Part shown: positions 1-64,000 of the stretch, one piece after another
Layout: each line of letters begins with the position of its first letter
Numbering within the stretch: the first letter of the stretch is position 1
Assembly (NCBI GenBank): GCA_029861845.1
Contig: JAOTYM010000006.1
Span: 2,710 to 66,709, forward strand
Length of the DNA stretch: 64,000 nt
Direction of reading: 5' to 3'
Source: Gammaproteobacteria bacterium
GTDB lineage: Bacteria > Pseudomonadota > Gammaproteobacteria > Acidiferrobacterales > SPGG2
The notes under the pieces: generated by a model
What the model was told of the DNA's origin: nothing
The model's database searches: none
The model's input: only the letters and a program-made list of their open reading frames with translations
Translations under genes and position numbers: made by a program

Positions 1-941
1 GACTGCATAAAACCCGAAAGTCCCTGGGCAAAAAAGGCATGGCTCACTTCGGGCGCGCCGGGATTCTCCACTTTTGAACCAAACCCCAGCCCGCCGATTC
101 TCTTCAACGCGCCCGCAATCCCGTTTGGGTTGCGCGTAAACTGAACCGCCGAGGCGTCTGCCAGGTATTCTCGTTGTCGGCTCACCGAGGCCTTGATCAG
201 GCCGCCAAAAAACGTGCCGGCAAAACCAATGACCATCAGTCCAATAGCCAGCGCCAATATACTGCCCCCGCCTTTATCACTAGTGCGCCGGTGTCTCGAA
301 TACGAAGCGGAATACAAAATATAGTAGCCAATAATTCCGATAATCAGGATGCCATTCAGCACGCCCATTAAGCGAATGTTGAGGCGCATATCGCCATTGA
401 ATATATGGCTGAACTCATGGGCAATCACGCCTTGTAGTTGTTCGCGACTCAAATGATCGATAGTCCCCCGGGTAACCCCAATGACGGCATCGCGCGGCGA
501 GAATCCAGCCGCAAAGGCGTTAATGCCCTGTTCGTCCGCGAGCAGGTAAACAGGCGGCACGGGTGTGCCGGAAGCGATGGCCATTTCCTCCACTACGTTT
601 AACAGTTTGCGCTGATTCAGGTCTTCCGTATTTTGTGGGATCAATTGCCCACCCAGCGACTCCGCAACAACCTTGCCACCAGCGGATAAGGCCATGATCT
701 TGTAGAGACTGCCCACCAGTACCACGACACCGACACCCACACCGACAGCAATAAATGTCTGCCAATCCATTTGCTCGATTAATGTCTCGCCATTACGTAA
801 CTGCTCACTATTGATATAACCGAACACCACCATGACCAATAAATTAGTCATGATGATTAAGGCGACTACGGCAAAAATAAATAGGACGACAAGCCGAGCC
901 GTGTTTCTATGCACACGGTCTTGCGATTCAAAGAAATTCAT
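1..941 (-). CDS. M48-family zinc metalloprotease (HtpX-like); C-terminus lies beyond the left window edge
   Basis: Absent from the ORF track because it runs off the edge. My own minus-strand translation from the ATG at 941 reads MNFFESQDRVHRNTARLVVLFIFAVVALIIMTNLLVMVVFGY... It has N-terminal hydrophobic helices and the HExxH motif 'VIAHEFSHIF'. It lies directly downstream of a LemA gene, a common pairing for this family. Confidence 0.8.
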   Translation of the reverse strand, partial: MNFFESQDRVHRNTARLVVLFIFAVVALIIMTNLLVMVVFGYINSEQLRNGETLIEQMDWQTFIAVGVGVGVVVLVGSLYKIMALSAGGKVVAESLGGQLIPQNTEDLNQRKLLNVVEEMAIASGTPVPPVYLLADEQGINAFAAGFSPRDAVIGVTRGTIDHLSREQLQGVIAHEFSHIFNGDMRLNIRLMGVLNGILIIGIIGYYILYSASYSRHRRTSDKGGGSILALAIGLMVIGFAGTFFGGLIKASVSRQREYLADASAVQFTRNPNGIAGALKRIGGLGFGSKVENPGAPEVSHAFFAQGLSGFMQ

Positions 942-970
942 TGTTCAAACGTGAGGATACACAGCACTAA

Positions 971-1567
971 TTAGAACGAGACCTTTGGCACGGCCTGTAT
1001 GGCCGCACTGTCTTCAAATTCCAGCAAGGCCGCATCCTCCGCATGGCCAAATCGTGCTGCAAAGAATGCAGGCGGAAAAGTCTGTTTATAAATATTGTAG
1101 GCCATCACCTGGTCATTATAGGCCTGCCGGGCGAAGGAGACTTTATTTTCCGTGGTAGTCAGCTGTTCACTTAACTGCATCATGTTCTGACTGGCCTTGA
1201 GATCTGGATAGGCCTCCATCACCATATTGAAATTCATCAAGGCGCCAGACAGTTTACCCTCGGCACCAATCAGATCTTTCATCGCCTCGGCATTGCCCGG
1301 ATCAGCAGCCGCTTTGGATAGCATATCTGCTGCCGCATTACGCGCTGCGACCACCGATTCCAGGGTTTCCCGTTCGTGCTTGATATAACCCTTTGCGGTC
1401 TCAACAAGATTAGGAATCAGATCGTAACGTCGTTTTAATTGTACTTCTATCTGCGCAAAGGCGTTTTTGTAACGATTCTTTAGTGTGACTAATTTATTAA
1501 AAATTCCGAACACATAAAAAACGATCAGCGCAATAGCAACCAATATGACTATTAATGTGATATCCAT
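971..1567 (-). CDS. LemA family protein
   Basis: Track ORF 971..1624. I prefer the internal Met at 1567 (MDITLIVILVAIALIVFYVF...), which gives an N-terminal TM anchor. The 'KRRYDLIPNLVETAKGY' region matches the LemA signature as I recall it. Confidence 0.85.
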   Translation of the reverse strand: MDITLIVILVAIALIVFYVFGIFNKLVTLKNRYKNAFAQIEVQLKRRYDLIPNLVETAKGYIKHERETLESVVAARNAAADMLSKAAADPGNAEAMKDLIGAEGKLSGALMNFNMVMEAYPDLKASQNMMQLSEQLTTTENKVSFARQAYNDQVMAYNIYKQTFPPAFFAARFGHAEDAALLEFEDSAAIQAVPKVSF

Positions 1568-1608
1568 GTTTCTCACCCTTATTGTATTTACTGGGAAGGC
1601 AGCGGGGA

Positions 1609-1776
1609 TCAGCCCTGGATCCACGCACCGAGTCCCATGCCGCCGTGACCGCCCATCATGCGCATCTGGCCGCCGGACGTCTTGCCCTGTGCCTTGTGGG
1701 CATGAAGCGGTGCGACCAGCGTCATGCCGGTTAGTGTTATGGCGGCCCGGCGCGTGCGAGATATTGAGTCTTTCAT
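1609..1776 (-). CDS. Small secreted Met/Gly-rich peptide with a twin-arginine-like signal (55 aa)
   Basis: Internal Met of ORF 1609..1887: MKDSISRTRRAAITLTGMTLVAPLHAHKAQGKTSGGQMRMMGGHGGMGLGAWIQG. A strong SD (AAGGAGGAAACG) precedes the ATG. The signal-peptide DNA is about 83% identical (67/81 by manual alignment) to that of the gene at 8584..8973. Confidence 0.55.
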   Translation of the reverse strand: MKDSISRTRRAAITLTGMTLVAPLHAHKAQGKTSGGQMRMMGGHGGMGLGAWIQG

Positions 1777-1914
1777 CGTTTCCTCCTTTGAAGGGGAATG
1801 CCAGTACGCGTCCATCTTACGCAACTCCTCGGACGAGAGCGTGCTTTCTTGGACTTTCGGTTCAAATGTGCTTCCCATCATCCTCACGCGGAATCGTGTA
1901 TTGACGGCACGCTG

Positions 1915-3060
1915 TCAACGCGGTGTTCTGAGTCTCGGTCGTCTACCTACCTTGACCTCCACCGTCAAACGCTGAGTCTCGCGCATGAGCGTGATTGATG
2001 TAGTTTGACCGGGTGGCACCTTGGATATGCTATTGAGCAACCCGGAAGTGTCCGTCAACTCCTGGCCGTTTACAGTTAAGAGTACGTCTCCCGGATGGAT
2101 GCCGGCTTTGTCAGCCGGGCCGCCGCGCAGCACGCCGGCAATCAGTACGCCCTTGTCGACGTCAAGCCTCAGGGCAGCCGCTAATTCTGGGTTGAGGTCC
2201 TGCACATCGACCCCAATCCAACCGCGTACGACCGCGCCCTGCTCGATGATCTGCTGCATGACTTGTTTGGCGAGGTTGGCCGGTATGGCGAAGCCGATCC
2301 CCTGCGAGCCGCCGGTCTTGGAGAAGATTGCGGTGTTGATGCCGACGAGGTTACCGGCGGCGTCGATTAGTGCCCCGCCCGAGTTGCCAGGGTTAATCGC
2401 CGCGTCAGTTTGAATAAAGTTCTCGAACGTATTGATCCCCAGACCGCTGCGACCGGTTGCACTGACGATGCCCATCGTGACGGTTTGTCCCACCCCGAAG
2501 GGATTGCCGATGGCGAGCACAACGTCACCGATCTCTATTCGATCGGAGTCGGCGAACGTGATCGCGGAAATATCCTGGGCGTCCGCTTTCAACACCGCGA
2601 GATCTGTTTCCGGATCCGTCCCAACCACCTGCGCCGGTGCCGTGCGTCCGCCTGAGAGGACAACGGCGATCTGGTCAGCCGACTCGACCACGTGGTTATT
2701 GGTCAGGATATAGCCTTCGTTGCTGATGATCACGCCAGAGCCCAAGCTCGTGGCGCGCTCGGGCTCGGCCTCGAATTCATCGCCGAAGAATCGGCGAAAC
2801 AATGGGTCATCCATAAACGACGGTCGCTGCGCACGGACGTCCCGGCTCGTATAGATATTCACCACCGCGGGCATGGCCTTTTCGACCGCGCTCCTGAAGG
2901 TCGAGGCCAAAGTCGTCCCGATTGCCGGCGCCGATGCTTCCTTGACCGTGATCACTCGACCTCTCGCCGGTATCCAGTCCGGCCTGAAAAGCGTGATCAG
3001 CAAAAAAATAGCCAAAGCGACGGTGACCGTCTGAGCCAAAGTCAGCCATAACCTACGCAC
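1915..3060 (-). CDS. S1C serine endoprotease, DegS/AlgW-like (TM anchor, protease domain, one PDZ)
   Basis: 381 aa with a GTG start. Catalytic triad contexts are 'TNNHVV', 'DLAVLK' and 'GNSGGAL'. The C-terminal PDZ-like segment reads 'GVLIAGVLRGGPADKAGIHPGDVLLTVNGQEL'. Confidence 0.9.
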   Translation of the reverse strand: MRRLWLTLAQTVTVALAIFLLITLFRPDWIPARGRVITVKEASAPAIGTTLASTFRSAVEKAMPAVVNIYTSRDVRAQRPSFMDDPLFRRFFGDEFEAEPERATSLGSGVIISNEGYILTNNHVVESADQIAVVLSGGRTAPAQVVGTDPETDLAVLKADAQDISAITFADSDRIEIGDVVLAIGNPFGVGQTVTMGIVSATGRSGLGINTFENFIQTDAAINPGNSGGALIDAAGNLVGINTAIFSKTGGSQGIGFAIPANLAKQVMQQIIEQGAVVRGWIGVDVQDLNPELAAALRLDVDKGVLIAGVLRGGPADKAGIHPGDVLLTVNGQELTDTSGLLNSISKVPPGQTTSITLMRETQRLTVEVKVGRRPRLRTPR

Positions 3061-3099
3061 AAGTGTTACCCCTTTTCATTTCCCAAAAGCGAAAATACC

Positions 3100-3756
3100 T
3101 TAACCAGGTTGATGTTGATTGACCACCCCCAAGCGCGGAAAGAACGCCGGTGTGTTGGCGGCGTAGCGGGCATATTCTTCGCCGAACTCGGCCATGACCT
3201 CTTGCTCTTCACGCCTTGCCAGGCGCACGTACATGTAAACCAGTACGGGAAACATCACCAGCGTCACGAGTGTCGGCCACTGCAACAGGAAGCCAAGCAT
3301 GATGAGGACAAATCCACCGTACTGGGGATGACGTAGCCGTGCGTAAGGGCCCGTCATCGCCAGGGTATGTGTACGCTGCGCTACGTAGAGCACCTTCCAG
3401 GAAGCAGCGAGCAGGATAAACCCGCCGAATATGGAAATGTTGCTCAGCAAGTGAAACGGACCGAAGTGCGGATTGGCACGCCAACCGAACACGATCTCCA
3501 ATAGATGGCCGGCATCATGCGACAAGAAGTCTACACCGGGGACACGGCTGGTAAGCCAACCCGAAAGTGTGTAGATGGTGAGCGGGAAGCCGTACATTTC
3601 GGTAAACAGCGCCAAGACAAACGCCGAAAAGGCGCCAAACGAGCGCCAGTCGCGGCGTGTGTGCGGCTTCGTGAAGCTGAACGCGAAGATGATGAAGATC
3701 AGCGAGTTAATTATGACCAACGGCCATAAGCCGTAGGCGGGTGCGGATTCACTCAC
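3100..3756 (-). CDS. Isoprenylcysteine carboxyl methyltransferase (ICMT/PEMT)-family membrane methyltransferase
   Basis: 218 aa, polytopic. The C-terminal 'RLRHPQYGGFVL...EEQEVMAEFGEEYARY' matches the RHPxY..G / E..L...FG..Y signature of this family. The GTG start overlaps the upstream stop (GTGA at 3753-3756). Confidence 0.75.
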   Translation of the reverse strand: MSESAPAYGLWPLVIINSLIFIIFAFSFTKPHTRRDWRSFGAFSAFVLALFTEMYGFPLTIYTLSGWLTSRVPGVDFLSHDAGHLLEIVFGWRANPHFGPFHLLSNISIFGGFILLAASWKVLYVAQRTHTLAMTGPYARLRHPQYGGFVLIMLGFLLQWPTLVTLVMFPVLVYMYVRLARREEQEVMAEFGEEYARYAANTPAFFPRLGVVNQHQPG

Positions 3757-3983
3757 GACTTGTCTCCATCTGAACCCTCACCGTCGCCGCCGTGACCGTG
3801 GCCACGATGCATGAATAAGTGCATGAATACACACCCGAGCAGTAATAAGTAGGGCAACGCGCCCAAGAGATGAGCCCGGTGCTCGGTCCAGAGGAAGAAG
3901 GCGGCGATAGCGACGAAGATCAGCAGGATGATGTTCGTCTTCGACAGCCGTCTGGTATTCGTATGCGATCGATGTTCTGTCAT
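3753..3983 (-). CDS. DUF2933-like small membrane protein with a His/Gly-rich tail
   Basis: Internal Met at 3983 (MTEHRSHTNTRRLSKTNIILLIFVAIAAFFLWTEHRAHLLG...HRGHGHGGDGEGSDGDKS), preceded by GGTGAGG. It has two TM helices. The family name is from memory. Confidence 0.65.
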   Translation of the reverse strand: MTEHRSHTNTRRLSKTNIILLIFVAIAAFFLWTEHRAHLLGALPYLLLLGCVFMHLFMHRGHGHGGDGEGSDGDKS

Positions 3984-4085
3984 GCTCGAAACCTCACCGT
4001 TATCTGACGGATCGCGCGTTGTGGTGGTTCGCACCCGCATCATGTCCCAACCACGTTGTTCTCGCGCGCTCTTATGGCTCTCACT

Positions 4086-4388
4086 TTATCTTTCCTTTGC
4101 TGGGCTCGCCCTAGTCGTCCACTGCCGCTGGGTACCCCTGCCAGCAAACACATTGTAGATCGGTACCCATATAAGCGCGACGTACCAGCCGTAGGCGTAG
4201 CTCTCCACAAGGCCGAGGAAAAAGCTCTGCCAAGTAAGCCACTCGAATCCCGGCAGTAGCTTGCGCCACGTCTCAAACATTGCGTACTCCGGAAACAGTA
4301 GATCAAAGCCGACACATAGGGTAAAGGTGATAGCCAAGAACAGGCTCGTCGCATGGCCAACCGCCACGAGCGAAAGGCCCTGTTTCAT
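4086..4388 (-). CDS. Small 3-TM membrane protein (resembles DUF5676 from memory)
   Basis: Met at 4388 (MKQGLSLVAVGHATSLFLAITFTLCVGFDLLF...YGWYVALIWVPIYNVF). Its ATG overlaps the YHS gene stop (ATGA at 4385-4388). The long Arg-rich upstream extension in the track ORF is out-of-frame overlap with the YHS gene. Confidence 0.55.
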   Translation of the reverse strand: MKQGLSLVAVGHATSLFLAITFTLCVGFDLLFPEYAMFETWRKLLPGFEWLTWQSFFLGLVESYAYGWYVALIWVPIYNVFAGRGTQRQWTTRASPAKER

Positions 4389-4660
4389 GATGCGCCTCCT
4401 TGCTTGCGCAGGAACTTTTCTGGTTCGGCCTCGAACTTGTCGAGACAGTTGCGCGAACAGAAACGGTAGAGCTCGCCGCCATGCATCTTGCCGTAACCCT
4501 GCTCGGGGTCGACATTCATGCCGCATACGGGATCGACGTGCTTCGCGCTGGCATCGCCGTGGCCGCCATGTCCGCCGTGGACCATGTGTGCGCCGCAGCC
4601 AAAACGCATCATCAGGTAAAAGGCCCCGGCAAAAAGCAGTAGCGATACTAAACCTTCCAT
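4385..4660 (-). CDS. YHS/TRASH-domain metal-binding protein with TM anchor and His-rich segment
   Basis: MEGLVSLLLFAGAFYLMMRFGCGAHMVHGGHGGHGDASAKHVDPVCGMNVDP...YRFCSRNCLDKF. The 'DPVCGM..V' ... 'FCS..C..KF' pattern is the YHS/TRASH pattern. It is the first gene after MerR-type promoter B. Confidence 0.7.
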   Translation of the reverse strand: MEGLVSLLLFAGAFYLMMRFGCGAHMVHGGHGGHGDASAKHVDPVCGMNVDPEQGYGKMHGGELYRFCSRNCLDKFEAEPEKFLRKQGGAS

Positions 4661-4783
4661 AACAGCTCTCCGACGCCCTCTCGGACGCAGTAACAATTAT
4701 CGTCACGCGCTCGCTTCAACTCAAAAGCGGGGGCTACTCTTCCAGATCTGCCCCGTCTGTTGCACAGCACGGGCGCATGTTCC

Positions 4784-4815
4784 ATGTTACAACCTGTGCG
4801 TCACTAACAAGTCAA
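4784..4815 (-). promoter_or_regulatory. MerR-type promoter/operator B (upstream of the YHS operon)
   Basis: Minus strand reads TTGACT-TGTTAGTGACGCACAGGTTG-TAACAT. It has a -35, a 20-nt spacer containing the dyad ACTTGT-N9-ACAGGT (4792..4812), and a -10. The geometry is the same as sites A, C and D. Confidence 0.7.
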
Positions 4816-4882
4816 CACTCGATCGACGTGACCGTTGATATGGATCAAGAAGAGACGACTCAGTGGGACAACAGAGGAGTAC

Positions 4883-7345
4883 TTACAGCGGCACCCCGCG
4901 CAGCCGCAAGGCATTGGTAATCACCGATACTGAACTAAGACTCATCGCCGCCGCTGCGATCATGGGGGAAAGCAATAACCCGAAAAACGGGTAGAGCACG
5001 CCGGCGGCGACCGGGACGCCGAGCGAGTTGTAAATGAATGCGAAGAACAAGTTCTGCCGAATATTGCGCATGGTCGCACGACTCAAGCGCCGTGCGCGCA
5101 CGATGCCACGTAGATCGCCCTTGACGAGCGTGACGCCGGCGCTTTCCATCGCGACGTCGGTACCGGTGCCCATCGCGATGCCCACATGCGACTGGGCCAG
5201 TGCCGGCGCATCATTGATGCCATCACCGGCCATGGCGACCGTGCGTCCCTCAGATTGAAGTTTCTTCACGATCGCGGCTTTCTGGTCCGGCAGCACTTCG
5301 GCCTCGACGCGATCGATACCAAGCCTGGACGCGACCGCCTCGGCGGTCGTGCGGCTGTCACCAGTCAGCATCACGACCTGGACACCTTCTTTATGCAGGT
5401 CCCGGATGGCCTCCGGTGTGGAATCCTTGATCGGATCGGCCACACCAATCAGCCCGGCGGCCTGGCCGTCGATGGCTACAAACATGACTGTCTGCCCTTC
5501 CCCACGGCCGGCCTCCGCGATTTTTGGCAAATCGGCCGGATCGATGCGCAGGCTTTCCAGCAATTTGACATTACCCAGCGCCACGCGTCGCCCCTCGACC
5601 TTGCCGGTCACACCCTTGCCGGTAACGGACTCAAAATTGTCGGTCGGTGACAGGGTAACCTCCCTGTCCTGTGCGCCGCGCACGATCGCTTCGGCCAGCG
5701 GGTGTTCGCTGCCGCGTTCCAGGCTGGCGCCCAGGCCCAGAATGTCATGTTCTTGAAAGCCGTTCACGGTCACGATCGACACCAGCGAGGGTTTCCCCTC
5801 GGTCAGGGTGCCGGTCTTGTCCACGACCAGCGTATCTACCTTGCGCAGGATTTCCAGTGCCTCGGCATTCTTGATCAATACCCCCATCATGGCGCCCTTG
5901 CCGGTGCCGACCATGATCGACATGGGGGTGGCTAGCCCCAGCGCGCAGGGACAGGCAATAATCAGTACCGCCACGGCGTTGATCACCGCATAGGCCAAGG
6001 CTGGTGCCGGTCCCCAGTTCCACCAGACGAAGAAGGTGATGATGGCAATCACGACCACAGCCGGTACAAAGTAACTGGCTACCACGTCCACCAGCTTCTG
6101 GATCGGTGCACGCGAGCGCTGTGCCTCGGCCACCATCTGCACGATCTGTGACAGCAGCGTATCTGCACCGACCCGTTCAGCGCGCATCAGCAGGCTGCCG
6201 GTACCATTGACGGTCGCGCCGATCAGCCGTTCACCCGCAGTTTTTTCGACGGGAATGGGCTCACCAGTCACCATGGATTCGTCGACCGAACTACTGCCGT
6301 CGAGTACTGCGCCATCCACAGGGACCTTTTCCCCCGGCCGCACCCGCAGGGTATCCCCCGGTTTGACCTGTTCCAGGGGGATATCTTCTTCGGTGCCATT
6401 ATCCCGGACGATACGCGCGGTGTTGGGTGCCAACCCCAACAACATTTTGATGGCGGCATTGGTGCGGCTGCGCGCGCGCAGCTCCAAAACCTGACCAAGC
6501 AGCACCAGTGCGGTGATGACGGCAGCCGCCTCAAAGTACACAGGTATAACTCCCATCTCGTTCTGCACCGACGCTGGAAAAATACCAGGGAACGTGGTTC
6601 CGATCACACTATAGGTCCAGGCAATACCAACCCCTATTCCAATCAGGGTGAACATATTAAGGTGGCGCGAGACCACCGATTGCCAACCGCGCACGAAAAA
6701 CGGCCACCCCCCCCATAAGACGACCGGCGTCGCCAACAGCAATTCGAACCACTGGCGCGAGCGTGGATGAATGATCTCTGCGACGGTCTCGGGCCAGAAC
6801 TCGGCCACCATAGCGCTGAAGAACACCGGGATGGCGAGGATGGCACTGACCCAGAAGCGCTGCGACATATCATCGAGTTCACTGGTGTCCTCTTCGACCT
6901 CTACCGTGCGCGGCTCCAGGGCCATGCCGCATTTCGGACACGCCCCCGGTTTGTCGCTCACCACCTCGGGGTGCATAGGGCATGTGTATTCCGTCTTGGT
7001 CGCGGTCACCGGAACGCCCATCGGCTCCAACGCCATGCCGCACTTGGGACAGCTGCCCGGCCCCTGTTGCTCCACCTCGGGATCCATGGGGCAGGTATAC
7101 ATCCCTCCCTGTGCTGATGAGCCGCTGTCGGCCGGTGCCTCGAGATCCGGGGTCCCTAGATAGTTATCCGGCGCCGCGCGAAATTTGTGCAGGCAGTGTT
7201 GGCTACAGAATCGGTACGTTGTAGCGGCATGAGAGTGTTGGTGCGGAGAATCCTTGGATACATCCATACCGCACACGAGATCCTTTTCGATCGCCTCGTC
7301 GACATGCTGGCCCGATACTTTCTTCAACTTATGCTTGGGTTTCAT
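4883..7345 (-). CDS. copA: Cu(I)/Ag(I)-translocating P1B-1-type ATPase
   Basis: Motifs present: 'DKTGTLT', '[10 protein letters not shown]' (CPC), 'FIYNSLGVP' (YN), '[12 protein letters not shown]' (MxxSS), 'GDGINDAP'. The N-terminus has a YHS motif plus two 'YTCPMxPEV..[13 protein letters not shown]' repeats. The track ORF starts at TTG 7405, but that lies 2 nt from the predicted -10 (7407..7412), so I prefer ATG 7345 (MKPKHKLKK...). Confidence 0.93.
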
Positions 7346-7406
7346 CGCATTGTGCTCTTTGGTCGCCTGATGCGGCGTTTGATCATTCGGGTGACTCTGC
7401 GTCAAC

Positions 7407-7438
7407 AGTATAAAACCTGTACCCTGCTAACAGGTCAA
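7407..7438 (-). promoter_or_regulatory. MerR-type promoter/operator A (upstream of copA)
   Basis: Minus strand reads TTGACC-TGTTAGCAGGGTACAGGTTT-TATACT. The dyad ACCTGT-N9-ACAGGT at 7415..7435 is perfect. The 20-nt spacer (19 if the -10 is read as TTATAC) is typical of MerR/CueR/ZntR-activated promoters. Confidence 0.8.
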
Positions 7439-7666
7439 ACTATTGCCCTTACCAGCCGCAGCAATACTAGTTATTCACATCTATTCTACGACGCTTTCTG
7501 TGTGCTTTGCATCGCGTCGGCCTCCGTCGAGAGCCCCAGTGAGTGGCCAAAATAGGTCGGCGGATGCCATCGGGCTGCAGCTTCAAAAGATCGCCTAACG
7601 CGCACAACGGAGAACGGGGCCAAACGCGTCTTTCAACTCTCCTCTAGCCGCCTCCGACTGGGTGAC

Positions 7667-8020
7667 TTAGTGCGGCCGGTCTATGCTGCGTAGTAGCTGC
7701 ACCCTCAGTGTTAGCCCATCGACGCTCAGGATTTTTACCCGGCCGCCTTTGCGCAACCTATCAGTGGACTCAGCGTTCCAGATTTCGCCGTGGACCCGCA
7801 CACGAGCGATACGTCCTCGCGCCTCTCTGACCTCGCCCAAACTTCGCAGCATCTCTTCGGAACCCGTCTGCACGGGACGGCGCATGGCCCGCACCGTGTA
7901 GAAATAAACCACAACAGAAAGCACGATGATGACCGTGTACACCGGCACCGCTATTGACATCGGCCACAACCAGAACACTGGGAGCCCCAATACCGGCATC
8001 ATCAGAATGAGATGGCACAT
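7667..8020 (-). CDS. NfeD-family membrane protein (C-terminal OB-fold type)
   Basis: 117 aa with two N-terminal TM helices. The tail 'GRIARVRVHGEIWNAES...GGRVKILSVDGLTLRVQ' resembles the NfeD C-terminal domain. Confidence 0.7.
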   Translation of the reverse strand: MCHLILMMPVLGLPVFWLWPMSIAVPVYTVIIVLSVVVYFYTVRAMRRPVQTGSEEMLRSLGEVREARGRIARVRVHGEIWNAESTDRLRKGGRVKILSVDGLTLRVQLLRSIDRPH

Positions 8021-8064
8021 GATTACACCGACGTATCACCGGGCGAAAATATCCGGTGAGAAAC

Positions 8065-8304
8065 TCAGTCAGACAGTAGTTTTTTCCGCTCCTCGAATTC
8101 TTCTTTATCGATCTCGCCGCGGGCGAAGCGCTTGCTAAGAATATCCAGTGGCGTTTTGCCAGCCGACGGCACGCCGGCTCCACCGGCTGACCCACTCCCA
8201 ATCCAACGAACAAGGAGCACAATCACCAAGATAATGCCACCCCAGAACAGGACCATCATCAATGAACCAAAGAGCATGTGGCCCCAACCCCAATCGTATG
8301 CCAA
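8065..8304 (-). CDS. SHOCT-domain membrane protein
   Basis: 79 aa with a TM helix (LFGSLMMVLFWGGIILVIVLLV). The C-terminal 'LDILSKRFARGEIDKEEFEERKKLL' is the SHOCT motif. The start is TTG at 8304, with an alternative ATG 27 nt downstream. Confidence 0.7.
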   Translation of the reverse strand: MAYDWGWGHMLFGSLMMVLFWGGIILVIVLLVRWIGSGSAGGAGVPSAGKTPLDILSKRFARGEIDKEEFEERKKLLSD

Positions 8305-8583
8305 CCAGGACGCTCCGCGTAACCTTGTGCTTGCACTTGGAACGACGCGAGAGCGAAGATCACCATTATCAGTGCGGACCTAATCCAGCTTGTCATTTCG
8401 ATCTCCTTCAAGATTTCATCTATCGGACAATCGCAGCACCCCTTAGTCCCTATGCTGACCCGGCACGACTTAGCAAACGCTACCAGCGGCAAAGGGTCAA
8501 GGGGTTCAACAAGACTAGTTGTCCTTCGCCGGAAGGCCAGCCACGGTCTAATTATGCCCACTCGAAGGATGCCAGGCGATGCC

Positions 8584-8973
8584 TTACTGCTTCATCATTT
8601 CGTCCATGCGTTTACGCATCTGCTCCATCTGATCCTGCGTGTCGGCGTCCATCATCATGCCCGACATCTTGTCCATCATAGCGCCCATTTCCTGCATGCG
8701 CTCGGCCATCTGTTTTTGCATGTCGGGGCTCATGCCTCCCTGCATCATCCGCTCGGACATCTTTTCCATCTGACCGGCCATGTCATGCATCATGCCGGAA
8801 GACTGCTGGGCGCCGGGGCCCATACCGCCTTTGCCACCCATCATCCCTGAACCCATCTGGCCGCCGGACCCCATGCCTTGTTCCTTTCCCGTGTGTGCAT
8901 AAAGCGGCGCGGCGAGCGCCATGCCGATCACTGCTATGGCAGCCCGGCGCGTGCGAGACATTGACTGTTTCAT
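8584..8973 (-). CDS. Methionine-rich secreted protein with Tat-like signal (putative periplasmic Cu(I)/Ag(I) binder)
   Basis: MKQSMSRTRRAAIAVIGMALAAPLYAHTGKEQ..., then a mature part with 28 Met in about 103 residues (my count) in M-x-x-M/MM motifs. A strong SD (GAAGGAGCAAAAG) precedes the ATG. MerR-type promoter C lies upstream. Confidence 0.75.
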   Translation of the reverse strand: MKQSMSRTRRAAIAVIGMALAAPLYAHTGKEQGMGSGGQMGSGMMGGKGGMGPGAQQSSGMMHDMAGQMEKMSERMMQGGMSPDMQKQMAERMQEMGAMMDKMSGMMMDADTQDQMEQMRKRMDEMMKQ

Positions 8974-9124
8974 CTTTTGCTCCTTCGATGGGGATTATCC
9001 CCAGTTCGGTTACATTAACGTTTCTATGCAAAACGCGCCCGTTCGGCCGCAACGCTGCGCGCTGAGATCCTTTCGCATGGTCGCAGCCGGGATGTAGTGG
9101 CGTTTTATGTGTGCAACATCATGA

Positions 9125-9156
9125 ATGCTACAACCTGTGCGCAACTATCAGGTCAA
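9125..9156 (-). promoter_or_regulatory. MerR-type promoter/operator C (upstream of the Met-rich / SHOCT / NfeD genes)
   Basis: Minus strand reads TTGACC-TGATAGTTGCGCACAGGTTG-TAGCAT. The dyad is at 9133..9153 with one mismatch. The geometry is identical to sites A, B and D. Confidence 0.7.
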
Positions 9157-9462
9157 GCCCCGTGCTGCCCCTTCACTTGACTAAAATCAATAAGGCGCAG
9201 ATTGAGTGCAATTCCCGAAAGAAGTGGATGGTAGGCGTTACCCGAACCAGTTGATTGTCAGAACATTCGTTATGTGTGTTACTTAGACATGACGATGGCT
9301 AGTGCTGGGGTTTGTTTCGGGCCAGAAGGCAAGCTAGCACGATCAGTCGCAATTCCTTCTACACTATAGCCGACCTATGGTTTTGTTGATCTATCTCAAC
9401 GCAAAGTTGGGGTGTATATGTTCTGTTGTGAGGTTACCGAACTTTGCGCTACGGAGGCTATT

Positions 9463-9675
9463 ATGAACGGCCGACAGTTTCTTGGTCTAGTTATTCTGCT
9501 GCTAAGCGTGGGTCTTTTCAGTGGATGCCAGAAGGTCAACGAACCATGGGATACGACTGGTTATTTCGAAGCGGAACGAAGCCGGACACCGGAGCAACAA
9601 AAAGCTCTAAGGCACCGCTTAGCGTCCGCCGTAGAACTCAGCCAGGAGCAGCCTTGGTTGCACGCGCAGCATTGA
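9463..9675 (+). CDS. Small putative lipoprotein (70 aa)
   Basis: Internal Met of ORF 9412..9675: MNGRQFLGLVILLLSVGLFSGCQKV... has a signal peptide and a lipobox-like 'FSGC'. A strong SD (ACGGAGGCTATT) precedes the ATG. Confidence 0.5.
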   Translation: MNGRQFLGLVILLLSVGLFSGCQKVNEPWDTTGYFEAERSRTPEQQKALRHRLASAVELSQEQPWLHAQH

Positions 9676-9957
9676 TTGACGCTATAGGTCCTTATTACTC
9701 CAGACGCAGCGGCCGCAAACGGGCTAGTTGACTCACAAAACCGCATCGCGGGCGCGATTTGTTGCGCGTCATTTTCTACTCGCTCAACCGATAACGGGCC
9801 AGAGCGATCCCGTGGAGTGTCCCTTAATGATACAGACCAAAGCGGTAAGGAAGCAGTAAGCTATATTGCAGATCTGAAGTTCCGAAAACAATAAGATTGT
9901 AGCTTTATAGAACCCCCGTAATAAGGTTCGCCCACCATTGATCTAACTCGTTGGCAT

Positions 9958-10392
9958 TTATTGCATACATCTCATATGTTGAGGCCCTTGACAAGCAATA
10001 ATCCTTGCGCTCCATAGGCTCTTTATATACGCAACGATATCGTAAACCTCTTTTTCAGAAATAACTTCCTTGAAGGCAGGCATGCGCTTCGTTCTGCGCA
10101 GACCTTCGAAAATCATGTTTGCTAGCTGTTCATCAGTATGGTGCCAGGCATGCGATGTTTCATTTAAAGGCATGGCCGTAAAGTATCCTGGCTTACGTAT
10201 ACTCCACGGAATCGGCGTTTCCCCTACCCCATCTTTCTGATGACAAACTTGACAATGCTTCTCATAAAGCCCTTTACCAAGCACGACGGCACCGGGGTCC
10301 GGCGTTTTCCCCGTTTCAGCACCAGCGATTCCACTGAAAATAATGAGCGCTAAAAAGTTAACGACCAAAATATTTCTTCGTATTGTAATCAT
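9958..10392 (-). CDS. Monoheme c-type cytochrome (periplasmic)
   Basis: Signal peptide and a single 'CQVCH' heme motif. It shares 'PLNETSHAWHHTD' and 'DIVAYIKSLW' with the cytochrome paralogues at 17070, 17599 and 22390. Confidence 0.8.
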   Translation of the reverse strand: MITIRRNILVVNFLALIIFSGIAGAETGKTPDPGAVVLGKGLYEKHCQVCHQKDGVGETPIPWSIRKPGYFTAMPLNETSHAWHHTDEQLANMIFEGLRRTKRMPAFKEVISEKEVYDIVAYIKSLWSARIIACQGPQHMRCMQ

Positions 10393-10450
10393 CTCAACAT
10401 CCCGAAATATCTTAACATCGCAAGTATAGCGCTCAAGCGGTATCAGCGTT

Positions 10451-10861
10451 TCACTCGACCCCAGCCGCGCGTTGTTTCTGGCGCACGTAGGCTATGATAT
10501 GACCCGCATCCTCTGGCGTGAGCCTGTCGATGGGCGTCATGTTTCCGAAGTTCCAATGGTGCTGCCGCACACCGTGTCTGACCGCGAGGTGAAAAGACAG
10601 ATCAGCATGGTGGCCAGGCCGGTAAATCTTGTGTACCAGTGGTGGTCCTTCGCGTGTTCCCCGGACGCCCTCGCCATGACAGCGGGCGCAGTTGGCCTGA
10701 AATAGATCCCCGCCTCGTTTCGCGTCGGCGACGAAGTTGGGACTCGGCAGACGGAGATTGGCGCGCATCTGTTCCGGTTCAGGCCGTTCGCAGCTGGCCA
10801 AGATCGGTAACGTAATGAAGGCCATAGCAAGCCATGGCGATATGTTCTTTCTTGCGTTCAC
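10451..10861 (-). CDS. Monoheme c-type cytochrome, probable lipoprotein
   Basis: Heme motif 'CARCHG'. The track ORF extends to 10921. I prefer GTG 10861, which gives (M)NARKNISPWLAMAFITLPILASC, a lipoprotein-type signal, and avoids overlap with the Rieske reading frame. Confidence 0.75.
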   Translation of the reverse strand: MNARKNISPWLAMAFITLPILASCERPEPEQMRANLRLPSPNFVADAKRGGDLFQANCARCHGEGVRGTREGPPLVHKIYRPGHHADLSFHLAVRHGVRQHHWNFGNMTPIDRLTPEDAGHIIAYVRQKQRAAGVE

Positions 10862-10910
10862 CTTGTATCTTTGTGGCCTGAGATGGGTTTGCGGTGGCGT
10901 TGGACTGTGC

Positions 10911-11502
10911 TCAGATCTCATCGGCGCCGATTCCTATCACTGTGTCTTTCATGTATCGATGAGTAGGCACGACTAAATTGGTTGGTGCCGGGACATTCTT
11001 GAATACGCGCCCCGCCAAGTCAAACTTAGAGCCATGACACGGGCAGAAATAGCCGCCGGGCCAATCCCTGATCGACACCCGCGCTTGCGCCGGAAGCAAG
11101 TTTGGCCAGAGGCACGCACCCGAGATGCGTACAGATGCCGACGACCACGAGCACTTCCGGCCGGATCGATCGGTAAAGGTTCTTGGCATACGACGGCTGC
11201 TGACTTTCCACCTCCGAGCTCGGGTCGACCAGCAGTGGCGTGTTGCGCTCGAGCTGTTCGAGCATCGCCGGTGTGCGCCGCAAGATCCATACCGGTATGC
11301 CCCGCCATTCAACGGTAAGCATCTGCGCCGCTTCGAGCTTGCTGATATCGACATTAACGGAACCACCCGCGGCCAATGCCCGCGCACTGGGTTTCATACT
11401 TAAGATAAAGGGCGTCGAGCTAAGGGCAGCGCCGATGCCACCCAGAACGGTGGTGATCGTCAGCAGCCACCGTTTTTTTGCATCGACAGGGCCACTAGCC
11501 AC
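10911..11502 (-). pseudogene. petA: Rieske [2Fe-2S] protein, PetA-like, interrupted by a +1/-1 frameshift near 11090..11105
   Basis: ORF 11026..11502 carries the PetA-like N-terminus through cluster box I, 'VVGICTHLGCVP'. Box II 'GGYFCPCHGSKFDLAGRVFKNVPAPTNLVVP' is in a different frame (ORF 10911..11387). Removing one nucleotide near 11097 joins them with normal box spacing. Confidence 0.8.
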
Positions 11503-11525
11503 GATACCACCTACTAGTTGCGTTA

Positions 11526-12119
11526 TCAGGCCTTGAGATCTTTCGACGCCGGCCGCCTGGGTCGGCCCAGTTGTGGTGCGATGCCACAGAATCCCTGGGG
11601 CTCTACCCCCAGTGCGGCGTTGAACTTGCTGGAAAGATTCTGGAACGCGATGACACCGGTAAGCTCTATGATGGCATCATCATCGAAGTGCCGGCGAAGC
11701 TGTTCAAAGTGCTTCGCGGTTGGTTGACCGTCTGAATAGGTGATCATCTCGGTGTAGGCCAATGCAATTTTTTCGCGCTCGCTAAACAGCGGGCTTGCCT
11801 CGAAATTGGCAAGCTCTGCCAACTTGGCCGGATCAACACCCCGCTTAAGCACGGTCGCAGAATTGATATCGACGCAGAACGGACACCAGTTGATCTGGGA
11901 CACCCGTATGGTGACCAGCGATCGCAGCGGCGGTTCGATCGGCGAAGAGCGGCGATCCAAAGCTCCATAAAGCAGCGCTAGGCTGATGAATACTTTGGGC
12001 GTACGGCCCCAGAGACGAGCAGGCTCGAGCACCGCACCATAACGACGTCTCTGGTTCCAGAAGAACAGGCGCACATACCACGGGAAATGGTGCTTTGGTG
12101 GCGTAGTGATAGCAGCCAT
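11526..12119 (-). CDS. Carboxymuconolactone decarboxylase / AhpD-like family protein
   Basis: Internal Met at 12119 (MAAITTPPKHHFPWYVRLFF...) avoids overlap with the upstream gene. The 'INWCPFCVDIN' CxxC core is typical of AhpD-like proteins. Confidence 0.7.
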   Translation of the reverse strand: MAAITTPPKHHFPWYVRLFFWNQRRRYGAVLEPARLWGRTPKVFISLALLYGALDRRSSPIEPPLRSLVTIRVSQINWCPFCVDINSATVLKRGVDPAKLAELANFEASPLFSEREKIALAYTEMITYSDGQPTAKHFEQLRRHFDDDAIIELTGVIAFQNLSSKFNAALGVEPQGFCGIAPQLGRPRRPASKDLKA

Positions 12120-12141
12120 CACTGGTGTCGCGCGACGCCGA

Positions 12142-13206
12142 CTAACGACCCGCCACCGCCATCTGGTGCCCCTCACCACGGACGGGAATCTTGCCCACTA
12201 CCGCTAAGCGTTTCTGGTCCACTACCCAGATCAGCGGCTCCTTGCGGCTCGAAACGTACACCTTACCCGTACCCGGGATTGCGGCAACATGATAAGACGC
12301 CGGGCTGAGATCGAGACTGCGAGTCCGACCGCTAACAAGATCAATCTCGATTAGCTTGTTGTCCTTCTTGACCGCAACGAGCAGCTTCTTGCCGTCATCG
12401 GACAAGTCAACGCCATGGGGATCGTTGCCGACGCTATACGTCTTTACCACCTTGCCCTGGTCGCGCGAGATCACCGAAACGGTACCATCACCGATATTGT
12501 TTACGTAAATCGTAAGCTCGTCCGCCGATAGCACCATATGTTCGGGCGCCGGTCCCGCCAAGATATTGCGGGTCACGATCCAGTGATCCGTATCAATCTC
12601 ACTGATCGTATTGTTGCCAGCGTTGCTGACATAGATGCGTTTGCCGTCTTTCGTGACTACCGCGTAGTTGGGCACTGGGCCGGTTGGCACTACCTTGGCG
12701 ACTTTGTAATTCGAAAGATCGATCGCGCTGATCCCGCCGGCCGTAGTATGTGTCGAGATCGCGTAACGTCCATCCGGTGTAACCAGATTGTGATGAACGG
12801 CTCCTTTCACGTCGACACGGCGAACTACGCGTCTGTCTTGCGTCTCAACAATAGCAACATGGCTCATCCCCACGCCCGATTGCGAAGCGGCCGCAGTCGG
12901 CATGTTGTGATGCAGGCTGTGCTCCTCCTCGGACATGCCAGCTGGCTTCGGTGGCAGCGCGGCTTGATCCGGGCTCACCTCCCGATTGCTGCCCGCGACC
13001 ACGTACTTGCCATCGGGCGTCGCGGCGAGGCCGTGCGGATTGACGATATCGCCGACCGTATCTATGACCTTGTCATCTGCCGCATCCACGATGACGATTT
13101 CGTTTGCCGTACCTAAGGGGATATATACTGTGGGTGCGGCTGACGTGACCGAGGCCATACCGACGGTAGCAGCGCTAACTAGAAGAATACCTACCAGCTT
13201 GTTCAA
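12142..13206 (-). CDS. Secreted YVTN-type seven-bladed beta-propeller protein
   Basis: Signal peptide (MNKLVGILLVSAATVGMASVTSA). Seven repeats of the pattern 'V.VID....KV...I.VG..P.G...S.DGK..YV'. A Met/His-rich insertion follows blade 1. Confidence 0.8.
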   Translation of the reverse strand: MNKLVGILLVSAATVGMASVTSAAPTVYIPLGTANEIVIVDAADDKVIDTVGDIVNPHGLAATPDGKYVVAGSNREVSPDQAALPPKPAGMSEEEHSLHHNMPTAAASQSGVGMSHVAIVETQDRRVVRRVDVKGAVHHNLVTPDGRYAISTHTTAGGISAIDLSNYKVAKVVPTGPVPNYAVVTKDGKRIYVSNAGNNTISEIDTDHWIVTRNILAGPAPEHMVLSADELTIYVNNIGDGTVSVISRDQGKVVKTYSVGNDPHGVDLSDDGKKLLVAVKKDNKLIEIDLVSGRTRSLDLSPASYHVAAIPGTGKVYVSSRKEPLIWVVDQKRLAVVGKIPVRGEGHQMAVAGR

Positions 13207-13317
13207 GTTCCTCTCCTTTCTTAAGGTGCGTTCTCTTCAAGGACTGCGTTCTTTAGTCTTAGCGGACGATAAGGTTATACCCCGCTTCGGTCTGGTCTAC
13301 GGATCACTAACCGCCCA

Positions 13318-13983
13318 TCAGCCGCCCTGGCCCATGCCCGGAGACATCATTCCGTGTCCGCCCCTGCCATGGCCGCGCTTCAACTGTTTGAGCTCTTGGC
13401 GCTGTTCCTTGGTTAGCACCGCGTCAACACGATTGTGGGTATCAATCTTGCTCTCAATCATCTGCCGTCTGAGATTAAAGATATTCCCATACACCGCACC
13501 GATTCTTTTCGCATCTGGTTTATCGGCGGCGAAGAGCTCACGCAGCTTGCTGGATTCGTCCATGATCTTGCCCATGGTGTCCCAGTTCGTCCTGCGTAGC
13601 TGATCCTGAAGCTTGTGCATGCTGGCACGCTGTTCTTTTGTAAGGTCAAGCATTTGTATGCGGCCCATGCCCATGCCGCCCATCATTCCAGGACTATCCA
13701 TCATCCCCATCATGCCTGGTCCCATACCCATCATGCCCATGTGACCCATGCCACCCATATGGCCCGCCATCCCGGATTCGCCCATCATGCCCTTGTGACC
13801 CATGCCACCCATATGGCCCGCCATCCCGGATTCGCCCATCATGCCCATGTGGCCCATGCCGTAGCCGGGGGTACCACCTCGCATCATCGGACCGCCGCCA
13901 TGGGCTAGCGCGACTGACGCCCCAATGCCAACGACAGCCGCGATCAATACACCCATCATCAAACCAGTTACAGTTCTATTCAT
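13318..13983 (-). CDS. Spy/CpxP/ZraP-family periplasmic protein with a Met/His/Gly-rich N-terminal extension
   Basis: Signal peptide, then 'GMGHMGMMGESGMAGHMGGMGH...' repeats. Two LTxxQ motifs follow ('LDLTKEQRASM', 'AVLTKEQRQEL'), characteristic of the family. A strong SD (GGAAGGAGAT) is present. Confidence 0.8.
   Translation of the reverse strand: MNRTVTGLMMGVLIAAVVGIGASVALAHGGGPMMRGGTPGYGMGHMGMMGESGMAGHMGGMGHKGMMGESGMAGHMGGMGHMGMMGMGPGMMGMMDSPGMMGGMGMGRIQMLDLTKEQRASMHKLQDQLRRTNWDTMGKIMDESSKLRELFAADKPDAKRIGAVYGNIFNLRRQMIESKIDTHNRVDAVLTKEQRQELKQLKRGHGRGGHGMMSPGMGQGG
13741..13848. repeat. Tandem 54-bp direct duplication inside the Spy/CpxP-like gene
   Basis: 13741..13794 and 13795..13848 are identical except for one base at the unit end (tt vs at). 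They encode the duplicated 'GMMGESGMAGHMGGMGH(K/M)' block. Confidence 0.9.
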
Positions 13984-14153
13984 CGAATATCTCCTTCCTT
14001 ACGCAAAGCTATTGGTTAATGACAAAAAAATACATTTCTCGCAAACCCACAATCTTAGTTTTCCAACTGTCAGCAAGGTTCATCGAGTTTCTTGATGCAG
14101 ATCAAGGCTCGTGCATGTATTCCCGTTCTGGTGCGTCGCCCGCGGCGTCTCGC

Positions 14154-14600
14154 TCATACACGGATTGGCCTGACGGAGAACCAACGCATTGTCATGACCG
14201 TGAGACTCGGGACCACCAGCCACTGCAGTAGCGGTGACAGGCCAATACCGCCAACCAGTGGCATCGCCGCGGCATAAGACCAGGCGCCAAGCTGGTAGAC
14301 GTTGTGCCACTCGCTGAATACGGTATAGGCAAGCCCCGCGGTAACCATTAGTAGCCCGCCCAACCACGGCGTCTGCAGCGGCCAATCCAGGCGTTTGAGC
14401 ACTGTAGCCGTTCCCAAGAACACGCTGGTGGCAATCAGTACATCGCCCACCGTGCAGTGAAACACGTACGCTACGATTCGCTGTCTGCTGTCGTCACTCC
14501 ACAGGCCATACAACGGCAGATGCGCAAACTCCCACACGAGGTGGAACACGAAAGCGAGACTTGCCCACCTCGCCATCCATTTCACCGCTATTATCATCAT
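14154..14600 (-). CDS. Polytopic membrane protein of unknown function (first gene after promoter D)
   Basis: 148 aa with 4-5 hydrophobic helices (e.g. WASLAFVFHLVWEFAHLPLYGLW, GGLLMVTAGLAYTVF). I recognise no family. The start codon lies only about 14 nt downstream of the predicted transcription start. Confidence 0.6.
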   Translation of the reverse strand: MMIIAVKWMARWASLAFVFHLVWEFAHLPLYGLWSDDSRQRIVAYVFHCTVGDVLIATSVFLGTATVLKRLDWPLQTPWLGGLLMVTAGLAYTVFSEWHNVYQLGAWSYAAAMPLVGGIGLSPLLQWLVVPSLTVMTMRWFSVRPIRV

Positions 14601-14620
14601 TTTCGTCGCTGGTTAGATAC

Positions 14621-14652
14621 AGTCTAAGACCTGCGTGTAGCTTACAGGTCAA
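14621..14652 (-). promoter_or_regulatory. MerR-type promoter/operator D (its -35 overlaps the merR-family stop codon)
   Basis: Minus strand reads TTGACC-TGTAAGCTACACGCAGGTCT-TAGACT. The dyad is at 14629..14649 with one mismatch. The -35 hexamer (14647..14652) contains the TGA stop (14649..14651) of the regulator gene. Confidence 0.7.
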
Positions 14653-15071
14653 GCGTCATAGCGACGGATGCCTGTTGACTCGATGAGGTGACATATCGAT
14701 TCCCTATCGGGCACGCGGTCGGGCATCTTATCCCACTGCCTTAAGGCGTCTTCCATACGGTTCTGCAACTGCAACAGTTCCTCCAGCTTCTGCCGGTTCT
14801 CCTCGACGTGCCGCTGCAAGATATCCCTGACTCTTCGACACGGGGACTTGCCCTGGGCGCTGGTGTCGAGAATCTGTGCGATCTCCTCCAGCGTACAGCC
14901 GAGGCTCTGCGCCTGACGGATGAAACTAAGCCGCGATATGTCAGAACGTGAAAATAGCTTATAGCCATTGTCCGGATGGCGCGCCGGGCTGAGTAACCCG
15001 ATCCGGCTGTAATAGCGGACCACATGCGGTGCCACTCGCCCTTGCCTTGAAAGTTCACTTACCGTCATCAT
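14649..15071 (-). CDS. MerR-family metal-responsive transcriptional regulator
   Basis: MMTVSELSRQGRVAPHVVRYYSRIGLLSPARHPDNGYKLFS... is the MerR N-terminal wHTH, followed by a coiled-coil helix. GGAGG lies 7 nt upstream of ATG 15071. It is the only MerR-family gene in the window. Confidence 0.88.
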   Translation of the reverse strand: MMTVSELSRQGRVAPHVVRYYSRIGLLSPARHPDNGYKLFSRSDISRLSFIRQAQSLGCTLEEIAQILDTSAQGKSPCRRVRDILQRHVEENRQKLEELLQLQNRMEDALRQWDKMPDRVPDRESICHLIESTGIRRYDA

Positions 15072-15206
15072 TTTGCTGCCTCCTAAAAGATATAGTTGCG
15101 CTGTGCGCCCACGTCGCACGAACTCGCTAACAAGAGAACGGCCCGGGCGCGTGCCATGGCTTCGCCTAGCGACTCGCCGCTAGGTTTCCGCCAAAGTTGA
15201 ACGGCC

Positions 15207-15647
15207 TCAGATAAGAAGCTGCTTGAAACGCAGATACAGCGGGAGCGATGAGGTTGGAACGTGATAGGCTTGCGGCCACTCCCGAATTGGTTCGGCAATC
15301 TGCTGGTCCCAGACTAACGCGGCGGCCACGAGGCTGTCCGGTTGCGGGGAGCGATACTTGAGAACAACCGGCGCCGCTTTCATAAGATCGTGACGCATAC
15401 CGGTCCAGTAGCAACAATAAGACAACCCGTCTTCTGATGCTGCCTCGCCGACGATTTCTCGAGCGTAATCGGCGGACGTCAAACCAACCCCCACCTGCGG
15501 CTGAGCCAATCCGGCGGCAAACAAGTCGCGGCAGGGCTGCAGCGTCACCAGCAACAACAGCGAGAGCGAACCAACTAATAGCCAGGATGTATATCGGCGC
15601 CGACACGTTGGTTGCCAAGCTAATACTTTTCGGCGGCTGCTATTCAT
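15207..15647 (-). CDS. Hypothetical protein with N-terminal TM/signal segment
   Basis: 146 aa with a hydrophobic segment (WLLVGSLSLLLLVTL). I recognise no family. I chose it over the overlapping alternative frame 15166..15618 because of the TM segment and tight spacing to the flanking genes. Weak call. Confidence 0.4.
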   Translation of the reverse strand: MNSSRRKVLAWQPTCRRRYTSWLLVGSLSLLLLVTLQPCRDLFAAGLAQPQVGVGLTSADYAREIVGEAASEDGLSYCCYWTGMRHDLMKAAPVVLKYRSPQPDSLVAAALVWDQQIAEPIREWPQAYHVPTSSLPLYLRFKQLLI

Positions 15648-15662
15648 CGAGCGTAACGAGCT

Positions 15663-16052
15663 TTAATTGAGGCTATCACGTACACGTTCTAGACGCTTGC
15701 GCACTTCCATACCTAATTCGGCGATCTCCTCGCGATCGACCAAGCCTAACACCGCTGCAGGATCCATAAATGCGACGGTTATCTTACCGTCTTCCTCTTC
15801 CCTGACCACAACATTGCAAGGCAATAGCAATCCGATATCAGGATCGGCGGTCAGGGCCTTATGCGCAAGCGACGGATTGCAGGCTCCGAGGATTCGGTAT
15901 GGCTGTCCTTCGATATCCAGTTTTTCTTTCATGGTCTTCTGCACATCGATATCGGTGAGTACACCGAAGCCCTCATCTTTCAGTGCCTCGGTCACTCGTA
16001 TAACAGCTTTATCGAAGCTTTCCGTCAGTTGAATATTAAATCCATACATCAT
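15663..16052 (-). CDS. DUF302 domain protein
   Basis: 129 aa. '[17 protein letters not shown]...YRILGACNP' and 'LLPCNVVV' match the DUF302 pattern as I recall it. Confidence 0.8.
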
Positions 16053-16217
16053 TCTCTCCCAGCGGGACTAAGCGCGTTCAGTTTGTTTTGACCTTGCAAA
16101 ATTTATATCTATCTCGCCAGCTTAGACATTGATGTAGGTCAAGGTTCCGTGTTTCGAATCAAGCCCTCACCAAATCAACGTAGGGGCTTACAAGAATCCA
16201 CGCTTCGAAATATCTAC

Positions 16218-16985
16218 CTAATTAAGCTGGCTGGGTATCGGTTTGCTCATGCCCAAGCGCCCCACCCCGGGTAGCTTGATAGCCGGGCGCAAGACATCGA
16301 TGCCGAAACTCATACCCAGCAGATTGAGCTCGAGTCCTTCCTGGCGGGCAGCGAGGACACCGAGCATACCGTACCACGACAGCTGGATCCCGGTGCCGCT
16401 CGGCGCACTCTCCACCAAGCTGCCGTTAGTCAGGAAATCCTTGCCGATGGCGGTGGTTGGCAGATCTAGGGCGAGCTCGGGCACCTCACGCCCGACATGG
16501 GCGGTGAAGGTATTGCTGTTGGGGCCGGGCCAGAGGACGTACTCCCACTCGTAGGGGTAGTTACGTACCGCCTGTTCGATGCGCGGGATAGCGCGCGTAG
16601 CGGCGTCGCCACGCAGCTCGGCGATAACCACTGGCGCATTGCCAAACCAGGAACGATCCGGGGTGTCGGGCGCTGAGATGACCACCGGTAGATTGTGCCA
16701 CTTGCGCCACCCCACGACCTGGTGCACGGTGTAGCCGTCAGCCCCTTCCGGTTTGGTTGCGATCCAGGTATGTACGGCGAAAATACCACGCCAGTTTATG
16801 GCGCGCGCCGCATAAGCCTGTACCACTGCCTCACGAGTCGTGTCTGGGTCGGGTGCAATACCAGTCGGGGAACGGTCGGCCGTGCGCCAATCCTGTCCCA
16901 GGTTGATCTTGCCACAAGCAACCATCAACAACGGGCCTGCCAACAGCACGCCCAAAAACATACCGATACGTTTGAACAATTTCAT
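16218..16985 (-). CDS. DUF3750-like lipoprotein
   Basis: Internal Met at 16985 (MKLFKRIGMFLGVLLAGPLLMVACGK...) has a lipobox. 'FAVHTWIATKPEGADGYTVHQVVGW' and 'WPGPNSNTF' resemble DUF3750 (from memory). Confidence 0.7.
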   Translation of the reverse strand: MKLFKRIGMFLGVLLAGPLLMVACGKINLGQDWRTADRSPTGIAPDPDTTREAVVQAYAARAINWRGIFAVHTWIATKPEGADGYTVHQVVGWRKWHNLPVVISAPDTPDRSWFGNAPVVIAELRGDAATRAIPRIEQAVRNYPYEWEYVLWPGPNSNTFTAHVGREVPELALDLPTTAIGKDFLTNGSLVESAPSGTGIQLSWYGMLGVLAARQEGLELNLLGMSFGIDVLRPAIKLPGVGRLGMSKPIPSQLN

Positions 16986-16986
16986 A

Positions 16987-17051
16987 GTGCTGGCCGAATA
17001 ATACACGATTTGCTAATACGCTCCCTTATCGTGAGTAATGGCGGCCAGCAC
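16987..17051. repeat. Perfect 10-bp inverted repeat (GTGCTGGCCG ... CGGCCAGCAC) with a 45-nt loop between two cistrons
   Basis: The arms lie at 16987..16996 and 17042..17051. The repeat sits between the cytochrome c stop (17070) and the DUF3750 start codon (16985). Confidence 0.85.
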
Positions 17052-17069
17052 TGCCAGCCTTACCAAATC

Positions 17070-17582
17070 CTACTTTTGTGTGATCTGATTTCCTCGGACC
17101 TCTGCATCTATCTGCGCCCACGTGGCGTATTTCTCGTCCGACCAAAGGGACTGAAACCAGGCGATGATCGCTTCCATGTCCTCATCGGACAATTTATCAC
17201 CCCACGCCGGCATGCCGCTTCCTAGTTGTGCGGAGCCGTGCATGATGATGCGTTTAAGAACGGCAGTTGGGTGATACCAAGTGTGCCCAGTCCCGTTAAG
17301 CGGTGGAGCCGGATTCTTAGTCACCGGACCTGTCTTGCTCCATAGAGGACCTCCCTCAGCTCGGGGGCCATGGCACGATGCACAGTTCTCGGCAAAAAGT
17401 TTCGCGCCGCGCGACACCTTTGCAGAGCCCCGAGAGCGGGGGACCGACGGTCGCGCAGCCGCAGGCTGTTGTTGCCAGCCCAATTCCTGCGGCTTGGGCA
17501 TCTCGGAGGCGGTCGGACTTGTGTCGTCGCTGCAGGCAATTAAGAAGAGCCCCGTGATGAGCAGTAAGCTTATTGTTTTCAC
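17070..17582 (-). CDS. Monoheme c-type cytochrome lipoprotein (paralogue 1 of a tandem pair)
   Basis: MKTISLLLITGLFLIACSDD has a lipobox. Other motifs: 'CASCHG', 'PPLNGTGHTWYHP', 'LSDEDMEAIIAWFQSLW'. Confidence 0.82.
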   Translation of the reverse strand: MKTISLLLITGLFLIACSDDTSPTASEMPKPQELGWQQQPAAARPSVPRSRGSAKVSRGAKLFAENCASCHGPRAEGGPLWSKTGPVTKNPAPPLNGTGHTWYHPTAVLKRIIMHGSAQLGSGMPAWGDKLSDEDMEAIIAWFQSLWSDEKYATWAQIDAEVRGNQITQK

Positions 17583-17598
17583 ATACAGCTCCTCATTG

Positions 17599-18105
17599 CT
17601 ACTGCTTGGTCTGGTTGTTACTCACTTCCGCATCCATCCGTGCCCAGGTATCGTAGATTTCGTCCGGCCAAAGGGACTGAAACCAGGCGATGATCGCTTC
17701 CATGTCTTCATCGGACAATTTACCAGCGTGGGGTGGCATTTTGCCGCCTATGGCAATGGTTCCTTCCCTGATAGTGCGTTTTAGAACAGGAGTAGGATGA
17801 TGCCAGGTGTGGGCAGTGCCGTTGAGCGGCGGCGGCGGATATTTGCCATCGGCGCCGGGTGTGCTCCATTGCGGTGTGCCTTGGGCTTGGGAGCCATGAC
17901 ATGACGCGCAGTTTTGCGTAAAAAGCTTTCTGCCGCGCATATCCTTAGCGAAATCGCGTTCGCGGGCAACGGGTGGTTGCGCCGTTTGAATCTTCGCCGT
18001 GCTCTGGCTGTTCGGCATCGTCGTGGGTGAGCCTTGTGGGCTCGGATCGTCACTGCAGGCGGTTAGTAACAGACCTGTTATCAGCAAAAGACTTGTCGTT
18101 TTCAT
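17599..18105 (-). CDS. Monoheme c-type cytochrome lipoprotein (paralogue 2 of a tandem pair)
   Basis: Internal Met at 18105 (MKTTSLLLITGLLLTACSDD). Other motifs: 'CASCHG', 'PPLNGTAHTWHHP', 'LSDEDMEAIIAWFQSLW'. Confidence 0.82.
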   Translation of the reverse strand: MKTTSLLLITGLLLTACSDDPSPQGSPTTMPNSQSTAKIQTAQPPVARERDFAKDMRGRKLFTQNCASCHGSQAQGTPQWSTPGADGKYPPPPLNGTAHTWHHPTPVLKRTIREGTIAIGGKMPPHAGKLSDEDMEAIIAWFQSLWPDEIYDTWARMDAEVSNNQTKQ

Positions 18106-18195
18106 AGGTGAACCTGAATGGGCCGATTGACACGGTAGCAGTAGCCGCGGCACCAAACCGAAGCAGAACTAAAGCGGGATTATCCCTAGTGGCAG

Positions 18196-18549
18196 TCAGG
18201 CACGAGCTTTAGGAGGTCTAGTCGGCAACGATTCCGCGAGCAGCGGTTTGAGCATAGGTGCCGGGGATCCCGGCTGGGCGGAAGAGCATGTAGTGGTGGG
18301 GCAACTGCCCGGGGTTACAGCAACACAATGGGCACAGGACGTGCCGCACTGTCCACAATCCATACCGTGTTCGAAACCGGAGCTCTGTTTGACCGCGTTG
18401 TCATTAGCATTATAGGTATAGCCAGCGACGGCATATCGGTGCACGTTGTGGTAGGTCGCGTCCCCCGAGTGAACTGCAAACACCGATGTTCCCAGAACCA
18501 AGGCGACACTGAAGAGGAAGACTAATATTGGTTCCGAATTCACGGTCAT
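18196..18549 (-). CDS. Hypothetical secreted Cys/His-rich protein
   Basis: 117 aa with an N-terminal hydrophobic signal (ILVFLFSVALVLGTSVFA). A 'CGQCGTSCAHC' cluster is followed by 'GSCPTTTC' and a Pro-rich tail. The SD is weak and I recognise no family. Confidence 0.45.
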   Translation of the reverse strand: MTVNSEPILVFLFSVALVLGTSVFAVHSGDATYHNVHRYAVAGYTYNANDNAVKQSSGFEHGMDCGQCGTSCAHCVAVTPGSCPTTTCSSAQPGSPAPMLKPLLAESLPTRPPKARA

Positions 18550-18806
18550 GAGAATCGAACCTTACGAGGTAATAAGTTCCGTGTCATGTCAAACGGGAAT
18601 CAAGGGTAGCGCCGAATTTGTGACCCTTTTCTGCGAGCCAAACTCAACCATATTGACCCCCAGGGAGCGGTTAGGTTCAGCGCAGCCGGTTATTTGAGGT
18701 CTCCTATAGGCCCAGCAAACTTAGCGAAACGGGAATGCACCACCAGTCGCGGTATTGTGGGGGTGGGTAAAGCAACTAGTAATTAAGAGTGCTTAGCGGC
18801 CTTTGC

Positions 18807-19508
18807 CTACAGTCGCCATACCAAAGCAGCGCGTACTTGCCGTTCGACGCCGTGAAGCGCCTCGTCCTTATCTCCGACGATCGCCATGCTGCCGTTGTTG
18901 GTGGGCACGAGAATGCCCTCAGACCGGTCTCCAGACATGACCTTCGGCCCCGCGATGTGTTTCTCTGGCAGCAACAGTACGACCACGGGGCCCTTATGCC
19001 CCTCCAAGACCAGGTGCGCGCCCCCGTATTCTGAAAAGTCACAGAGGCTTACGTGCCTAATTTTGCCGATTTCACCCTTGAGCTCAGCGCCCACGGTATC
19101 GAGCACGCTCATCAGCTTTTGGTCTGAGACATCTTGCCGTTGTACGAGTGAATCCCACTCCCCATCAAGGTGAGCCATTACTGCTCGGTGGAAAGGGGTT
19201 GTTGATATCACGGTAAACAGGCCGCCCGCGAGACCCAGCGTTAACAACAGACTGGCTGCTATCGCATACCTGCGTGACTTATGCTTGTTTGGAAGTTGGC
19301 CGTTCCGAAGGGACTGTCTCAGAATGATCCGTGAGGCTAGATTCTCGGGGACATCAACGCGCACCGCCTCTACTAGCGTCTTATCAACTTGGCTCATGTG
19401 TGCCGCAAATTCGGCACAAGCTGCACATTCGCGCTTGTGCCGCACAAATTCACTGTCCTGATTTCCAGGCCCAGCAAGACAGCGACGACGAAATTCCAGA
19501 CAGTTCAT
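18807..19508 (-). CDS. DUF3379-type anti-sigma factor (zf-HC2-like N-terminus, one TM)
   Basis: 'MNCLEFRRRCLAGPG...HKRECAACAEFA' is a zinc-finger anti-sigma N-terminus. A TM helix follows (YAIAASLLLTLGLAGGLFTVI), then a periplasmic domain. No sigma-factor ORF lies upstream. Confidence 0.72.
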   Translation of the reverse strand: MNCLEFRRRCLAGPGNQDSEFVRHKRECAACAEFAAHMSQVDKTLVEAVRVDVPENLASRIILRQSLRNGQLPNKHKSRRYAIAASLLLTLGLAGGLFTVISTTPFHRAVMAHLDGEWDSLVQRQDVSDQKLMSVLDTVGAELKGEIGKIRHVSLCDFSEYGGAHLVLEGHKGPVVVLLLPEKHIAGPKVMSGDRSEGILVPTNNGSMAIVGDKDEALHGVERQVRAALVWRL

Positions 19509-19699
19509 GCACTAATCCTAGCAGTCAAAAACCTGCCAAAATTCGGACCCCGAGACCAGTTTTGGCACGTCTCATGCCTTTAATAGACCGGGAAAATGGC
19601 TATACATTACACGCTCCGGACCAGGCATTTTTAGCCTCCCCCCAACCTTCGACACCGCCCCGATATCGGCGTAACAACACCGCCGACCGGCATGAATTC

Positions 19700-20148
19700 T
19701 TGCTAAATAATACAAGCCTGTTTTTAGCCGGGCTTTTCAACGCCTCCTGGCTTCAGCGCGGCGTTCGCTTCCAGGCCAACGTCATGGGTGGTCGCCCCTT
19801 AATCGCTTATGTGCTAGGCGTGGCGTTCACCTTTGGTTGGACGCCGTGCATCGGGCCGGTGCTGGGGGCGATTCTGGCCGTGAGCACGGTTTCGCCGGCT
19901 GTTTCACGCGGCGTCGCCTCACTTGGCGTCTACTCACTCGGGCTCGGCGCACCGTTCCTGCTCGCGGCGCTGTTCAGGGGTGCCTTTATGGGTTGCCTGA
20001 AAGCGATGGGCTACCTCGCGGCCGCCCGTTGCAGATCGGCGCCGGTGTGGTTCTGGTCACCATGGGTATCGCCATGATCACCGGTCAGCTCTCGGTATTC
20101 GCGTATTGGTTGCTGAAAACGTTTCCTGGGCTGGCTACTATTGGATAG
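19700..20148 (+). pseudogene. ccdA: Cytochrome c biogenesis/thiol-disulfide transporter CcdA (DsbD-family) remnant: N-terminal half missing and frameshifted near 20012..20025
   Basis: Frame 2 reads 'LIAYVLGVAFTFGWTPCIGPVLGAILAVS...YSLGLGAPFLLAALFRGAFMGCLKAM'. The expected C-terminus 'IGAGVVLVTMGIAMITGQLSVFAYWLLKTFPGLATIG' continues in frame 1. No first-Cys TM region is present in any frame upstream. Confidence 0.72.
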
Positions 20149-20245
20149 TCGCGTGGAGTTTTTCCGAATGGCGGTTTCGCGCTTGCAAACACCGTAACTG
20201 GCGACGTCATGGATTTCTGTGATATTAGGGATCAAACGGATCGCT

Positions 20246-20758
20246 TCACTCCGCATGTTTCACACTGTCGAGAAACCGAAGGTAGGATTCCGGGCGGCCA
20301 TGCGCTCGCGCGCCTTCGCGAAGCAAGGTGATATAACGCAGTGACGGATTGCCATCCGTTTTCTTGCCATCAGCGATATAAGTGACGGCCTGCAACGGGT
20401 GACCGTTAATGTCCTGCCGGTAGCGCCGGCCCGGCACGCCCTCGGTGGAGTCGAGCTGCAGCAAATCGAGCCGGCTGACCCGGTAAAGCGCGCCCCACAC
20501 CTCCGCCCCCGCGTCAGGCGAAATATTGGCTGGGGCGGCTTTGCCGATTGGGCGTCCTTCCAAATTAAAACGCAGCCGATTGCCCCGCACCCGCCCGGCA
20601 CGCCATTCGATGGGCCGCATACCGCGCCGCTCGCGAAAGGCCTTGTCGTGCATATTGGCACCGAAGGCAAAATACCACACCTGATCCTCCGGTCGGCCGG
20701 TAACACGAAGACCACGAAGCCGATAATAGATCGCGTTACTGCTCTCCGGTAGTGCCAT
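20246..20758 (-). CDS. Gamma-glutamylcyclotransferase (AIG2/GGCT-like) family protein
   Basis: 170 aa. The 'VWYFAFGANM' N-terminal motif and 'EVWGALYRV...LDSTEG' are typical of GGCT-like proteins. Confidence 0.72.
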   Translation of the reverse strand: MALPESSNAIYYRLRGLRVTGRPEDQVWYFAFGANMHDKAFRERRGMRPIEWRAGRVRGNRLRFNLEGRPIGKAAPANISPDAGAEVWGALYRVSRLDLLQLDSTEGVPGRRYRQDINGHPLQAVTYIADGKKTDGNPSLRYITLLREGARAHGRPESYLRFLDSVKHAE

Positions 20759-21044
20759 GGGTGCTTTTCTGAGTGATCACTTCGGAACAACGCTCATAAT
20801 ATTTTCTTTACTCTTTATTTTCTCACTCGCGGCCGCGCTGCGCGTGGCTAGCAGGTCTCGGAGAAAATCACGTTAAGACGCCTCGAAAGCAGTGAGGGTA
20901 AATTCAAGGCTAAAAGCGTGCTTCGACACAACCGGTGCTTAGTACTCCTTGCAGCCTGGATCGTAGGTCAAAAGTGACCAACTTCTTTACACGACCAGGC
21001 GAGATCGAATTGATACCAAGAGCCGGTGCGCCTAGCTATTGTTC

Positions 21045-21356
21045 TCAACCGAGCCAGACACAATCCAAGCCGTCGAGTGCCATATGAATCAACAGGCCGA
21101 CGCCTACAATACGCAATTGCGGGACGGCTACCATTGCGGCATACCCGGCGATCGCAATATACGAATGCAGTGGATGAAAACCTATGCCGCAACGATTTGG
21201 ATCATAGATGGGGGTTGCCAGCAAATGATCGAGGTCCACCGCCATGGTAAGAATCATGATCAGCCATGCCCGTCGCCAACGGGGCCTGAATGCAAGCCAG
21301 GCAACCAGCCCAGGGATGAGGGCATGCAGTATCAGATGAATGATGGCGCGTGTCAT
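21045..21356 (-). CDS. Small membrane protein (DUF6122-like, from memory)
   Basis: 103 aa. 'AWLIMILTMAVDLDHLLATPIYDPNRCGIGFHPLHS' matches my recollection of this family. I prefer it over the antisense ORF 21039..21482. Confidence 0.55.
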   Translation of the reverse strand: MTRAIIHLILHALIPGLVAWLAFRPRWRRAWLIMILTMAVDLDHLLATPIYDPNRCGIGFHPLHSYIAIAGYAAMVAVPQLRIVGVGLLIHMALDGLDCVWLG

Positions 21357-21629
21357 TTCGTCAAAGGCATCAGATCGGATCAGCGCACGCTTGATGGGTT
21401 GATACCGCTAGATAACTCGATTAAAACCCTCAAACGATATGGAGGATATGGTACGGTATGCCGTAGGAACGGTCACACTTGATATACATTATTGGCCCCA
21501 TCGTCGTTTTTGGGCGCACTGGGGGGTCGCCGCTGACCGAAACTTCCTGCTATAGTTAGGGTCGAAACTACCATTCCGGCACCCATTTTCGGCGTTCCTT
21601 GTAGAATCCATCAATTAGGACCTAACTAC

Positions 21630-22367
21630 GTGAAAAAACAGAGTGTGTTGTTGTTGCTGGCTGGATTGCTGGGCTGGCAGCTGGCGATGGCCGAAAAGGC
21701 AATTGCCCCTGAGGTGCTTGAGGCCGTCGAAAACGTTATCCCAGGAATGAAACCCGACCGGGTCAATCCCGCCCCCGTCCCTGGCTTATACGAATTGGTC
21801 TATGGCCCACACATAGTTTACGTGACCGCAGACGGGCGCTACATGGTGCGCGGAGATGTGGTTGATCTCAAGAAACGCGAAAACCTAACCGAAACTAAGC
21901 GTAAGGAGGCCCGTCTCACCGCTATCAACGATCTCGGCGAGGACAGCATGATCATTTTCGCGCCCGAGGCGGCCAAATATTCGGTCACTGTCTTTACCGA
22001 TATCGAATGCGGATATTGCCGTCGACTGCATCAGCAAATGGCCGACTACAATCGTCTCGGTATCACCATCCGTTACTTGGCGTTCCCGCGAGCGGGCGTC
22101 CCCTCCGATACCTATGATCAGATGGTATCGGTGTGGTGTGCCGATGACCCGCAACAGGCGATGACCGCCGCCAAGGCGGGCAAACGCGTAGAGCCCAAGC
22201 AGTGCACGAATCCGGTGCGCAAACAGTATGAACTGGGTCAAGCCGTCGGCGTACGGGGTACACCAACGATGATCCTAGAGGACGGCGAGGTGTTGCCCGG
22301 CTATGTGCCACCGCAGCAGCTGGTGCAAATGCTTGAGTCGCCGAAATCGGCCGGCCTGAGCCGCTAA
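21630..22367 (+). CDS. dsbC: Thiol:disulfide interchange protein DsbC
   Basis: 245 aa with a signal peptide. The thioredoxin-fold active site is 'CGYCRRLH' (CGYC is DsbC-type). An N-terminal dimerisation domain is present. GTG start. Confidence 0.85.
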   Translation: MKKQSVLLLLAGLLGWQLAMAEKAIAPEVLEAVENVIPGMKPDRVNPAPVPGLYELVYGPHIVYVTADGRYMVRGDVVDLKKRENLTETKRKEARLTAINDLGEDSMIIFAPEAAKYSVTVFTDIECGYCRRLHQQMADYNRLGITIRYLAFPRAGVPSDTYDQMVSVWCADDPQQAMTAAKAGKRVEPKQCTNPVRKQYELGQAVGVRGTPTMILEDGEVLPGYVPPQQLVQMLESPKSAGLSR

Positions 22368-22389
22368 GACTTCCCAATCATCCAAGCAA

Positions 22390-22887
22390 CTAACCTGACG
22401 CGCTGTCGGCAATGTTGGCCTTTAGCCAGCGATCGTAGACATCGGGCGGCCACAACACCTGAAACCACGTAATAACGGCCTCAATCTCTTGTTCGTCTAG
22501 TCGTTCCTTGTAGCCCGGCATGGCGGGAATGCCATTTTTAGCCACTCCGTTCTTGATAATTGCGACCAAATCCCGCTTGGGGCGCTTCCAATCGTTACCG
22601 GTACCATTCAGAGGTGGGGCAGCGGTAAACGTGCCGTTACTCGGGGTTTGCCAGTCGGGGTGACCTTCTGCCTCAGGCCCATGGCACTGAAGGCAGTGTT
22701 CACGATAAAGGGTAGCCCCGCGCGTTAGACTCTCAACAGAAAAATCACGGCCAGGGGCAGGCGCGGGTGCTGTCGGCATAGTGGTTACTTGGGGTTCTGA
22801 TTTCACGACTTTGGTGCTTGGTTCCTGTCGGTCGCAGGCGACCAGTGCTAGCGCGCCAAGAACGCCCAGCATCCAGGTGTGCCTCAT
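22390..22887 (-). CDS. Monoheme c-type cytochrome lipoprotein (paralogue outside the island)
   Basis: Internal Met at 22887 (MRHTWMLGVLGALALVACDR). Motifs: 'CLQCHG', 'PPLNGTGNDWKRP', 'EIEAVITWFQVLWP'. It belongs to the same family as 17070/17599 but lacks the His residues of their H-x-W-H-H patch. Confidence 0.8.
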   Translation of the reverse strand: MRHTWMLGVLGALALVACDRQEPSTKVVKSEPQVTTMPTAPAPAPGRDFSVESLTRGATLYREHCLQCHGPEAEGHPDWQTPSNGTFTAAPPLNGTGNDWKRPKRDLVAIIKNGVAKNGIPAMPGYKERLDEQEIEAVITWFQVLWPPDVYDRWLKANIADSASG

Positions 22888-23019
22888 GCGCGTTGCCCCA
22901 TCCATTAGACTTATCGTGGCTCTATATTAATCAGGGCCTAACCCAAATAAAACGATAACACCGACCGCTCGTCAGCCCCCACGCCACTAACCTAATCGCG
23001 CCGATTCAATTGCGCCTAA

Positions 23020-23919
23020 CTACGACCTAGCCGTCAATGTTTTGTAGGCCTCGTAGTACTTTTCCGAAGTTCTGGCGACCACGTCTGGCGGCAATGCAGG
23101 CCCGGGCGCCTTCTTATCCCAATCCAGCGTTTCCAAGTAATCGCGGACATATTGCTTATCAAAACTCGGTGGGCTGGACCCAGGCGTATAGCTATCCGCC
23201 GGCCAGAAGCGCGAAGAATCAGGGGTCAGAACTTCATCAATAAGTGTAAGTGTACCGTTGTCATCAAGTCCAAACTCGAACTTGGTGTCGGCGATGATAA
23301 TGCCGCACCCGAGAGCATGCTCAGCTGCCTCGATATAGAGTTGCAGGCTAATCTGCTTCACCCGCTCCGCCAGTTCAGGGCTGGTCAATTCTGCTGCCCT
23401 ATCGAAACTAATATTATCATCGTGATCGCCAACATCAGCCTTAGTCGAGGGCGTAAAAATCGGCTCGGGTAATTTGTCGGCTTGCAATAAACCGGCCGGA
23501 AGCTCGATACCACATACAGCACCGGTTGCTTGGTAGTCCTTCCAACCGGAACCTATGAGGTAACCACGTACGATCGCTTCGATCGGCAACGGTTTTAGCT
23601 TCCGCACGATCATCGCGCGTCCATCGCGCAGCGCCTGCGCCGCCGTATCAGGCAAAGCAATGTGGTGCGGGTCTGGTATTAGATGATTAGGCACGATGTG
23701 CTGCGTCCGACCAAACCAGAAATTCGATAGCGCCGTAAGTACCCATCCCTTACCGGGGATCGGTGTTGGCAACACAACGTCAAAGGCCGACAATCTATCG
23801 CTGGCAACTATCAGCAACTTGTCGTCGTCGACCCCATAAATATCGCGGACCTTGCCGCGGCTGACCAGCGGGAGTTTTTCTATCTGTGATTCGAATAACG
23901 TCTCCGATGTTTGGTTCAT
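23020..23919 (-). CDS. purC: Phosphoribosylaminoimidazole-succinocarboxamide (SAICAR) synthase
   Basis: 299 aa. '[31 protein letters not shown]' and '[10 protein letters not shown]' are PurC signatures. Confidence 0.93.
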
Positions 23920-23980
23920 GCCTATCTCATGTCGGTATAGTGGAATCGTTAACAGGGTTACATCTTATATTGATGCCGCG

Positions 23981-23999
23981 AAAAGACCAAACTGGTCTC
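23981..23999 (-). terminator. Possible weak intrinsic terminator after the SGNH hydrolase gene
   Basis: Minus strand reads AGACCA-gtt-TGGTCT followed by TTTCG. The stem is only 6 bp and the T-run is short. Confidence 0.3.
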
Positions 24000-24055
24000 G
24001 CTATACACTCCTAACTTCGAGAATTACTATACCTGACGCTCTTAACCACAACCAG

Positions 24056-24664
24056 CTAGATACGCAGAGCGATCACCAGGTCATCAAATACCATATCGGC
24101 GTAGACGCGATTCCCGTCAGCACTCAGATGTATTTGATCCTCGGTGAGGAATGTACCTAGATCTACTTGCCGTTGCGTCATCATCGATGGTAAGTCTATG
24201 CACGATGTCTGCAACTCCTCGGCTATCTGTCCGATGGCAATATTGTAAGGTTCAACGTTGTCTTTATAGCTTTGTCCATTCCCTTGCTCGCCGGGTACGG
24301 CGCCGATGGTATGATTGATGATGAATACACTTCGCCCTTGACACGCGATAATGATGCGATGAAATTCGCACAGATTCTTCTTGAACTCATCTATTCCAAC
24401 CCGGGGTACTACCGCCCAATCCCGCACATTGGCATCATTGAATCCAAACTGTATCAATACCAAACCGGGTAACACTGGCAATAGGTCTTCATCCAAACGA
24501 TCAAAGCCCTGGGCCGAGGTATGGCCACCGATGCCTAGGTTGTGCACCTTGAACCCGTCGGACTTCCACTCATCTAGCTGAGACTGCAACACTGTCGGCC
24601 ATCTATCTGTTGGTGCAACTTCCGCCGCTTCAGTGATGGAATCTCCAAAACAGATAATATTCAT
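24056..24664 (-). CDS. SGNH/GDSL-family hydrolase
   Basis: 'MNIICFGDSITE' is the GDS block I. Also present: 'GGHTSAQG', 'FGFNDA', and the C-terminal 'D..H' region ('DQIHLSADGN'). Confidence 0.8.
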   Translation of the reverse strand: MNIICFGDSITEAAEVAPTDRWPTVLQSQLDEWKSDGFKVHNLGIGGHTSAQGFDRLDEDLLPVLPGLVLIQFGFNDANVRDWAVVPRVGIDEFKKNLCEFHRIIIACQGRSVFIINHTIGAVPGEQGNGQSYKDNVEPYNIAIGQIAEELQTSCIDLPSMMTQRQVDLGTFLTEDQIHLSADGNRVYADMVFDDLVIALRI

Positions 24665-24682
24665 GGTCTGGATCAGGCTATG

Positions 24683-25837
24683 CTAGCGCTTCAAATCCGT
24701 CGCCCGTCGCAACGCGGTCTGGCCGAAACGATCCTTTATGGAATCGGTAATCGTATCGATTTGTCCCTGCTTCTCGCGTTCGGACTGTTCGAAAAGGCTG
24801 ACCTGTCCTGATTCGTCCGCAAAACCACTTACGCCTATTCCTAGAAGACGTACGCCGCGATACTTGGCGGAAAGATTCTGTTCCAACAACGCTGCCGCCA
24901 CACACCATATTTCTTGGGTTATGTGCGTCGGCTCTGAGAGCGTATGCGCTCGAGTTATAGTTCGAAAATCTGCAAAACGAATCTTTATTTGCACGGTCCG
25001 GCCATACAGTTGGTGGCGTCGTAATCGCCGACTCACTTGTTCAGTGAGTTCTAAGAGCCACGATCGTAACGTCTCCGTGTCAGTGATATCTACATCAAAA
25101 GTAGTTTCGTGTGATATTGACTTGGCTTCACTATCAGGTATAACAGCGCGATCATCGATCCCATGCGCAAGTCGCCAGAGGTGAGCTCCCACTTTGCCGA
25201 AGAGTTTCTGTAGTTCCGCTTGTGACAGCTGACGTAATGCACCGATCGTATGCACACCGCGCTTGTGTAATGTTTTCTGGGAAACCTTGCCAATCCCCCA
25301 GAGACGACTGACTGGAAGCGGATCGAGAAAGTCTTGCACGTGATCAGGATCAACCACCAGGAAGCCATCAGGCTTATCTAAATCGCTTGCGATTTTTGCA
25401 AGGAACTTATTCGGCGCCACACCAACGGACGCGACTAGGTTTAGGGTCTCCGCGATCTCGATCTTGATTTCGCGGCCGATCTGCGCAGACGAACCGAATA
25501 GGGCTTCACTCGCCTTAACATCAAGGAACGCCTCATCCAGAGAGAGCGGCTCGACTAATGGGGTATAACGGTGAAATACTTCTCGAATCTGATGCGATAT
25601 CTTCGCGTAATAGCTATGTCTTGCCGGCAGCACGACAGCATGCGGACACAGGCGCCGCGCGGTTGCGGCCGGCATGGCGCTATGTACACCATACTTGCGA
25701 ACCTCATAGTTGGCCGCGGCGACCACCCCTCTACCCTCGGGTGTGCCACCAACAATGACGGGTTTGCCCACCAGTTCGGGTCGGTCACGCTCCTCGACCG
25801 AACAATAGAAGGCATCCATATCGATGTGAAGAATCAT
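24683..25837 (-). CDS. dinB: DNA polymerase IV (Y-family)
   Basis: 'MILHIDMDAFYCSVEERDRPEL..KPVIVGG' and 'SLDEAFLDV' are canonical DinB motifs. Confidence 0.92.
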   Translation of the reverse strand: MILHIDMDAFYCSVEERDRPELVGKPVIVGGTPEGRGVVAAANYEVRKYGVHSAMPAATARRLCPHAVVLPARHSYYAKISHQIREVFHRYTPLVEPLSLDEAFLDVKASEALFGSSAQIGREIKIEIAETLNLVASVGVAPNKFLAKIASDLDKPDGFLVVDPDHVQDFLDPLPVSRLWGIGKVSQKTLHKRGVHTIGALRQLSQAELQKLFGKVGAHLWRLAHGIDDRAVIPDSEAKSISHETTFDVDITDTETLRSWLLELTEQVSRRLRRHQLYGRTVQIKIRFADFRTITRAHTLSEPTHITQEIWCVAAALLEQNLSAKYRGVRLLGIGVSGFADESGQVSLFEQSEREKQGQIDTITDSIKDRFGQTALRRATDLKR

Positions 25838-26083
25838 GCAGCACTCGTGATCTGGAGAATAACGGCTATGGTACCAACCTCAATGCAATCGCGTCTTGGC
25901 CGAGATCATTGTGATGTTAATTCAACGGAGTGATTCTTGCGTCCATTGCCATAGTGGGTATCGCGTTTGCCCGGTTTTTCAATGCCTTATTCCGCCCAAG
26001 CGCGTGCCGCTGGACTTGTATCCCCGTTCTTGGATAAATTGCATCGGAATAAGCGAGTATTGAATTGACGGAGGATAAACGAG

Positions 26084-27109
26084 ATGAACAGACAAGGGCT
26101 TGAAAGTACCGCCAAGGCGATGGTCGCGGCTGGAAAAGGCATCCTCGCCATGGACGAGAGCGCGCCTACATGCAAGAAACGATTCCAAGCGCTGGGCATC
26201 GAATCGACAGAGGAAAATCGGCGCACATACCGAGATCTGTTGGTGACGACAGAGGGGCTATCACAATTCATCAGCGGTGCCATTCTTTTTGATGAAACGA
26301 TTAGGCAAAAGGTAAGTAATGGCATGCTGTTTCCCGACCATATGACCAAGGTTGGGATCATACCGGGCATTAAGGTCGATACCGGTGCCAAGGACCTCGC
26401 TGGCTTCCCGGGCGAGAAAGTGACCGAAGGGTTAGATGGTCTGCGCGAGCGGCTGGCGGAATACGTGGGCATGGGTGCACGTTTCACCAAGTGGCGCGCT
26501 GTAATCACCATTGGTGATGGCATGCCCAGTCAAGGGTGTATCGACGCGAACGCACATGCACTGGCGAGATATGCGGCGCTGGCGCAGGAAGCCGGCATGG
26601 TACCGATCGTCGAGCCGGAAGTACTCATAGACGGGAGCCATACGATTGCGCAGTGCTATGACGCAACGCATAGTACATTGCGTGCTGTCTTTCGGGAGCT
26701 TGCCGGTCAACGTGTGTACCTTCCTGGGATGGTTCTCAAGGCGAGCATGGTGATCTCAGGATTAGAGTGTGCCGATCGTGCTGGTATCAGCGAGGTCGCC
26801 GACCACACCGTGCGCTGTCTGCTCGACACGGTACCAGCAGATGTCCAAGGCGTGGCATTTTTGTCCGGTGGTCAGAGCAACGAAGAGGCCACGGCCCATC
26901 TAAACGCCATGCACAACCTCGGCAAAGACCTACCGTGGCCGCTGACCTTCTCGTATGCCCGCGCCTTGCAGCAGCGGCCAATGGAGATATGGCGGGGCGA
27001 TGGCGCCAATACCGCGGCAGCACAAGCGGCGCTTTATCATCGAGCTAAGCTCAATGGTGCGGCTTCGTTGGGCAATTACGACGAGGGCATGGAAAAACAA
27101 GCGGCCTAG
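26084..27109 (+). CDS. fba: Fructose-bisphosphate aldolase, class I
   Basis: 341 aa. 'GKGILAMDESAPTCKKRF', 'GIKVDTG', 'VEPEVL' and 'MVLKASMV' (Schiff-base Lys context) are class I FBA signatures. Confidence 0.9.
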   Translation: MNRQGLESTAKAMVAAGKGILAMDESAPTCKKRFQALGIESTEENRRTYRDLLVTTEGLSQFISGAILFDETIRQKVSNGMLFPDHMTKVGIIPGIKVDTGAKDLAGFPGEKVTEGLDGLRERLAEYVGMGARFTKWRAVITIGDGMPSQGCIDANAHALARYAALAQEAGMVPIVEPEVLIDGSHTIAQCYDATHSTLRAVFRELAGQRVYLPGMVLKASMVISGLECADRAGISEVADHTVRCLLDTVPADVQGVAFLSGGQSNEEATAHLNAMHNLGKDLPWPLTFSYARALQQRPMEIWRGDGANTAAAQAALYHRAKLNGAASLGNYDEGMEKQAA

Positions 27110-27134
27110 CCTCTAGGGCCCGTGCTTAGTGAGT

Positions 27135-27168
27135 ACTCTGCCTGATTGCCAGGCAGAGTTCTTTTCTT
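27135..27168 (+). terminator. Rho-independent terminator after fba
   Basis: Perfect 10-bp stem ACTCTGCCTG / CAGGCAGAGT with a 5-nt loop, followed by TCTTTTCTT. Confidence 0.85.
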
Positions 27169-27175
27169 GCGGCTG

Positions 27176-28618
27176 CTAGTTCTTATTCGGCAACGTACCG
27201 ACGCGCACGATACGCATACTGTTAGTGCCGCCCGGCGCCTGTAGCGGCTCGCCGATGGTAAGGATCACCAGATCAGCTTCACGCACAGCGCCAAGACTGC
27301 GTAAGGTATCGACCGCCTGTCTCATGATTTGTGCTGGATCGGTACCCGGGAGAACGAAGCTAACGGGATAGACACCCCGAAAGAGAGCGACTTTTCTACA
27401 CGTTTGTTCGTGCGGCGTCATCGCATATATCGGAACGGCCGAACTAACACGTGACATCCAAAGTGCAGTGGCGCCCGACTCGGTCAGCGCCGCTATCGCC
27501 CGCACCGGCATGTGGTTGGCGCTATACATAACTGCCATGGCAATCGCTTCGTCCACGCGCTCAAACGCGATATCGCGACGCTCGCGTGACCATCTTGTTT
27601 CATGCTGTTTTTCGGTTTCACGACAAACGCGATCCATAGCTGATACCGCCGCCACCGGATGGTTTCCAATCGCAGTTTCGGCTGACAGCATCACCGCATC
27701 GGTACCATCCAAAACAGCGTTGGCGACATCGGAAACTTCGGCCCGGGTTGGAATCGCGCTCTTGATCATCGACTCCATCATTTGGGTAGCCGTAATAGCA
27801 ACCTTGTTACACTCACGAGTACGCTTAATGATTCGCTTTTGGATGGGTGGTAATGCAGCATCACCGATTTCCACGCCAAGATCGCCACGTGCAATCATGA
27901 TTGCATCGGTGGCCTCGATGATTTCATCGATCGCATCGACTGCTTCGGCGCGCTCGATCTTTGCAACCACACCACCGCTTGCACCGGCACCATGAAACAA
28001 TTCGCGCGCTTCATTGACATCCGCCGCCGAGCGTATGAATGAGACGCCCAGGTAATCGGCTTCGATCTCGGCCGCGGTAATAATGTCGGCTCTGTCTTTC
28101 TCGCTAAGTACTTCGGCCGATAGCCCACCGCCCTGCAGGTTGATTCCCTTAGAGTCTGCAAGCTCACCGCCGTTGACAACACGACAACACACTTCCAAGC
28201 CGCGTACCTGATCTACCCATAGCACGATGTGGCCGTCATCTAGCAGCAGCGTCGTGCCACGGCGAACATCTTCGACCAACCCCTTGTAGGTGATACCGAC
28301 CCGCTCCCCGGTGCCCTGATCTAACGGCAGCTCCGCATCAAGGATAAAGTTGTCACCCTCTTGCAGGTCGATACTGCCGTCCCTAAACCGGCCGATACGA
28401 ACCTTTGGACCTTGAAGGTCAACCAATACCCCAACGTGGCGCTTGTGGGACTGCGCGCATTTACGTACAGCTTGAGCGCGTCGGCGCTGGATTTCGGCAC
28501 CACCGTGCGAGAAATTTAGACGAACAACATCGACCCCCGCTTCAATGAGCTTACCAAGAACCGCTGGGTCGTCGGTAGCCGGACCCAAGGTGGCAATAAT
28601 CTTAGTTTGGCGAAGCAC
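27176..28618 (-). CDS. pyk: Pyruvate kinase
   Basis: 'RQTKIIATLGPATDD', 'NFSHG' and 'MVARGDLGVEI'-like 'MIARGDLGVEI' motifs. The track ORF starts at TTG 28690. By homology to the usual 'M.R.TKI.ATLGP' N-terminus I prefer GTG 28618, but the start is uncertain. Confidence 0.9.
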   Translation of the reverse strand: MLRQTKIIATLGPATDDPAVLGKLIEAGVDVVRLNFSHGGAEIQRRRAQAVRKCAQSHKRHVGVLVDLQGPKVRIGRFRDGSIDLQEGDNFILDAELPLDQGTGERVGITYKGLVEDVRRGTTLLLDDGHIVLWVDQVRGLEVCCRVVNGGELADSKGINLQGGGLSAEVLSEKDRADIITAAEIEADYLGVSFIRSAADVNEARELFHGAGASGGVVAKIERAEAVDAIDEIIEATDAIMIARGDLGVEIGDAALPPIQKRIIKRTRECNKVAITATQMMESMIKSAIPTRAEVSDVANAVLDGTDAVMLSAETAIGNHPVAAVSAMDRVCRETEKQHETRWSRERRDIAFERVDEAIAMAVMYSANHMPVRAIAALTESGATALWMSRVSSAVPIYAMTPHEQTCRKVALFRGVYPVSFVLPGTDPAQIMRQAVDTLRSLGAVREADLVILTIGEPLQAPGGTNSMRIVRVGTLPNKN

Positions 28619-28708
28619 TACGGTGGCAAATGTGAAGTTACAAGCTACAGGTTGCAAGTAGACCCTAGTCTCAGTAGCTTTCCCTTGCAACTCGTCACTT
28701 GCATCTTG

Positions 28709-29887
28709 CTACTGTTTGGCTCTTTCTTCCAGCATCGCCACAGCCGGCAACGTCTTGCCCTCCAAGAACTCTAGAAAGGCACCGCCGCCGGTGGAGATGT
28801 AGGAGATCTTGTCGGCGATCTTGTACTTGGCGATGGCCGCCAACGTGTCCCCGCCACCGGCAATGGAAAACGCAGCGCTTTCGGCGATCGCCTGTGATAG
28901 ACGCCGGGTACCACCACTGAACGGTTCGAATTCGAAGACGCCGACCGGCCCGTTCCAGACGATGGTACCCGCCACCTTTAGAATTTCGGCGAAGCGCTCG
29001 GCGGTCTGGGGGCCAATATCGAGAATCAAGTCGTCACCGGCTACGGCGCTGACTGATTTCAGTTCGGCCGGCGAATCTTCCGAAAACTCCTTACCGCAGA
29101 TGACGTCTACCGGCACTGGAATCTCTATGCCTCGCGCCTTCGCTTTCTGGCTAAGCCGTTTGGCTTCGCCCACAAGATCGGGCTCGTATAAAGACTTACC
29201 CACTTCATGGCCAGCCGCCGCGATGAATGTGTTGGCGATGCCGCCGCCGACGATCAACTGATCGACCTTCTGTGAAAGCGCGTCTAGCACATTTAACTTT
29301 GTAGAAACCTTGGAGCCTCCGACTATCGCGACTATCGGTGGTACTGGGTTATGTAGCGCCTTCGCAAGCGCCTCGAGCTCCGCTACCAACAGCGGCCCAG
29401 CACATGCGATGGGCGCGTACTTGGCCACCCCATGTGTCGAGGCCTGCGCTCGATGTGCAGTGCCGAAAGCATCCATGACGAATACATCACACAGTGCCGC
29501 CAGCTGTTTGCTCAAGGCCTCGTCATTCTTGTTCTCGCCTTTATTGAAACGCACGTTTTCACATAACACGAGGTCGTCGTCCGACGAAATTGCGCCACTC
29601 AACCAATCCTTTATCAATCGCACGGGCCGACCGAGCAACTGTGATAGGGCATCGGTCACCGGCCGCAGAGAAAACTGATCATCATAAGTACCTTCCTGAG
29701 GACGGCCAAGATGCGACATGAGCATGACACGGGCACCAGCGTTAAGCGCGTGCTGAATGGTCGGTAGGGTAGCACGGATACGAGTGTCGTCGGCCACGTC
29801 CCCGTCTTTGAGCGGTACATTTAGATCCGCGCGGATCAGCACGCGCTTACCCGCGAGATCAAGATCAGTCATTTTTACTACTGCCAT
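28709..29887 (-). CDS. pgk: Phosphoglycerate kinase
   Basis: 392 aa. '[12 protein letters not shown]', 'SHLGRP' and '[14 protein letters not shown]' motifs. Confidence 0.95.
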
Positions 29888-30028
29888 TGGGAGCTGCCTC
29901 GGCTAAGCAGAATTTACAATAAAGCAGACTGAGGGTGCCGCACTCATCTCGAGCAGCAAGTTGCAAGCGTAAAGAAAAACAAACCTCTTCGTTACTTGCT
30001 ATTTCACACTTTCTGCTTTCTACTGCAA

Positions 30029-31042
30029 TTAAGACGCATTCATCAATGCAACTGTCGCATCGAGCATGCGGTTGGAAAAGCCCCACTCGTTATCATACCA
30101 AGCCAAAACCTTAACCAGCTTACCGTCGATAACCTTGGTCAAACCGGCATCATACGTAGCTGACACGGCACTATGGTTAAAGTCCATGGAGACCAATGGT
30201 TGATCGTTGTAATCGAGAATCCCTTTGAGCTCTGCCTCGGACGCCTGTTTCATGATCGCGTCGATCTCTTGTTTGTCGGTTTCTCGTCTAGCAACGAACG
30301 TAAGATCGACAACCGACACATTGACGGTGGGCACGCGCATCGCAAAACCATCGAGCTTACCGCTGAGCTCCGGCAGCACCAGACCGACGGCAGCCGCGGC
30401 ACCCGTTTTCGTCGGGATCTGCGACAGAGTCGCCGACCGCGCCCGGCGTAGATCAGAATGGTATACGTCGGTAAGCACTTGATCGTTGGTATAGGCGTGG
30501 ATGGTAGTCATAAGACCACGTTCGACACCTATCTTTTCATGCAACGGTTTAACCAACGGCGCCAAACAGTTGGTGGTGCAAGATGCGTTGGAGATCACCG
30601 TGTCCGATCCCTTGAGGATATTGTGATTCACGCCATAGACGATGGTGGCATCTACGTCCTTACCGCCGGGAGCGGATATAATTACCTTTTTGGCGCCTCC
30701 CTTTAAGTGTGCACTCGCCTTTTCCTTGCTGTTAAAAAGTCCGGTGCACTCCATCACCAAATCCACGCCTAGGTCGCCCCACGGCAGCTTGGACGGGTCA
30801 CGCTCGGACAGCACGCGAATCTTGTCACCATCGACCACAAGATAGTCGCCATCGACCTGTACCTCAGTACTGAATTTCCCATGCACGCTATCATATCGAG
30901 TTAGATGGGCGTTGGTCTCACAGTTACCAAGATCATTGAGTGCGACAATTTCGATTTCATCGGTGCGTCCAGCTTCGTACAGGGAACGCAACACATTGCG
31001 CCCAATTCGACCGTAACCATTAATACCAACCTTGATTGCCAT
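30029..31042 (-). CDS. gap: Glyceraldehyde-3-phosphate dehydrogenase (type I)
   Basis: '[13 protein letters not shown]' and the '[12 protein letters not shown]' active site, plus 'WYDNEWGFS'. Confidence 0.95.
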
Positions 31043-31071
31043 AACTAAGTCTCCGAATTCTGGGTCATTAC

Positions 31072-33114
31072 TCAGGTGGCTTTCGAGCCACGCGTCACTA
31101 ATTCTTCTGTCGTCTGCGCTACGTTCGCCCCCGTAATCCCGAACTGCTCCATTAAGGTATCGCCAGGGGCTGACTCGCCGAAACGATTAATCCCGACTAC
31201 CGTGCCGTTCAAACCGACATACTTGAGCCAATAATCGGTCACACCCGCCTCCACCGCTACGCGCGTGCTAACGGCTGACGGCAAAACCGCTTCTCGGTAA
31301 TCTGCACGCTGAGCATCGAATACCTGCGTACATGGCATGGACACCACACGTGCGCTTATGCCTTTCTCTTTCAAAAGTTTTTGCGCTTCCATGGCTACCC
31401 CGACCTCGGAGCCGGTGGCCATGATAATCGCATCCAGTGTAGCGCCATCAGATTCACTAAGCACGTAGCCGCCACGGGCGATGTTAGAAATAGCCTTGTC
31501 ATCACGTGGTTGGCAGGCTAGCCCTTGTCGTGTGAATACGAGGCTGCTTGGTCCATCGCTTCTTTCGATCGCCGCCTTCCACGCCATCGCCGATTCGACA
31601 ACGTCGCACGGGCGCCATAACACCATGTTAGGGATCATGCGTAATGACGCGAGATGCTCTATCGGTTGGTGGGTCGGTCCGTCTTCGCCAAGGGCGATAG
31701 AATCGTGGGTGTAAACAAAAATACTATGTGCCGGCATCAGCGCCGACATACGCACCGCGTTACGGGCATAATCCGAAAACACCAAAAATGTCCCGCCATA
31801 AGGAATAAACCCGCCATGTAGGGCGAGGCCATTGAGAATCGCCGACATCGCAAATTCACGTACGCCGAAGTAGATATAGTTGCCGCCGGCCTCGGTCGCG
31901 CTAATGGCCTGCGAGTCTGACCAATTGGTATTGTTTGAACCAGTTAAGTCAGCCGAGCCACCGATTAACTCCGGCAGTAGTGGACCATAACCGTTGAGTG
32001 CCGCCTGTGACGCCTTGCGGGTGGCCATGGTTTCCCCTTTGGCAGCGACCTCACGGATGAATGCTTGCGATTTCTCATCCCAGTCGGCCGGTAAATCACC
32101 GTTGATACGACGTTCGAGCTCGGCCGCGAGATCGGGGTATTGTTGTCTGTAGGCGGCGATTTTGGCGTTCCACTGCTGTTCGTTTTCCGCGCCTTTGGCC
32201 TTCGCGTCCCAACCGGCATAGATCTCCGGTGGAATAACAAACGGCGGGTACTTCCAACCCAAGTGGTCACGTGTCGCCGCGACCTCTTCGTCACCCAATG
32301 CCGCACCGTGCGCGGTGTGTGTACCCGCGAGATTCGGGGCACCGTACGCAATTACCGTCTTGCAGCAGATGAGACTCGGCTTGGCGTGCACCGAGCGCGC
32401 CTCTACGATCGCCCTGTCTACCGCCTCAGCCCTATGGCCATCGACGTTGGCGATCACGTGCCAGCCATACGCCTCGAACCGCTTGGGCGTGTCGTCGGTA
32501 AACCATCCCTCGACCTTTCCATCGATGGAGATACCGTTGTCGTCATAGAAGATGATCAGCTTACCGAGACCGAGCGTACCCGCCAGCGAACAGGCCTCGT
32601 GTGAAATGCCTTCCATCAGGCAACCGTCGCCGGCAAACACATAGGTAAAATGATCTATGACTTCGTGGCCTTCACGGTTGAATCGGCTTGCCATTGTCCT
32701 TTCCGCAATCGCCATGCCCACCGCGTTGGCGATACCCTGGCCCAGCGGGCCGGTGGTGGTTTCGACTCCAGGTGTAAGTCCATACTCGGGGTGCCCGGGG
32801 GTCTTGGAATGAAGTTGCCGAAAATTCTTGATTTCATCCATGGACAAGTCATAGCCGGATAGATGCAGCAGGCTATAGAGCAACATCGACCCATGCCCAT
32901 TGGAGATGACAAAGCGATCGCGATCGAACCACTGAGGATTCCCGGGATTGTGCCGTAGATAGTCACTCCAAAGCACTTGTGCCAGGTCCGCCATACCCAT
33001 GGGCATGCCCGGATGTCCGGAGTTGGCCTTTTGCACCGCGTCCATGCTCAACGCCCTAATGGCATTGGCAAGCTCGCGACGATCAGATATCGCCTGTTCT
33101 GGTTTCGCTGACAT
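31072..33114 (-). CDS. tkt: Transketolase
   Basis: 680 aa. '[13 protein letters not shown]', '[13 protein letters not shown]' and '[20 protein letters not shown]' motifs. Confidence 0.95.
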
Positions 33115-33479
33115 CGGAGAGCCCTCGGTTAACGGCTCGTCGGATTCTAGTTATCTCGCGCATACGGCGCCAGACGGTCCGGATCGGGCCAAGTTTAGCC
33201 AATCTCGCAACAAAAACCCTTGGCACCGCGACACCCATTTTCACCAAGGGATTATCAACTAGTCATTACTAGCAACGACTCACGGCCACTTGCGCCCACG
33301 GTGGTGGTGACTCACACATACCTATTTTCGCTCAGGGCGTGGGTAGCAGCAATAGGGCCTCGCCTATGCGAGTTTCGGCCATCCCGGTACGCGGCAGCGG
33401 CCCTCACTCAGGCCAAAACCGGCCGCACAGAGCGTGGCTTGGGTCTCTGCCCAGCTGGGAATCGAGGTTTGACGTGTAG

Positions 33480-33842
33480 CATGAGCCGTCATTCAAGTAT
33501 CTTGCAACGACAACTCGTAGCACAGAGCAAAACAAGGTGCTGTCAAATCACATGGCAAAAGCATATCGACGTTTCGAAGACCACCCACACGTTGGTCAGG
33601 TGCGTCAAACCGGTATGATTCTGGCGATCGAGATAGTGGCCGATAAGTCCAGTCGAACGAATTATCCCTGGCAGCAACGGCGCGGCCTTAGAGTGTATGG
33701 CTATGGCCTGGCCAACGGTGCACTACTACAACCACTGGGCGATGTTATTTATTTCATGCCGCCCTACGTAATCAGTCTTGATGAAATCGATCAGCTAGCG
33801 CAAATAGCGTGGCACCGGATCAATATTGCCACCGCAGACTAA
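33480..33842 (+). pseudogene. bioA: C-terminal remnant of adenosylmethionine-8-amino-7-oxononanoate aminotransferase (BioA)
   Basis: 'HPHVGQVRQTGMILAIEIVADKSSRTNYPWQQRRGLRVYGYGLANGALLQPLGDVIYFMPPYVISLDEIDQLA' matches only the last ~100 residues of a ~430-aa BioA. The frame is closed by TAG at 33477. No intact N-terminal part is present upstream. Confidence 0.75.
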
Positions 33843-33854
33843 CGTAAACAGCGC

Positions 33855-34313
33855 TTACGGATAGAACATGGTCTCTAGGGCACCCATATCCGGTATAAGC
33901 AGCGTTTTGTCCCTCAGTTTCACCGTTGCCGCTACGTAGTCACTCTCCACTGCGCCGGCCGTATTGGGAACAAGATCGGTGTTGTTATCGATGACGTGAG
34001 GTTGTGGTTCGCGCGTGCTAAGGACACCAAAGAAATCCCCATGGTTCGCACCCGGCAATGGATAGAACACGATAATCTTGGAACGCGGCCCAGGCATGGT
34101 AATGGTACCCGCCAACAATGCCTCAAACGAAATCACTACCACCGCCTTTGTTCGCCAGCCGGTGACTCCCAATGCCCACGGCTGCGCCAGGGGTAATGGG
34201 CTCAGCGCCCCAACATTGATGACTTCGGCGATGGTCGCACTCGGCACCAACAGTGGGAGTCTGTCGGTTGGGATTTCGATCAAATGAATGCTTTGCTGAG
34301 CATGGGCCGCCAC
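33855..34313 (-). CDS. CheW-like coupling protein (ChpC-like)
   Basis: 152 aa. 'LLVPSATIAEVI' and 'GVTGWRTKAVVVISFEALL' fit a CheW-domain pattern. It is the last gene of the Pil-Chp cluster. Confidence 0.65.
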   Translation of the reverse strand: MAAHAQQSIHLIEIPTDRLPLLVPSATIAEVINVGALSPLPLAQPWALGVTGWRTKAVVVISFEALLAGTITMPGPRSKIIVFYPLPGANHGDFFGVLSTREPQPHVIDNNTDLVPNTAGAVESDYVAATVKLRDKTLLIPDMGALETMFYP

Positions 34314-34318
34314 GTCGA

Positions 34319-34759
34319 TTAGCCTCCCAAGTTGTGCAGAAACGTTGCTAACACCTTAGGATCAAAAACCAGGATGGCCTGTGACCCACGCACCCAAGCG
34401 CCAGAGAACAGGTGGCCCGCCGCTGTAACAGGCGGGCCTAATGGTCTGAATGGTATGATCTGCGCTTCCCCGTCAGGGAGCAATTGCACGTGATCAGCAA
34501 TCAAACCTACCGGCGTCGGCTGCGCCTCGAAGAACATAGCCCGCTGCCAATCGTCACGCTGCGCGACCTTGAAATCTTGATCGAGGCAGTAGGCCGGCCA
34601 CCGTGTGCCATCGTGCGACCGCCACGCACATACGTGCCCGGTTCCGGTGTTGTTTATCTCTAGGTTATCGCGTTGATCGATGGCGACATTCACAGCGCCG
34701 GATATTAAATAATACGCGCCGCTGAGACTGAAACGCAGATATTGATTGGAATCTCTCAA
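34319..34759 (-). CDS. Second CheW-like domain protein
   Basis: 146 aa with a TTG start. 'YLRFSLSGAYYLISGAVNVAI' resembles the CheW N-terminal strand pattern. It is weakly conserved and lies immediately downstream of chpA. Confidence 0.5.
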   Translation of the reverse strand: MRDSNQYLRFSLSGAYYLISGAVNVAIDQRDNLEINNTGTGHVCAWRSHDGTRWPAYCLDQDFKVAQRDDWQRAMFFEAQPTPVGLIADHVQLLPDGEAQIIPFRPLGPPVTAAGHLFSGAWVRGSQAILVFDPKVLATFLHNLGG

Positions 34760-34806
34760 GTTCCTATCCCCGATCTAAGTGTTAAACCCCGAACAAGTCG
34801 TAGGCG

Positions 34807-37800
34807 TCAGTCAACAGGCTCACGCACCAACAGCTGATCGATGTTCTTGAAGAGATCATCCTCGTGGTAGGGTTTGCTCATATACAAGTTGACACCCAAC
34901 TCAAAAGCACGCTGCCGGTGCTTCTCACCCGCGCGTGATGTAATTATTATTATCGGAATGTGCTCTAGTCGAGCATCGGCACGTATACGAGACGTAAGTT
35001 CATAGCCATCCATTCGCGGCATTTCGATATCTATAAGCATGATATCTACAATGTGTTCCTGAAGTTGCTCAAGTGCATCCTGGCCATCTTTCGCTGTCAG
35101 TACCTCCATGCCACGTTTCTGCAGATGCTTACCCGTCACCTTACGCACCGTCAGCGAGTCATCCACAACCATGATAACCGGATATCGTTTACTGGATCGC
35201 GCTGCAACTTCAGGCTCTGGCGCATGTTCGACTTGCATAGCATCGCCGGTAAGCCACAGGCCGGCAATATCGAGAATCAGCAGCACTTTACCGTCACCCA
35301 ATATCGTCGCGCCGGCGAGTTCCTTGAGCTCACTAAGTTGCGGTCCAAGTGTCTTAACCACAATTTCTTTAGTGCCCGCAAACCCGTCTACCTGAATCGC
35401 TACTTCTCGAGTACCAATTTTAGCTAACAATACCGGCACCTTGGCTCCATTGCGGGGAGAAGAAATCCCGAGACGCGTACCGACATGCATAAAGGCATAG
35501 ACCTGATCGTTATAGCTCAATAGTGGTTTCTTGCCCAAAGAGATGTTCAGTTGTTCAGCTGGGACTTCGAGGATATTCATGATTGCTGACAGCGGCACGG
35601 CAAAGAACTGCTCGCCAACATGCACCAGTAGCGCTTGCATGATAGACAAAGTGACCGGCAGGTGGATGGTAAACGTGGTGCCCTGACCAGGAACCGTGGC
35701 CACCGATATGTTGCCGCCCAGTTGCTTGACTTCATTCTCCACTACATCCATACCGACCCCTCGCCCCGAAAGATGGGTCACTTCGCGCGCAGTGGAGAAT
35801 CCGGAAACCAGGATGAATTGGATCAATTCATCGTCTGGTAAGTCTTTATCTTCGCTCATGAGTCCATTAGCAATAGCATGGCGGCGAATCGCATCGATAT
35901 TTAGTCCAGCACCGTCGTCGGAGAAACGGATGGCGATGTCTGTTCCCTCATTTCTCGTATCGATGGTAATGCGCCCAACCGCTGGCTTGCCGGCTTGTTG
36001 ACGCTCTGCTGCGCTTTCTATGCCATGATCGAGCGAGTTTCTTATCATATGTTCAAATGGCCCCATCATTCGCTCGAGTACGTTTCTATCAACGTCAACA
36101 TCCGTTCCCGTTATCTGTAACTCAGCACGCTTGTCCAGTTCACGCGCGGTTTGGCGCGTCATGTGTCTAAGCCTGGCCGATTGGGTCGAAAACGCAATCG
36201 TGCGTGTGCGCATCAGCCCTTCTTGCAAACTGGTGTTAATCCGTGCCTGCTGCTGCAGTACTGTTTCGGCCTCGCCGGCAAATGTGTGAAGGTTGGTCTG
36301 AATCTGGGACAGATCGTGCAAGCTTTCGGTCAGACCGCGTGACAGTTGCTGCAACCGGGAATATCGATCGAGTTCGAGTGGATCAAATCCTGAACTCGGC
36401 GCCACTTCGTCGGCCTGCTCAGTCTTATAAAGAATCTGCGACTCAGACTGGATCTCCAGTTCCCGTAGCTGTTCACGAAAACGTACAACGTTGCGGTTCA
36501 GTTCGCCGAGGTTGTCGCGAAAACCGTAGATCTGTTGCTCCATTCGCGATCGCGCTATGGTTACCTCGCTGGCGTCGTTCACAAGGTCGGTAAGAACAGC
36601 CGTTCGCACTCTAACCTGTCCGCGCCGATCTCTCCTTGCGCGTGTCGCCTCCGCTGGGTCATCGTCGCGGGACCTGCGCTCGACGTGTTGCCACGGAAGG
36701 GCGCTGTCGTCAGACGATGACACCGACTCGGCAGAGCTTAGATCTTCAACCGGCATTGCTGCCACTGCGTCAGCCGCTTTCGGTTGGTCTTCGGTCGGCG
36801 TTGCCACTTGATTGTCGGCGAGTGTCTCACCCGCCAGCATGCGCTCAATCTTGTGGTTAAGCTTATCTACACTCGACAAAGGCTGCGCATGACGTATTTG
36901 ATCGAGGTGCGTGACCAGGGTGTCGTGTACTTCGTCGAGCAGATCGAATAATTTTGGAGTCGGCGCTATTTGGTCTTCCTCGACATGTCTCAACAGATCC
37001 TCCGCCGCGTGCGCCAAATTACCGACAACCATCGCACTTGCCATCCGTGCGCCACCTTTTAGGGTGTGCAAGGCGCGCTTCATATCTTCGACCGCCTGTA
37101 CTTGAGCTTGATCGGCGCGCCATTGCGTTAACGATTCCTCGACCGCCGCCAGAAGGTCCGTCGCCTCTTCCAAGAAAACATCGACAAGCTCCGCATCAAT
37201 ATCCTCGTCGATGATTCCAGCCGGTGCAGGCGTCGGTTTTGGCGGCACACTCGGTTTGCGGCGCTCAACAATTCGAGGGGCTGCTTCAGGTTGGGCTGGC
37301 GCTGCCGCTTTAGGTTCTTCGGAAGACTCGGGTACCGGTAGGCGTATCATCTCATTGCGCGCACGTCGACTAAATGCTTGAAATCGATCGCGCACCTCGC
37401 GGGCTGTGGTCGCGGACTCATCATTGAGGTGGGTCAACAAACTACTTATACACACCACCAATTCATCCAGCAGCACCAGGTTGGGCCGCTCCAACGGATG
37501 TCGTGCCTCATCCAGCGTTCGCAGTACCCGCTCCATTTCGCCGCAGGCCTCCGACATCGAACGTAGGCCGACCGAATGCGCGCCGCCGTGCAGTGTGTGG
37601 ACCGCAAGCATTAGATTCCGCGACACCATGCCGCTGCCACCGGCCTCCCGACACGTCGCGATCTCCTGTTGTACCGTACGCAGGTGTCCCTCTGTCTCAT
37701 TCATAAAGATCTGCCGCAGAGTCGGCTCAAGCCCAGGGACGATGGACTCGACCTCCGGACTGGGCGCGGTTTCACTCGGGACAACTTCGACAACGGTTAC

Positions 37801-40662
37801 CTCACTGGAGGTGGGCTCGCTCGGCGTAGGCTCGTCGATGGCCACTTCGTCAGGTGTGGGCGTTGGTGCTGCGGTCTTCGGCGCCGGTGCTGCCACCGGA
37901 AGCTCACCGCTTGCGAGCGCGTGCGCGCGCTGACGTAAAGATTCAATGTCCTCACTCGGCGCAGCGCCACCTTCCAAATGATCCACCATTGACGGCAGCA
38001 CGTCGGTAACCTTGGCCACCAGATCAAGAACCGCGTCGGAATGGGTAATCTTACCGTCACGAACCTTGTTTAAGAGATTTTCGACCGCCCAGCCAAGTTC
38101 AGCTATGTCCGAAGCACCGACCATTCGACCGCTGCCTTTGAACGTATGGAAACCCCGCCTGACCTCTGCCAACGCGTCGGCGTTGCTGGGATCGTTACCC
38201 CAGACCGGGAGTTGCTTGTTTATAGTCTGCAATACCTCACGCGCCTCTTCGGTAAAGATCTCGAGCAATTCCGGGTCGAGGGCTGGTTCCGGCGCGGCGG
38301 CGGCTGGGGGTGGTGAGGGCTCTACCGTTGGGGTTGAAGGCGGCTCGGGTGCTGGTATCTCGGCTTCGATCTCTGCGACGGCCGGCCCAGTGTCATCCGC
38401 CGTGGGTGCCTCAACCGGTTCAGACACCATCTCGATTTCGTCAACCGGTGATGTCGCCACCGGTTCATTAGCGGCGACTGCGGTCGGCGCCATATCGGCC
38501 GCGACCTCGGTGAGCTCAGCCGCCGTGGCCTCAGCAATCTGCGAAAGATCAGCCGTTTCAGCATCACTTGCCGCAGCCGGGACAGCGCTGACGGGCTCGG
38601 TCGTTACTGGTGCTTGTCCCGCATCGAAAACCAGATGTTCATACGCAAGCGCCGCTAACGCATCCACCGAGCGCTTAAGGGTTTCGCTGATTTCACCAGA
38701 GAACTGGCTTGGGTCCTCAGCCAAGATTGACACCAAGGTGCCGGTTTCTGTACTGATCCGTTCAATCTTTTCGTGCCCCTGGGCCTGTGCAAGTACGCTG
38801 ATGTGCTCGAGGCGTTGTTGTAATGCGTCTGCCGTTTCTCGGTTGGCTGGATCTGCAATCCATAGATTCAGACTGCTTTGGATATCCTCGATCAGCGTAC
38901 TCGGATCGAGCTCGCGCGCCTTGGCCGCTGCGATCGCCATGTCCATGTCGTTGATGGCCGCATCCATCAGATCGTCGATGTCTGCGCGACCTAATTGCAG
39001 ACCCTCCGCATGAGCAGATAGGGTACCAACGCACACGGCCAGGGCATCCATCACCGCATGATTGGGTGTTAGCGTGCCGGCGCGAATCTCGTCGAGGCGA
39101 GCGCCGACGACCTCGGCAAGTTCTAGCGCCCGCGTCTCACCCAGGATCTGCAAGGCGCCATGGATCTGGCCCATGTGGTCCGCAATCTCGGCCAGAGGGC
39201 TGAGGTCGGTCGTATCGGCGGCAAACGTCTCGACCGCTTCCTCGACCTTGGTCAGGTTAATGCGAATTTCACTGGCGACAACCCCCAACAGTTCGCCAAA
39301 CTCGGTATCCGACACCTCCGACACTTCAATACCATCAACGTCGGGAACTTCGCCACCATCTGCTTCAAGCAGGCCATGTAACGCCTTGGTCCAGTCTTCA
39401 ATCTTCGATTTCCAGTTTGGCGACCAGATGTCACGCGCACAGTTCTCAACCAACAACAGCGCATGTGCCATGCGCATAGACACTTCTTCGGATGCCTCAA
39501 GCTTACCGTCTACCACCGCCCCGGCAACGCCGTGCAGTTCATCGACCAATCGCTTAAGGGTGGGAATGCCTAAGAGATCCATCGTGCTCGACATCTTGTG
39601 AAGCAAGTCGAGTAGTGGCTCAAGTGATGTAACGTCTTCCTGATCAGGATCGAAGTAAGCTGCCAGTAGCTCTTGCGCGGATTGCGTCTCCTGCCCCAGC
39701 GCCGCGGATACCGAACGAATCGTATCCGCTTCCGGCACCTCGGTCTGCCCATCCTCACTGACCGCCCAGCCCAACAGCGTATCAAGATCGAATGCGCGGC
39801 GTAGCTGGGCAACTTTCGGTCCGTCGGACTTAGCTGCGCCAAGTTGAAACAACATGGCTTTAACAAGCGACTCCGAAGTATTTCGCAACACGCTTTTTTC
39901 GGTGCCGTCTATCAGTTTCTTTATTTGCTGGTCGAGTCGGGCGACAAGTTTTTTTCGTTCGTCTGTCGCATCCAGCCCGTTCGCACCTAACGCCTCAAGC
40001 AATCCGCTCGCGACCCAAAATAACTGTTCGACCACACCGATTGGGCTGTAGTGCTCAAGCTCCGCCACCGTGGCTGCAATCGATTCCAGTGAGTTCGCGT
40101 CACTGGTGTCACGCAGCCAGCTGAGCAGACCAACTTGAAACTGTGGTCGCAGCTTTTGTGCCAGCTCGGCGTACTCGGGTTCACCAAGCTTCGATTCGTC
40201 ATCATCGTGAGGTGGTGGTCGAACGGACAAATCAGGCGTGAATAGCTGATCCTCGGAAACACGCTCAGCCTTGCGCGCATCGCGAAACTCATTGATGGTC
40301 GGGAGCAACCGCAGCGGCGCGTCCACCTGGCCAAATTGCAACCCACCGAGATAATCAGGGAGCAGCAACATGGCGCGTGTGAGCAGTTCGAACAGTTTTT
40401 CATCTGCTTTGATCTTTTCTTCTAGGATATCCTCAGCCAGTGTCTCCGCTTCCTGGGCTAACAACGCCGCACCATCGAGCTCGACCATCTGCAGGGTACC
40501 GACAACTTGGTGTAGGTGGGTGACGCAGAAGCGCAGACGGGTATCGTCAGAGGGATTATCGACGAATGACTCAAGCGCGAGGTTCGCTCGCTTCAAGCTC
40601 TCTTCGATTTCGGCTTTGACCCAACCGAGAGTGTTCGGGTCAATTTGACTACTCGTACTCAT
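34807..40662 (-). CDS. chpA: ChpA/PilL hybrid CheA-type histidine kinase (multiple Hpt domains, kinase core, CheW domain, C-terminal receiver)
   Basis: 1951 aa. Three canonical Hpt motifs ('HTFKGSGRM', 'HTLHGGAHS', 'HTLKGGARM') plus degenerate ones. HATPase blocks 'HMIRNSLDHGIE', 'DDGAGL', 'GRGVGMDVV'. C-terminal REC: 'VIMVVDDSLTVRK...MDGYELT'. Confidence 0.92.
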   Translation of the reverse strand: MSTSSQIDPNTLGWVKAEIEESLKRANLALESFVDNPSDDTRLRFCVTHLHQVVGTLQMVELDGAALLAQEAETLAEDILEEKIKADEKLFELLTRAMLLLPDYLGGLQFGQVDAPLRLLPTINEFRDARKAERVSEDQLFTPDLSVRPPPHDDDESKLGEPEYAELAQKLRPQFQVGLLSWLRDTSDANSLESIAATVAELEHYSPIGVVEQLFWVASGLLEALGANGLDATDERKKLVARLDQQIKKLIDGTEKSVLRNTSESLVKAMLFQLGAAKSDGPKVAQLRRAFDLDTLLGWAVSEDGQTEVPEADTIRSVSAALGQETQSAQELLAAYFDPDQEDVTSLEPLLDLLHKMSSTMDLLGIPTLKRLVDELHGVAGAVVDGKLEASEEVSMRMAHALLLVENCARDIWSPNWKSKIEDWTKALHGLLEADGGEVPDVDGIEVSEVSDTEFGELLGVVASEIRINLTKVEEAVETFAADTTDLSPLAEIADHMGQIHGALQILGETRALELAEVVGARLDEIRAGTLTPNHAVMDALAVCVGTLSAHAEGLQLGRADIDDLMDAAINDMDMAIAAAKARELDPSTLIEDIQSSLNLWIADPANRETADALQQRLEHISVLAQAQGHEKIERISTETGTLVSILAEDPSQFSGEISETLKRSVDALAALAYEHLVFDAGQAPVTTEPVSAVPAAASDAETADLSQIAEATAAELTEVAADMAPTAVAANEPVATSPVDEIEMVSEPVEAPTADDTGPAVAEIEAEIPAPEPPSTPTVEPSPPPAAAAPEPALDPELLEIFTEEAREVLQTINKQLPVWGNDPSNADALAEVRRGFHTFKGSGRMVGASDIAELGWAVENLLNKVRDGKITHSDAVLDLVAKVTDVLPSMVDHLEGGAAPSEDIESLRQRAHALASGELPVAAPAPKTAAPTPTPDEVAIDEPTPSEPTSSEVTVVEVVPSETAPSPEVESIVPGLEPTLRQIFMNETEGHLRTVQQEIATCREAGGSGMVSRNLMLAVHTLHGGAHSVGLRSMSEACGEMERVLRTLDEARHPLERPNLVLLDELVVCISSLLTHLNDESATTAREVRDRFQAFSRRARNEMIRLPVPESSEEPKAAAPAQPEAAPRIVERRKPSVPPKPTPAPAGIIDEDIDAELVDVFLEEATDLLAAVEESLTQWRADQAQVQAVEDMKRALHTLKGGARMASAMVVGNLAHAAEDLLRHVEEDQIAPTPKLFDLLDEVHDTLVTHLDQIRHAQPLSSVDKLNHKIERMLAGETLADNQVATPTEDQPKAADAVAAMPVEDLSSAESVSSSDDSALPWQHVERRSRDDDPAEATRARRDRRGQVRVRTAVLTDLVNDASEVTIARSRMEQQIYGFRDNLGELNRNVVRFREQLRELEIQSESQILYKTEQADEVAPSSGFDPLELDRYSRLQQLSRGLTESLHDLSQIQTNLHTFAGEAETVLQQQARINTSLQEGLMRTRTIAFSTQSARLRHMTRQTARELDKRAELQITGTDVDVDRNVLERMMGPFEHMIRNSLDHGIESAAERQQAGKPAVGRITIDTRNEGTDIAIRFSDDGAGLNIDAIRRHAIANGLMSEDKDLPDDELIQFILVSGFSTAREVTHLSGRGVGMDVVENEVKQLGGNISVATVPGQGTTFTIHLPVTLSIMQALLVHVGEQFFAVPLSAIMNILEVPAEQLNISLGKKPLLSYNDQVYAFMHVGTRLGISSPRNGAKVPVLLAKIGTREVAIQVDGFAGTKEIVVKTLGPQLSELKELAGATILGDGKVLLILDIAGLWLTGDAMQVEHAPEPEVAARSSKRYPVIMVVDDSLTVRKVTGKHLQKRGMEVLTAKDGQDALEQLQEHIVDIMLIDIEMPRMDGYELTSRIRADARLEHIPIIIITSRAGEKHRQRAFELGVNLYMSKPYHEDDLFKNIDQLLVREPVD

Positions 40663-40758
40663 AGAAAACCATTAAGCGCTCGCGCCATATACCGTTGTAC
40701 CGATCGGCGTTGCCTCCACCGCTTCAAACGACGGCGCTTGGTGCGCCATGTGATTGTC

Positions 40759-42909
40759 TCAAGCGGGCAACTTGAAGCCTGCTACTGAGGCTTGTAGTTC
40801 GCGCGCAAGGTCGGAAAGTTTACCGATAGATTCGGCCGTCTGCCGGGTACCCGACGAGGTCAAGGTTGTGGTTTCGCTGATCTGAGCCATGCTTCCCGAT
40901 ACGGTTGTTGCAGTTTCAGACTGTTCAAGTGCGTCGCGCGCAATCTTTACAATAAGATCCGACAACTGCTCGGAAACCGACTCGATCTCACCCAGTGATT
41001 GACCGGCAGTATCTGCCAGCCGCGTCGCCTCGACCACGCCGTTGGTCGCTTGCTCCATCGACGCCACCGCCTCATTCGTATCAGTTTGAATCGTTTTCAC
41101 GAGACCGGAGATCTGTTTGGTCGCTTCACCAGAACGTTCCGCGAGACGCTGCACTTCGTCGGCCACGACTGCGAACCCACGCCCTGCTTCACCGGCCATG
41201 GCGGCCTGGATCGCAGCATTCAACGACAGGATGTTCGTCTGTTCGGCGATATCGTTGATAAGCTCGAGAATCTCACCGATCTGTTGCGAGCTTTCACCAA
41301 GACGCTTGATGCGCTTCGCGGTCTCTTGTATTTGCTCGCGCATCTCGTCCATACCGCGAATCGTGTTTTGCACCGCCTCAGAGCCCCGTTTCGCGGTGGC
41401 CACTGAACCCTGCGCAACCTCGGCTGAATTTTCCGCGCTTTGCGACATGCCTTGCATAGACGTGGCCATCTCCATGACCCGGTCCGTGGTTTCGGTAATT
41501 TGCGCCGCCTGCTTCAGCGTTGCCTCCGTAAGCTCGGTTGCCGTTTGTCGGCTGCGCTCTGACTCGATCGCCACCTGTTGCGCTGCATTCTTGATACGAT
41601 ACACAAGGCTGCGCATCTCCTTCACAGCAAAGTTGATCGAATCCGCAATAGCGCCGGTGATCTGTTCCGTAACTTCAGGCTGAATCGTCAGGTCGCCATC
41701 GGCAAGGTCACCCATTTCGTCAAGCAACTTGAGAATGGCATCCTGGGTCGTGCGGTTCTGTTCGGCATTGGCATGGGCGCGACCTTTTTCATCGCTGAGG
41801 AACTTCCAGCCCATCAAACCAAAGAAAACAAAACCCAAAGCTGCCAGACCGATAGTCAGAGGGGTCAGCCACCTGCGTGATTCTGCCAGCGACGTATATT
41901 CACCGACCAGGTCTTTGGTCTTCGCCAGCATTACATTGCTCGATTTGAACACGGCGGCACTGGCCTGTTGTGCGGCAATGTGTTGATCCGAGCTCGCCAA
42001 TATGCCATCCACCCGCGACGCCATCTCTGTAAACACTTCGCTCGCCCGCCTGAGGCTCGCCTTTACAGCCGGCGGTGCCGCTTGGTTCAATCTTGTTAAC
42101 GTAAACCCATAAAGCTCGGTATTCTCGGACAAGTTCGAGGCGGCATCCAAGGCATGATGGGCATGGATGTCGCCGGCCACAAAAAGCTGCACGTCCTGTT
42201 TGATAAGCTCACTTAGAAATCTCTGTTGGTAAGCGAGCTGCTCATTCCGCGCCAGGCTGGCGTCACTCGCCGCCATGGCAATTTCGTCTGAGGCATCCCA
42301 CAGGTCATCGGCCAACACAGCGATTGCATCGGCGTTCTCTTTCATCATTAGCATGCCGTTTTGATGCTTGAGGACCCTATCTACGTTGGCACGAATGCCG
42401 TTATTCCCGGACCAAAGGTCTGCGACGGCGTTCAAGGCAGGCTTGACGCTATTGGGGCTGGGCGGAATTCCGAGCTTGCCATCGCCGTTCTTGAGTGCGT
42501 TGACGATAGCCTCAAACTGACCACGAGACGTCTTCAACGTTGTGAATGCAACGTGTTCTCCGTGCATGGCTTCGCGGGCATCCCTGGCCAACCGCTGCGA
42601 TAACATCAGCAATTGACTCGACTGCCCAACGTACTTTGCGGTTTTGTCGGCTTCTTTGCTGACGTAAAAAAGCAACCAACCAGCCGCAATGATCGACAAA
42701 ACCAGGCAGACGCCCAATACCGGCAAGACACTTGACGGTATGCTGGCAAGCAGCGATAAGCCGAGCGCTTTTCGTGGACCCTCGTCGATGTCAACGTATT
42801 CGCCGGTCTCGTCTATACGAATCTCTTCGGCAGATAGATCGACAACATCCTCCGAAGGTTGTTCTAGCGCAGCGCTTGTATCTGCGCGGGGTAGTTTTAC
42901 GATTGCCAT
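40759..42909 (-). CDS. pilJ: Methyl-accepting chemotaxis protein PilJ
   Basis: 716 aa with two TM segments flanking a large periplasmic domain. The highly conserved MCP signalling hairpin reads '[40 protein letters not shown]'. Confidence 0.9.
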
Positions 42910-43005
42910 AATTTAAACCTCGTCTCCAACGAGACCTAGGAATGTTGAAGGACTCTTCTGTCTAGCTCCATAACAAGTGTTAGTGTATCCTCGCCATTCA
43001 CCACG

Positions 43006-43554
43006 CTATGCGGCAACGTGCATAAAGCTGCTGCTAGCCGCTAATGAGTGCATATCGAATACGCCCCAAAGTACCTTCTCGCGCAGCAGTACGCCGCGCA
43101 AATAAGGTACCACCGGATCGTCAAGATTCGATGTGTTTTGACGCTCCTCTGTTTCATCGAAATGACGCAAACCTAACACCTCGTCCACCAACACGGCAGC
43201 ATTTAAGCCATCGACATTCATGACTAACAGTCGCGCTTGGTCATCCTCGAATACCGGCCCTTTACCAAAGAACTCGGGCAAATCAATTATCGTAAGCAGG
43301 TTACCGCGAACATTGGCGATTCCCTTTATCCACGACTTGGTCCCCGGCACCGGTGTTATCACCGGATAAGGCAGTACCTCTACCACATGCGCAATGGGCG
43401 TCACCAGGTGGAGGTCGCCTAGCCGAAATCCAACTCCGGTCCACAGCGAAGGACCCTCGTTTTCCTCGGGGAGCGTCGGTGCACTCTCCAGAGTCGCCCG
43501 CTCCATTTTACGAAGCAGCGACAGCGGATCCTGGGCAGACACGTGCATGATCAT
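43006..43554 (-). CDS. pilI: CheW-like protein PilI
   Basis: 182 aa CheW-domain protein ('GVGFRLGDLHLVTPIAHVVEVL', 'IANVRGNLLTIIDL'). Its start overlaps the pilH stop. Confidence 0.85.
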   Translation of the reverse strand: MIMHVSAQDPLSLLRKMERATLESAPTLPEENEGPSLWTGVGFRLGDLHLVTPIAHVVEVLPYPVITPVPGTKSWIKGIANVRGNLLTIIDLPEFFGKGPVFEDDQARLLVMNVDGLNAAVLVDEVLGLRHFDETEERQNTSNLDDPVVPYLRGVLLREKVLWGVFDMHSLAASSSFMHVAA

Positions 43555-43913
43555 AGCGCCTTGATCTTGGCCATTAACTCCTTCTCGGTAATAGGTTTAA
43601 CAATGTAATCTTTCGCGCCCTGGCGCAGTCCCCAAGCCTTGTCAGTTTCTTGGCCTTTCGAAGAACACAGAATAACTGGAATGTTCGACGTATCGGGATC
43701 CTTAGTGATCGCCCGCGTCGCCTGAAAACCATTCAGGCCGGGCATCACTATATCCATCAATATAAGGTCCGGCTTTTCAGCCTTGGCCTTATCCACGGCT
43801 TCTTGTCCACTATTCGCGACGGTAGTGGTATAGCCGAGCTTACCCAGCATTTCTGTCAGCACGTGCTGTTCGGTTGGCGAGTCATCGACGATAAGTACTG
43901 TATTGATTGCCAT
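43551..43913 (-). CDS. pilH: CheY-like response regulator PilH
   Basis: 120 aa single REC domain ('VLIVDDSPTE', 'DLILMDIVMPGLNG', 'KP'). Confidence 0.88.
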   Translation of the reverse strand: MAINTVLIVDDSPTEQHVLTEMLGKLGYTTTVANSGQEAVDKAKAEKPDLILMDIVMPGLNGFQATRAITKDPDTSNIPVILCSSKGQETDKAWGLRQGAKDYIVKPITEKELMAKIKAL

Positions 43914-43959
43914 ATGCCTAATCTAACTCTGAGTTCTGTCCTTCGAATGCACCTGTCCG

Positions 43960-44325
43960 CTAGTGCACATACTTGTTGATAACCCCGATCAAGTCCTCTT
44001 GCGTAAACGGCTTATTGACGTGTTCCTGCGAACCGGCAATGCGGCCACGCGCCCGGTCGAATAACCCGTCTTTGCTAGAAAGCATAATGACCGGTGTACC
44101 CTTGAACTGCTTATTATTCTTAATCAATCGGCAGGTCTGATAGCCATCGAGACGCGGCATCATGATATCGACAAAAATGATGTCCGGTCGGTGATCGGTA
44201 ATGACCGACATCGCCTCGAAACCGTCTCCCGCCGTAAGCACCTCGTAACCCGCTTTTCTTAGCAATGCTTCCGCGGTTCGACGAATCGTATTGCTATCGT
44301 CGATAATCATCACCTTGATACCCAC
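43960..44325 (-). CDS. pilG: CheY-like response regulator PilG
   Basis: 121 aa. 'KVMIIDDSNTIRRTAE..LL' and 'IIFVDIMMPRLDGYQTCRLIKNN..FK.TPVIMLSSKDGLFD' are almost identical to P. aeruginosa PilG as I remember it. Confidence 0.88.
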   Translation of the reverse strand: MGIKVMIIDDSNTIRRTAEALLRKAGYEVLTAGDGFEAMSVITDHRPDIIFVDIMMPRLDGYQTCRLIKNNKQFKGTPVIMLSSKDGLFDRARGRIAGSQEHVNKPFTQEDLIGVINKYVH

Positions 44326-44725
44326 ACGAATTACCCTCTTCGACCCACCAAAACGAACGCGCCAGCGAACGCCAGGCAGGCTGAACGCTTTGAATGTAAA
44401 TTCTCCATTTTGCCTTATAGGCTAATGATTTGTTAGCATAAATCCTGCTTGAAATCCATGATTCGACGACCCACGGGCAGACCGCTGGTCAGCGCCGAAA
44501 CCCCTTATGCTTAAATATAGACAACGACTACGTACTTGGTTGTGGGCGACGGCAGAAACCGGCGAATCCCCGCTGGCCTCACCTAATGAATAATTGCAGA
44601 AAACATGCCAAAGTGATGTTTTTTTGGCCTTGGCTGGCCGAGATTTACGCTTTGGCTGCATCGCCTTGGATGACTATCGTCGCGTCTCGACGATCGGCGA
44701 GCAATACGACTAGCGACCAATGCCT

Positions 44726-45682
44726 ATGATCAAAATCGGCGTTGTAATGGATCCCATCGGATCTATTTATGCCTATAAAGATACCACCCTCGCCTTATTG
44801 CTAGAGGCACAGCGGCGGGGCTGGGACCTGCATTATATGGAGCAAAACCATCTATTTCTGCGTGACGGCAAGAGTTTCGCCCATATGTATGCGCTTCGCG
44901 TCAAGGACGATAACGCCGATTGGTTTGAGCTCGGACACCCAAGTACGCAACCGCTATCCTTGCTCGACGTCATTTTGATGCGAAAAGACCCACCCTTCGA
45001 CATGGAGTATGTCTACACCACCTACTTGCTTGAACAGGCGGAGCAAGCGGGTGTGTTGGTGGTGAACAAACCCCAGAGCCTGCGAGACGCCAACGAAAAG
45101 ATGTTTACCGCGTGGTTTCCACAGTGCCTGCCTCCCACCTTGGTTACCCGCCAGGCTGCCCAGATACGGCAGTTCCTGGACGAACACGGAGATATCATCC
45201 TCAAACCGCTGGCGGGTATGGGCGGCACCGCCGTATTTCGGCTGCGTCAGGACGATCCCAATGTTGGGGTGGTGCTTGAGACCCTAACTGCCCACGAAAG
45301 CCGCTTCGCCATGGCCCAGCGCTTCGTGCCCGAGATTATCGACGGTGACAAACGTATACTACTAGTAGATGGGGAGGCCATCCCCTACGGTCTGGCGCGG
45401 ATGCCGCCGCCAGGGGAAACACGGGCCAATCTGGCAGTCGGCGGTAAGGGACACGGTATCGCGCTCAGCGATCGCGACCGATGGATTTGCGAGCAAGTGG
45501 CTAGTACCCTGAAAGAAAAAGGATTATTGCTCGTGGGCCTCGACATAATCGGGGACTATCTGACTGAAATCAATGTAACCAGTCCGACCTGTATCCGCGA
45601 GATCGACGCAATATATGACATCAATATAAGCGCCAAGCTGATGGACTGTATCGCCGCCCGGTTACAGGCCCCGAGCAGCTGA
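44726..45682 (+). CDS. gshB: Glutathione synthetase
   Basis: 'MIKIGVVMDPI', 'ILMRKDPPFD', 'VVNKPQSLRDANEKMFTAWF' and 'LTEINVTSPTCIREI' closely track E. coli GshB. The track start at 44720 adds two residues. Confidence 0.92.
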   Translation: MIKIGVVMDPIGSIYAYKDTTLALLLEAQRRGWDLHYMEQNHLFLRDGKSFAHMYALRVKDDNADWFELGHPSTQPLSLLDVILMRKDPPFDMEYVYTTYLLEQAEQAGVLVVNKPQSLRDANEKMFTAWFPQCLPPTLVTRQAAQIRQFLDEHGDIILKPLAGMGGTAVFRLRQDDPNVGVVLETLTAHESRFAMAQRFVPEIIDGDKRILLVDGEAIPYGLARMPPPGETRANLAVGGKGHGIALSDRDRWICEQVASTLKEKGLLLVGLDIIGDYLTEINVTSPTCIREIDAIYDINISAKLMDCIAARLQAPSS

Positions 45683-45815
45683 AAAAGCCCTTGAAGATTA
45701 TATAATTAGATTATGGGGGCGGGTTGGGATCGTTGGCAACCGATGCGAGGCCCCAAGGTCGTACGATTAACTTATAGACATGGCCTATTATTGGCTCGGT
45801 TGACAAATATCGGCA

Positions 45816-46703
45816 GTGGCGCAGGCAGTCTCTGGATTTTCCAACAATGACCAGCTAGGTCTGAGCTTCTTTGGCTCAGTACTGCTGCATCTGGTCATAA
45901 TACTGGGGGTGACTTTTGCCGTACCTAAGGTACGTGAGGTCTATGGATTACCCACCCTCGAAATAACCCTGGTTCAGGCGGAAAGTAAGGACGTACCGGA
46001 AGATGTCGAGTTTTTGGCGCAGGCTAACCAGGCCGGCGGTGGCACCGAGGACACCGAGGACAAGGCGCGCAATCCCATTCCGGTGCGCGAAATAGGGGAA
46101 GCGAACCTAGACGTCCCCATCATGCAACCACAGCCGCAGCCTCGAGTAACGTCGCCTAACGAATCTACGGAGCTGATGACAAAAGAAAAAGCCGCCAATG
46201 CCATCGAGCAAACAGAATCAACACCAGAGGCCACTGAACGCCAAACCGCGCCCGAGAATCTCGGGCTGGTCACGCGACCCGCTGTCGCCTTAGAGCGGGC
46301 ACGGCTAATCGCCGAAATCGACCATGGCTGGAATGCCTATCAACAACGCCCCAAGCACAAATACCTGAATGCCCGTACCCGCGAGTACAAATACGCTGCA
46401 TATATGACCGCTTGGGAGGCGAAAGTAGAGCGGGTCGGCAACCTCAACTATCCGGAAGAGGCCAGGCGACGGGGTCTATCCGGTCAGTTACGACTCGATG
46501 TGGCACTTAACCCGGATGGCTCGGTTAATACCATCGCGGTGCGTGAGTCCTCGGGTTCCACACTTTTGGACGACGCAGCTAAGCGCATTGTCCATCTCGC
46601 ATCGCCGTTTGCGCCATTCCCCAGCGATATCCGTAAGGAAACGGATGTCCTCCATATCACACGAACTTGGCGTTTCAACGAAGGCGCCCTGAGCCGATAC
46701 TAG
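45816..46703 (+). CDS. TonB-family energy transducer (TonB C-terminal domain)
   Basis: 295 aa with an N-terminal TM (LSFFGSVLLHLVIILGV) and a Pro/Glu-rich linker. The C-terminal 'YPEEARRRGLSGQLRLDVALNPDGSV...ESSGSTLLDDAA' is the TonB_C pattern. Its position matches the Pseudomonas tonB3 position next to gshB. Confidence 0.75.
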   Translation: MAQAVSGFSNNDQLGLSFFGSVLLHLVIILGVTFAVPKVREVYGLPTLEITLVQAESKDVPEDVEFLAQANQAGGGTEDTEDKARNPIPVREIGEANLDVPIMQPQPQPRVTSPNESTELMTKEKAANAIEQTESTPEATERQTAPENLGLVTRPAVALERARLIAEIDHGWNAYQQRPKHKYLNARTREYKYAAYMTAWEAKVERVGNLNYPEEARRRGLSGQLRLDVALNPDGSVNTIAVRESSGSTLLDDAAKRIVHLASPFAPFPSDIRKETDVLHITRTWRFNEGALSRY

Positions 46704-46806
46704 CCCACATTTCCCGACTTCTGTCAGGGGTTCATTGGCCGTCCCCTTGTGGATTATCGAAGCGGTCCTTGCGTGCCACGTCCGGCTGCAAGATACTACC
46801 CTGAGC

Positions 46807-47370
46807 ATGACTGATTCTACGCCGTTTTCGAATCACTTCCTGATCGCGATGCCGAGCCTCGCGGACCCTAACTTTCATCGAACTGTTACGCTAATTTGCG
46901 AACACAGTAGTGAGGGCGCGATGGGAATCGTGATCAACCGTACCACCGATCTTGCGCTTGGCGATATCTTGCAACAGATGGGAATCGACACCGATCACAC
47001 AAATCAGCGCGCGATGCCCGTGTACCTCGGCGGGCCAGTGCAGACCAATCGTGGATTCGTGCTGCACGAACCACTCGGAAGTTGGGAGTCGACATTGCCG
47101 ATCACCGACACCTTGGGCATATCAACGTCGCGTGACATTCTTGCGGCGATCGCCGACAACCGCGGGCCGGATAAGTGCTTAGTGGCGTTGGGATACGCCG
47201 GCTGGAGCGCCGGCCAACTTGAGCGCGAAATGGCCGAGAACTCTTGGCTCAATGGACCCGCCGATCGCAATATTCTCTTTAACATGCCAGTTGAACAACG
47301 CTGGCACGGCGCCGCCAAGTTGATGGGCGTAGACGTTTCCACCATTTCGGGCGACGCTGGACATGCTTAA
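46807..47370 (+). CDS. yqgE: YqgE/AlgH family protein
   Basis: The internal Met at 46807 gives 'MTDSTPFSNHFLIAMPSLADPNFHRTVTLICEHSSEGAMGIVINR', the canonical YqgE N-terminus. Confidence 0.85.
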   Translation: MTDSTPFSNHFLIAMPSLADPNFHRTVTLICEHSSEGAMGIVINRTTDLALGDILQQMGIDTDHTNQRAMPVYLGGPVQTNRGFVLHEPLGSWESTLPITDTLGISTSRDILAAIADNRGPDKCLVALGYAGWSAGQLEREMAENSWLNGPADRNILFNMPVEQRWHGAAKLMGVDVSTISGDAGHA

Positions 47371-47382
47371 CTCCAACAAGCG

Positions 47383-47832
47383 TTGGCTATGCCAGCCCTG
47401 ACCTTCCTGGCATTTGACTACGGCAAAACATCTATCGGTGTAGCGGTCGGCAGCACGCTATCCGGCCAGGCGCAGGATCTCGCCACGGTCAAGAGTGTCA
47501 GCGGTCAACCGGACTGGAAACACATCTCAACCCTTGTGCAGGAGTGGCAACCCCAAGGTTTGGTGGTAGGTCTGCCCTTGAACATGGACGACAGCGAGAG
47601 CCCCACCACAACCGCAGCGCGCGAATTTGGTAATCGCCTTGGTGACCGTTACAATTTGTCCGTACACATGGTCGACGAACGCCTGACAACCGTCGCGGCA
47701 AGGCGCAGTCTCGCGCAATCTGCAGTACCGATGAGGCGTCACAAGTCCAGACTCGACAGAGTGGCGGCACAAACCATTCTACAAACCTTTCTCGATGAGC
47801 AAACCAGGGCGGATCTTAAGCGAGAACCTTGA
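47383..47832 (+). CDS. ruvX: Holliday junction resolvase-like / pre-16S rRNA nuclease YqgF
   Basis: 'LAFDYGKTSIGVAVG' and 'GLVVGLPLNMDDSES' motifs. The start is TTG 47383 or ATG 47389. Confidence 0.88.
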   Translation: MAMPALTFLAFDYGKTSIGVAVGSTLSGQAQDLATVKSVSGQPDWKHISTLVQEWQPQGLVVGLPLNMDDSESPTTTAAREFGNRLGDRYNLSVHMVDERLTTVAARRSLAQSAVPMRRHKSRLDRVAAQTILQTFLDEQTRADLKREP

Positions 47833-48328
47833 TATAGCTCAGGCGTTGTCGCGCATGGCGGAAGAACTCCGACCTCTACTTGCGCGCGACCCCGTAATGA
47901 TCGGGATCCATACAGGTGGTGTCTGGGTTGCCCGACGACTCCATGAACTACTAAATGTGAAAGAGCCGTTGGGCACACTTGATATTTCGTTCTACCGAGA
48001 CGACTTCACACGAATCGGAATACACCCTGAGGTCAAGGCCTCAGAGTTGCCGGTGAACATCGATGAACGTCACGTGATTCTCAGCGACGATGTTCTACAC
48101 ACCGGACGTACTATTCGCGCTGCCCTCAACGAAATCTTTGATTATGGTCGTCCGGCTTCGATAACACTCGCGGTGCTCGTCGATCGAAACGGACGTGAGC
48201 TTCCAATCCAAGCCGACGTCATCGGCCATCCAGTAGGTCTAAAGAAAGGTGAGCATATCAAGTTGACCAGCGATGCGCCGGACGGGCTCGGCAGATTAAC
48301 ACTTGAAATTCAAGAGGTCGGCGGGTGA
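47795..48328 (+). CDS. pyrR: Bifunctional pyrimidine operon regulator / uracil phosphoribosyltransferase PyrR
   Basis: '[15 protein letters not shown]', 'LDISFYRDD' and '[17 protein letters not shown]' (PRPP-binding) motifs. Confidence 0.9.
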
Positions 48329-49323
48329 CGAAAGATCTTCAATTCGATAGTCACGGATTACTACACCATTTCCTGACTATTGAAGGTTTAGGCCGGCAAA
48401 CCCTTCTTCAGATTCTGGACACGGCTGAATCGTTTGTCTCCGTCGGCGAACGCGAGATAAAAAAAGTGCCGCTGTTACGCGGTAAAACAGTCGTGAACCT
48501 ATTTTTCGAGTCAAGCACACGTACACGTACGACCTTCGAAATAGCCGCCAAGCGCCTGTCGGCTGATGTAATCAACATCGATACGACGGTTTCGGCTGCC
48601 ATCAAGGGTGAAAGCCTGCTCGATACCATTCGTAATCTGGAGGCCATGCACACAGACTTGTTTGTGGTACGCCATAGTAAGAGCGGTGCCGCGTATCTTG
48701 TAGCCCAACACGTGCCGCCACACGTGCGAATCATCAATGCCGGCGATGGTAGTCATGCGCACCCGACACAGGCGATGTTGGATATGTTCACAATCCGCCG
48801 CTACAAAGGTTCGTTTGAAAATCTCAAGGTAGCAATTGTTGGCGATATTCTGCATTCCCGTGTCGCACGCTCGCAGACGCACGCGCTAACAACGTTGGGA
48901 GTACCAGAAGTGCGAGTGATTGCCCCGCGGACCCTGCTACCAACGGCGGTAGAACGCTTAGGCGTACATCCCTATACCGATATGCGCGCCGGACTTGAAG
49001 GTGTCGACGTCATCATTATGTTGCGCTTACAACGCGAGCGCATGCGAGGCGCACGAATTCCTAGCGAACAAGAGTTCTTCAACCTTTACGGGCTCACTGC
49101 CGACAAGCTTCGTCTGGCCAATAAAGATGCAATCGTCATGCACCCGGGACCTATGAACCGTGGCCTCGAGATAGATTCGTCAGTTGCCGACGGGCCGCAG
49201 TCGGTAATTCTGCCGCAGGTCACTAACGGTATCGCGGTACGCATGGCGGTGATGGCAATCATCATGGGCGGAAAAGCCAAACAGGAAAAGTCCGAGCAGT
49301 CTTCGATCAGGAGACGTGCCTAA
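48325..49323 (+). CDS. pyrB: Aspartate carbamoyltransferase catalytic subunit
   Basis: '[13 protein letters not shown]', 'HPTQAMLD' and 'HPGPMNRG' motifs. Confidence 0.93.
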
Positions 49324-50618
49324 TGGGCCTTGCGATCCAAGGTGGTCGCCTCATCGATCCCGCCAATAGCGTTGATGGAAAGAAAGATATTTTTGTCAGT
49401 GATGATGGTTTCGTGGTCGCGGTCGGAAAGAAGCCTGACGATTTCGAGATCAGCAGAACCATAGACGCCACTGGCAAGGTCGTGTGCCCGGGGCTTGTCG
49501 ATCTGCGCGCCCGTATGCGCGAACCGGGGCTCGAGTACAAAGCCACAATCGAAAGTGAGGCGCGAGCTGCAGTCACGGCCGGCATCACAACGTTGTGCTG
49601 CCCACCCGATACTGACCCGGTGATCGATACGCCGGCTATGGCGCAAATGATTCAGCATCGGGCCTGGCGTTTTGAACTCGCATTTATTCATCCTTTGGGT
49701 GCACTAACGCGTGGGCTGAAAGGCGAACTGCTGACCGACATGGAGGCGCTAGACGAGGCCGGTTGTGTGGGATTTACTAATGCGCTACAGCCCATCAAAG
49801 ATACCCTGGTCATGCGCCGAGCGATGGAGTATGCGGCGAGCTTTGACCTAACCGTTTTTCTGCATTCAGAGGACCCATGGTTACACGGCAACGGCTGTGT
49901 GCATGAAGGTGAAGTCGGTACCAGGTTGGGCCTGCCCGGTATTCCTGAGGCAGCCGAAACAGTTGGCGTGGCCCGAGATCTGGCATTGATCGAACAAACC
50001 GGGGTGCAGGCCCATTTTTGTCAACTGTCGAGTAGCCGCGCGGCAGATATGGTGGCGGAGGCGCGAAGCCGCGGTTTGCTGGTCACGGCTGATGTCACGG
50101 CGCACCATCTGCATCTCACCGAGCATGATATCGGATTCTTTAACACACAATGCCATGTGCTACCTCCACTGCGAAGTTCGCGCGACCGTGAGGCCTTGCG
50201 GCAGGCGCTAAAGAGTGGCGTGGCCTCTGCTGTCTGTTCCGATCACCAGCCCCACGAACCGGATGCCAAGCTCGCCCCGTTTAGTGATTCAGCCCCGGGC
50301 ATCTCGGGCTTGGAGACGTTGTTGCCATTAACCTTAAAGCTGGTCGAGGAAAAGGTGCTGTCATTAAGCGACGCCATCGCCAGCATTACTTGTCAGCCGG
50401 CCGATATCCTTGGCATCGACACTGGGCACCTGGGCATCGATGCAACCGCTGACATCTGTATCTTCGACCCAGAGAGTTGGTGGAGCTTATCCGAGGAAAA
50501 GATCGTCAGCCGCGGCTTGAATACACCGTTCTTGGGATGGGAGTTCTGCGGTCGGGTGACGCATACCTTGGTGGGTGGACAAGTGGTGTTTGAATCAGAA
50601 AACGGGAGTAAGACCTAA
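49323..50618 (+). CDS. Dihydroorotase-like protein, probably the non-catalytic PyrC' type
   Basis: 431 aa amidohydrolase fold, but the N-terminal zinc-ligand motif 'D.HVH.R.PG' is replaced by 'DLRARMREPG' (about 49500..49530). It follows pyrB directly, as PyrC' does in Pseudomonas. Confidence 0.85.
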   Translation: MGLAIQGGRLIDPANSVDGKKDIFVSDDGFVVAVGKKPDDFEISRTIDATGKVVCPGLVDLRARMREPGLEYKATIESEARAAVTAGITTLCCPPDTDPVIDTPAMAQMIQHRAWRFELAFIHPLGALTRGLKGELLTDMEALDEAGCVGFTNALQPIKDTLVMRRAMEYAASFDLTVFLHSEDPWLHGNGCVHEGEVGTRLGLPGIPEAAETVGVARDLALIEQTGVQAHFCQLSSSRAADMVAEARSRGLLVTADVTAHHLHLTEHDIGFFNTQCHVLPPLRSSRDREALRQALKSGVASAVCSDHQPHEPDAKLAPFSDSAPGISGLETLLPLTLKLVEEKVLSLSDAIASITCQPADILGIDTGHLGIDATADICIFDPESWWSLSEEKIVSRGLNTPFLGWEFCGRVTHTLVGGQVVFESENGSKT

Positions 50619-50809
50619 AACCATTTTGTGGCGGCTTCGCCGACAATATACTAACCCGGTCTTGTCCGGTTAGGCGAGGGACTTTTGTCGCGACAAGAAA
50701 AGTACCCAAAGAAACGCTCCCCTGACGCTACGCCCCAAAGGCCGGGGTGCCCTCACTTAGATGCTGGTCTCAGCCCGTGCGCCCGCGGGGGCAAGGAGAA
50801 CCAGGTAGT

Positions 50810-52102
50810 CTAGAAAGGTATTGGCACGGTTGGTTCTAATAGGCAGTCGGGCTGATCGCCGCTGCACCGTAGGTCTGTTCTCACCGCCGATAGTTTGCCT
50901 CCCTCATCCTTATAGTTCGATCCCACCGAGTAAAGCCACTTTCGTTGTTTTGAGTACCTAATCGGTCTGGCGTCGAAGTCATCTGACGGCACATACAATA
51001 GATAAACCGGTACTAGTTCGTTAAGCGTGTTTGGCAAGGTCCCATTGCGAGAACGGTGAGCCTTGAGTCCAACTAGCGTTTGAGTGGCCGAAAAATAGAA
51101 ATTGACTAGGCACTTTCTCATAAAGTAGCTCTCATAGTTGGATGACCCGAGATAGGCAAAGGCAACACGGCCCGTTCCATTTGGTCGAAACCACTCATAC
51201 CATGGCACGTACTGCTCTTGACTAAACTGCATCTCGTTACAAGGTCGGATCGCCTGCTGACTTAGCGCCCGATATTCTTGAGCCGCGATCGACCTCGTGC
51301 GATTTGGATGTAGAAAATAGGGCATCCGTTGGATACTTACGAGAAAAGTGTCGCCAGCAACAGGATTAGCCGCCAGCATATTCTCGATCAATTGTAGCTG
51401 GGTATCATACTCGTCTTTCCAGACTCTGGAGAATGCAGAGTTCCGCGCATTCTGGTGTTCAAGTCGCTTGATAATACGGCGACCTTCTAAAGGTGTAATC
51501 TCAACACTAGCAATAATGGCTTGAATGCGGTGCAATCCGATCGTTTGGATAGCCTGGCCAATCACGTAGCCCATGAGATATGCCTTGCGTCCGCCTTGGA
51601 TAAATGAGCCAAAGTCGACAATTCTCAGGGCCTCCCGTAAGGCAGACGTTTTATCCCCCTGCGACAGGTAGTAAGCGGCTTGAAGGGAAGCCAGGCGGGC
51701 GATATGGACGTAGGGAACATAGTTAACTGTTGGCGCATAGGTGTAGGGATCTATTCTTGGAAACTCTAGCTTGTTCATGTCCATAGTCCGCCGCCACGCC
51801 GTGAGAGCTTGCTTGTTCTTATCTAGCAGTTGCTGCTTTGCTACAGTGAAGTTCTTAGGTCCTTCTCTTAGCAGCTTTCTAGTTTTGTCTACGTCGGAGT
51901 CATTCTTTTCGAGTTTTAGTTTTTCTTCGATTTTTTCTAGATAGGCATAGGCGTTTTCGCCATCTGGCAGTCCAAACGACGCAACCATCAAATCTGCATC
52001 CTCTGCCTCCGGAGCGTCCACGCTATTCGCCAGAACCCATACCGTCAGGATTACGGTTAAACCCAACAACGCAATGAGCAGTTTCTTTACAAACTTACGC
52101 AC
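50810..52102 (-). CDS. Hypothetical secreted/anchored protein (430 aa)
   Basis: N-terminal signal/anchor (KKLLIALLGLTVILTVWVLA) and a helical repeat-like body. The C-terminal 'LNELVPVYLLYVPSDDFDARPIRYSKQRKWLYSVGSNYKDEGG' is reminiscent of the GspG-type C-terminal motif. It lies in an AT-richer segment. Confidence 0.6.
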   Translation of the reverse strand: MRKFVKKLLIALLGLTVILTVWVLANSVDAPEAEDADLMVASFGLPDGENAYAYLEKIEEKLKLEKNDSDVDKTRKLLREGPKNFTVAKQQLLDKNKQALTAWRRTMDMNKLEFPRIDPYTYAPTVNYVPYVHIARLASLQAAYYLSQGDKTSALREALRIVDFGSFIQGGRKAYLMGYVIGQAIQTIGLHRIQAIIASVEITPLEGRRIIKRLEHQNARNSAFSRVWKDEYDTQLQLIENMLAANPVAGDTFLVSIQRMPYFLHPNRTRSIAAQEYRALSQQAIRPCNEMQFSQEQYVPWYEWFRPNGTGRVAFAYLGSSNYESYFMRKCLVNFYFSATQTLVGLKAHRSRNGTLPNTLNELVPVYLLYVPSDDFDARPIRYSKQRKWLYSVGSNYKDEGGKLSAVRTDLRCSGDQPDCLLEPTVPIPF

Positions 52103-52187
52103 GAATGAACATTGAGTGCAGAGCAGATGTCAAGTCTGCGCTTTCCATTCCTAGAGCTGTCTACACAGCATGGCAACGACTATTCGG

Positions 52188-52652
52188 CTATTCGCTCGCG
52201 CGCCGCCATACCGAAGAACCGCCTAGCCAAGAAAATCCGATAAAGCCGCGCACTTTTAGCTCACCGGTCTTCGTCAACCTTAGATTGCTGCGGTAGGTCT
52301 TACCGTTTCGTGGATTGTATATCCGGCCATTACGCCATATGCCATCTTCGAAAAAGAAATTGGTCATAAGCTCCAATCCTATCAAGGGACGGCCACGTAA
52401 TAAGGCATCCGGGTTGTTCCGGTCTACGCGTGGCTGGCCGGCCATATCATCAACTTCGCCCGGTTCATATTTTGGTTTCTTTAGCGCCGCGATCCGACCG
52501 AAGTAAAGCTTGCCTTTCTTGTATATTTCTATGTGAGAATCATCGCCAGCAGTAATCCAAAGGCCAATGATGTCATCCGCATCTTTGGCGAGCGTTGTCG
52601 TCGTAAAGGATATATAGAAAGCGCAAACGAATACCCAAATCAGCGTTTTCAT
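52188..52652 (-). CDS. DUF2147 domain protein (secreted)
   Basis: Internal Met at 52652 (MKTLIWVFVCAFYISFTTTTLA). 'IIGLWITAGDDSHIEIYKKGKLYFGRI' and 'GRIYNPRNGKTYRSNLRLTKTGELKVRGFIG' match the DUF2147 pattern. Confidence 0.78.
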   Translation of the reverse strand: MKTLIWVFVCAFYISFTTTTLAKDADDIIGLWITAGDDSHIEIYKKGKLYFGRIAALKKPKYEPGEVDDMAGQPRVDRNNPDALLRGRPLIGLELMTNFFFEDGIWRNGRIYNPRNGKTYRSNLRLTKTGELKVRGFIGFSWLGGSSVWRRASE

Positions 52653-52771
52653 TGCGGCACTCTCTTTGTTCAGCATTCAGCAATAAATAACTGTTTTCGA
52701 ACAGCACGATATGTCCATAGGCGCGGTAGCACCGCCGGACAAAGCCGGAGGCTCGGTCCGGCGCCGTGAAA

Positions 52772-53548
52772 CTACACGCTATCTTGGGACTGAGACGCAG
52801 TAGTAGTGCGGTGCTTGCGCTTGCTCCTTCTTAACTTACTGTGGTCTACGACAGAAAACTCGATGATCGTGCTGCCGGACCAGCCAAGCAAATAAAGTTT
52901 GCCAAAGTGCAAATTCATCGGCAGTACTTCGGTGATCACAAAATCTTCCAGCAACGACAAGTCTTCCCGCGATCTGAAGGTGCCGTAATCGTCAAACGCA
53001 ATAACCAGTGTGGCGAGTTTACCGTATGGCCTATTTGCCTTTGCTTTCGCTGCATTAGCAATTAGTTCCAATGCCTTGTTTAGCAAAATAACATGTAGCA
53101 GCGTTTCGCCGTCGTCCGCTGACTTACTTTTGTGATCTCTCCGGTCCCTTTGTGCAAATCTGCTAAATAAAAATGCGTGCTCTTCGTCTGGAAGATACAG
53201 TCTTCGCAGGTAGGCCTCATAACTGAGTATCGCACGGGTAAAAACGATGCTTCGCACTCGCAATGGCCGTTTACGATAGTCAACGATTACCGCATCGCAG
53301 TCGTCATCATTTACATTTGGCTTGCAGACAACATCTATACGGTGGTTAAACAGATGTGTTACGAGCAGGCTCAATGGATACATCTTGTCGATGAAGCATC
53401 TTGCTAGTCCCTGCCGCTCTGCCAGGTATGCCCGACCTTCCTTCGTACTCTTAAAAAGTTCGTTCTTTTCCCCGACCCATTGCACAAGTTCTGCTGGGGT
53501 TCGCTCCGTTTCACAATCGACTAAAGACAGTATCTTTGCTGGTTCCAT
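52772..53548 (-). CDS. Hypothetical cytoplasmic protein (258 aa) with a basic C-terminal tail
   Basis: No TM or signal and no family recognised. An acidic cluster 'NVNDDDCDAVIVDYRKRP' could be a nuclease-like D...D.K motif, which is speculative. The C-terminus is 'KLRRSKRKHRTTT'. Confidence 0.5.
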   Translation of the reverse strand: MEPAKILSLVDCETERTPAELVQWVGEKNELFKSTKEGRAYLAERQGLARCFIDKMYPLSLLVTHLFNHRIDVVCKPNVNDDDCDAVIVDYRKRPLRVRSIVFTRAILSYEAYLRRLYLPDEEHAFLFSRFAQRDRRDHKSKSADDGETLLHVILLNKALELIANAAKAKANRPYGKLATLVIAFDDYGTFRSREDLSLLEDFVITEVLPMNLHFGKLYLLGWSGSTIIEFSVVDHSKLRRSKRKHRTTTASQSQDSV

Positions 53549-53653
53549 AACTACTACCTACCTAACAGACTTAAAACACGCCCTATCAATACTGCGCCGA
53601 CATCCTTGCTCTGCGCTTGGTAACTGATCGCTCTACTACGCCAACGTAATTCG

Positions 53654-54892
53654 TTATTGAGTCTGCGCCTGCTGCGCCCGATAGAATTCCTTCATGGCCG
53701 CATAAACTGGGGCCATGTTGAGCTGATAAAACCCCAAACCACCCTTGCGCAGCTCGAAATGGTGGATCGAGCCAAATTCGAATTGCGCCCAGTATTCCCT
53801 ATCACGTTTGAAACGCAACGTGGGAAGTCCCACGCCGACGGCCCCAAACGTGCGATTGCTTTCAAGTACATACGCATACTTTTGCAAACCGCTCGGATCG
53901 CTAATAGCATTGATCCGCAACAGACCCGGATACAATGCAACCGCAAAGCCGGCGCCGACTAACGCGGCCAGCGTCAAACTCTCGGCCCTAGGGACTTGAG
54001 CCCTTAGGAGCCAAACGCCGACGGTAATGGTCAACAAAATACCCGTCACCGCATAGAATTCATAGAATGGGCGTTCAGCATAGATTTCTTGAATCAGAAA
54101 CGCGCCGTCGATCAGCGCGTAACTGCCGAAACCGAAGAACAAGACTAGGGCGAGCAAGGTACTTGGGTTTTCTTCCAGCGCGAACAATGTCGACACAGAA
54201 GAATGCAGGGTATCGAGATTCAGCTCGATATTTGCGCGTGCTAGATTCTGTGTGATGGGTGACAGTTGCAACAGACTTCTTATTGCCTCGGGGTCTAGCG
54301 AACGCCATTTACGAGGATCTACCGGGCCGATCGGCTCATGATCCGCAACCACCCACTGGAAGGGTGCAATTTTTCTTTGAACTAATCCCGCGTCTAACTT
54401 AAGAATAAGGAACAGTGACGACATTTTTGAGGTCTCTACCCTAGCTTGCCTGATCTGTGACCACTGCAATCTCCAGCTAGGACGGAGCGCTTGCAAAAAT
54501 TCAGGCAAGGGTGAGACATAACAAATTCCTACTTCATCAACAAGCAGGCGTTCGCGTCCACGCGCTAACAACACATAACCCGATTGCAACAATCCGAATA
54601 AACCGAAAATACCAAACAACGTGAGCTCCAACGGCTCTGCCTTCATATTCTGCCAGCTGCGTTCGAGCAGCTTTCGATAGCCCTCACCACTAACATCGAG
54701 AATATCGGGAAAAACAAAGACAATTGCGCCAATAGCAAAGATAGGGAGCGCCAGAACAGCTGCGAAGATAAATCGCGATTGCCTGTGTTGCTCTTTGGAA
54801 AGGTAATAACTGCGCTTGCGCATTACCAGCGCTTTTGTCCGAGGAGACGCCATATGCCTATGCTGCGTAGTCGGGAACGTCCATACTGCCAC
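53654..54892 (-). CDS. Hypothetical polytopic membrane protein (about 390-412 aa)
   Basis: Two pairs or blocks of TM helices are separated by soluble segments (e.g. 'FIFAAVLALPIFAIGAIVFVF', 'LFGIFGLFGLLQSGYVLLA', 'LLALVLFFGFGSYALIDGAFLI', 'VTGILLTITVGVWLL', 'LAALVGAGFAVALYPGLL'). No family recognised. The start is uncertain (alternatives 54853, 54823). Confidence 0.55.
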   Translation of the reverse strand: MAVWTFPTTQHRHMASPRTKALVMRKRSYYLSKEQHRQSRFIFAAVLALPIFAIGAIVFVFPDILDVSGEGYRKLLERSWQNMKAEPLELTLFGIFGLFGLLQSGYVLLARGRERLLVDEVGICYVSPLPEFLQALRPSWRLQWSQIRQARVETSKMSSLFLILKLDAGLVQRKIAPFQWVVADHEPIGPVDPRKWRSLDPEAIRSLLQLSPITQNLARANIELNLDTLHSSVSTLFALEENPSTLLALVLFFGFGSYALIDGAFLIQEIYAERPFYEFYAVTGILLTITVGVWLLRAQVPRAESLTLAALVGAGFAVALYPGLLRINAISDPSGLQKYAYVLESNRTFGAVGVGLPTLRFKRDREYWAQFEFGSIHHFELRKGGLGFYQLNMAPVYAAMKEFYRAQQAQTQ

Positions 54893-55010
54893 CGCTTGCG
54901 ATCACAACCACGGGCGGGTGATCCCGCCGTCTTAGGTGTGTCTAGATAATTATAGACGGCCGAAAAAAGTGGTTTAGTTTCCTATACTTGCAGGGCCGTG
55001 TGGGCGATTC

Positions 55011-55778
55011 CTAAGCACTATTCGTGCGACTAGCTCGAGCTTGTTCCAGGCCATAGTGCCTCGCCGCCAACCGTGTAACGTAGACCATTACGGCTATCGA
55101 AAAAACCAGGCTGGTTGCGACCAGCGTGTCGCGTAGCGGTACAAACTCACTGGCGCCGCCGACGACTTTTACCACATCAGTTGCCACGCACCCGAAATAA
55201 ACCGTAAGGATCCAGGCTGGGGTCATGCAACAACTAGCAAGCAGATAGGGCCAAAGCTGAACTCTTGTCATCGCCATAGCGTAGCTCATGATCGCAGGGT
55301 TAACGGGAAGTAGTCTCAATAGACAAAGCACGCGAAGACCACCCTCATCAACCACACCCTCAAGAGCCCTGAGCCTCGGGTGTGTGCTTAGCCAATTTTG
55401 TACTGGGCCATGCATAAAGCCTCTGGCAATAAAGAAAACCAGAGTCGCACAAAGTAGGCCGGAGACGCAGAGCAAAATGCTGCCCCATACAAAACCGTAA
55501 AGGCTTCCAGCTGCGATTCCGAAGATCGCCTCTGGAATGACCATTGTCATCGCAACTGTAGAAATAAGGATGAATGCAAAAATTCCCCAGTTACGATTCA
55601 CGGCAAGCCAGCGTTCGGTAGCCGCCAGCGCACTGTCCAGATTGTTGGAGTCGATGAACGCGGCAACGATCATGAGCAACAGAGCGATCACTAACACCGA
55701 CAAGAGAACCCAGGGATATCGCATCGCAAACCAACATGCAGATGGCTTCTTAGCAATGTTCACCAGCACTGAACGCAT
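55011..55778 (-). CDS. TVP38/TMEM64 (DedA-related) family membrane protein
   Basis: 255 aa, polytopic. 'LCLLRLLPVNPAIMSYAMAMTRVQLWPYLLAS' resembles the family core (from memory). Confidence 0.62.
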   Translation of the reverse strand: MRSVLVNIAKKPSACWFAMRYPWVLLSVLVIALLLMIVAAFIDSNNLDSALAATERWLAVNRNWGIFAFILISTVAMTMVIPEAIFGIAAGSLYGFVWGSILLCVSGLLCATLVFFIARGFMHGPVQNWLSTHPRLRALEGVVDEGGLRVLCLLRLLPVNPAIMSYAMAMTRVQLWPYLLASCCMTPAWILTVYFGCVATDVVKVVGGASEFVPLRDTLVATSLVFSIAVMVYVTRLAARHYGLEQARASRTNSA

Positions 55779-55809
55779 AAATACCTTCCCAACACCGGGT
55801 GTAGTTCGC

Positions 55810-56271
55810 CTATTCCCCTGCTACTAGACCATTTTCTTTCAACTTTCGCGCTACCCGTAGACCTAGTTCCATACCCCATTGACGACCTACTGCCATCGAC
55901 TCCTCGGTGATCACGGGTAACTTGCTTACCAACTTTTGACCAGCTGGCGTCTGGTAGAACGCAATCATTGATTCCATTTCTTCCACCGTGAAGTGTCTTG
56001 CGTAGACCGGCACCACTAGGCGATTAAGGTCGTCTGGATTCACCTCTGCCATGAAGTCTTGCCAGAACTTATCCGGCACATCGGGCAAAGTTCGTCGTCG
56101 CACATCGATCATCTGGTTCATCATACGAATGCCGAGTTCGCCAGCACCGGTCACCCTCAATAGCTCGTGAGCAACTTGCGCGACATCGCGCTTCACGTCG
56201 CCCTGCGATGCCGAAATGCTGGCAGATACGACACATAGGACGATCGCAGTAAGTAGTGGACCAATCTTCAC
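55810..56271 (-). CDS. DUF2059 domain protein (periplasmic)
   Basis: Signal peptide. 'FTVEEMESMIAFYQTPAGQKLV' is the DUF2059 hallmark ('FY.TP.G.K'). Confidence 0.78.
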   Translation of the reverse strand: MKIGPLLTAIVLCVVSASISASQGDVKRDVAQVAHELLRVTGAGELGIRMMNQMIDVRRRTLPDVPDKFWQDFMAEVNPDDLNRLVVPVYARHFTVEEMESMIAFYQTPAGQKLVSKLPVITEESMAVGRQWGMELGLRVARKLKENGLVAGE

Positions 56272-56431
56272 GGGGTTACTCCTTTTGGATAGGTAAAGCA
56301 GACGTAAAACACCGTCGCCCGTCCAAGCGTCCTGGGACAGGACCTGATCAATAATATATAGACCATTTCTAGGCAGATTCTATAGGGATGCCCGTACGTC
56401 GGCGGGATCTGGTGCCCACCTGGCAACCACA

Positions 56432-57181
56432 CTACCGAAAATAGTGAATATAGACAGCTACTTCGACGGTGGCCACTAGATTCACGAAGGCATGCATCGC
56501 GATGGACGTATATATAGAGCCGGTCAACAGGCGCGCGACGCCGAAGATTAGGCCGAGGATAAACACAGTGCTAATCTCGTAGGGGCCATACTGCAGATGG
56601 ATCAGTGCCCACAGTAGCGACGTGATTACCACCGCCCCGGTGGCGCCTAGGCGCGTGTATCGAATTCCCTCGAACAGAAACCCACGAAAAAACAGCTCCT
56701 CCGCTAGCGGCGCAGCGATAACAATCGCCAGCCACAGAAGCGGCACAAAGTAAGCAGTCACATAGGCGCGAAGCATGAACTCCGGGATAATAGCCCTACC
56801 CAACAGATACGTCAGACCGTCCCAAGCGATGGCGAATACCAAGGCAACGCCTATCCAAGTACACAGCGTCTTCACACTTACGGGATATAAGTGTAGGTAC
56901 CCTCGTAGCGTCGCACGCTTTCGCAGTGATGCGAACAGGGCGATGAGCCCAACTGTCGTCGCAGTAGTTGCGCATGTCACGCTCGCTATCAGGAATCCGT
57001 TCGTTTGCAGGGAAATCGAAAATTCTTCGAAATCTAGATCTGGGTTATTGTTTTGCACGATCATGGTAAACAGACCGGCACCCAAGACCTGAACCAAGAG
57101 AAAGCACGCAACAATGACCAGACTGAGGCCAATAGTCGCCCATATTCCCCATGGGACAGAACTGGATTCGTGTTCGTTCAT
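56432..57181 (-). CDS. CPBP-family intramembrane glutamic endopeptidase (CAAX protease-like)
   Basis: 'APLAEELFFRGFLF', 'SLLWALIHL' and 'SIAMHAFVNL' are the three conserved CPBP motifs. Confidence 0.82.
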   Translation of the reverse strand: MNEHESSSVPWGIWATIGLSLVIVACFLLVQVLGAGLFTMIVQNNNPDLDFEEFSISLQTNGFLIASVTCATTATTVGLIALFASLRKRATLRGYLHLYPVSVKTLCTWIGVALVFAIAWDGLTYLLGRAIIPEFMLRAYVTAYFVPLLWLAIVIAAPLAEELFFRGFLFEGIRYTRLGATGAVVITSLLWALIHLQYGPYEISTVFILGLIFGVARLLTGSIYTSIAMHAFVNLVATVEVAVYIHYFR

Positions 57182-57249
57182 GAATGATCAGTCTCAACGC
57201 TATCAGCGTACGCCATTTACAACTCGTTGAATCTCTGTTCCGTGTAGAC

Positions 57250-58302
57250 CTAATTTGTTCCTGCTAGATGTTTAATCATGGCCATCACCGCGACCATCTG
57301 CGGGCCTACCTTGCTGTAATAGTCAGCACTATCATAACCCCACCAATCCCAACAGCCGTTTGGGTTGGTCCATCGTGCTAGCACCAGCTGTGGGTAGAGC
57401 ACAATGATATTGTTAGTAGCAGCCCATTCGTTATAACCCGCGTGCATATAGAACCGGTCTCCAAGCATGCTGGTCGTCTGTTGGCAACCATGAAACACGA
57501 CGTGAATTCGGCACAACTCGCCCTCGCCACACGATTTCGGCACATATGCGTAACCTATTTCACTCAGACTGTGGCTCTTGGGGTTTCTGATAAAGGTTGC
57601 CTGAGAAAACTCGATGATTCCCCCTGAACCCATGGGTGAGCGGTGTCGAGGATTCAGCTTGCCATAGATATGGCGCAAGATGGCACCCGCTTGGTCGTAG
57701 TCACAATTGTTGATAAAAGGTGGTGTCGTCTTCTCGCAGGCACTGCCATAGCCAGCCGTTATCATGGCGTGACCGGCTTGTATGCGGTCGATGAATTGGA
57801 TGTTTTCGGTTGCTACGCCGGCAAGTTGGTAAAACGATTTCGTCTGCGCCACCACCGACGGTCTCACCGATTTGTCCTCGGTTCCGCTGAAAATATAAAC
57901 CTTGTCGTCTCTTAGGTTATCTAGGTGATCGATTTCTTGCCGATGGGCGAATCGTCGCGCATGGGCTACCAGTTTGGCTGCCCTCGGTTTGGTGACCCAG
58001 AACGAAGGATTGGTACACTGACTTAGATAAAACCATAACGCGAACCAACGTCCTTGCGTGCAATAATAAGGACCGCCAGCAATGACGCCGGCTCCCGAAA
58101 TCGTTGATGAGAATGCCACATGGAATTGCGTCGCCATAAAGCCTCCCGACGAAAGCCCCGAGACTGACGTTTGCTGAAGATCTACATTGTATGCTGGCAA
58201 TCTCTTTTCGACGGCAGCGACGCCGCTAGCGAAGGTCGCCAACATGACCATCGCAACGCGAACAAGGGCTACCCTCACAACTGACCGACGTCTATCGCGC
58301 AT
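57250..58302 (-). CDS. PHB-depolymerase-family esterase (alpha/beta hydrolase)
   Basis: Nucleophile elbow 'SGLSSGGFMATQF'. The overall pattern resembles extracellular short-chain PHA depolymerase/esterase. I prefer Met at 58302 (MRDRRRSVVRVALVRVAMVMLATFASGVAA, signal-like) over the track start 58437, which overlaps the upstream gene. Confidence 0.72.
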   Translation of the reverse strand: MRDRRRSVVRVALVRVAMVMLATFASGVAAVEKRLPAYNVDLQQTSVSGLSSGGFMATQFHVAFSSTISGAGVIAGGPYYCTQGRWFALWFYLSQCTNPSFWVTKPRAAKLVAHARRFAHRQEIDHLDNLRDDKVYIFSGTEDKSVRPSVVAQTKSFYQLAGVATENIQFIDRIQAGHAMITAGYGSACEKTTPPFINNCDYDQAGAILRHIYGKLNPRHRSPMGSGGIIEFSQATFIRNPKSHSLSEIGYAYVPKSCGEGELCRIHVVFHGCQQTTSMLGDRFYMHAGYNEWAATNNIIVLYPQLVLARWTNPNGCWDWWGYDSADYYSKVGPQMVAVMAMIKHLAGTN

Positions 58303-59668
58303 TCTCCTCGGCAGCAATGCGCAACATGGCCGCGAGGCTACGGTCGACATCGGCGTCAGTAGTGGCCCAAGAAGATACACTAATACGCATAGCGACATGT
58401 CCCTGCCATATCGTGCCGCCACACCAACAAGTGCCATCCTGCTGCAGTCGAGTAATCACCCGGTGCGTTGTCTCCGCATCACCAAAGGAGACTAGTACCT
58501 GATTGATCACAACTTCATTGAGGACTTCGTAGCCGGCTTCGGTCAGGCCCTTGGCAAATCGCGCCGCGTGTCTACACGTGCGTTCGATGAGTTCGGCCAA
58601 CCCAGAGCGACCGAGCGATAACAGCGCCGCCCATATCTCGACGCTGCGGGCACGGCGCGACATCTCGGGCGTGTTGTGACGTGGCGCCGGTTCTGTGTTT
58701 CGTACCAGGTAGGGGGCACTGACTGTCATGGCCGCGCGCAGCGGTTCCGCGTCGCGGCAAATGGCGATGCCGCTATCGTAGGGGACATTAAGCCATTTAT
58801 GTCCATCTAGGGCCCATGAGTCGGCGTTTGCGAAACCACGGGCAAGGTGCGATCGCTCGGGTGCGGCTGCCGCCCACAACCCAAATGCGCCATCCACATG
58901 TACCCACGCCCCCGCCTCGTGGGCACGGGCGCAGATTTCTTCCGCCGGATCAAACGCACCGGTGTTTACGTTGCCCGCCTGGATGCACACAATGGTGGAG
59001 GCCGGTAGTTGTGGTAATTCGTCGGCACGCATTCTTCCTTGCTCATCTACCGGCACCCGTACGACGCGCTCACGCCCTAGACCCAAGAGACCGAGCGCCT
59101 TTAGCAGGCTAACATGTACCTCTTCGCCCACCACCACGGTGACGGGTGGTGCATCAAACAGGCCCTGGGCACCAACATCCCATCCCCGTTTCTGCAAGAT
59201 CGCGTGGCGCGCGGCCGCCAAACCCGAAAAATTTGCCATCGTCGCCCCGGTCACAAATGCGACGTTGGCCTCACCCGGTAAGCTAAGCACATCGACCAAC
59301 CAGCCCTGGGTAATCTCTTCGATCGCGAACCCGATCGGCGACATCACGGCCGACGCCGCGTTCTGATCCCAGGCACCTGCGAGCCAGTTGGCGGCCAGCG
59401 TGGCAGGTAACACGCCGCCAGTTACGAACCCGAAGTAACGTCCACCGGCAGTAGCCACGGTGGCGCCGGATCCGACATCATCAAGCATGCGGATGACGTC
59501 TGCCGGGGCAGTCGGTGTGTCTGGCAGCGGCACGTCTAACTCCGTCAGGCGCGCGAGCGATTCCGGCGACACGCTCACACAACGCGCATCCAATTCCTCA
59601 AGATAACGACTCGCGCGCTCGGCCGCCGCCCTAAGTAGATCGTTCATGCCGTCGTGCCCACCGCTCAC
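58292..59668 (-). CDS. Pyridoxal-phosphate-dependent (group II) amino-acid decarboxylase
   Basis: 458 aa. 'SWALDGHKWLNVPYDSG' carries the PLP-lysine. 'HVDGAFG' is also present. The GTG start overlaps the SDR stop (GTGA). Confidence 0.82.
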   Translation of the reverse strand: MSGGHDGMNDLLRAAAERASRYLEELDARCVSVSPESLARLTELDVPLPDTPTAPADVIRMLDDVGSGATVATAGGRYFGFVTGGVLPATLAANWLAGAWDQNAASAVMSPIGFAIEEITQGWLVDVLSLPGEANVAFVTGATMANFSGLAAARHAILQKRGWDVGAQGLFDAPPVTVVVGEEVHVSLLKALGLLGLGRERVVRVPVDEQGRMRADELPQLPASTIVCIQAGNVNTGAFDPAEEICARAHEAGAWVHVDGAFGLWAAAAPERSHLARGFANADSWALDGHKWLNVPYDSGIAICRDAEPLRAAMTVSAPYLVRNTEPAPRHNTPEMSRRARSVEIWAALLSLGRSGLAELIERTCRHAARFAKGLTEAGYEVLNEVVINQVLVSFGDAETTHRVITRLQQDGTCWCGGTIWQGHVAMRISVSSWATTDADVDRSLAAMLRIAAEENAR

Positions 59669-60441
59669 GATCGTAAATACGAGGCGCCATTCACATCGAT
59701 GATCCCGCCAGTCAAGAATTCAGATCCATCCGAAGCCAAGAACAAAACGGTGTGCGCCACCTCCTCAGGTCTAGCCACACGTCCGAGGGGGCTTTGGTTA
59801 CGAATCTCATCTCCCTTGGGTCCCGCCAATGACGCCGCCGCCATATCGGTATCAACAAAACCGGGGGCGACGGCGTACACAAATATATTGTGCGGCGCTA
59901 GCGCTCTAGCCATGGATTGACTGAAGGCGTTCAATCCCGCCTTGCTGGCGCCGTAGGCGGGTGCTTGCGGCTCACCTCTAAATGCCCCACGGGAAGAGAT
60001 ATTCACGATGCGCCCCCCACCTTGCTTCATCATGTGCTCAACAACACAAAACGTCAGATTGGCGGGTCCATCTAGATTTACCGTTAATGTCTCGCGCCAC
60101 AGATTGCGCCATTGTTCGTAAGATGTCTCCGACACGATATGTGTTTTGAATATACCGGCATTGTTTACGAGCGTGTCAACTCGACCCATCTTGGCGACGG
60201 CGGCATTAACGAAGTCTCGTGTCGCCCGAGGGTCTTTGATATCTGCTTGCAGGACTATATGGCCCTCGCCTTGCAATAGATGCAGGGTTTCGGTCGCGTT
60301 AGCCTCACCCTTATGATAGTGAACGACAACACGCGCGCCGTTGGCAGCAAACTGTTGAGCGATGACGCGACCGATGCCACGCGAGGCCCCGGTCACGATG
60401 ACTGTTTTTCCGGAAAAATCCGTCGGCCGGCTCTGGCTCAT
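59665..60441 (-). CDS. SDR-family oxidoreductase (FabG-like)
   Basis: 'KTVIVTGASRGIGR', 'NNAG' and 'YGASKAG' (YxxxK) motifs. Confidence 0.88.
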   Translation of the reverse strand: MSQSRPTDFSGKTVIVTGASRGIGRVIAQQFAANGARVVVHYHKGEANATETLHLLQGEGHIVLQADIKDPRATRDFVNAAVAKMGRVDTLVNNAGIFKTHIVSETSYEQWRNLWRETLTVNLDGPANLTFCVVEHMMKQGGGRIVNISSRGAFRGEPQAPAYGASKAGLNAFSQSMARALAPHNIFVYAVAPGFVDTDMAAASLAGPKGDEIRNQSPLGRVARPEEVAHTVLFLASDGSEFLTGGIIDVNGASYLRS

Positions 60442-60451
60442 GTACGTTACG

Positions 60452-60976
60452 TTATCGCTTACCGGCCAGTAATCCGAACACCAATAACAACCCGAATAGG
60501 GTAAGGCCGCTAAACATAATCAGCGTCCAACCAGGAATGCTCAAGCCCAGAAACGTCCACATGACTTCGGCACAATCACCACTGCCCCGCAATACCAGCC
60601 TTATCGTCTTAGTAATAGGAAAGGCTTGTAGCATGTAGTCAAGATCGACACCGCATTCGGGTACTTGGTCGGCCGGTAGACTCTGTAACCACACATGCCG
60701 ACCAGCGACACCCGCACCGAGTCCAGCCATCAAGGCGACAAGCCCACCATATATGCGACGACCAAAACCGTGTGGATTGTGAACGGCAGCTACCAGAAAC
60801 AACAGGCCGACGCCAAGCATGAACACACGCTGGAAAATACAAAGCGGGCATGGTTCGAGGCCCATAACAAATTGAAAATACAGCGCCGTCATCAGCGCTA
60901 CCAGGCAAAGCATAAACCCTGCCGTGAAAAACGCGCGCGGTGACCGCAAAAGATTATGAACCACTGACGATTGCAT
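60452..60976 (-). CDS. dsbB: Disulfide bond formation protein B
   Basis: 174 aa with 4 TM. 'LEPCPLCIFQR' is the first Cys pair. The second Cys pair is in the periplasmic loop ('PECG...SGDCAE'). Confidence 0.88.
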   Translation of the reverse strand: MQSSVVHNLLRSPRAFFTAGFMLCLVALMTALYFQFVMGLEPCPLCIFQRVFMLGVGLLFLVAAVHNPHGFGRRIYGGLVALMAGLGAGVAGRHVWLQSLPADQVPECGVDLDYMLQAFPITKTIRLVLRGSGDCAEVMWTFLGLSIPGWTLIMFSGLTLFGLLLVFGLLAGKR

Positions 60977-60985
60977 AATAGACCT

Positions 60986-61780
60986 CTATTTGATCGCCTC
61001 CGCGATCCACATACTCTGATACAAGAACGTGTTAGCGGTAATGTCTTCGGCCTCGGCTGCGGCCAAATCCAGATCACGCTCGCTTACCGCCCCTACCTCT
61101 AGCAGAGAATCTGCCACTGTCGCAATGATGCCAAGCCAATTTTGCAAGAATGCCCTACACCGTTCAGGTTCCCGGCCATGCACGCTGATAACGTGAGGGG
61201 TAACGCGTATATCTCGAACACCCTGTCTTATCAGTAGCGGGTACAGATTCAAAGCCACCTCCGGTGAACCGCGGCCATCACCATAAGCGTAATGACTACG
61301 GGCCCGTAAACACTTCATCAAGTGCGTCTTATCTGGGCCCGAATGGTAACTAGCATCATGCGGCTCACTAATAATTATGCGCCCACCCAGCTTAGTGATG
61401 CGACACATCTCGGCGATCAGCGGAGTCGGATCGGGTTGATGAATCAACACGCAGCGGCAAAAAGTAGCATCCACACCACCATCAGGGAGGCCGGTATTAT
61501 CGCCGCTGGCCGTACGAAGCTCGGTATTTTTCAGGCCCATGGCCCAAGCCCGCTTGGCGGCCACTTCGTTTTGTTTCGGTTCTACGTCGATGCCAACATA
61601 TCGTCCACGGGCAACTTGCTTTGCGATCCAGAGATTGGCACCAACCCCGCTGCCGATTTCGCAAACCACGTCTGTCGAGGAAAACTCTATGCCAGCCGTA
61701 TCTCCGTAGAGCTCGCGCTGTCGATGGAGACGTGCTTGTTCCCCATCGCTAACGCCCAAAGAGTAAGACTCACTTGCCAT
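60986..61780 (-). CDS. Class I SAM-dependent methyltransferase
   Basis: The internal Met at 61780 (MASESYSLGVSDGEQARL...) removes an implausible N-terminal extension. Motif I is 'VCEIGSGVGANL'. Confidence 0.8.
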   Translation of the reverse strand: MASESYSLGVSDGEQARLHRQRELYGDTAGIEFSSTDVVCEIGSGVGANLWIAKQVARGRYVGIDVEPKQNEVAAKRAWAMGLKNTELRTASGDNTGLPDGGVDATFCRCVLIHQPDPTPLIAEMCRITKLGGRIIISEPHDASYHSGPDKTHLMKCLRARSHYAYGDGRGSPEVALNLYPLLIRQGVRDIRVTPHVISVHGREPERCRAFLQNWLGIIATVADSLLEVGAVSERDLDLAAAEAEDITANTFLYQSMWIAEAIK

Positions 61781-61901
61781 AAGCCCAATAGTAAACCAAA
61801 TTCCCAACCCAGCGGCAGTTTTTGACCTAGAGATCGTATACGCGCTCCAACCACATATAATGATTGACGCGTTCGCCGACCCTAACCGTAAAGCCATTGC
61901 T

Positions 61902-63077
61902 ATGATTGAGTCTGATAATTCAACCGCCAGTCATTTTCTTCGATCGCGCCTATTTCGTGCATGGTTAGCCGCGTGCGCCTTTATGTATGCTAGCCTCGCG
62001 CATACTCAACCGATGCCACCGGTGCCCGAAGTTAACCTCAACCGGCACAGTGTACCGCTAGATGCGATCTACTTTGATACCTTCCGCCGCGATATTCGGG
62101 CGGTGCCGTTAACCTTAGCGTCGCCGGGACTGATCACGCAGTTGCGCGATGCGATCCCGCCATTGCACCACCCTAAGTACGAGTCGCGTACTGCCGTTGA
62201 CTGGTTAACTAATGATGACATCGTTATCGGTTACGCGGCGGGCAATCAAGCATGGGCCTACCCGACCCGTATCCTCAATTTTCACGAGATCGTTAACGAC
62301 ACCCTCGCCGGCGAACCCGTGCTGATCGCCTATTGCCCACTGTGTGCAAGCGGCTTCGCCCTCAGCCGGCGACTGGACGATCGCGTGCTTAGGTTTGGCA
62401 ACACCAGTGCCCTGTATCAATCCGACATGGTAATGCTGGACTACGAAACCGGTAGTTATTGGTGGCATGTCGCCGGCGAAGCCATCGTCGGTACACTCAC
62501 CGGCGCCAAGTTGGAAACCCTACCAGCGATCACAACCACATGGGAACAGTGGCAAACTATACACCCGCACACCAAAGTGCTGTCGCGTGACACGGGTCAC
62601 CGTCGCCCTTACGAAAGCCGTCCCTTTGCTCGGTATGCCGACATGCTTAATCGAGGTCGATTCGCATTTCCAGTCAGTGGCACAGCAAGAGATGGACGCC
62701 TTCCAGCCGCCGCTAACGTTCTAGCAGTGAAGGTAGGCGACGCGGTACGGGCATACCGTCTGGATGACGCTGCCCCTAACGCCATTATGGATTCTCTCGG
62801 CGATCAACGACTCGTTGTGTTTACGGCGGGCGGCGGTACGGGCGGTGCCGCGTACAAGCCTGTCGCCAGCGGCCAAGAACTTACGTTTGTACTGCGTGAC
62901 GGTCAATACACCGATCGGGAAACCGGCAGCGTTTGGAATCTGGCGGGAACTGCCATCGTTGGGTCACTCAAGGGTACGAATCTCATACCGCTGCCGGCAA
63001 AGACTTCTTTTTGGTTTGCCCTCGTCGCGGCGGAACCGGACATTACAATTTACGAGGCGGTGCTGCCGGGTCAGTAA
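61902..63077 (+). CDS. DUF3179 domain protein (secreted)
   Basis: 'VIGYAAGNQAWAYPTRILNFHEIVND', 'IAYCPLCASGFALSR' and 'FGNTSALYQSDMVMLDYETGSYW' match DUF3179 as I recall it. The start is either 61860 or the Met at 61902. Confidence 0.8.
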   Translation: MIESDNSTASHFLRSRLFRAWLAACAFMYASLAHTQPMPPVPEVNLNRHSVPLDAIYFDTFRRDIRAVPLTLASPGLITQLRDAIPPLHHPKYESRTAVDWLTNDDIVIGYAAGNQAWAYPTRILNFHEIVNDTLAGEPVLIAYCPLCASGFALSRRLDDRVLRFGNTSALYQSDMVMLDYETGSYWWHVAGEAIVGTLTGAKLETLPAITTTWEQWQTIHPHTKVLSRDTGHRRPYESRPFARYADMLNRGRFAFPVSGTARDGRLPAAANVLAVKVGDAVRAYRLDDAAPNAIMDSLGDQRLVVFTAGGGTGGAAYKPVASGQELTFVLRDGQYTDRETGSVWNLAGTAIVGSLKGTNLIPLPAKTSFWFALVAAEPDITIYEAVLPGQ

Positions 63078-63090
63078 CCGACGGGCGTCA

Positions 63091-63120
63091 CCCCTAGGAC
63101 TCTAGATTCCGTCCTAGGGG
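63091..63120. terminator. Stem-loop between convergent genes (probable terminator)
   Basis: Perfect 10-bp stem CCCCTAGGAC / GTCCTAGGGG with a 10-nt loop, followed on the + strand by TAAGTTTGTGTG. It lies between the DUF3179 stop (63077) and the mscL stop (63140). Confidence 0.55.
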
Positions 63121-63139
63121 TAAGTTTGTGTGCTAGCTC

Positions 63140-63571
63140 TTACTTGGCCTTCAACAAATCTCTGATCTCACCCAAAAGCATTTCTTCATTGGACGGCTTG
63201 GGTGGCTCTGACGGGGCTTCCTCTTCCTTCTTTTTGAGAGAATTGATCCATTTCACCACAATGAAAATGGCGAACGCGACGATCAGAAAATTGATTAGCG
63301 TATTGATGAAAACACCAATGTTTATCGAAACCGCGCCCGCCTCTTTTGCCGCCGCCAGGGTCGCATAGGGGCCGGCTGCCTTGGCGCCGTCCTTGAGCAC
63401 GACGAACATCTCGCCAAAATCGACGCCCCCCAGCAACAGCCCGATCGGCGGCATGATGACATCGGCAACGAGGCTCTTGACGATAAGTCCGAAGGCAGCG
63501 CCAATAATGATGCCTACCGCCATATCCATCACATTTCCTTTTATGGCGAATTTCTTGAATTCTTGAAACAT
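63140..63571 (-). CDS. mscL: Large-conductance mechanosensitive channel
   Basis: '[44 protein letters not shown]' is the canonical MscL N-terminus. Confidence 0.93.
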
Positions 63572-63694
63572 ACTGTTTCCTCCGACTTATTGGTATTACG
63601 GAGCGCGCATTATCGCACCGAAACGACACCCGGTCATACGTCGCCCTAACTTGGGTCGACTTTTGACGCCATCGTGTCGTCGGGGTAACCTTGA

Positions 63695-63976
63695 TTGCGT
63701 AGTGGAGCATGTTGTTCCGTGAATCAAGTTCTATCCGATACCTATAAGCATGCGCGGCGCATCGTCATAGCGATTGTCGGCGGCAGTGTCGTAGTGGTTG
63801 GAATCCTGATGATTGTCTTACCGGGACCCGCCATCCTAGTTATTCCTGCTGGTCTCACAATACTCGGTATTGAATTTGCCTGGGCACGCCACTGGCTACG
63901 CAAACTAAAAGCAAAGACGCTGGACACGATGAATTATTTCAACCGTAATTCTTCCGACAAATCCCCCCCTCGCTAA
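63695..63976 (+). CDS. PGPGW-domain small membrane protein
   Basis: 'GILMIVLPGPAILVIPAGLTILGIEFAWARHWL' is the PGPGW-type motif. The start codon is uncertain (TTG 63695 or GTG 63719). Confidence 0.68.
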   Translation: MRSGACCSVNQVLSDTYKHARRIVIAIVGGSVVVVGILMIVLPGPAILVIPAGLTILGIEFAWARHWLRKLKAKTLDTMNYFNRNSSDKSPPR

Positions 63977-64000
63977 CTGTCTCAATAGACTTGGTTGGGC

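Follow-up and report, generated by a model that had tools for sequence, protein, structure and literature searches.

Eight genes that follow a single promoter beside a copper pump gene raise the question of whether they form one dedicated system that accompanies the pump or came together from separate sources, and what they might contribute to metal resistance. We addressed this question in a stretch of 64,000 nucleotides from an uncultured gammaproteobacterium (the window; Table 1). The explanation we favour, and hold to be reasonably probable as a whole, is that the region is an accessory transcription unit, variable in content, that belongs to a copper/silver resistance island in the chromosome.

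Table 1. Features of the unit and of the nearby pump and regulator genes, numbered along the window.
Feature	Position	Strand	Basis
Promoter B, MerR-type promoter/operator	4784-4815	-	repeat family, 4 copies
YHS/TRASH protein, 91 aa, membrane-anchored	4385-4660	-	Pfam YHS 49.7 bits, E 3.7e-13
DUF5676 small membrane protein, 100 aa	4086-4388	-	Pfam DUF5676 36 bits, E 1.2e-8
DUF2933 two-TM protein, 76 aa	3753-3983	-	Pfam DUF2933 83.6 bits, E 1e-23
ICMT/PEMT-superfamily membrane methyltransferase, 218 aa	3100-3756	-	Pfam ICMT and PEMT
HtrA/Do-family serine protease, 381 aa	1915-3060	-	Pfam Trypsin_2 and PDZ
55-aa ORF, predicted 5' remnant of Met-rich gene	1609-1776	-	paralogue comparison
Predicted recombination junction, variable block/LemA-M48 cassette	1580-1630		homology ends and GC shift
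LemA family protein, 198 aa	971-1567	-	Pfam LemA 174 bits
M48 (HtpX-like) metalloprotease, first 313 codons	1-941	-	Pfam Peptidase_M48 86 bits
Cu(I)/Ag(I)-type P1B-ATPase, 820 aa	4883-7345	-	Pfam domains and NCBIfam ATPase-IB1_Cu
MerR-family heavy-metal-type regulator	14649-15071	-	Pfam MerR_1 and MerR-DNA-bind

Layout and predicted control of the unit

The initial annotation had described eight tightly packed genes behind promoter B, some of them translationally coupled, and this layout was borne out. All eight genes were located in that order, and they and the promoter share the minus strand and the positions first assigned to them. The two stop/start overlaps, ATGA at 4388-4385 and GTGA at 3756-3753, are exact, and the remaining spacers measure 39-139 bp. 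These spacers fold no better than shuffled sequence, and neither terminators nor stable hairpins were found in any of them. With one strand, no spacer above 139 bp, two overlaps and no terminator, the genes from promoter B to the M48 gene would form a single transcription unit. The M48 gene is cut by the window edge; its full 660 aa are present in another contig, L081, which is 100% identical to the region over 13,756 nt and has the same YHS gene call. Beyond M48, this contig continues with a 53-aa YHS gene, then DoxX, thioredoxin-like and DsbD genes.

Promoter B is dedicated to the unit, upstream of which it lies, and belongs to a metal-type promoter family, present in four copies. Its -35 element (TTGACT) and -10 element (TAACAT) are about 20 bp apart and enclose an imperfect palindrome, ACTTGT-N9-ACAGGT. 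The form across the four copies is TTGACC-(ACCTGT-N9-ACAGGT)-TAnnnT, the two elements again being about 20 bp apart, and alignment of the boxes (4784-4815, 7407-7438, 9125-9156 and 14621-14652) gives 17 invariant positions. The operator pattern TTGACYTGWWAG-N7-CAGGT matches four times in the window against 0.04 matches expected by chance; the exact pattern was not found in any of 164 other loci searched. The palindrome between -35 and -10, a spacer of the over-long length that marks MerR-type promoters (19-20 bp) and a MerR-family gene inside the island, about 10 kb from promoter B, together identify the promoter type. The regulator is probably the activator of all four boxes, and the unit, judged by sequence, would be induced by metal. 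Every NCBIfam equivalog cut-off was missed by this regulator, so no metal specificity can be assigned to it.

We propose a model in which four promoters with one palindromic operator would be switched on by the MerR-family activator 10 kb off. One would serve a Spy-like chaperone, a beta-propeller protein and cytochromes, another a Met-rich protein, SHOCT and NfeD, and the remaining two the P1B-ATPase, which has its own box (7407-7438), and the unit behind promoter B. The ATPase reaches 603.5 for NCBIfam ATPase-IB1_Cu (TIGR01511), whose cut-off is 397, and has an N-terminal YHS domain and two HMBD domains. Its translation contains CPC, YN and MxxSS (read as MSLSSVSV), the motifs that in TM4, TM5 and TM6, respectively, define the Cu(I)/Ag(I) P1B-1 class.

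Two membrane protein pairs and a methyltransferase

The YHS protein, putatively metal-binding, combines a TM helix at its N terminus with a CGAHMVHGGHGGHG stretch and a C-x19-C-x3-C motif. Its orthologues, 64-69% identical, are partnered by DUF5676 in three other loci (L034, L036 and L073), and the ATGA in which the YHS stop and DUF5676 start overlap is also present in L034. By this overlap, YHS-DUF5676 is a second predicted translationally coupled pair. The DUF5676 gene had been annotated as encoding a 3-TM protein; the gene stands, while the Pfam family is a 2-TM family and the sequence is compatible with either count.

The other pair, DUF2933 and the ICMT-like methyltransferase, is joined by the GTGA, where the DUF2933 stop overlaps the GTG start of its neighbour. 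At 65 of 78 loci the gene immediately preceding ICMT is DUF2933; stop and start overlap in 40 of 55, in 33 of these by 4 nt. A P1B-ATPase is found within 8 kb of ICMT at 61 of the 78 loci (same strand, 59; within 1.5 kb, 42), and on annotated plasmids the DUF2933, ICMT and ATPase genes overlap. The same triad is present here, the ATPase being followed by DUF2933 overlapping ICMT. About 220 plasmids carry the ICMT-like gene at 60-80% identity, and its homologues number more than 8,000, with 75-90% identity among the matches listed. Judged by these neighbourhoods, DUF2933-ICMT is a strongly conserved, predicted translationally coupled pair found with copper pumps across many bacteria.

Cusick et al. 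(2021, PMC8478169) described a merR-copA-cupredoxin-DUF2933-ICMT "core cluster" from marine Gammaproteobacteria, Alteromonas among them, where plasmids and genomic islands carry it. The link between ICMT and metal resistance drawn by the initial annotation thus holds as co-occurrence with P1B-ATPases but is not new. Both arrangements have MerR-family control, a Cu-type P1B-ATPase and DUF2933 followed by an ICMT-family gene, and the Alteromonas plasmid ICMT shares about 62% identity with ours. In contrast to the core cluster, our locus has no cupredoxin gene, the pair has its own copy of the MerR promoter, YHS-DUF5676 precedes it, the HtrA gene, the stump and LemA-M48 follow it, and the regulator is 10 kb away instead of adjoining copA.

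Assignment of the methyltransferase to the ICMT/PEMT superfamily is supported by a C-terminal SAM-binding core and a multi-helix membrane fold, with Pfam scores of 32.1 for ICMT (cut-off 24) and 29.6 for PEMT (cut-off 25). The family profile matches PDB 4a2n with E 3.6e-9 over residues 116-209, motif residues aligned. An AlphaFold model has a pLDDT of 74.6, rising to 84-94 over most of the C-terminal half, and its top three Foldseek matches are 5v7p, 4a2n and 5vg9, at probabilities of 0.96-1.0 but TM-scores of only 0.43-0.50. Sterol reductases rank next after the ICMT structures. The protein thus resembles Ma-ICMT (4a2n) and eukaryotic ICMT (5v7p) in its SAM-binding core (GxY..RHPxY...EE...FG..Y..Y) and helical membrane fold. 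It differs from them in its N-terminal 115 residues, which do not align and carry a family-specific loop with an invariant His/acid cluster (H80, D81, H84, E87, H97 and H102) outside the core common to canonical ICMTs.

Several known enzymes were considered and rejected. A true isoprenylcysteine methyltransferase is contradicted by a score of 47.4 against the NCBIfam isopcys_mtase cut-off of 160. CaaX prenylation is a eukaryotic pathway, and DUF2933, the candidate partner, has variable C-termini, none ending in Cys. The models for the methanethiol S-methyltransferase MddA (17.2, cut-off 270) and the lipid A phosphate methyltransferase LmtA (39.4, cut-off 325) also fall far short, and all three models match the C-terminal core only. 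CzcN and NccN of Cupriavidus metallidurans are ICMT-family members of the czc and ncc clusters (PMC7563307, PMC3056050), and a "czcN homolog" follows cusCBAF in Pseudomonas putida. They share with our protein the ICMT-superfamily membrane type and a place within a metal-efflux cluster, but go with RND systems for Zn/Cd/Co rather than a Cu P1B-ATPase and are not described with a DUF2933 partner. CzcN is not an orthologue because the czcN product annotated on a Cupriavidus plasmid aligns only with the C-terminal 42% of our protein, at 38% identity. The initial annotation knew of no characterised role for an ICMT-type enzyme in metal stress, in agreement with a 2025 review that still lists CzcN as of "unknown function".

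DUF2933 has a TEHRAH motif in its inter-helix loop and C-x2-MH-x2-MH-x-GHGHGG at the end of TM2 and in the tail (HRGHGHGG), and these motifs are conserved over 56 orthologues. The family comprises 2,025 cluster representatives; the top 150 of these are all small stand-alone proteins, and no fusions that would support a physical complex were found among them. We propose that DUF2933 would use its EHxxH and CPxMHxxMH motifs to bind Cu(I) at the membrane and would act one-to-one with the SAM-dependent methyltransferase. The target of the latter may be a nucleophile resident in the membrane (a lipid or a small thiol) and not a prenylated protein, and together the two would support the ATPase.

Proteases, a gene stump and a block boundary

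The HtrA-type protease has an N-terminal TM anchor and one PDZ domain, a DegS/AlgW-like architecture, and intact catalytic triad motifs (TNNHV, DLAVL and GNSGG). It scores 429 against a cut-off of 416 for NCBIfam degP_htrA_DO and 320 against 423 for the DegS equivalog. No HtrA gene was found near ICMT at any of 80 ICMT loci, and none of the 80 closest HtrA loci carries any other gene of the unit; the closest relatives are at most 60% identical and stand in non-metal contexts. On these comparisons, the HtrA gene appears to be a one-off in the unit.

The 55-aa ORF had been read as a Met/Gly-rich secreted peptide. It does encode a signal peptide and a Gly/Met stretch, but is 81-85% identical in nucleotides to the 5' part of a 129-aa Met-rich gene at 8584-8973 and is without the whole conserved core of this 122-133-aa family. 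Full-length Met-rich genes directly follow ICMT in three other loci (L012, L035 and L047). By homology, the ORF is instead a truncated paralogue of the 8584-8973 gene, the apparent 5' stump of a gene for a Met-rich periplasmic protein.

The M48 protease has an HEFSH motif and scores 86 for Pfam M48 (cut-off 20); its best HtpX equivalog score is 183 against 355, with all such scores below cut-off. HtpX is about 290 aa long against 660 aa here, where the C-terminal half matches no assigned domain. LemA lies directly upstream of a long M48 gene in every context examined. In five other contexts, the LemA-M48 homology block begins at 1580-1590, 13-23 bp before LemA, and the match to the Met-rich paralogue runs out near 1630. 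GC content falls from about 0.59 to 0.44-0.53 at this junction (~1600), and nucleotide identity to the same relatives is 79-83% for LemA-M48 versus 70-72% for the ATPase and ICMT. LemA-M48 is, by these comparisons, an apparently autonomous 2.6-kb cassette whose base composition and evolutionary history are unlike those of the genes upstream.

The cassette had been taken as part of a set accompanying the pump. This is true of diverged relatives of the island (L010, L167 and L168), where it stands behind the same ATPase type; L167 and L168 have the order LTXXQ...SHOCT-NfeD...MerR-ATPase-cyt c-LemA-M48...Redoxin-DsbD. LemA-M48 need not be metal-related, since five of the nine places examined are plain housekeeping or IS240-flanked contexts. 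L010 and L167 have a collinear backbone with a 3.2-kb indel, containing DUF2933/ICMT, exactly between the ATPase and cyt c-LemA-M48.

Assembly of the unit and its possible roles

The gene-neighbourhood check suggested with the initial annotation sustained only DUF2933-ICMT with the ATPase, YHS-DUF5676 and LemA-M48, and went against the HtrA gene and the order as a whole. The unit is a mosaic of separately mobile blocks, gene pairs among them; its genes are real, and the eight-gene combination is a local assembly rather than a conserved system. We suggest that it was built by cassette insertion into a slot just 3' of the ATPase. The inserted parts would be YHS-DUF5676, DUF2933-ICMT, a recruited HtrA-family protease and the Met-rich gene stump, fused 13-23 bp upstream of a pre-existing LemA-M48 cassette. 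The cassette would now lack a promoter region of its own and would have to be read through from upstream.

The initial annotation proposed an envelope quality-control and modification module accompanying the pump, which in its strong form would be one conserved, dedicated system with a history of joint evolution with the pump. The compact layout on one strand, with two overlaps and without terminators, would suit such a system, as would the match of its protease types to the copper-induced Cpx members DegP and HtpX and the recurrence of LemA-M48 behind related ATPases. The synteny test largely refutes it, and we now consider it very unlikely: the full arrangement occurs only in the identical contig L081, HtrA is absent from all 80 ICMT loci and metal genes from all 80 closest HtrA loci, M48 is present at only 1 of 80 ICMT loci, the blocks differ in divergence and GC content, and one member is a gene fragment. 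The opposite division, in which the metal-regulated unit stops after the methyltransferase and what lies downstream (the HtrA gene, the stump and LemA-M48) is housekeeping and unrelated, with weak promoters of its own and no role in metal stress, is unlikely. It accords with the non-metal settings of the HtrA relatives, with LemA-M48 among housekeeping genes in L170, L172 and L173, and with the composition break at ~1600. It leaves little promoter room: the cassette contributes just 13-23 bp ahead of LemA, and the protease gene has only 39 bp in front of it. No terminator follows ICMT, LemA-M48 comes after the ATPase in the three island relatives, and metal and redox genes go on past M48.

DUF2933-ICMT might alternatively serve in sensing or regulation and not as a resistance effector; a His-rich site in the periplasm could, for example, gate methylation that tunes or signals to the ATPase. 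The invariant His/acid cluster outside the canonical catalytic core and the conserved EHxxH loop of DUF2933 could be read this way, and CzcN adjoins a metal-controlled promoter, czcNp, its gene lying at the regulatory end of the czc cluster. We judge this quite improbable: CzcN is not orthologous, no regulator domain or partner is conserved beside the pair, and the pair usually sits where a structural gene would, within the ATPase operon or immediately behind it.

For the mosaic unit that we favour, copper-induced envelope quality control is a plausible role by analogy, in which HtrA and the LemA-M48 proteases would clear copper-damaged envelope and membrane proteins. The theme of the initial annotation, a metal-induced quality-control module, thus keeps its plausibility, but not as a conserved module. 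If true, one island would hold what E. coli gets by copper induction of Cpx. In E. coli, copper induces the Cpx regulon, including DegP, HtpX, Spy and CpxP. The island, known from its sequence alone, differs in placing its genes behind MerR-type promoters, whereas Cpx is a two-component system, and in having a 660-aa M48 protein partnered by LemA. It resembles the Cpx regulon in holding an HtrA-family protease, an M48/HtpX-like protease and a Spy/ZraP/CpxP-like LTXXQ gene, the last of which lies behind another copy of the same promoter.

Composition and conservation of the unit

The eight minus-strand genes that run from YHS to M48 downstream of promoter B are a local mosaic of pairs that are each conserved on their own, together with one recruited protease and one gene remnant, and their combination is not a new system. 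The gene families named in the initial annotation were each confirmed by Pfam, all on the minus strand, and the start/stop overlaps are exactly as it had them (ATGA, 4388-4385; GTGA, 3756-3753). The remaining intergenic spacers measure 39-139 bp and hold no significant terminator or stable hairpin (folding against shuffled sequence, z = -1.15 to +1.45).

Features of the unit under study and copies of its operator element (window coordinates)
Feature	Position	Strand	Basis
YHS	4385-4660	-	Pfam, 49.7 bits
DUF5676	4086-4388	-	Pfam, 36.2 bits
DUF2933	3753-3983	-	Pfam, 83.6 bits
ICMT/PEMT	3100-3756	-	Pfam, 32.1 and 29.6 bits
Trypsin_2 + PDZ (HtrA-type protease)	1915-3060	-	Pfam
55-aa ORF	1609-1776	-	no family match
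LemA	971-1567	-	Pfam, 174 bits
Peptidase_M48	1-941	-	Pfam, 86 bits
Operator copy (promoter B)	4784-4815
Operator copy	7407-7438		repeat search of window
Operator copy	9125-9156		repeat search of window
Operator copy	14621-14652		repeat search of window

Window 1-13756 has a 100% identical counterpart in an ENA contig (L081), which runs 6.9 kb further and from which the full M48 protein was read as 660 aa. Past M48, at 14978-20657, this contig carries a 53-aa YHS gene, several small unassigned ORFs and DoxX, thioredoxin/AhpC-like, DsbD_TM and Redoxin genes. With these genes, the metal/redox island reaches at least 7 kb past the left end of the window.

The initial annotation had offered, as one hypothesis, a metal-induced module for envelope protein quality control and modification, and the synteny check kept separate pairs only. 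For the membrane methyltransferase (ICMT), more than 8,000 homologues were retrieved, of which the best 120 have 75-90% identity; the taxa named among them are Nitrospirae and Alpha-, Beta- and Gammaproteobacteria. We sampled 80 genome loci, one per species, and 78 were informative. DUF2933 lies directly 5' of ICMT in 65 of the 78; of 55 loci, 40 have a DUF2933 stop that overlaps the ICMT start, and in 33 of these the overlap is 4 nt. In 61/78 loci, ICMT has a P1B-ATPase within 8 kb, which shares its strand in 59 and is no more than 1.5 kb away in 42. Other partners are rarer among the 80 fetched loci (YHS in 32, DUF5676 and SHOCT in 11 each, LemA in 3, M48 in 1). YHS and DUF5676 are mostly adjacent to each other, and the ATGA overlap seen in the window recurs in one further locus, L034. 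The HtrA-type protease is found in none of the 80 ICMT loci and, when its own 80 closest metagenomic relatives (at most 60% identity) served as the anchor, the other genes of the unit were absent from all 80 loci.

The DUF2933-ICMT pair and its possible role

DUF2933-ICMT is among the commonest companions of copper P1B-ATPases, and its function is the most valuable question posed by this locus. The pair is seen in Beta-, Gamma- and Alphaproteobacteria, Nitrospirota, cyanobacteria and about 220 plasmids. An ICMT-like gene of 60-80% identity occurs on 220 plasmids, including 70 from Acinetobacter, and on annotated examples the DUF2933, ICMT and ATPase genes overlap. Two ICMT-like paralogues, 61-75% identical to the query, stand in tandem or near one another in some genomes (L010, at 6807-8276, L024, L026 and L027). 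ICMT-like genes on a Candidatus Nealsonbacteria contig (L075) and in a Streptomycetaceae MAG (L032) are 70-78% identical to proteobacterial ones; these are either very recent transfers or wrongly binned contigs.

The initial annotation regarded an ICMT-type enzyme in metal stress as uncharacterised. This holds for the enzyme, but the link between ICMT and copper is not new, as a merR-copA-cupredoxin-DUF2933-ICMT "core cluster" on genomic islands of Alteromonas and many marine genera has been described without a function (PMC8478169). CzcN, too, is annotated as an ICMT-family protein (PMC7563307), and P. putida has a "czcN homolog" after cusCBAF (PMC3056050); as late as 2025, a review gave the function of CzcN as unknown (PMC12193353). 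Orthology of our ICMT with CzcN was ruled out, the two being distant relatives only (38% identity over 42% of the protein).

The family profile of ICMT matches Ma-ICMT (4a2n) with an E-value of 3.6e-9, only over residues 116-209, the SAM-binding core. The AlphaFold model (pLDDT 74.6) has ICMT structures as its top structural matches, at modest TM-scores of 0.43-0.50. Assignment of a substrate through NCBIfam was rejected, with scores far under the cut-offs (isoprenylcysteine, 47 vs 160; LmtA, 39 vs 325; MddA, 17 vs 270). The N-terminal half carries invariant residues specific to this family (H80, D81, H84, E87, N95, P96, H97 and H102), and by the positive-inside rule this His/acid loop would face the periplasm. 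DUF2933 conserves the motifs TEHRAH and C-P-x-M-H-x-F-x-H-G-G-H-G, and its termini vary. With C-termini that differ between members and lack a final Cys, it is an unlikely substrate for carboxyl methylation. No fusion of DUF2933 with ICMT or with the ATPase occurs in the top 150 of its 2,025 cluster representatives.

It is tempting to speculate, even at rather long odds, that DUF2933 and the ICMT-like enzyme form a copper-gated membrane methylation system, a widespread and uncharacterised resistance mechanism that is joined to proteases here. Copper held by the His/Cys/Met motifs of DUF2933 and the His/acid loop of the enzyme would turn on SAM-dependent methylation, and the methyl acceptor would be a membrane lipid head-group or a small thiol. 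Once methylated in this way, the inner membrane would bind less copper or suffer less damage, which would complement the P1B-ATPase. In this island, the methylation pair and its dedicated proteases would together make a self-contained unit for copper-related envelope repair. Whatever its role, experiments on the pair have concrete handles in the conserved overlap of 4 nt, the metal-binding motifs and the family-specific His-rich loop.

Cassettes and a gene remnant behind the ATPase

Long M48 relatives are abundant, at 77-88% identity, and LemA lies directly 5' of M48 in every context with visible upstream DNA. The shared DNA comprises these two genes only (79-83% identity); homology begins at window 1580-1590, 13-23 bp before the LemA ATG, and gives out about 60 nt short of the M48 stop. 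Among the loci fetched for comparison, the pair sits in copper islands (L010, L167, L168, and L169 near cusRS and a multicopper oxidase), between IS240 elements (L166, L171, L173) and in ordinary housekeeping loci (L170, L172, L173). IS240-family transposase genes adjoin it in three unrelated contexts (L166, 6493-7191; L171, 6108-6650; L173, 10005-10703), a hint that the pair moves as a unit. That the long M48 is a metal gene commonly carried on plasmids was ruled out, the single full-length plasmid match having 34% identity.

L167 and L168 share the island backbone of the window, in the order LTXXQ, SHOCT-NfeD, CMD-MerR-ATPase-cytochrome c-LemA-M48 and Redoxin-DsbD. Between L010 and L167, the sequence is collinear (84-92% identity) except for a 3.2-kb indel between the ATPase and cytochrome c-LemA-M48 that contains a 200-aa ORF, DUF2933, two ICMT genes and a secreted protein of about 200 aa. 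From this comparison it follows that the slot 3' of the ATPase acts as a hot spot for cassettes, with LemA-M48 as the older neighbor.

The 55-aa ORF matches the first third of a 129-aa Met-rich gene at 8584-8973 (81-85% DNA identity). It retains only the signal peptide and a Gly/Met stretch, and lacks the conserved QQMSGMMHDM...QKQMAERM...MRKQMD core of this 122-133-aa family, whose full-length members directly follow ICMT in three loci (L012, L035, L047). Homology to the Met-rich paralogue stops near 1630, the LemA cassette starts from 1580-1590, and GC content falls there. The ORF is the stump of a gene, sitting at a recombination junction.

Operators, envelope proteases and genomic setting

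Promoter B is one of four copies of a 32-nt element, 17 positions of which are invariant in the alignment. The layout (TTGACC, the palindrome ACCTGT-N9-ACAGGT and TAnnnT, with a spacer of about 20 bp) is one typical of MerR-family activators. The consensus has 4 matches in the window vs 0.04 expected. In 164 other loci the pattern has zero matches, which makes the operator a feature of this element alone. The MerR-family gene of the island (14649-15071) scores below cut-off against all the NCBIfam equivalogs (MerR, 80 vs 151; CueR, 66 vs 147; ZntR and CadR likewise); its cysteines are oddly placed, in GCTLEEI, SPCRR and SICH.

The operator copies head four units. One encodes a Spy/ZraP/CpxP-like LTXXQ protein, a beta-propeller protein, a CMD protein and cytochromes c; another a Met-rich protein, SHOCT and NfeD; a third the P1B-ATPase; and the fourth is the unit under study. 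The ATPase exceeds the NCBIfam cut-off for the copper subfamily (603 vs 397), and its translation has CPC, YN and MxxSS motifs. The locus is a clear example of island building, in which cassettes that can each carry a copy of the MerR operator enter the slot behind the ATPase.

The locus also suggests that a metal sensor can have envelope proteases and a Spy-like chaperone under its direct control. Copper is an inducer of Cpx, the regulon of which includes DegP, HtpX, Spy and CpxP (PMC6737893). With this precedent, a copper-linked envelope-repair role for the proteases of the unit is plausible by analogy, and this much of the proposed quality-control function stands, whereas the eight-gene module falls to the local mosaic. 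Literature searches yielded nothing on DUF5676 and nothing tying LemA or M48 to copper.

Within the island, the LTXXQ gene (13318-13983) contains a 54-nt unit three times head-to-tail, 96-98% identical, at 13727-13888, encoding a repeated Gly/His/Met-rich stretch on the minus strand. Cytochrome c genes form two separate tandem pairs there (9958-10921 and 17070-18156), the second with a 144-nt repeat of 76% identity (17081-17224 and 17607-17750).

An integrative conjugative element was ruled out for the rest of the window, which is chromosomal because its large ORFs encode a ChpA-like kinase, a PilJ-type receptor, transketolase, GAPDH, PGK and pyruvate kinase. The closest plasmid DNA relatives do not exceed about 70-78% identity, in the ATPase gene, and scans of the window for tRNA genes and Rfam matches were both empty. 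PGK is about 75% identical to proteins of Chromatiales, Acidiferrobacteraceae and Nitrosococcus, a resemblance that places the host among uncultured Gammaproteobacteria. At 34807-42909, the 1951-aa ChpA-like hybrid kinase (three Hpt stretches matched, CheW and receiver domains) adjoins the PilJ-type chemoreceptor, a Chp/Pil-type chemosensory cluster with no relation to the unit under study.

Follow-up and report, generated by a model that had tools for sequence, protein, structure and literature searches.

The closest described systems to the locus considered here are the metal-sensing activators of the MerR family and a set of marine merR-copA gene clusters. CueR is a MerR-family activator with a Cu(I) P1B-1 ATPase, CopA, as its principal target, and the CueR operator, a dyad of 21 bp with ACC...GGT ends, lies in an over-long, 19-bp spacer and overlaps the -35 TTGACC. 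The CueR metal-binding loop follows helix alpha5, precedes a short C-terminal helix and supplies two cysteines (C112 and C120) to a linear Cu(I) site. Across the family, spacers of 19-20 bp are canonical, and a cysteine at the N-terminus of alpha5 is classically taken to mark divalent-metal sensors, with serine at that position in CueR and GolS (Ser77 of CueR keeps divalent ions out); the divalent sensors characterised so far all carry two or more loop cysteines, and some MerR proteins sense via cysteine oxidation (Chem Rev 2024). Clusters with the gene order merR-copA-cupredoxin-DUF2933-ICMT have been reported from Alteromonas and other marine Gammaproteobacteria, and those of A. macleodii CUKW and KCC02 are induced by 100 uM to 1 mM copper as measured by qPCR; the regulator was taken there as a putative CueR, and its operator and distinct ligand set were not described (PMC8478169).

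The window, which is the whole 64-kb stretch of DNA that was analysed, contains four minus-strand sites that share a -35 hexamer TTGACY, a 20-nt spacer carrying a dyad, and a -10 element TAnnnT. Direct reading returned exactly the sequences quoted in the original prediction, in which these sites had been proposed as copies of a single MerR-type promoter/operator. Site A (7407..7438, minus strand) reads TTGACC-TGTTAGCAGGGTACAGGTTT-TATACT and precedes a Cu-ATPase gene; site B (4784..4815, minus strand) reads TTGACT-TGTTAGTGACGCACAGGTTG-TAACAT and precedes operon B; site C (9125..9156, minus strand) reads TTGACC-TGATAGTTGCGCACAGGTTG-TAGCAT and precedes operon C; and site D (14621..14652, minus strand) reads TTGACC-TGTAAGCTACACGCAGGTCT-TAGACT and precedes operon D. 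These putative promoter/operators are all intergenic, and each is directed at minus-strand genes downstream. Site D overlaps the stop codon of the single MerR-family gene in the window, so that the TGA (14651..14649) forms bases 2-4 of its -35 hexamer, and no such site was found in the window upstream of that gene itself. The 21-bp dyad described earlier, ACCTGT-N9-ACAGGT, is present at the window sites, and only its extent needs revision: among relatives the consensus is the longer ACCTGTGTG-N3-CACACAGGT, a 9-3-9 arrangement of the same 21 bp. Likeness among the four site regions is limited to a core of about 32 bp, and the flanks fail to align, so neither duplication of a segment nor a mobile repeat accounts for the four sites.

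A degenerate pattern matched sites A-D and nothing else in the window, against 0.01 matches expected, a result that is circular since the pattern was derived from the four sites themselves; the bare dyad with up to two mismatches occurs five times against 1.45 expected. A non-circular position weight matrix (PWM) was therefore trained on 53 sites that adjoin related regulator genes, taken from other genomes only. With this foreign matrix, sites A, B, C and D score 34.8, 32.3, 33.3 and 36.3 bits, and the next best position in the 64 kb scores 4.9 bits. Shuffled windows gave a mean best score of 5.7 +/- 3.3 bits and a maximum of 17.5 bits, and the matrix thus sets the four sites apart from every other position in the window and from shuffled sequence. 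The CueR box (ACCTTCC-N7-GGAAGGT, up to three mismatches) has one unrelated match in the window, at 52961, against 1.7 expected.

The regulator gene (14649..15071, minus strand) encodes a protein of 140 amino acids (MMTVSEL...RYDA) with the Pfam domains MerR_1 (62.7 bits) and MerR-DNA-bind (55.4 bits), and likely starts at the ATG at 15071, which is preceded by an AGGAGG Shine-Dalgarno sequence. It had been described as the only MerR-family gene in the window, and no second MerR-family ORF was found within the 64 kb. The protein falls under the cut-off of every NCBIfam equivalog, including those for CueR (TIGR02044, 65.1 bits against 147.4; NF007590, 40 against 244), MerR (79.2 against 150.9), ZntR (72.6 against 143) and CadR-PbrR (68.3 against 151.5). 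Its AF2 model (pLDDT 90.6) has the MerR-family layout of an N-terminal winged HTH, a long dimerisation helix (alpha5, residues 78-114) and a C-terminal effector loop (115-127), followed by a short helix (128-132). A Foldseek search with this model matched CadR, PbrR, MerR and CueR, with the best TM-scores for PbrR (0.74) and CadR (0.73); the nearest sequences and folds overall are those of CadR, PbrR and MerR, not CueR. The regulator, below all of these cut-offs, is neither CueR, ZntR, CadR nor MerR and is orthologous to neither of the first two; it is a member of a widespread, unstudied MerR-family group.

The association between the regulator and the motif was followed through 80 loci that code for related regulators. 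The motif is present in 74 of these. The total is 117 sites, where shuffled sequence yields 0-1, with as many as five sites within 20 kb, and 111 of the 117 are on the same strand as the regulator. A site directly adjoins the regulator gene, either just upstream or exactly at the stop codon, in 55 of the 80 loci; where the site follows the regulator gene (28 loci), the TGA supplies bases 2-4 of the -35 hexamer in 21, as at site D. A TAnnnT -10 element is found at 20-bp spacing in 105 of 121 family sites and at 19 bp in six. The motif accompanies this regulator subfamily in Gamma-, Beta- and Zetaproteobacteria and on plasmids. Such co-occurrence favors the earlier assignment of the window sites to the 14649..15071 regulator, which is putative. 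The gene most commonly found downstream of the relatives' sites encodes a Cu(I)-type P1B ATPase, with orthologues 60-81% identical to the window ATPase, and regulator and ATPase often form a two-gene merR-copA operon. Among 42 full-length ATPases behind these sites, 33 have the full Cu(I) P1B-1 signature, four are CPH (CopB-type) proteins and none is of the Zn/Cd type. Beyond the CopA-type ATPase, the recurrent families are YHS, DUF5676, DUF2933, ICMT-like, Met-rich LTXXQ, YncE-like propeller, AhpD/CMD, Rieske, cytochrome c, SHOCT and NfeD proteins, and DsbC/G-like proteins also occur in the relatives' regulons.

The genes behind the four window sites, all on the minus strand, belong in the main to the same families, with operon limits that are inferred from gene spacing alone. 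Site A precedes the Cu(I)-type P1B-1 ATPase gene (4883..7345; TIGR01511, 603 bits against a cut-off of 397), and this position is the basis for placing the ATPase under the regulator. The start is likely the ATG at 7345, because a TTG at 7405 is upstream of the predicted transcription start. The translation contains CPC, NX6YNX4P and PX6MX2SS, and the N-terminus has one YHS and two HMBD domains (Pfam) and no HMA domain. Operon B has a conserved core of four genes (3100..4696, Pfam), encoding a YHS-domain protein (4385..4696), a DUF5676 membrane protein (about 4086..4376), a DUF2933 protein (3753..4043) and an ICMT/PEMT-like methyltransferase (3100..3756). A likely distal part (971..3060), joined to the core on the sole basis of same-strand gaps of at most 39 bp, encodes a DegP/HtrA-like protease with a PDZ domain (1915..3060, Pfam), an ORF of 92 amino acids (1609..1887) and a LemA-family protein (971..1624, Pfam). 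None of the three turned up behind the sites of the relatives' loci, and their likely membership of operon B is by proximity alone. Operon C (7667..8973) comprises three genes after site C, for a Met-rich secreted protein (8584..8973), a SHOCT-domain membrane protein (8065..8304) and an NfeD-like protein (7667..8020). Operon D (9958..14600; seven genes annotated with Pfam and NCBIfam, with continuity inferred from short intergenic gaps) encodes a membrane protein of 148 amino acids (14154..14600), a Met/Gly/His-rich LTXXQ/Spy-like protein (13318..13983), a YncE-like beta-propeller (12142..13206), an AhpD/CMD-family protein (11526..12179), a frameshifted Rieske protein (10911..11502) and two c-type cytochromes (10451..10921 and 9958..10392). 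The original prediction had counted copA, three envelope operons and a redox operon; a multi-operon regulon is retained, with four transcription units instead of five because operon D holds both envelope and redox genes. The recurrence of the downstream families across genomes also supports the suggestion that this putative regulon exceeds that of CueR (copA/cueO) in breadth.

With a probability of roughly 0.7, we consider the four sites to be sigma-70 MerR-type promoters, each with an over-long 20-bp spacer and a 21-bp operator for the 14649..15071 regulator, which would control a multi-operon regulon in response to an effector that is most likely Cu(I), and probably Ag(I) too, sensed via Cys78 and Cys127. 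By analogy with MerR, CueR and ZntR, a regulator dimer would sit on the spacer, and metal binding would untwist the DNA, align the -35 and -10 elements and permit transcription. Some 18-19 genes in four tandem operons are predicted to be under these promoters, and their products would include the Cu(I)-exporting P1B-1 ATPase, the YHS, DUF5676, DUF2933 and ICMT-like membrane proteins, Met-rich periplasmic proteins, the SHOCT and NfeD proteins, and the propeller/AhpD-like/Rieske/cytochrome c set. Binding of Cu(I)/Ag(I) is typical of Met-rich, YHS and HMBD proteins, and copper or silver is most likely the signal to which such a regulon would respond.

The proposed sensing site would lie between subunits, with Cys78 of one and Cys127, usually with His128, of the other. 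In 120 homologues, Cys78 and Cys127 are nearly invariant and always 49 residues apart; a histidine follows Cys127 in 104 of them, and position 128 is instead Y, V, R or Q in about 13%. In 96 of 109 homologues the stretch from C78 to C127 contains no additional cysteine, leaving a single conserved loop cysteine. Cys78 is part of a conserved SPC motif, occupies the position of Ser77 in CueR, and aligns with C79 of Bacillus megaterium MerR, C82 of Tn501 MerR and C77 of CadR. In the AF2 model, Cys78 is at the alpha5 N-terminus and Cys127/His128 are at the junction of the loop, whose end Cys127 marks, and the short C-terminal helix, and in this modelled placement the site has the same topology as those at which CueR and MerR bind metal. 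The general resemblance to CueR includes the activator type, the principal target, the dyad ends and the position of the loop, whereas the alpha5 serine is replaced by cysteine, one loop cysteine (C127) stands in place of two, the loop is longer (13 residues), the half-site is ACCTGTGTG and not ACCTTCC, the spacer is 20 and not 19 bp, and the regulon is far larger, with four operons. The metal-binding site is most likely unlike that of textbook CueR and, if this reading is true, copper would be sensed by a MerR-family protein with a metal site different from CueR's. Cysteine and histidine ligands for Cu(I) have a precedent in CsoR, where Cu(I) is sensed by Cys2-His ligands at the subunit interface; the resemblance is in residue types and is chemical only, since CsoR has an unrelated fold (a four-helix bundle) and is a repressor that acts by derepression.

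Another effector might act through the same promoters. Sensing of one of the divalent soft metals (Zn, Cd, Pb or Hg), or of many thiophilic metals, would be in keeping with the alpha5 N-terminal cysteine shared with MerR, ZntR, CadR and PbrR, with the top NCBIfam, PDB and fold matches to these same proteins, with a spacer equal to the 20 bp of the E. coli zntA promoter controlled by ZntR, and with the JGI automatic annotation, which names many members of the subfamily Zn(II)-responsive. We regard this as unlikely, given that the ATPases behind the sites are all copper-type (P1B-1 or CPH) with none of the Zn/Cd type, that the putative regulon abounds in Met-rich, YHS and HMBD proteins and contains no zntA, cadA, pbr or mer targets, and that the single loop cysteine, usually followed by histidine, contrasts with the two or more (plus a histidine in ZntR) of all characterised divalent sensors; the copper induction of related merR-copA clusters (PMC8478169) is a further argument for Cu(I). 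The same copper induction weighs against the suggestion that Cys78 and Cys127, as the only two conserved cysteines, form an NmlR-type thiol redox switch that answers oxidative, electrophile or envelope stress, with copper acting indirectly. Cysteine-oxidation sensors of the MerR family do exist (Chem Rev 2024), and AhpD/CMD-like, Spy/CpxP-like and DegP-like proteins in the window, together with the DsbC/G-like proteins of relatives, would suit such a role; nevertheless, a Cu(I) exporter is the commonest and best-conserved target, often in a two-gene operon with the regulator, and metal-binding Met-rich, YHS and HMBD proteins predominate, which makes a redox switch quite improbable.

It is also conceivable that the sites are bound by a regulator encoded elsewhere, such as a canonical CueR, with the MerR-family neighbour a coincidence, or that they are a non-regulatory repeat. 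The genome was inspected within the 64 kb of the window, and the link between regulator and sites is drawn from sequence, both of which leave some room for an outside regulator. We nonetheless consider either version very improbable: the motif tracks the regulator subfamily across three proteobacterial classes and plasmids and abuts its gene in more than two-thirds of the loci, it is unlike the CueR box, which is missing from the window, and the four copies have unrelated flanks and are all in promoter position with -35 and -10 elements.

Cu(I) sensing by the 14649..15071 regulator, the reading preferred here, can be set beside the Alteromonas clusters, which encode regulators of the same subfamily with 41-44% identity to the window protein, the homologues compared being those of other clusters listed in PMC8478169 and not the copper-tested proteins themselves. 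The plasmid homologues keep the alpha5 cysteine and the VCHLIE motif, the same operator is found upstream of merR-copA (26-28 bits), and DUF2933 and ICMT genes are common to both systems. The Alteromonas version is a single autoregulated operon on plasmids or genomic islands, with a spacer of 19 bp in the two cases inspected, whereas the version in the window is chromosomal and has four operons, and its regulator gene lies outside the units that it is predicted to activate.

The four predicted MerR-type promoter/operators all lie on the minus strand of the window, in intergenic gaps facing minus-strand genes. Each combines a consensus-like -35 hexamer, a 20-nt spacer carrying an ACCTGT-N9-ACAGGT dyad and a TAnnnT -10 element. 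The sequences on that strand are TTGACC-TGTTAGCAGGGTACAGGTTT-TATACT for site A (7438..7407), TTGACT-TGTTAGTGACGCACAGGTTG-TAACAT for site B (4815..4784), TTGACC-TGATAGTTGCGCACAGGTTG-TAGCAT for site C (9156..9125) and TTGACC-TGTAAGCTACACGCAGGTCT-TAGACT for site D (14652..14621), an exact match to those quoted in the original prediction. A degenerate pattern derived from the four sites finds 4 matches in 64 kb, namely the sites themselves, with 0.01 expected. That test is circular, the pattern having been taken from the sites in question, and it was replaced by a weight matrix (PWM) trained on 53 sites adjoining related regulator genes, exclusively from other genomes. With this matrix, the scores are 36.3 (D), 34.8 (A), 33.3 (C) and 32.3 bits (B), and the next best window position reaches 4.9 bits. 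The best scores in shuffled windows have a mean of 5.7 +/- 3.3 and a maximum of 17.5 bits, so that sites A-D, at 32.3-36.3 bits, stand far above both the rest of the 64-kb window and chance.

Several simpler accounts of the sites were considered and rejected. They are not copies of a duplicated segment or a mobile repeat, because in an alignment of the four regions identity is confined to a core of ~32 bp and the flanks are unalignable. A scan for ordinary sigma-70 promoters with 16-18 bp spacers detects none of the four, as expected from their 20-bp spacers, and it finds fewer promoter-like matches in the window (7) than in shuffles (11.2). Canonical CueR control was also dismissed, as the 64-kb window lacks both a CueR box and a further MerR gene; the one MerR-family ORF is 14649..15071, which encodes the 140-aa regulator discussed here. 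A mobile metal-resistance island is not indicated either: elsewhere the window carries chromosomal housekeeping genes (tkt, gap, pgk, pyk, fba, purC, dinB, pilJ), and the parts examined showed no transposase genes. Beyond sites A-D, the PWM detects no operator above 5 bits 5' of the regulator gene or 5' of the neighboring DUF302/DUF3750/cytochrome c/DUF3379 cluster.

The regulator is 100% identical to a MAG protein from "Gammaproteobacteria bacterium" and has about 200 homologues, chiefly in MAGs of Acidiferrobacterales, Sulfuricaulis, Sulfurifustis, Chromatiales, Sedimenticola, Methylophaga and Zetaproteobacteria. Among 80 loci encoding relatives with 45-81% identity, 55 have a site flanking the regulator gene on the same strand, either at most 160 bp upstream (27 loci) or right after the gene (28 loci). 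In total, 117 sites scoring at least 18 bits are spread over 74 of the 80 loci, compared with 0-1 in shuffled versions, and 111 of them share the strand of the regulator. The spacer up to the -10 element is 20 bp in 105 of 121 sites from relatives and 19 bp in 6. The family consensus, TTGACCTGTGTGyAGCACACAGGTTnTAnnCT, contains a 9-3-9 dyad of 21 bp and can be written as the operator model TTGACCTGTGTG-N3-CACACAGGT-N2-TAnnnT. That motif and regulator occur together, in a constant geometry, in Gamma-, Beta- and Zetaproteobacteria is strong evidence at the sequence level that the regulator would bind the motif, and the original proposal that sites A-D are operators of the 14649..15071 protein is supported by the 80 loci. 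Sites are clustered in several relatives too, reaching five per 20 kb, so the multi-operon layout is not peculiar to this window. In two Alteromonas plasmid loci, the promoters (L081, 6924; L083, 6898) have a 19-bp spacer (…CAGGTT-TAnnCT), and the shorter spacing may be used by a more distant branch of the subfamily.

The position of the site relative to the regulator gene follows two layouts. In the window, the TGA stop codon of the regulator (14651..14649) supplies bases 2-4 of the -35 hexamer (TTGACC) at site D, its first target promoter, and the same arrangement recurs in 21 of the 28 loci whose site lies downstream of the regulator (e.g. L001, L003-L005, L009 and L012-L014). With a stop codon inside the -35 hexamer, read-through transcripts from the regulator gene would enter its own operator, which may result in a roadblock or in basal expression of the operon. 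In loci with the site upstream, the -10 element is mostly 25-53 bp before the regulator start, and the regulator is therefore predicted to lead the operon that it activates.

Sites A-D appear to head four transcription units of about 18-19 genes. Behind site A is an 820-aa P-type ATPase (4883..7345, minus strand), assigned to Cu(I), which passes the NCBIfam Cu-type model TIGR01511 (603 bits, cut-off 397) and has the P1B-1 motifs CPC, NX6YNX4P and PX6MX2SS. Its N-terminus contains one YHS (TRASH-like) and two HMBD (PF19335) domains, and no ferredoxin-like HMA domain. The predicted minus-strand operon B begins with genes for YHS, DUF5676, DUF2933 and ICMT-like proteins, and continues, with gaps of at most 39 bp, into a DegP-like protease, a 92-aa ORF and a LemA-family protein; the DegP and LemA genes are placed here by proximity alone. 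Operon C, on the same strand, would comprise three genes, for a Met-rich secreted, a SHOCT-domain and an NfeD-like protein. Operon D, also on the minus strand, would have seven. The first two encode a membrane protein of 148 aa and an LTXXQ (Spy/CpxP-like) protein rich in Met, Gly and His; a YncE-like beta-propeller, a member of the AhpD/CMD family and a Rieske protein follow, and two c-type cytochromes complete the set.

Much of this gene content recurs behind the sites of relatives. The commonest gene there is an orthologue of the window ATPase (60-81% identity), in the order site-merR-copA or merR-site-copA, and nearly all of these orthologues have a pair of HMBD motifs of the CxMxP type. 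Among the 42 full-length ATPases located behind sites, 33 have the complete Cu(I) P1B-1 signature, 5 are CPC-type without one or both C-terminal motifs (some sequences end early at locus edges), 4 are CPH (CopB-type) and none is of the Zn/Cd type. The other recurring window families are ICMT-like, YHS, DUF5676, DUF2933, Met-rich LTXXQ, YncE-like propeller, AhpD/CMD, Rieske, cytochrome c, SHOCT and NfeD; no DegP or LemA gene lies behind a site in the relatives' loci. Sites in relatives often precede genes missing from the window, as in L003 (7707), L005 (14677), L014 (13142) and at the second site of L021, L022, L025 and L048. These genes, identified by reading the sequence and not by Pfam, encode an HD-domain protein with a Cys-rich CxxC...CCEGC motif at its N-terminus, a cyclopropane-fatty-acid-synthase-like methyltransferase of ~440 aa, and porin-like, FAD-oxidoreductase-like and additional Met-rich repeat proteins.

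The regulator does not fit readily into a characterized MerR type. It scores below every NCBIfam equivalog cut-off (MerR 79 vs 151, ZntR 73 vs 143, CadR/PbrR 68 vs 151 and CueR 65 vs 147 bits). In a PDB profile search, the best matches are Bacillus megaterium MerR, CadR, Tn501 MerR and PbrR, followed by CueR; the alignment covers only residues 1 to about 110, and the C-terminal part aligns to no solved protein. Cys78, in a conserved SPC motif, aligns with the ligand cysteines of MerR (C79/C82) and CadR (C77), whereas CueR has Ser77 at this position. Among 120 homologues, Cys78 is preserved in at least 110 and Cys127 in 119, always 49 residues apart, with a histidine directly after Cys127 in 104. 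Where both motifs could be located (109 homologues), 96 have no extra cysteine between them. In an AlphaFold2 model (pLDDT 90.6), Cys78 lies at the N-terminal end of the helix that mediates dimerisation (78-114) and Cys127/His128 at the junction of a 13-residue loop and a short C-terminal helix, a predicted placement with the same topology as the metal site of CueR and MerR. Foldseek ranked CadR (TM-score 0.73) and PbrR (0.74) above CueR. The described classes have two loop cysteines and a serine at alpha5 (CueR/GolS), a CCx3Hx4C loop and a cysteine at alpha5 (ZntR), or two loop cysteines and a cysteine at alpha5 (CadR, PbrR and MerR), along with a few unconventional members, CoaR, MliR and NimR (PMC11672702). 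An alpha5 cysteine with a single loop cysteine (and histidine) matches no class in that 2024 Chem Rev survey.

In the model we favor, with a probability of about 0.7, a dimer of the regulator would sit, at each of the four promoters, on the 21-bp dyad within the 20-bp spacer. Cu(I) or Ag(I) would bridge the subunits, with Cys78 as ligand from one and Cys127, alone or together with His128, from its partner, and the MerR-type untwisting that follows would align the -35 and -10 elements. Transcription would then start ~7 nt after each -10, near 14614, 9118, 7400 and 4777. An inter-subunit bis-thiolate or Cys2His site would be chemically suited to Cu(I), by analogy with CsoR. Copper is probably the effector, and silver too, given that the ATPase targets are all copper-type and that the regulon has many Met-rich, YHS and HMBD proteins, which typically bind Cu(I)/Ag(I). 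The relatives add an experimental link. Plasmid homologues from Alteromonas macleodii HOT1A3 and A. stellipolaris (41-44% identity to the regulator) keep the alpha5 cysteine and the VCHLIE motif, and their merR-copA genes are preceded, at 77-103 bp, by the operator (26-28 bits). WP_012516906.1, the regulator of HOT1A3, figures among merR-copA-cupredoxin-DUF2933-ICMT clusters, and in strains CUKW and KCC02, 100 uM to 1 mM copper induced merR and copA of such clusters (PMC8478169). The regulators were named there as putative CueR (cd04787), but neither the operator nor the differing ligand set was described.

The main competing reading is that the effector is a divalent or broadly thiophilic metal. 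Under the accepted rule, an alpha5 cysteine is the mark of divalent sensors, and the regulator is nearer to CadR, PbrR and MerR than to CueR; set against the copper-type ATPases and the Alteromonas induction data, this reading is unlikely. Less probable again is a thiol redox switch answering oxidative or envelope stress, for which the same copper-related targets would have to be accounted for. That the sites serve another regulator, or are a non-regulatory repeat, is highly improbable in light of the co-occurrence of motif and regulator gene.

The MerR-type promoter mechanism is already known, and a copper-ATPase target is a CueR theme. What is new is a large uncharacterized subfamily that has an operator of its own, a ligand pattern outside the described classes and contrary to the Ser/Cys selectivity rule, a conserved stop codon built into the target -35 hexamer, and an unusually broad predicted regulon with respiratory-type proteins. 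Literature searches recovered the gene cluster only in the Alteromonas paper (PMC8478169) and gave no account of the operator or ligand set, though work in subscription journals may exist. Tentatively, and at slightly less than even odds, these proteins may constitute a distinct, widespread MerR class that senses Cu(I)/Ag(I) via an inter-subunit Cys(alpha5)-Cys(loop)(-His) site, breaking the Ser = monovalent/Cys = divalent rule, and that controls a large envelope and respiratory copper-stress regulon (Rieske, cytochrome c, AhpD-like, propeller and methyltransferases) both in Proteobacteria that oxidise sulfur and iron and on marine plasmids. MerR-type sensors serve as the textbook example of metal selectivity being set by a coordination site, and re-engineering them into biosensors is widespread. 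This natural subfamily seems to govern copper export despite its "divalent" alpha5 cysteine and one loop cysteine, and therefore offers a direct test of the CueR/ZntR/MerR selectivity rules. The operator model is usable for regulon annotation in many uncultured sulfur- and iron-oxidising bacteria and in marine copper-resistance plasmids and islands, and the work links DUF5676, DUF2933, ICMT-like, SHOCT, NfeD, YncE-like and AhpD-like proteins to one putative metal response. All functional claims are computational; we consider the result solid, useful and moderately surprising to specialists.

Some further features of the cluster deserve mention. The Rieske gene of operon D (10911..11502, minus strand) has a frameshift near 11040..11066, between the cluster-binding motifs CTHLGC and CPCHGS, and intact homologues (~198 aa) align to it in two frames; the split marks a pseudogene or else comes from an error in the MAG assembly. 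The sole opposite-strand gene within the cluster, between operons D and C, is a small plus-strand ORF (9412..9675) with a lipoprotein-like signal sequence, LLSVGLFSGC, and terminator-like hairpins on both strands come after it (9745..9770). A 100-aa minus-strand ORF (8259..8561) overlaps, in another frame, the start of the SHOCT gene (8065..8304, minus strand), and has an internal segment resembling a signal peptide. Given that the homologue in locus L006 begins at the equivalent of the SHOCT ORF's own methionine, the 100-aa ORF may be spurious or a small separate peptide. The ATG of the regulator is preceded by an AGGAGG Shine-Dalgarno sequence, and no standard sigma-70 promoter was detected in the 135-bp gap 5' of the gene. 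That gap contains a short, GC-rich inverted repeat, GTGCG-ACGTGGG-CGCAC, at about 15103..15119 (minus strand), just 5' of the Shine-Dalgarno sequence. Farther 5', on the same strand, the region 15207..19508 encodes a 146-aa ORF, DUF302 and DUF3750 proteins, two c-type cytochromes, a 117-aa ORF and a DUF3379 protein.

Follow-up and report, generated by a model that had tools for sequence, protein, structure and literature searches.

A secreted histidine-ring propeller encoded with monohaem cytochromes c behind a MerR-type promoter: a possible periplasmic copper enzyme of an uncultured gammaproteobacterium

What might a secreted propeller, a Rieske protein and two small cytochromes c do together behind a promoter of the MerR type? 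The question is raised by seven minus-strand genes in the 64 000 nt stretch of DNA analysed here (the window), which comes from an uncultured gammaproteobacterium related to Acidiferrobacterales. A preliminary description proposed that their products form an electron-transfer chain in the periplasm, controlled by a metal sensor and acting on a metal. Our answer, given tentatively and as a whole, is that the genes form a single transcription unit within an island for copper homeostasis on the chromosome, and that the propeller would most likely handle or oxidize periplasmic Cu(I) independently of O2.

Organization of the locus

Gene calls together with Pfam and NCBIfam scans recover all eight minus-strand genes (merR and the seven behind promoter D), with content and order as first described, the integrity of the Rieske gene excepted. 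The features are as follows.

14649-15071, minus strand: merR, metal-type regulator of the MerR family, 140 aa (Pfam MerR_1, MerR-DNA-bind, MerR)
14621-14652, minus strand: promoter D, MerR-type with long spacer (sequence; conserved in relatives and distant loci)
14154-14600, minus strand: membrane protein, 148 aa, four helices (no Pfam or NCBIfam family)
14091-14106, minus strand: palindrome CTTGATCTGCATCAAG, in the gap between the membrane-protein and Spy-like genes
13318-13983, minus strand: Spy-like Met/Gly/His-rich LTXXQ protein (Spy/CpxP/ZraP type) with signal peptide (Pfam LTXXQ)
12142-13206, minus strand: secreted seven-bladed YVTN propeller (family scans, alignment, AlphaFold model)
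11526-12119, minus strand: CMD/AhpD-like CxxC protein (Pfam CMD)
10911-11502, minus strand: PetA-like Rieske gene, frameshifted (TIGR01416 match split over two frames)
11061-11070, minus strand: site of a 1-base insertion in the Rieske gene, CAGGGATTGG (comparison with the intact P0121 and P0391)
10451-10921, minus strand: first monohaem class I cytochrome c, CARCH (Pfam Cytochrom_C, Cytochrome_CBB3)
9958-10392, minus strand: second, secreted monohaem cytochrome c, CQVCH (Pfam and sequence)
9125-9156, minus strand: second copy of the MerR-type promoter, TTGACCTGATAGTTGCGCACAGGTTGTAGCAT (operator search)
8584-8973: Met-rich 129-aa protein, downstream of the second promoter copy, as are SHOCT and NfeD
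7407-7438, minus strand: third promoter copy, TTGACCTGTTAGCAGGGTACAGGTTTTATACT, immediately before the Cu ATPase gene (operator search)
4883-7345, minus strand: CopA-type P1B-1 Cu(I) ATPase (Pfam families and motifs)
4792-4815, minus strand: fourth operator copy, one mismatch, TTGACTTGTTAGTGACGCACAGGT (operator search)

Promoter D and the copper regulon

Promoter D consists of TTGACC, a spacer of 19 or 20 nt that carries the perfect dyad GACCTG-N11-CAGGTC, and TAGACT, which confirms its assignment to the MerR type; its -35 hexamer shares bases with the stop codon of merR. The strict dyad occurs once in the window, against 0.02 occurrences expected by chance. The promoter is conserved in the relatives L086 and L087, and the distant loci L007, L056 and L074 keep it together with the same overlap with the merR stop codon. 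Operators of this kind (three exact copies and one with a single mismatch) lie inside four long-spacer promoters in the window; the third copy precedes the gene for an ATPase with P1B-1 Cu(I) signature motifs and N-terminal YHS and HMBD domains, and the fourth lies upstream of YHS/DUF5676/DUF2933/ICMT genes.

The operator motif is found 28 times in relatives, in 17 of 80 loci, compared with 1.4 +/- 1.0 in shuffled sequences, and most of these sites precede genes for a propeller, a cytochrome c or a Rieske protein. Eight of the 28 have the propeller as the first recognized gene behind them, six of them no more than 170 nt from its start; two (in L005 and L007) stand immediately before a Rieske gene, and others precede operons of the type CMD-propeller or cytochrome c-propeller. 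Since the Cu(I) ATPase stands behind the same operator, it serves as the anchor that identifies the metal of the regulon, and the sharing of this operator with the ATPase and with propeller, cytochrome c and Rieske genes of related loci places the unit in a copper regulon. Control by a metal sensor, as originally suggested, with copper as the metal, is thus well founded by comparison, and the unit would be expected to be copper-induced. One MerR-family regulator, encoded just upstream, would recognize the dyad ACCTG-N11-CAGGT, and of the promoters that bear it one would drive the Cu(I) ATPase and promoter D the propeller/cytochrome unit.

The effector of this regulator is not certain, because it lacks the second cysteine of CueR, there being no equivalent of C112. 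It has a cysteine at the position equivalent to CueR S77 and ZntR C79, and its C-terminal C-H-L-I-E-S motif, which recurs in homologues, is the equivalent of CueR C120; none of the NCBIfam metal-sensor equivalogs reaches its cut-off. The 170-nt gap that separates the membrane-protein and Spy-like genes is conserved, with 95 % identity to that of relatives whose propeller is about 90 % identical, and a second promoter or regulatory site is possible ahead of the Spy-like gene, which makes transcription of the whole unit from promoter D tentative.

Conservation of the propeller and its neighbours

Conservation of the propeller extends over Alpha-, Beta- and Gammaproteobacteria; its neighbourhood was surveyed, with neighbour labels checked, in 80 genome loci containing it. 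Its most frequent neighbours are Cu ATPases (51 loci) and monohaem cytochromes c (45 loci; 28 of the genes are no more than 400 nt away from the propeller, almost always in the same direction), followed by SHOCT proteins (36), multicopper oxidases (30), ICMT (26), DUF2933 (16), CopB (14) and CopG/DUF411 (12). Gly/Met-rich proteins resembling the Spy-like one are present at 12 of the loci, the AhpD-like gene at nine and the membrane protein at one. In this profiling the seven-gene set does not behave as a conserved system, being found only in close relatives, the closest of which (L086 and L087) themselves lack the AhpD-like gene; at greater distance only smaller combinations recur, in which a cytochrome c gene accompanies either the propeller or the Rieske gene, or the propeller accompanies an ATPase gene. 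The unit is thus a mosaic of envelope modules rather than a fixed seven-gene machine, and the earlier remark that no system of such composition has been described holds for the curated families and searchable papers.

The gene order ATPase-propeller-DUF2933-ICMT of alphaproteobacterial loci puts the propeller in the slot that a cupredoxin occupies in a merR-copA-cupredoxin-DUF2933-ICMT cluster that copper induces in Alteromonas (PMC8478169). The propeller gene of Ruegeria pomeroyi DSS-3, whose product is WP_011242141.1, lies directly upstream of a Cu ATPase gene.

The propeller

The conserved core of the proposed system would be this Sec-exported propeller, with its hub ring of histidines and its Met/His-rich loop. 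The AlphaFold model (mean pLDDT 89.7) has seven blades, and in it the ring residues lie at the start of the innermost strand (strand A) of the blades, in the order H58 | H138, H139 | N180 | H223 | H264 | H306 | H347, so that six blades contribute histidines, one of them a doublet, to give seven in total; H153 is an additional member. Among 195 sequences reaching down to about 45 % identity, H58, H138, H139, H223, H264 and H306 are conserved in every one, H347 in 99.5 % and H153 in 94 %, and N180, Y181, E222, Y305 and Q348 are also invariant. In ordinary YVTN propellers, for example 1l0q, the ring positions are occupied by other residues. A Met/His-rich insert (residues 74-113, including PKPAGMSEEEHSLHH) would form a lid of variable length on the same face as the ring; its element PKPxGMSExEHxxHH is repeated in tandem two to four times in homologues, much as the Met-rich copper-binding inserts of CueO-type oxidases vary and multiply. 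The copies of R. pomeroyi and of a Halomonas plasmid keep all the ring and lid histidines.

From these features we infer a multinuclear copper site in the propeller. The arrangement H|HH|-|H|H|H|H resembles that of the seven CuZ ligands of nitrous oxide reductase NosZ, HH|H|-|H|H|H|H, placed on the 1qni sequence by the ligand numbering established for that structure. Sequence links to NosZ and to thiocyanate dehydrogenase (TcDH) are weak (E-values around 1e-3 to 1e-5; hhalign probability 30 %), and a fold search returned generic propellers only. No family in the curated collections covers the protein and no description was found among searchable papers; it may represent a new, undescribed kind of periplasmic copper enzyme. 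Such an enzyme would capture the Cu(I) expelled by the ATPase and oxidize it without O2, passing the electrons to cytochrome c and thence to the respiratory chain. An electron chain acting on copper, with propeller and cytochrome c as its core, is plausible, and the pairing of a copper propeller with a monohaem cytochrome c has a precedent in TcDH (PMC9456337, PMC6504805).

The cytochromes c and the Rieske gene

The first cytochrome c has Met128 as axial ligand and a lipobox, ILASC, and is probably a lipoprotein; the second is only 23 % identical to it. The cytochromes that neighbour the propeller are mixed small class I proteins with no single orthologous partner, and those beside it would exchange electrons with it. 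Cytochromes c are common in copper islands for other possible reasons too.

The Rieske gene encodes a membrane anchor and the CTHLGC and CPCHGS boxes, split by a +1 frameshift: the first box is in the ORF at 11026-11502 (TIGR01416 positions 3-128) and the second in a different frame, in the ORF at 10911-11387 (positions 131-176). The extra base is located by the intact relatives P0121 (84 % identity, GVDQDWPGGYFCPCHGS) and P0391 (about 97 %, GVDQGWPGGYFCPCHGS), and database records contain the truncated product of 158 aa from two contigs and an intact 196-aa allele from three. The proposed chain is consequently without a Rieske centre in this genome as assembled. The preliminary description of a stand-alone PetA-like protein is right in that the window holds neither petB nor petC, although the gene is not intact. 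The reported absence of cytochrome b and c1 genes is upheld by a Pfam scan of every window ORF of 300 aa or more and by the CxxCH ORFs on the gene-bearing strand, of which there are only five, all small cytochromes (144-185 aa), between 9958 and 22905.

Rieske proteins of such islands are not monophyletic and group with the PetA of their host's class, the window copy having 64 % identity with P0193, the PetA encoded in the Sulfuricaulis limicola petABC operon. This suggests a paralogue of the host's bc1 subunit that is induced by copper, and fits docking onto the host's own cytochrome b. The Rieske gene is followed by the cytochrome c gene in L087 and L092 as in the window, where the stop codon of its reading frame overlaps the cytochrome start codon, an overlap that suggests translational coupling. 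Where intact, the protein would relay electrons in the propeller chain or replace a copper-damaged Rieske subunit; the window copy of this putatively copper-regulated, cytochrome-coupled paralogue is inactivated by the insertion.

Alternative interpretations

CopI/CopC-type proteins are periplasmic acceptors and chaperones for copper, and the propeller could likewise be a non-catalytic acceptor of Cu(I) from the ATPase, with the cytochromes and the Rieske protein being copper-induced replacements for damaged respiratory parts rather than its partners. Its place in the cupredoxin slot beside the ATPase, a lid whose copy number varies like that of a metal sponge, and the presence of the zinc metallochaperone propeller AztD among the weak PDB matches (PMC6689063) are consistent with this, as are the affinities of the Rieske proteins, the separate operator of the Rieske genes in L005 and L007, and the finding that copper targets the assembly of periplasmic c-type cytochromes (PMC4600104). 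However, seven to eight invariant histidines, accompanied by five other invariant residues across 45 % identity, look like a precise catalytic site, and the close, co-directional cytochrome c genes exceed what co-residence in an island would lead one to expect. We regard this alternative as rather unlikely.

It is improbable that the seven genes are simply a lineage-specific pile-up of independent island cargo, each working alone, with the chain an accident. The restriction of the full set to close relatives, the wide range of recurrence of its members (1 to 51 of the 80 loci), the presence or absence of the AhpD-like gene between relatives that are 90 % identical, the operator copies that each module has to itself in other genomes and the loss of the Rieske gene by frameshift all agree with it, but the adjacency of propeller and cytochrome c, and of Rieske and cytochrome c, recurs in three proteobacterial classes, and the overlapping codons point to coupling.

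Most doubtful is a copper enzyme with a non-metal substrate, either a CuA-less relative of N2O reductase or a TcDH-like enzyme acting on a sulfur compound, which would exchange electrons with cytochrome c and owe its place in the copper regulon solely to the need for its cofactor: the NosZ-like histidine pattern, a weak match to the lactonase-type NosZ model of NCBIfam (76 bits, E 2e-21), the many sulfur-oxidizing or denitrifying hosts (Thiobacillus, Sedimenticola, Sulfuriferula, Acidiferrobacterales), the clade III nosZ loci, reported to be free of nos accessory genes and flanked by cytochrome and transporter genes (PMC13477213), and the copper-transport genes of TcDH loci (PMC6504805) speak for it, whereas the propeller has no CuA or cupredoxin domain and a Sec rather than the Tat signal of TcDH, the NosZ score is far below the cut-off of 700 and is equalled by other YVTN models, nosD, nosF, nosY, nosL and nosR are absent from the recurrent neighbours in the 80 loci, the neighbours that do recur serve detoxification (multicopper oxidase, CopB, CopG, efflux ATPase, copper-type MerR), and an efflux-type sensor would confine expression to copper excess, which would be unexpected of an enzyme of respiration or catabolism.

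The remaining proteins

Around the copper-oxidizing propeller that we favour, copper buffering or a chaperone function would fall to the Spy-like Met-rich protein. It matches Pfam LTXXQ with 34.9 bits (cut-off 24.3), has a long Met/Gly/His-rich N-terminal extension, and scores far below the cut-offs of the NCBIfam Spy, ZraP and CpxP models. The AhpD-like protein (Pfam CMD, 46.4 bits; C-P-F-C motif in WCPFC; 127 bits against the YciW-related NCBIfam model, below its cut-off of 310) has no signal peptide and is therefore probably cytoplasmic, contrary to its earlier inclusion in a periplasmic module; it would repair thiols in the cytoplasm.

The 148-aa membrane protein has no match in Pfam or NCBIfam and neither a fold match (best E-value 0.22) nor a sequence match in the PDB. 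It belongs to a large, unnamed family with 1263 representative clusters in the protein library; its AlphaFold model has a pLDDT of 95.4, and in the family alignment W23, E24, C49, G52, D53, E97, M113 and P114 are invariant and H48 nearly so (at least 90 %).

Gene content of the unit

The gene order that the preliminary description had claimed for the minus strand behind promoter D is confirmed by an ORF listing and family scans. It had also claimed that cytochrome b and c1 genes are missing, and none was found within the window.

Genes of the unit and the adjoining regulator gene, with the basis of each assignment
14649-15071, minus strand, merR, MerR-family regulator (ORF listing and family scans)
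14154-14600, minus strand, 148 aa membrane protein with four helices, no family (ORF listing and family scans)
13318-13983, minus strand, Spy/CpxP/ZraP-type protein, Met/Gly/His-rich, with LTXXQ domain (ORF and Pfam)
12142-13206, minus strand, secreted YVTN propeller (ORF and family scans)
11526-12119, minus strand, CMD/AhpD-like protein with the motif C-P-F-C (ORF and family scans)
10911-11502, minus strand, PetA-type Rieske gene, frameshifted (ORF and TIGR01416)
10451-10921, minus strand, monohaem cytochrome c, CARCH (ORF and Pfam)
9958-10392, minus strand, monohaem cytochrome c, CQVCH (ORF and Pfam)

Two members depart from the character first given to them. The Rieske gene had been taken as intact, and its CTHLGC and CPCHGS boxes lie in different frames. 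The AhpD-like protein, which had been counted as a periplasmic component, has no signal peptide and is probably cytoplasmic; it is recognized by PF02627 (46.4 bits, cut-off 23) and TIGR00778 (31, cut-off 27.8), and its CxxC motif reads WCPFC. The Spy-like protein has a signal peptide and an LTXXQ domain (PF07813, 34.9 bits against a cut-off of 24.3) with a long M/G/H-rich extension; it reaches none of the NCBIfam equivalog cut-offs for Spy, ZraP and CpxP, and is plausibly a copper buffer or chaperone. In the first cytochrome c (10451-10921) there is a lipobox, ILASC; the Rieske reading frame ends in a stop codon that overlaps the start codon of this gene.

The gene nearest to promoter D encodes the 148 aa membrane protein, which belongs to a large unnamed family (1263 representative clusters) in which W23, E24, C49, G52, D53, E97 and M113 are invariant. 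The motif C-x-x-G-D is present throughout, usually with a histidine before it (H48, in at least 90 % of sequences). A four-helix AlphaFold model was obtained with a pLDDT of 95.4, and searches of Pfam, PDB sequences and PDB folds returned no relative. We considered and rejected a role as a small haem-b cytochrome that replaces cytochrome b: there is no fold or family match, and since H48 is the only conserved histidine the protein is not a di-haem cytochrome b.

The copper island

The unit lies within a copper island that spans roughly 900-23,000. The island also encodes a P1B-1 ATPase, YHS, DUF5676, DUF2933, ICMT, SHOCT and NfeD proteins, a second Met-rich protein, DUF302, DUF3750 and DUF3379 proteins, a DsbC-like protein and three more small cytochromes c. 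All of the CopA motifs are found in the ATPase, namely CPC (TM4), YN (TM5) and MxxSS (TM6, read as MSLSSVSV), and by these motifs it is classed as a P1B-1 Cu(I) ATPase of the CopA type. The redox genes in the upstream part of the island are as follows.

Redox genes in the upstream part of the island
17070-17582 and 17599-18156, tandem monohaem cytochromes c
21630-22367, plus strand, DsbC-like thioredoxin
22390-22905, another cytochrome c

The segment 15207-23000 further encodes a 146 aa protein of no family, DUF302, DUF3750, a 117 aa protein of no family, DUF3379, a GGACT/AIG2-like protein and DUF6122; the order of these genes and of the redox genes above is mostly common to two loci of close relatives (L086 and L087). 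At the island edge is a DegP/HtrA-type protease (Trypsin_2 and PDZ, 1915-3060), and a similar protease adjoins petABC in Sulfuricaulis limicola (L091).

The window proteins have their closest named relatives in Acidiferrobacterales MAGs. Genes of the Calvin cycle and of glycolysis, a ChpA/PilJ chemosensory cluster, and pyrimidine and glutathione genes are found elsewhere in the window, so that the locus is evidently chromosomal. Three minus-strand ORFs (50810-52102, 53654-54892 and 57250-58437, encoding 430, 412 and 395 aa) gave no Pfam hit at E ≤ 1e-5 and adjoin genes for a pyridoxal-dependent decarboxylase and a methyltransferase.

Regulation

Promoter D directly follows the merR stop codon and reads TTGACC-TGTAAGCTACACGCAGGTC(T)-TAGACT, with a spacer of 19/20 nt and the perfect dyad GACCTG-N11-CAGGTC. 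The long spacer and the dyad bear out the proposal of a MerR-type promoter before the unit, and the same operator recurs elsewhere in the island, including directly upstream of the Cu(I) ATPase gene.

Operator copies in the window
14652-14621, minus strand, operator/promoter copy (promoter D), upstream of the unit
9156-9125, minus strand, operator/promoter copy upstream of the Met-rich protein, SHOCT and NfeD genes
7438-7407, minus strand, operator/promoter copy directly upstream of the Cu(I) ATPase gene
4815-4792, minus strand, operator copy with one mismatch, upstream of the YHS, DUF5676, DUF2933 and ICMT genes

A single regulator therefore appears, from the shared pattern TTGACCTG-N11-CAGGT, to serve the four window promoters as one copper regulon, and its likely signal is Cu(I)/Ag(I), because one operator copy directly precedes the Cu(I) ATPase gene. 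The regulator scores above the cut-offs of Pfam MerR_1, MerR-DNA-bind and MerR (HTH and dimerization helix). It resembles CueR in having a predicted dyad operator within a promoter of 19-20 bp spacing before a P1B-1 ATPase gene. It fails to reach the CueR model (TIGR02044, 65.1 against a cut-off of 147.4), position 77 is Cys and not Ser, and of the metal-loop pair (C112 and C120) only the C120-equivalent Cys is present, with His after it; for a CueR it is atypical.

The pattern TTGACCTG-N11-CAGGT, with at most one mismatch, occurs at 28 sites in 17 of 80 related loci, compared with 1.4 ± 1.0 in shuffles. The propeller is the next recognized downstream gene at eight of the 28, six sites are within 170 nt of a propeller start, and a Rieske gene directly follows two; operons of the types CMD-propeller, cytochrome c-propeller and porin-cytochrome c-cytochrome c-propeller lie behind others. 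The arrangement extends well past the close relatives: where the regulator is 48-64 % identical to that of the window (loci L007, L056 and L074), the −35 element overlaps the merR stop codon as it does here. This comparative evidence supports, without proving, copper induction of the unit.

The 170 nt gap before the Spy-like gene (13984-14153) is 95 % identical to that of relatives and holds the palindrome CTTGATCTGCATCAAG at 14091-14106; it may be a second promoter, responsive to envelope stress, inside the proposed seven-gene unit. We note in the same gap the sequence GAACCTT-N16-CTAAGA, which resembles an ECF/sigma-E-type promoter.

The propeller and its histidine ring

The 354 aa propeller protein consists of a signal peptide and a propeller only. 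It is a YVTN protein by TIGR02276 (58 bits against a cut-off of 27.85), and its AlphaFold model (pLDDT 89.7) has seven four-stranded blades. The best PDB match is 1l0q (E-value 1.7e-57 in a profile search, TM 0.78), and a Foldseek search of the PDB returns generic propellers, with NosZ in 34th place. Neither the YncE model NF052280 (77.8, cut-off 400) nor the PQQ-associated TIGR03866 (109.6, cut-off 287.3) is reached, public records use the generic names 'YncE family protein' and 'lactonase family protein', and Pfam and NCBIfam scans revealed no curated family that covers the protein.

Its distinguishing feature is a set of invariant histidines, seen first in an alignment of 30 sequences and confirmed with 195. 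In the larger alignment H58, H138, H139, H223, H264 and H306 are 100 % conserved, H347 is 99.5 % and H153 94 % conserved, and N180, Y181, E222, Y305 and Q348 are each conserved in at least 95 % of sequences. In the model, H58, H138-H139, N180, H223, H264, H306 and H347 open the innermost strands of successive blades, and from the topology of a propeller we infer that the histidines would ring one mouth of the central channel. At the ring positions, ordinary YVTN proteins (1l0q is an example) have M, Q, L, K, S or A. A partly disordered insert of 40 residues (74-113) with the motif PKPxGMSExEHxxHH sits in the B-C loop of blade 1 on the same face as the ring. It is repeated two to four times in longer homologues (400-526 aa), and tandem inserts of the form K-P-K-G-M-S-E-A-D-H-K-K-H-H, in two to four copies, are present in homologues P0056, P0092, P0039, P0044, P0059 and P0096.

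The distribution of ring histidines over the blades (one, two, none, one, one, one and one) resembles that of the seven CuZ ligands of NosZ, which in 1qni we take to be H79 and H80, H128, none, H270, H325, H376 and H437 in blade order. Local motifs also agree (KNPHGLNTSPDGKY in NosZ and NPHGLAATPDGKY in the propeller). An hhalign comparison of the propeller family with 1qni, used for blade-level correspondence only, gave a weak match (probability 30 %) in which blades 4-6 were aligned to within one or two residues, and a PDB profile search gave E-values of 1e-3 to 1e-5 for NosZ and thiocyanate dehydrogenase (TcDH). A compact, lactonase-type clade III enzyme, L-NosZ, has reportedly been described by He et al. 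in Nature in 2025; the propeller scores 76.1 bits against the L-NosZ model NF052460, for which the cut-off is 700, and 20.6 against TIGR04246 (cut-off 625). Like the propeller, NosZ is seven-bladed and periplasmic, and it has seven histidines at the innermost strands in what looks like a similar pattern, with one doublet and none on the third blade; it depends on c-type cytochromes for electrons, as is proposed for the propeller. On the other hand, the propeller lacks CuA (no cupredoxin or COX2 Pfam match was found in it), its doublet is on blade 2 and not blade 1, the sequence similarity is marginal, and its gene is predicted to be regulated with copper efflux. No nosDFY, nosL or nosR gene was found in the window island or among the recurrent neighbours of the 80 loci; these accessory genes are typical of clades I and II, and clade III nosZ is reported without them (PMC13477213).

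TcDH offers a second comparison. This seven-bladed protein binds a trinuclear copper centre with its hub histidines and delivers electrons to a cytochrome c with one haem, and it is encoded among genes for copper handling (PMC9456337, PMC6504805). The seven-bladed fold, a monohaem cytochrome c (as proposed partner of the propeller) and the copper-gene setting are common to the propeller and TcDH (PDB 5f75/5oex, with a cytochrome c552 partner). TcDH differs in its length of about 470-550 aa, its Tat export and its ligands, which include Lys, Glu and Asp. The propeller has a Sec-type signal with no twin arginine and matches TcDH over one blade with an E-value of around 1e-3, and no thiocyanate-pathway or cyanase genes are present at the propeller unit.

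Distribution and neighbourhoods

The propeller family is widespread, with more than 1,300 homologues in a protein search and at least 311 relatives among the first 600 pattern matches listed from a species-level genome collection. The hosts of the 80 propeller loci tabulated below are Alpha-, Beta- and Gammaproteobacteria, including Kiloniellaceae, Hyphomicrobiales, Thiobacillus, Sulfuriferula, Sideroxydans, Sedimenticola and Acidiferrobacterales.

As a seven-gene set, the unit is nearly complete in close relatives and is represented at greater distance by sub-modules only. L086 and L087, with propellers 90 % identical to that of the window, have the merR, membrane-protein, Spy-like and propeller genes, an intact Rieske gene and a cytochrome c gene, and lack the AhpD-like gene. 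The sub-modules that recur pair the propeller with cytochrome c or with the ATPase, or the Rieske protein with cytochrome c.

Genes within 5 kb of the propeller gene in 80 species-level genome loci obtained by propeller profile search
Cu ATPase, 51/80 loci
Small monohaem cytochromes c, 45/80 loci (28 genes within 400 nt, nearly all co-directional)
SHOCT, 36/80 loci
Multicopper oxidase, 30/80 loci
ICMT, 26/80 loci
DUF2933, 16/80 loci
DUF5676, 16/80 loci
CopB, 14/80 loci
Rieske, 13-16/80 loci
CopG/DUF411, 12/80 loci
Spy-like, 12/80 loci
MerR, 11-13/80 loci
AhpD-like, 9/80 loci
148 aa membrane protein, 1/80 loci

The cytochromes c that adjoin propellers are a mixed class I set with only CxxCH and the axial Met in common. 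A single orthologous family was considered and rejected, the cluster being a single-linkage union of at least three subtypes. In L056, L074 and L084, behind the same operator, a gene for a 418 aa protein is followed by one or two cytochrome c genes and the propeller gene, with merR in between in L074. The 418 aa protein has a coiled-coil N-terminus and a weak Porin_4 match below the cut-off, which may point to a component in the outer membrane in some lineages.

The propeller is also plasmid-borne in cultured marine bacteria, and the Ruegeria and Halomonas copies retain every ring and lid histidine. On the Ruegeria pomeroyi DSS-3 megaplasmid (L089, NC_006569, 401951-409636) the propeller gene is directly upstream of a Cu ATPase gene, and further upstream is a cytochrome c-multicopper oxidase-cytochrome c-DsbA-VTT block. 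On the plasmid of Halomonas sp. KO116 (L090/L004) it adjoins a CcdA gene, with a Cu ATPase gene and a stand-alone petA a few kilobases away; this petA lies between nhaA and a DUF3141 gene.

The Rieske protein

In the window the CTHLGC box and TIGR01416 positions 3-128 are in one frame, and the CPCHGS box and positions 131-176 in another; with a cut-off of 97.4, the model gives 131.3 bits for the N-terminal portion and 68.1 for the C-terminal one. The lesion is one extra base inside CAGGGATTGG (window 11061-11070) relative to intact relatives, of which P0121 (84 % identical) reads ..GVDQDWPGGYFCPCHGS at this site and P0391 (about 97 % identical, from other metagenome contigs) reads ..GVDQGWPGGYFCPCHGS. 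The truncated 158 aa product is on record from two contigs, that of the window and a 70.6 kb JGI contig, and the intact 196 aa allele from three; since both alleles are recorded, the frameshift is either a recent lesion or an assembly error. We note that on a 23.3 kb JGI contig with a P0391-type intact Rieske gene the propeller is split into pieces of 100 and 222 aa.

When repaired, the protein is a normal PetA, with a membrane anchor, CTHLGC and CPCHGS boxes and a VPAPTNL loop, and is 64 % identical to the PetA of the Sulfuricaulis limicola petABC operon (P0193). It departs from bc1 PetA proteins (TIGR01416), which it resembles in all of these features, in its frameshift, in having no petB or petC neighbour, in being followed by a monohaem cytochrome c gene, and in a twin-arginine motif degraded to K-K-R; in relatives the gene lies behind a copper-type MerR operator. 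A KR motif serves for Tat export in the chloroplast Rieske protein. In close relatives a cytochrome c gene comes after the intact Rieske gene, which it overlaps in L087 and beyond which it lies by 85 nt in L092; cytochrome b never takes this place, in contrast to P0193 in its petABC operon.

In a rough neighbour-joining tree the Rieske proteins of the islands do not form a single clade: the alphaproteobacterial loci contribute a clade of their own, the clade that includes the window copy is nested among Acidiferrobacterales-type PetA, and the copy from the Halomonas plasmid falls with housekeeping PetA of Gammaproteobacteria. Such a pattern would be expected if each paralogue must fit the host cytochrome b, that is, if it is a copper-induced alternative bc1 subunit; the tree is also compatible with a relay between propeller and cytochrome c. 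A plasmid DNA search with the region as a whole yielded short matches only, to petA and cytochrome c genes. One of them, a Legionella 'plasmid' petA, is not counted among the stand-alone Rieske genes, being part of a housekeeping petABC operon on a chromosome-like record.

Relation to known copper systems and possible function

A MerR-regulated copper island with a CopA-type ATPase is a well-known frame. In Alteromonas and other marine Gammaproteobacteria a copper-induced island cluster has the order merR-copA-cupredoxin-DUF2933-ICMT (PMC8478169), and the CopI protein of Rubrivivax gelatinosus is a periplasmic copper protein that matters most when O2 drops (PMC4600104). Those systems (CopR/CopA/CopI/CopJ in Rubrivivax) share with the window a MerR-type regulator, a P1B-1 ATPase, DUF2933, ICMT, a periplasmic metal-binding redox-type protein by the ATPase, an island location and a link to copper. 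They differ in that, in the window and the 80 loci, the propeller replaces or joins the cupredoxin, in alphaproteobacterial loci occupying the very slot that the cupredoxin holds in the PMC8478169 cluster. Cytochromes c, a PetA-type Rieske protein, and Spy-like and AhpD-like proteins are added here and are absent from the PMC8478169 and PMC4600104 descriptions; the Alteromonas paper (PMC8478169) makes no mention of a propeller, YncE or Rieske protein. In the searchable literature nothing relevant was found on YVTN, YncE, lactonase or propeller proteins with copper, or on an alternative Rieske protein with copper. The preliminary description knew of no system of this composition, and the module is indeed absent from curated families and searchable literature; what is not described there is the combination of a histidine-ring propeller, cytochrome c neighbours and copper-regulated PetA paralogues. 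The AztD zinc chaperone (PDB 6cmk; PMC6689063) is likewise a secreted propeller whose gene accompanies a metal transporter, and it binds metal through histidines, as is proposed here; it matches marginally, with an E-value of 0.004, serves ABC uptake, and has neither a seven-His hub ring nor cytochrome partners.

Periplasmic Cu(I) is the most toxic copper species. To our knowledge, the known periplasmic Cu(I) oxidases (CueO, PcoA and CutO) all need O2, CopI being a partial answer for anaerobes and microaerobes. Multicopper cuprous oxidases such as CueO and PcoA resemble the propeller in the proposed Cu(I) oxidation, a variable Met-rich insert near the metal site, and MerR-type co-regulation with CopA; they differ in having three cupredoxin domains in place of a propeller and O2 as acceptor where cytochrome c is proposed here. 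The propeller is not a simple replacement for these enzymes, because 30 of the 80 propeller loci also have one.

We favour Cu(I) oxidation because of the position of the propeller in the cupredoxin slot, the analogy with CopI and the precedent of TcDH. Under copper excess the MerR protein would activate the ATPase and the unit, and the ATPase would expel Cu(I) into the periplasm, where the Met/His lid of the propeller would capture it and a hub copper site oxidize it. The adjacent monohaem cytochromes c would take up the electrons and pass them, perhaps with the Rieske centre as an intermediate, to the respiratory chain, which would make the process O2-independent, and the Spy-like and AhpD-like proteins would limit collateral damage. 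That the unit as a whole oxidizes copper and passes electrons on in this manner is a serious possibility, somewhat short of probable. It is a narrower and more tentative proposal, with a real chance of being correct, that the propeller is the catalytic subunit of an unrecognized class of periplasmic copper enzymes, with a multinuclear copper site like that of NosZ or TcDH on a compact propeller without CuA, served by cytochrome c (and in some lineages by a Rieske protein), and oxidizing Cu(I) independently of O2 under a CueR-like regulon.

Of the other explanations, the one that survives best is that the propeller is a copper sponge accompanied by spare respiratory parts. It would accommodate the repeated Met/His-rich inserts, the place of the propeller in the cupredoxin slot and the grouping of the Rieske proteins with host-type PetA, and sits less easily with a ring that is invariant at the hub and with cytochrome c genes close by and co-directional; we consider it rather unlikely. 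The absence of any functional coupling agrees with the confinement of the full gene set to close relatives and with the uneven recurrence of its members (1 to 51 of 80 loci), and is improbable given the recurring sub-modules and the overlap of the Rieske stop codon with the cytochrome c start codon. A CuA-less NosZ-like or TcDH-like enzyme placed in the copper regulon to secure its cofactor would explain the ligand pattern and is very doubtful in view of the marginal similarity and the missing nos and thiocyanate genes.

Returning to Cu(I) oxidation, the wide distribution of the family, its tight linkage to Cu ATPases, the NosZ-like histidine ring and the cytochrome c neighbours would together fit an O2-independent route, which, if real, would be a counterpart of CueO for sediment and marine Proteobacteria. 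The propeller may also show how compact copper propellers such as L-NosZ arose, and since PetA paralogues have been placed under a copper sensor more than once, the exposed Rieske cluster in bc1 is a candidate target of copper. These ideas are directly testable, since copies of the propeller are carried by the cultured strains R. pomeroyi DSS-3, Halomonas sp. KO116, Sedimenticola selenatireducens DSM 17993 and Lutibaculum baratangense.
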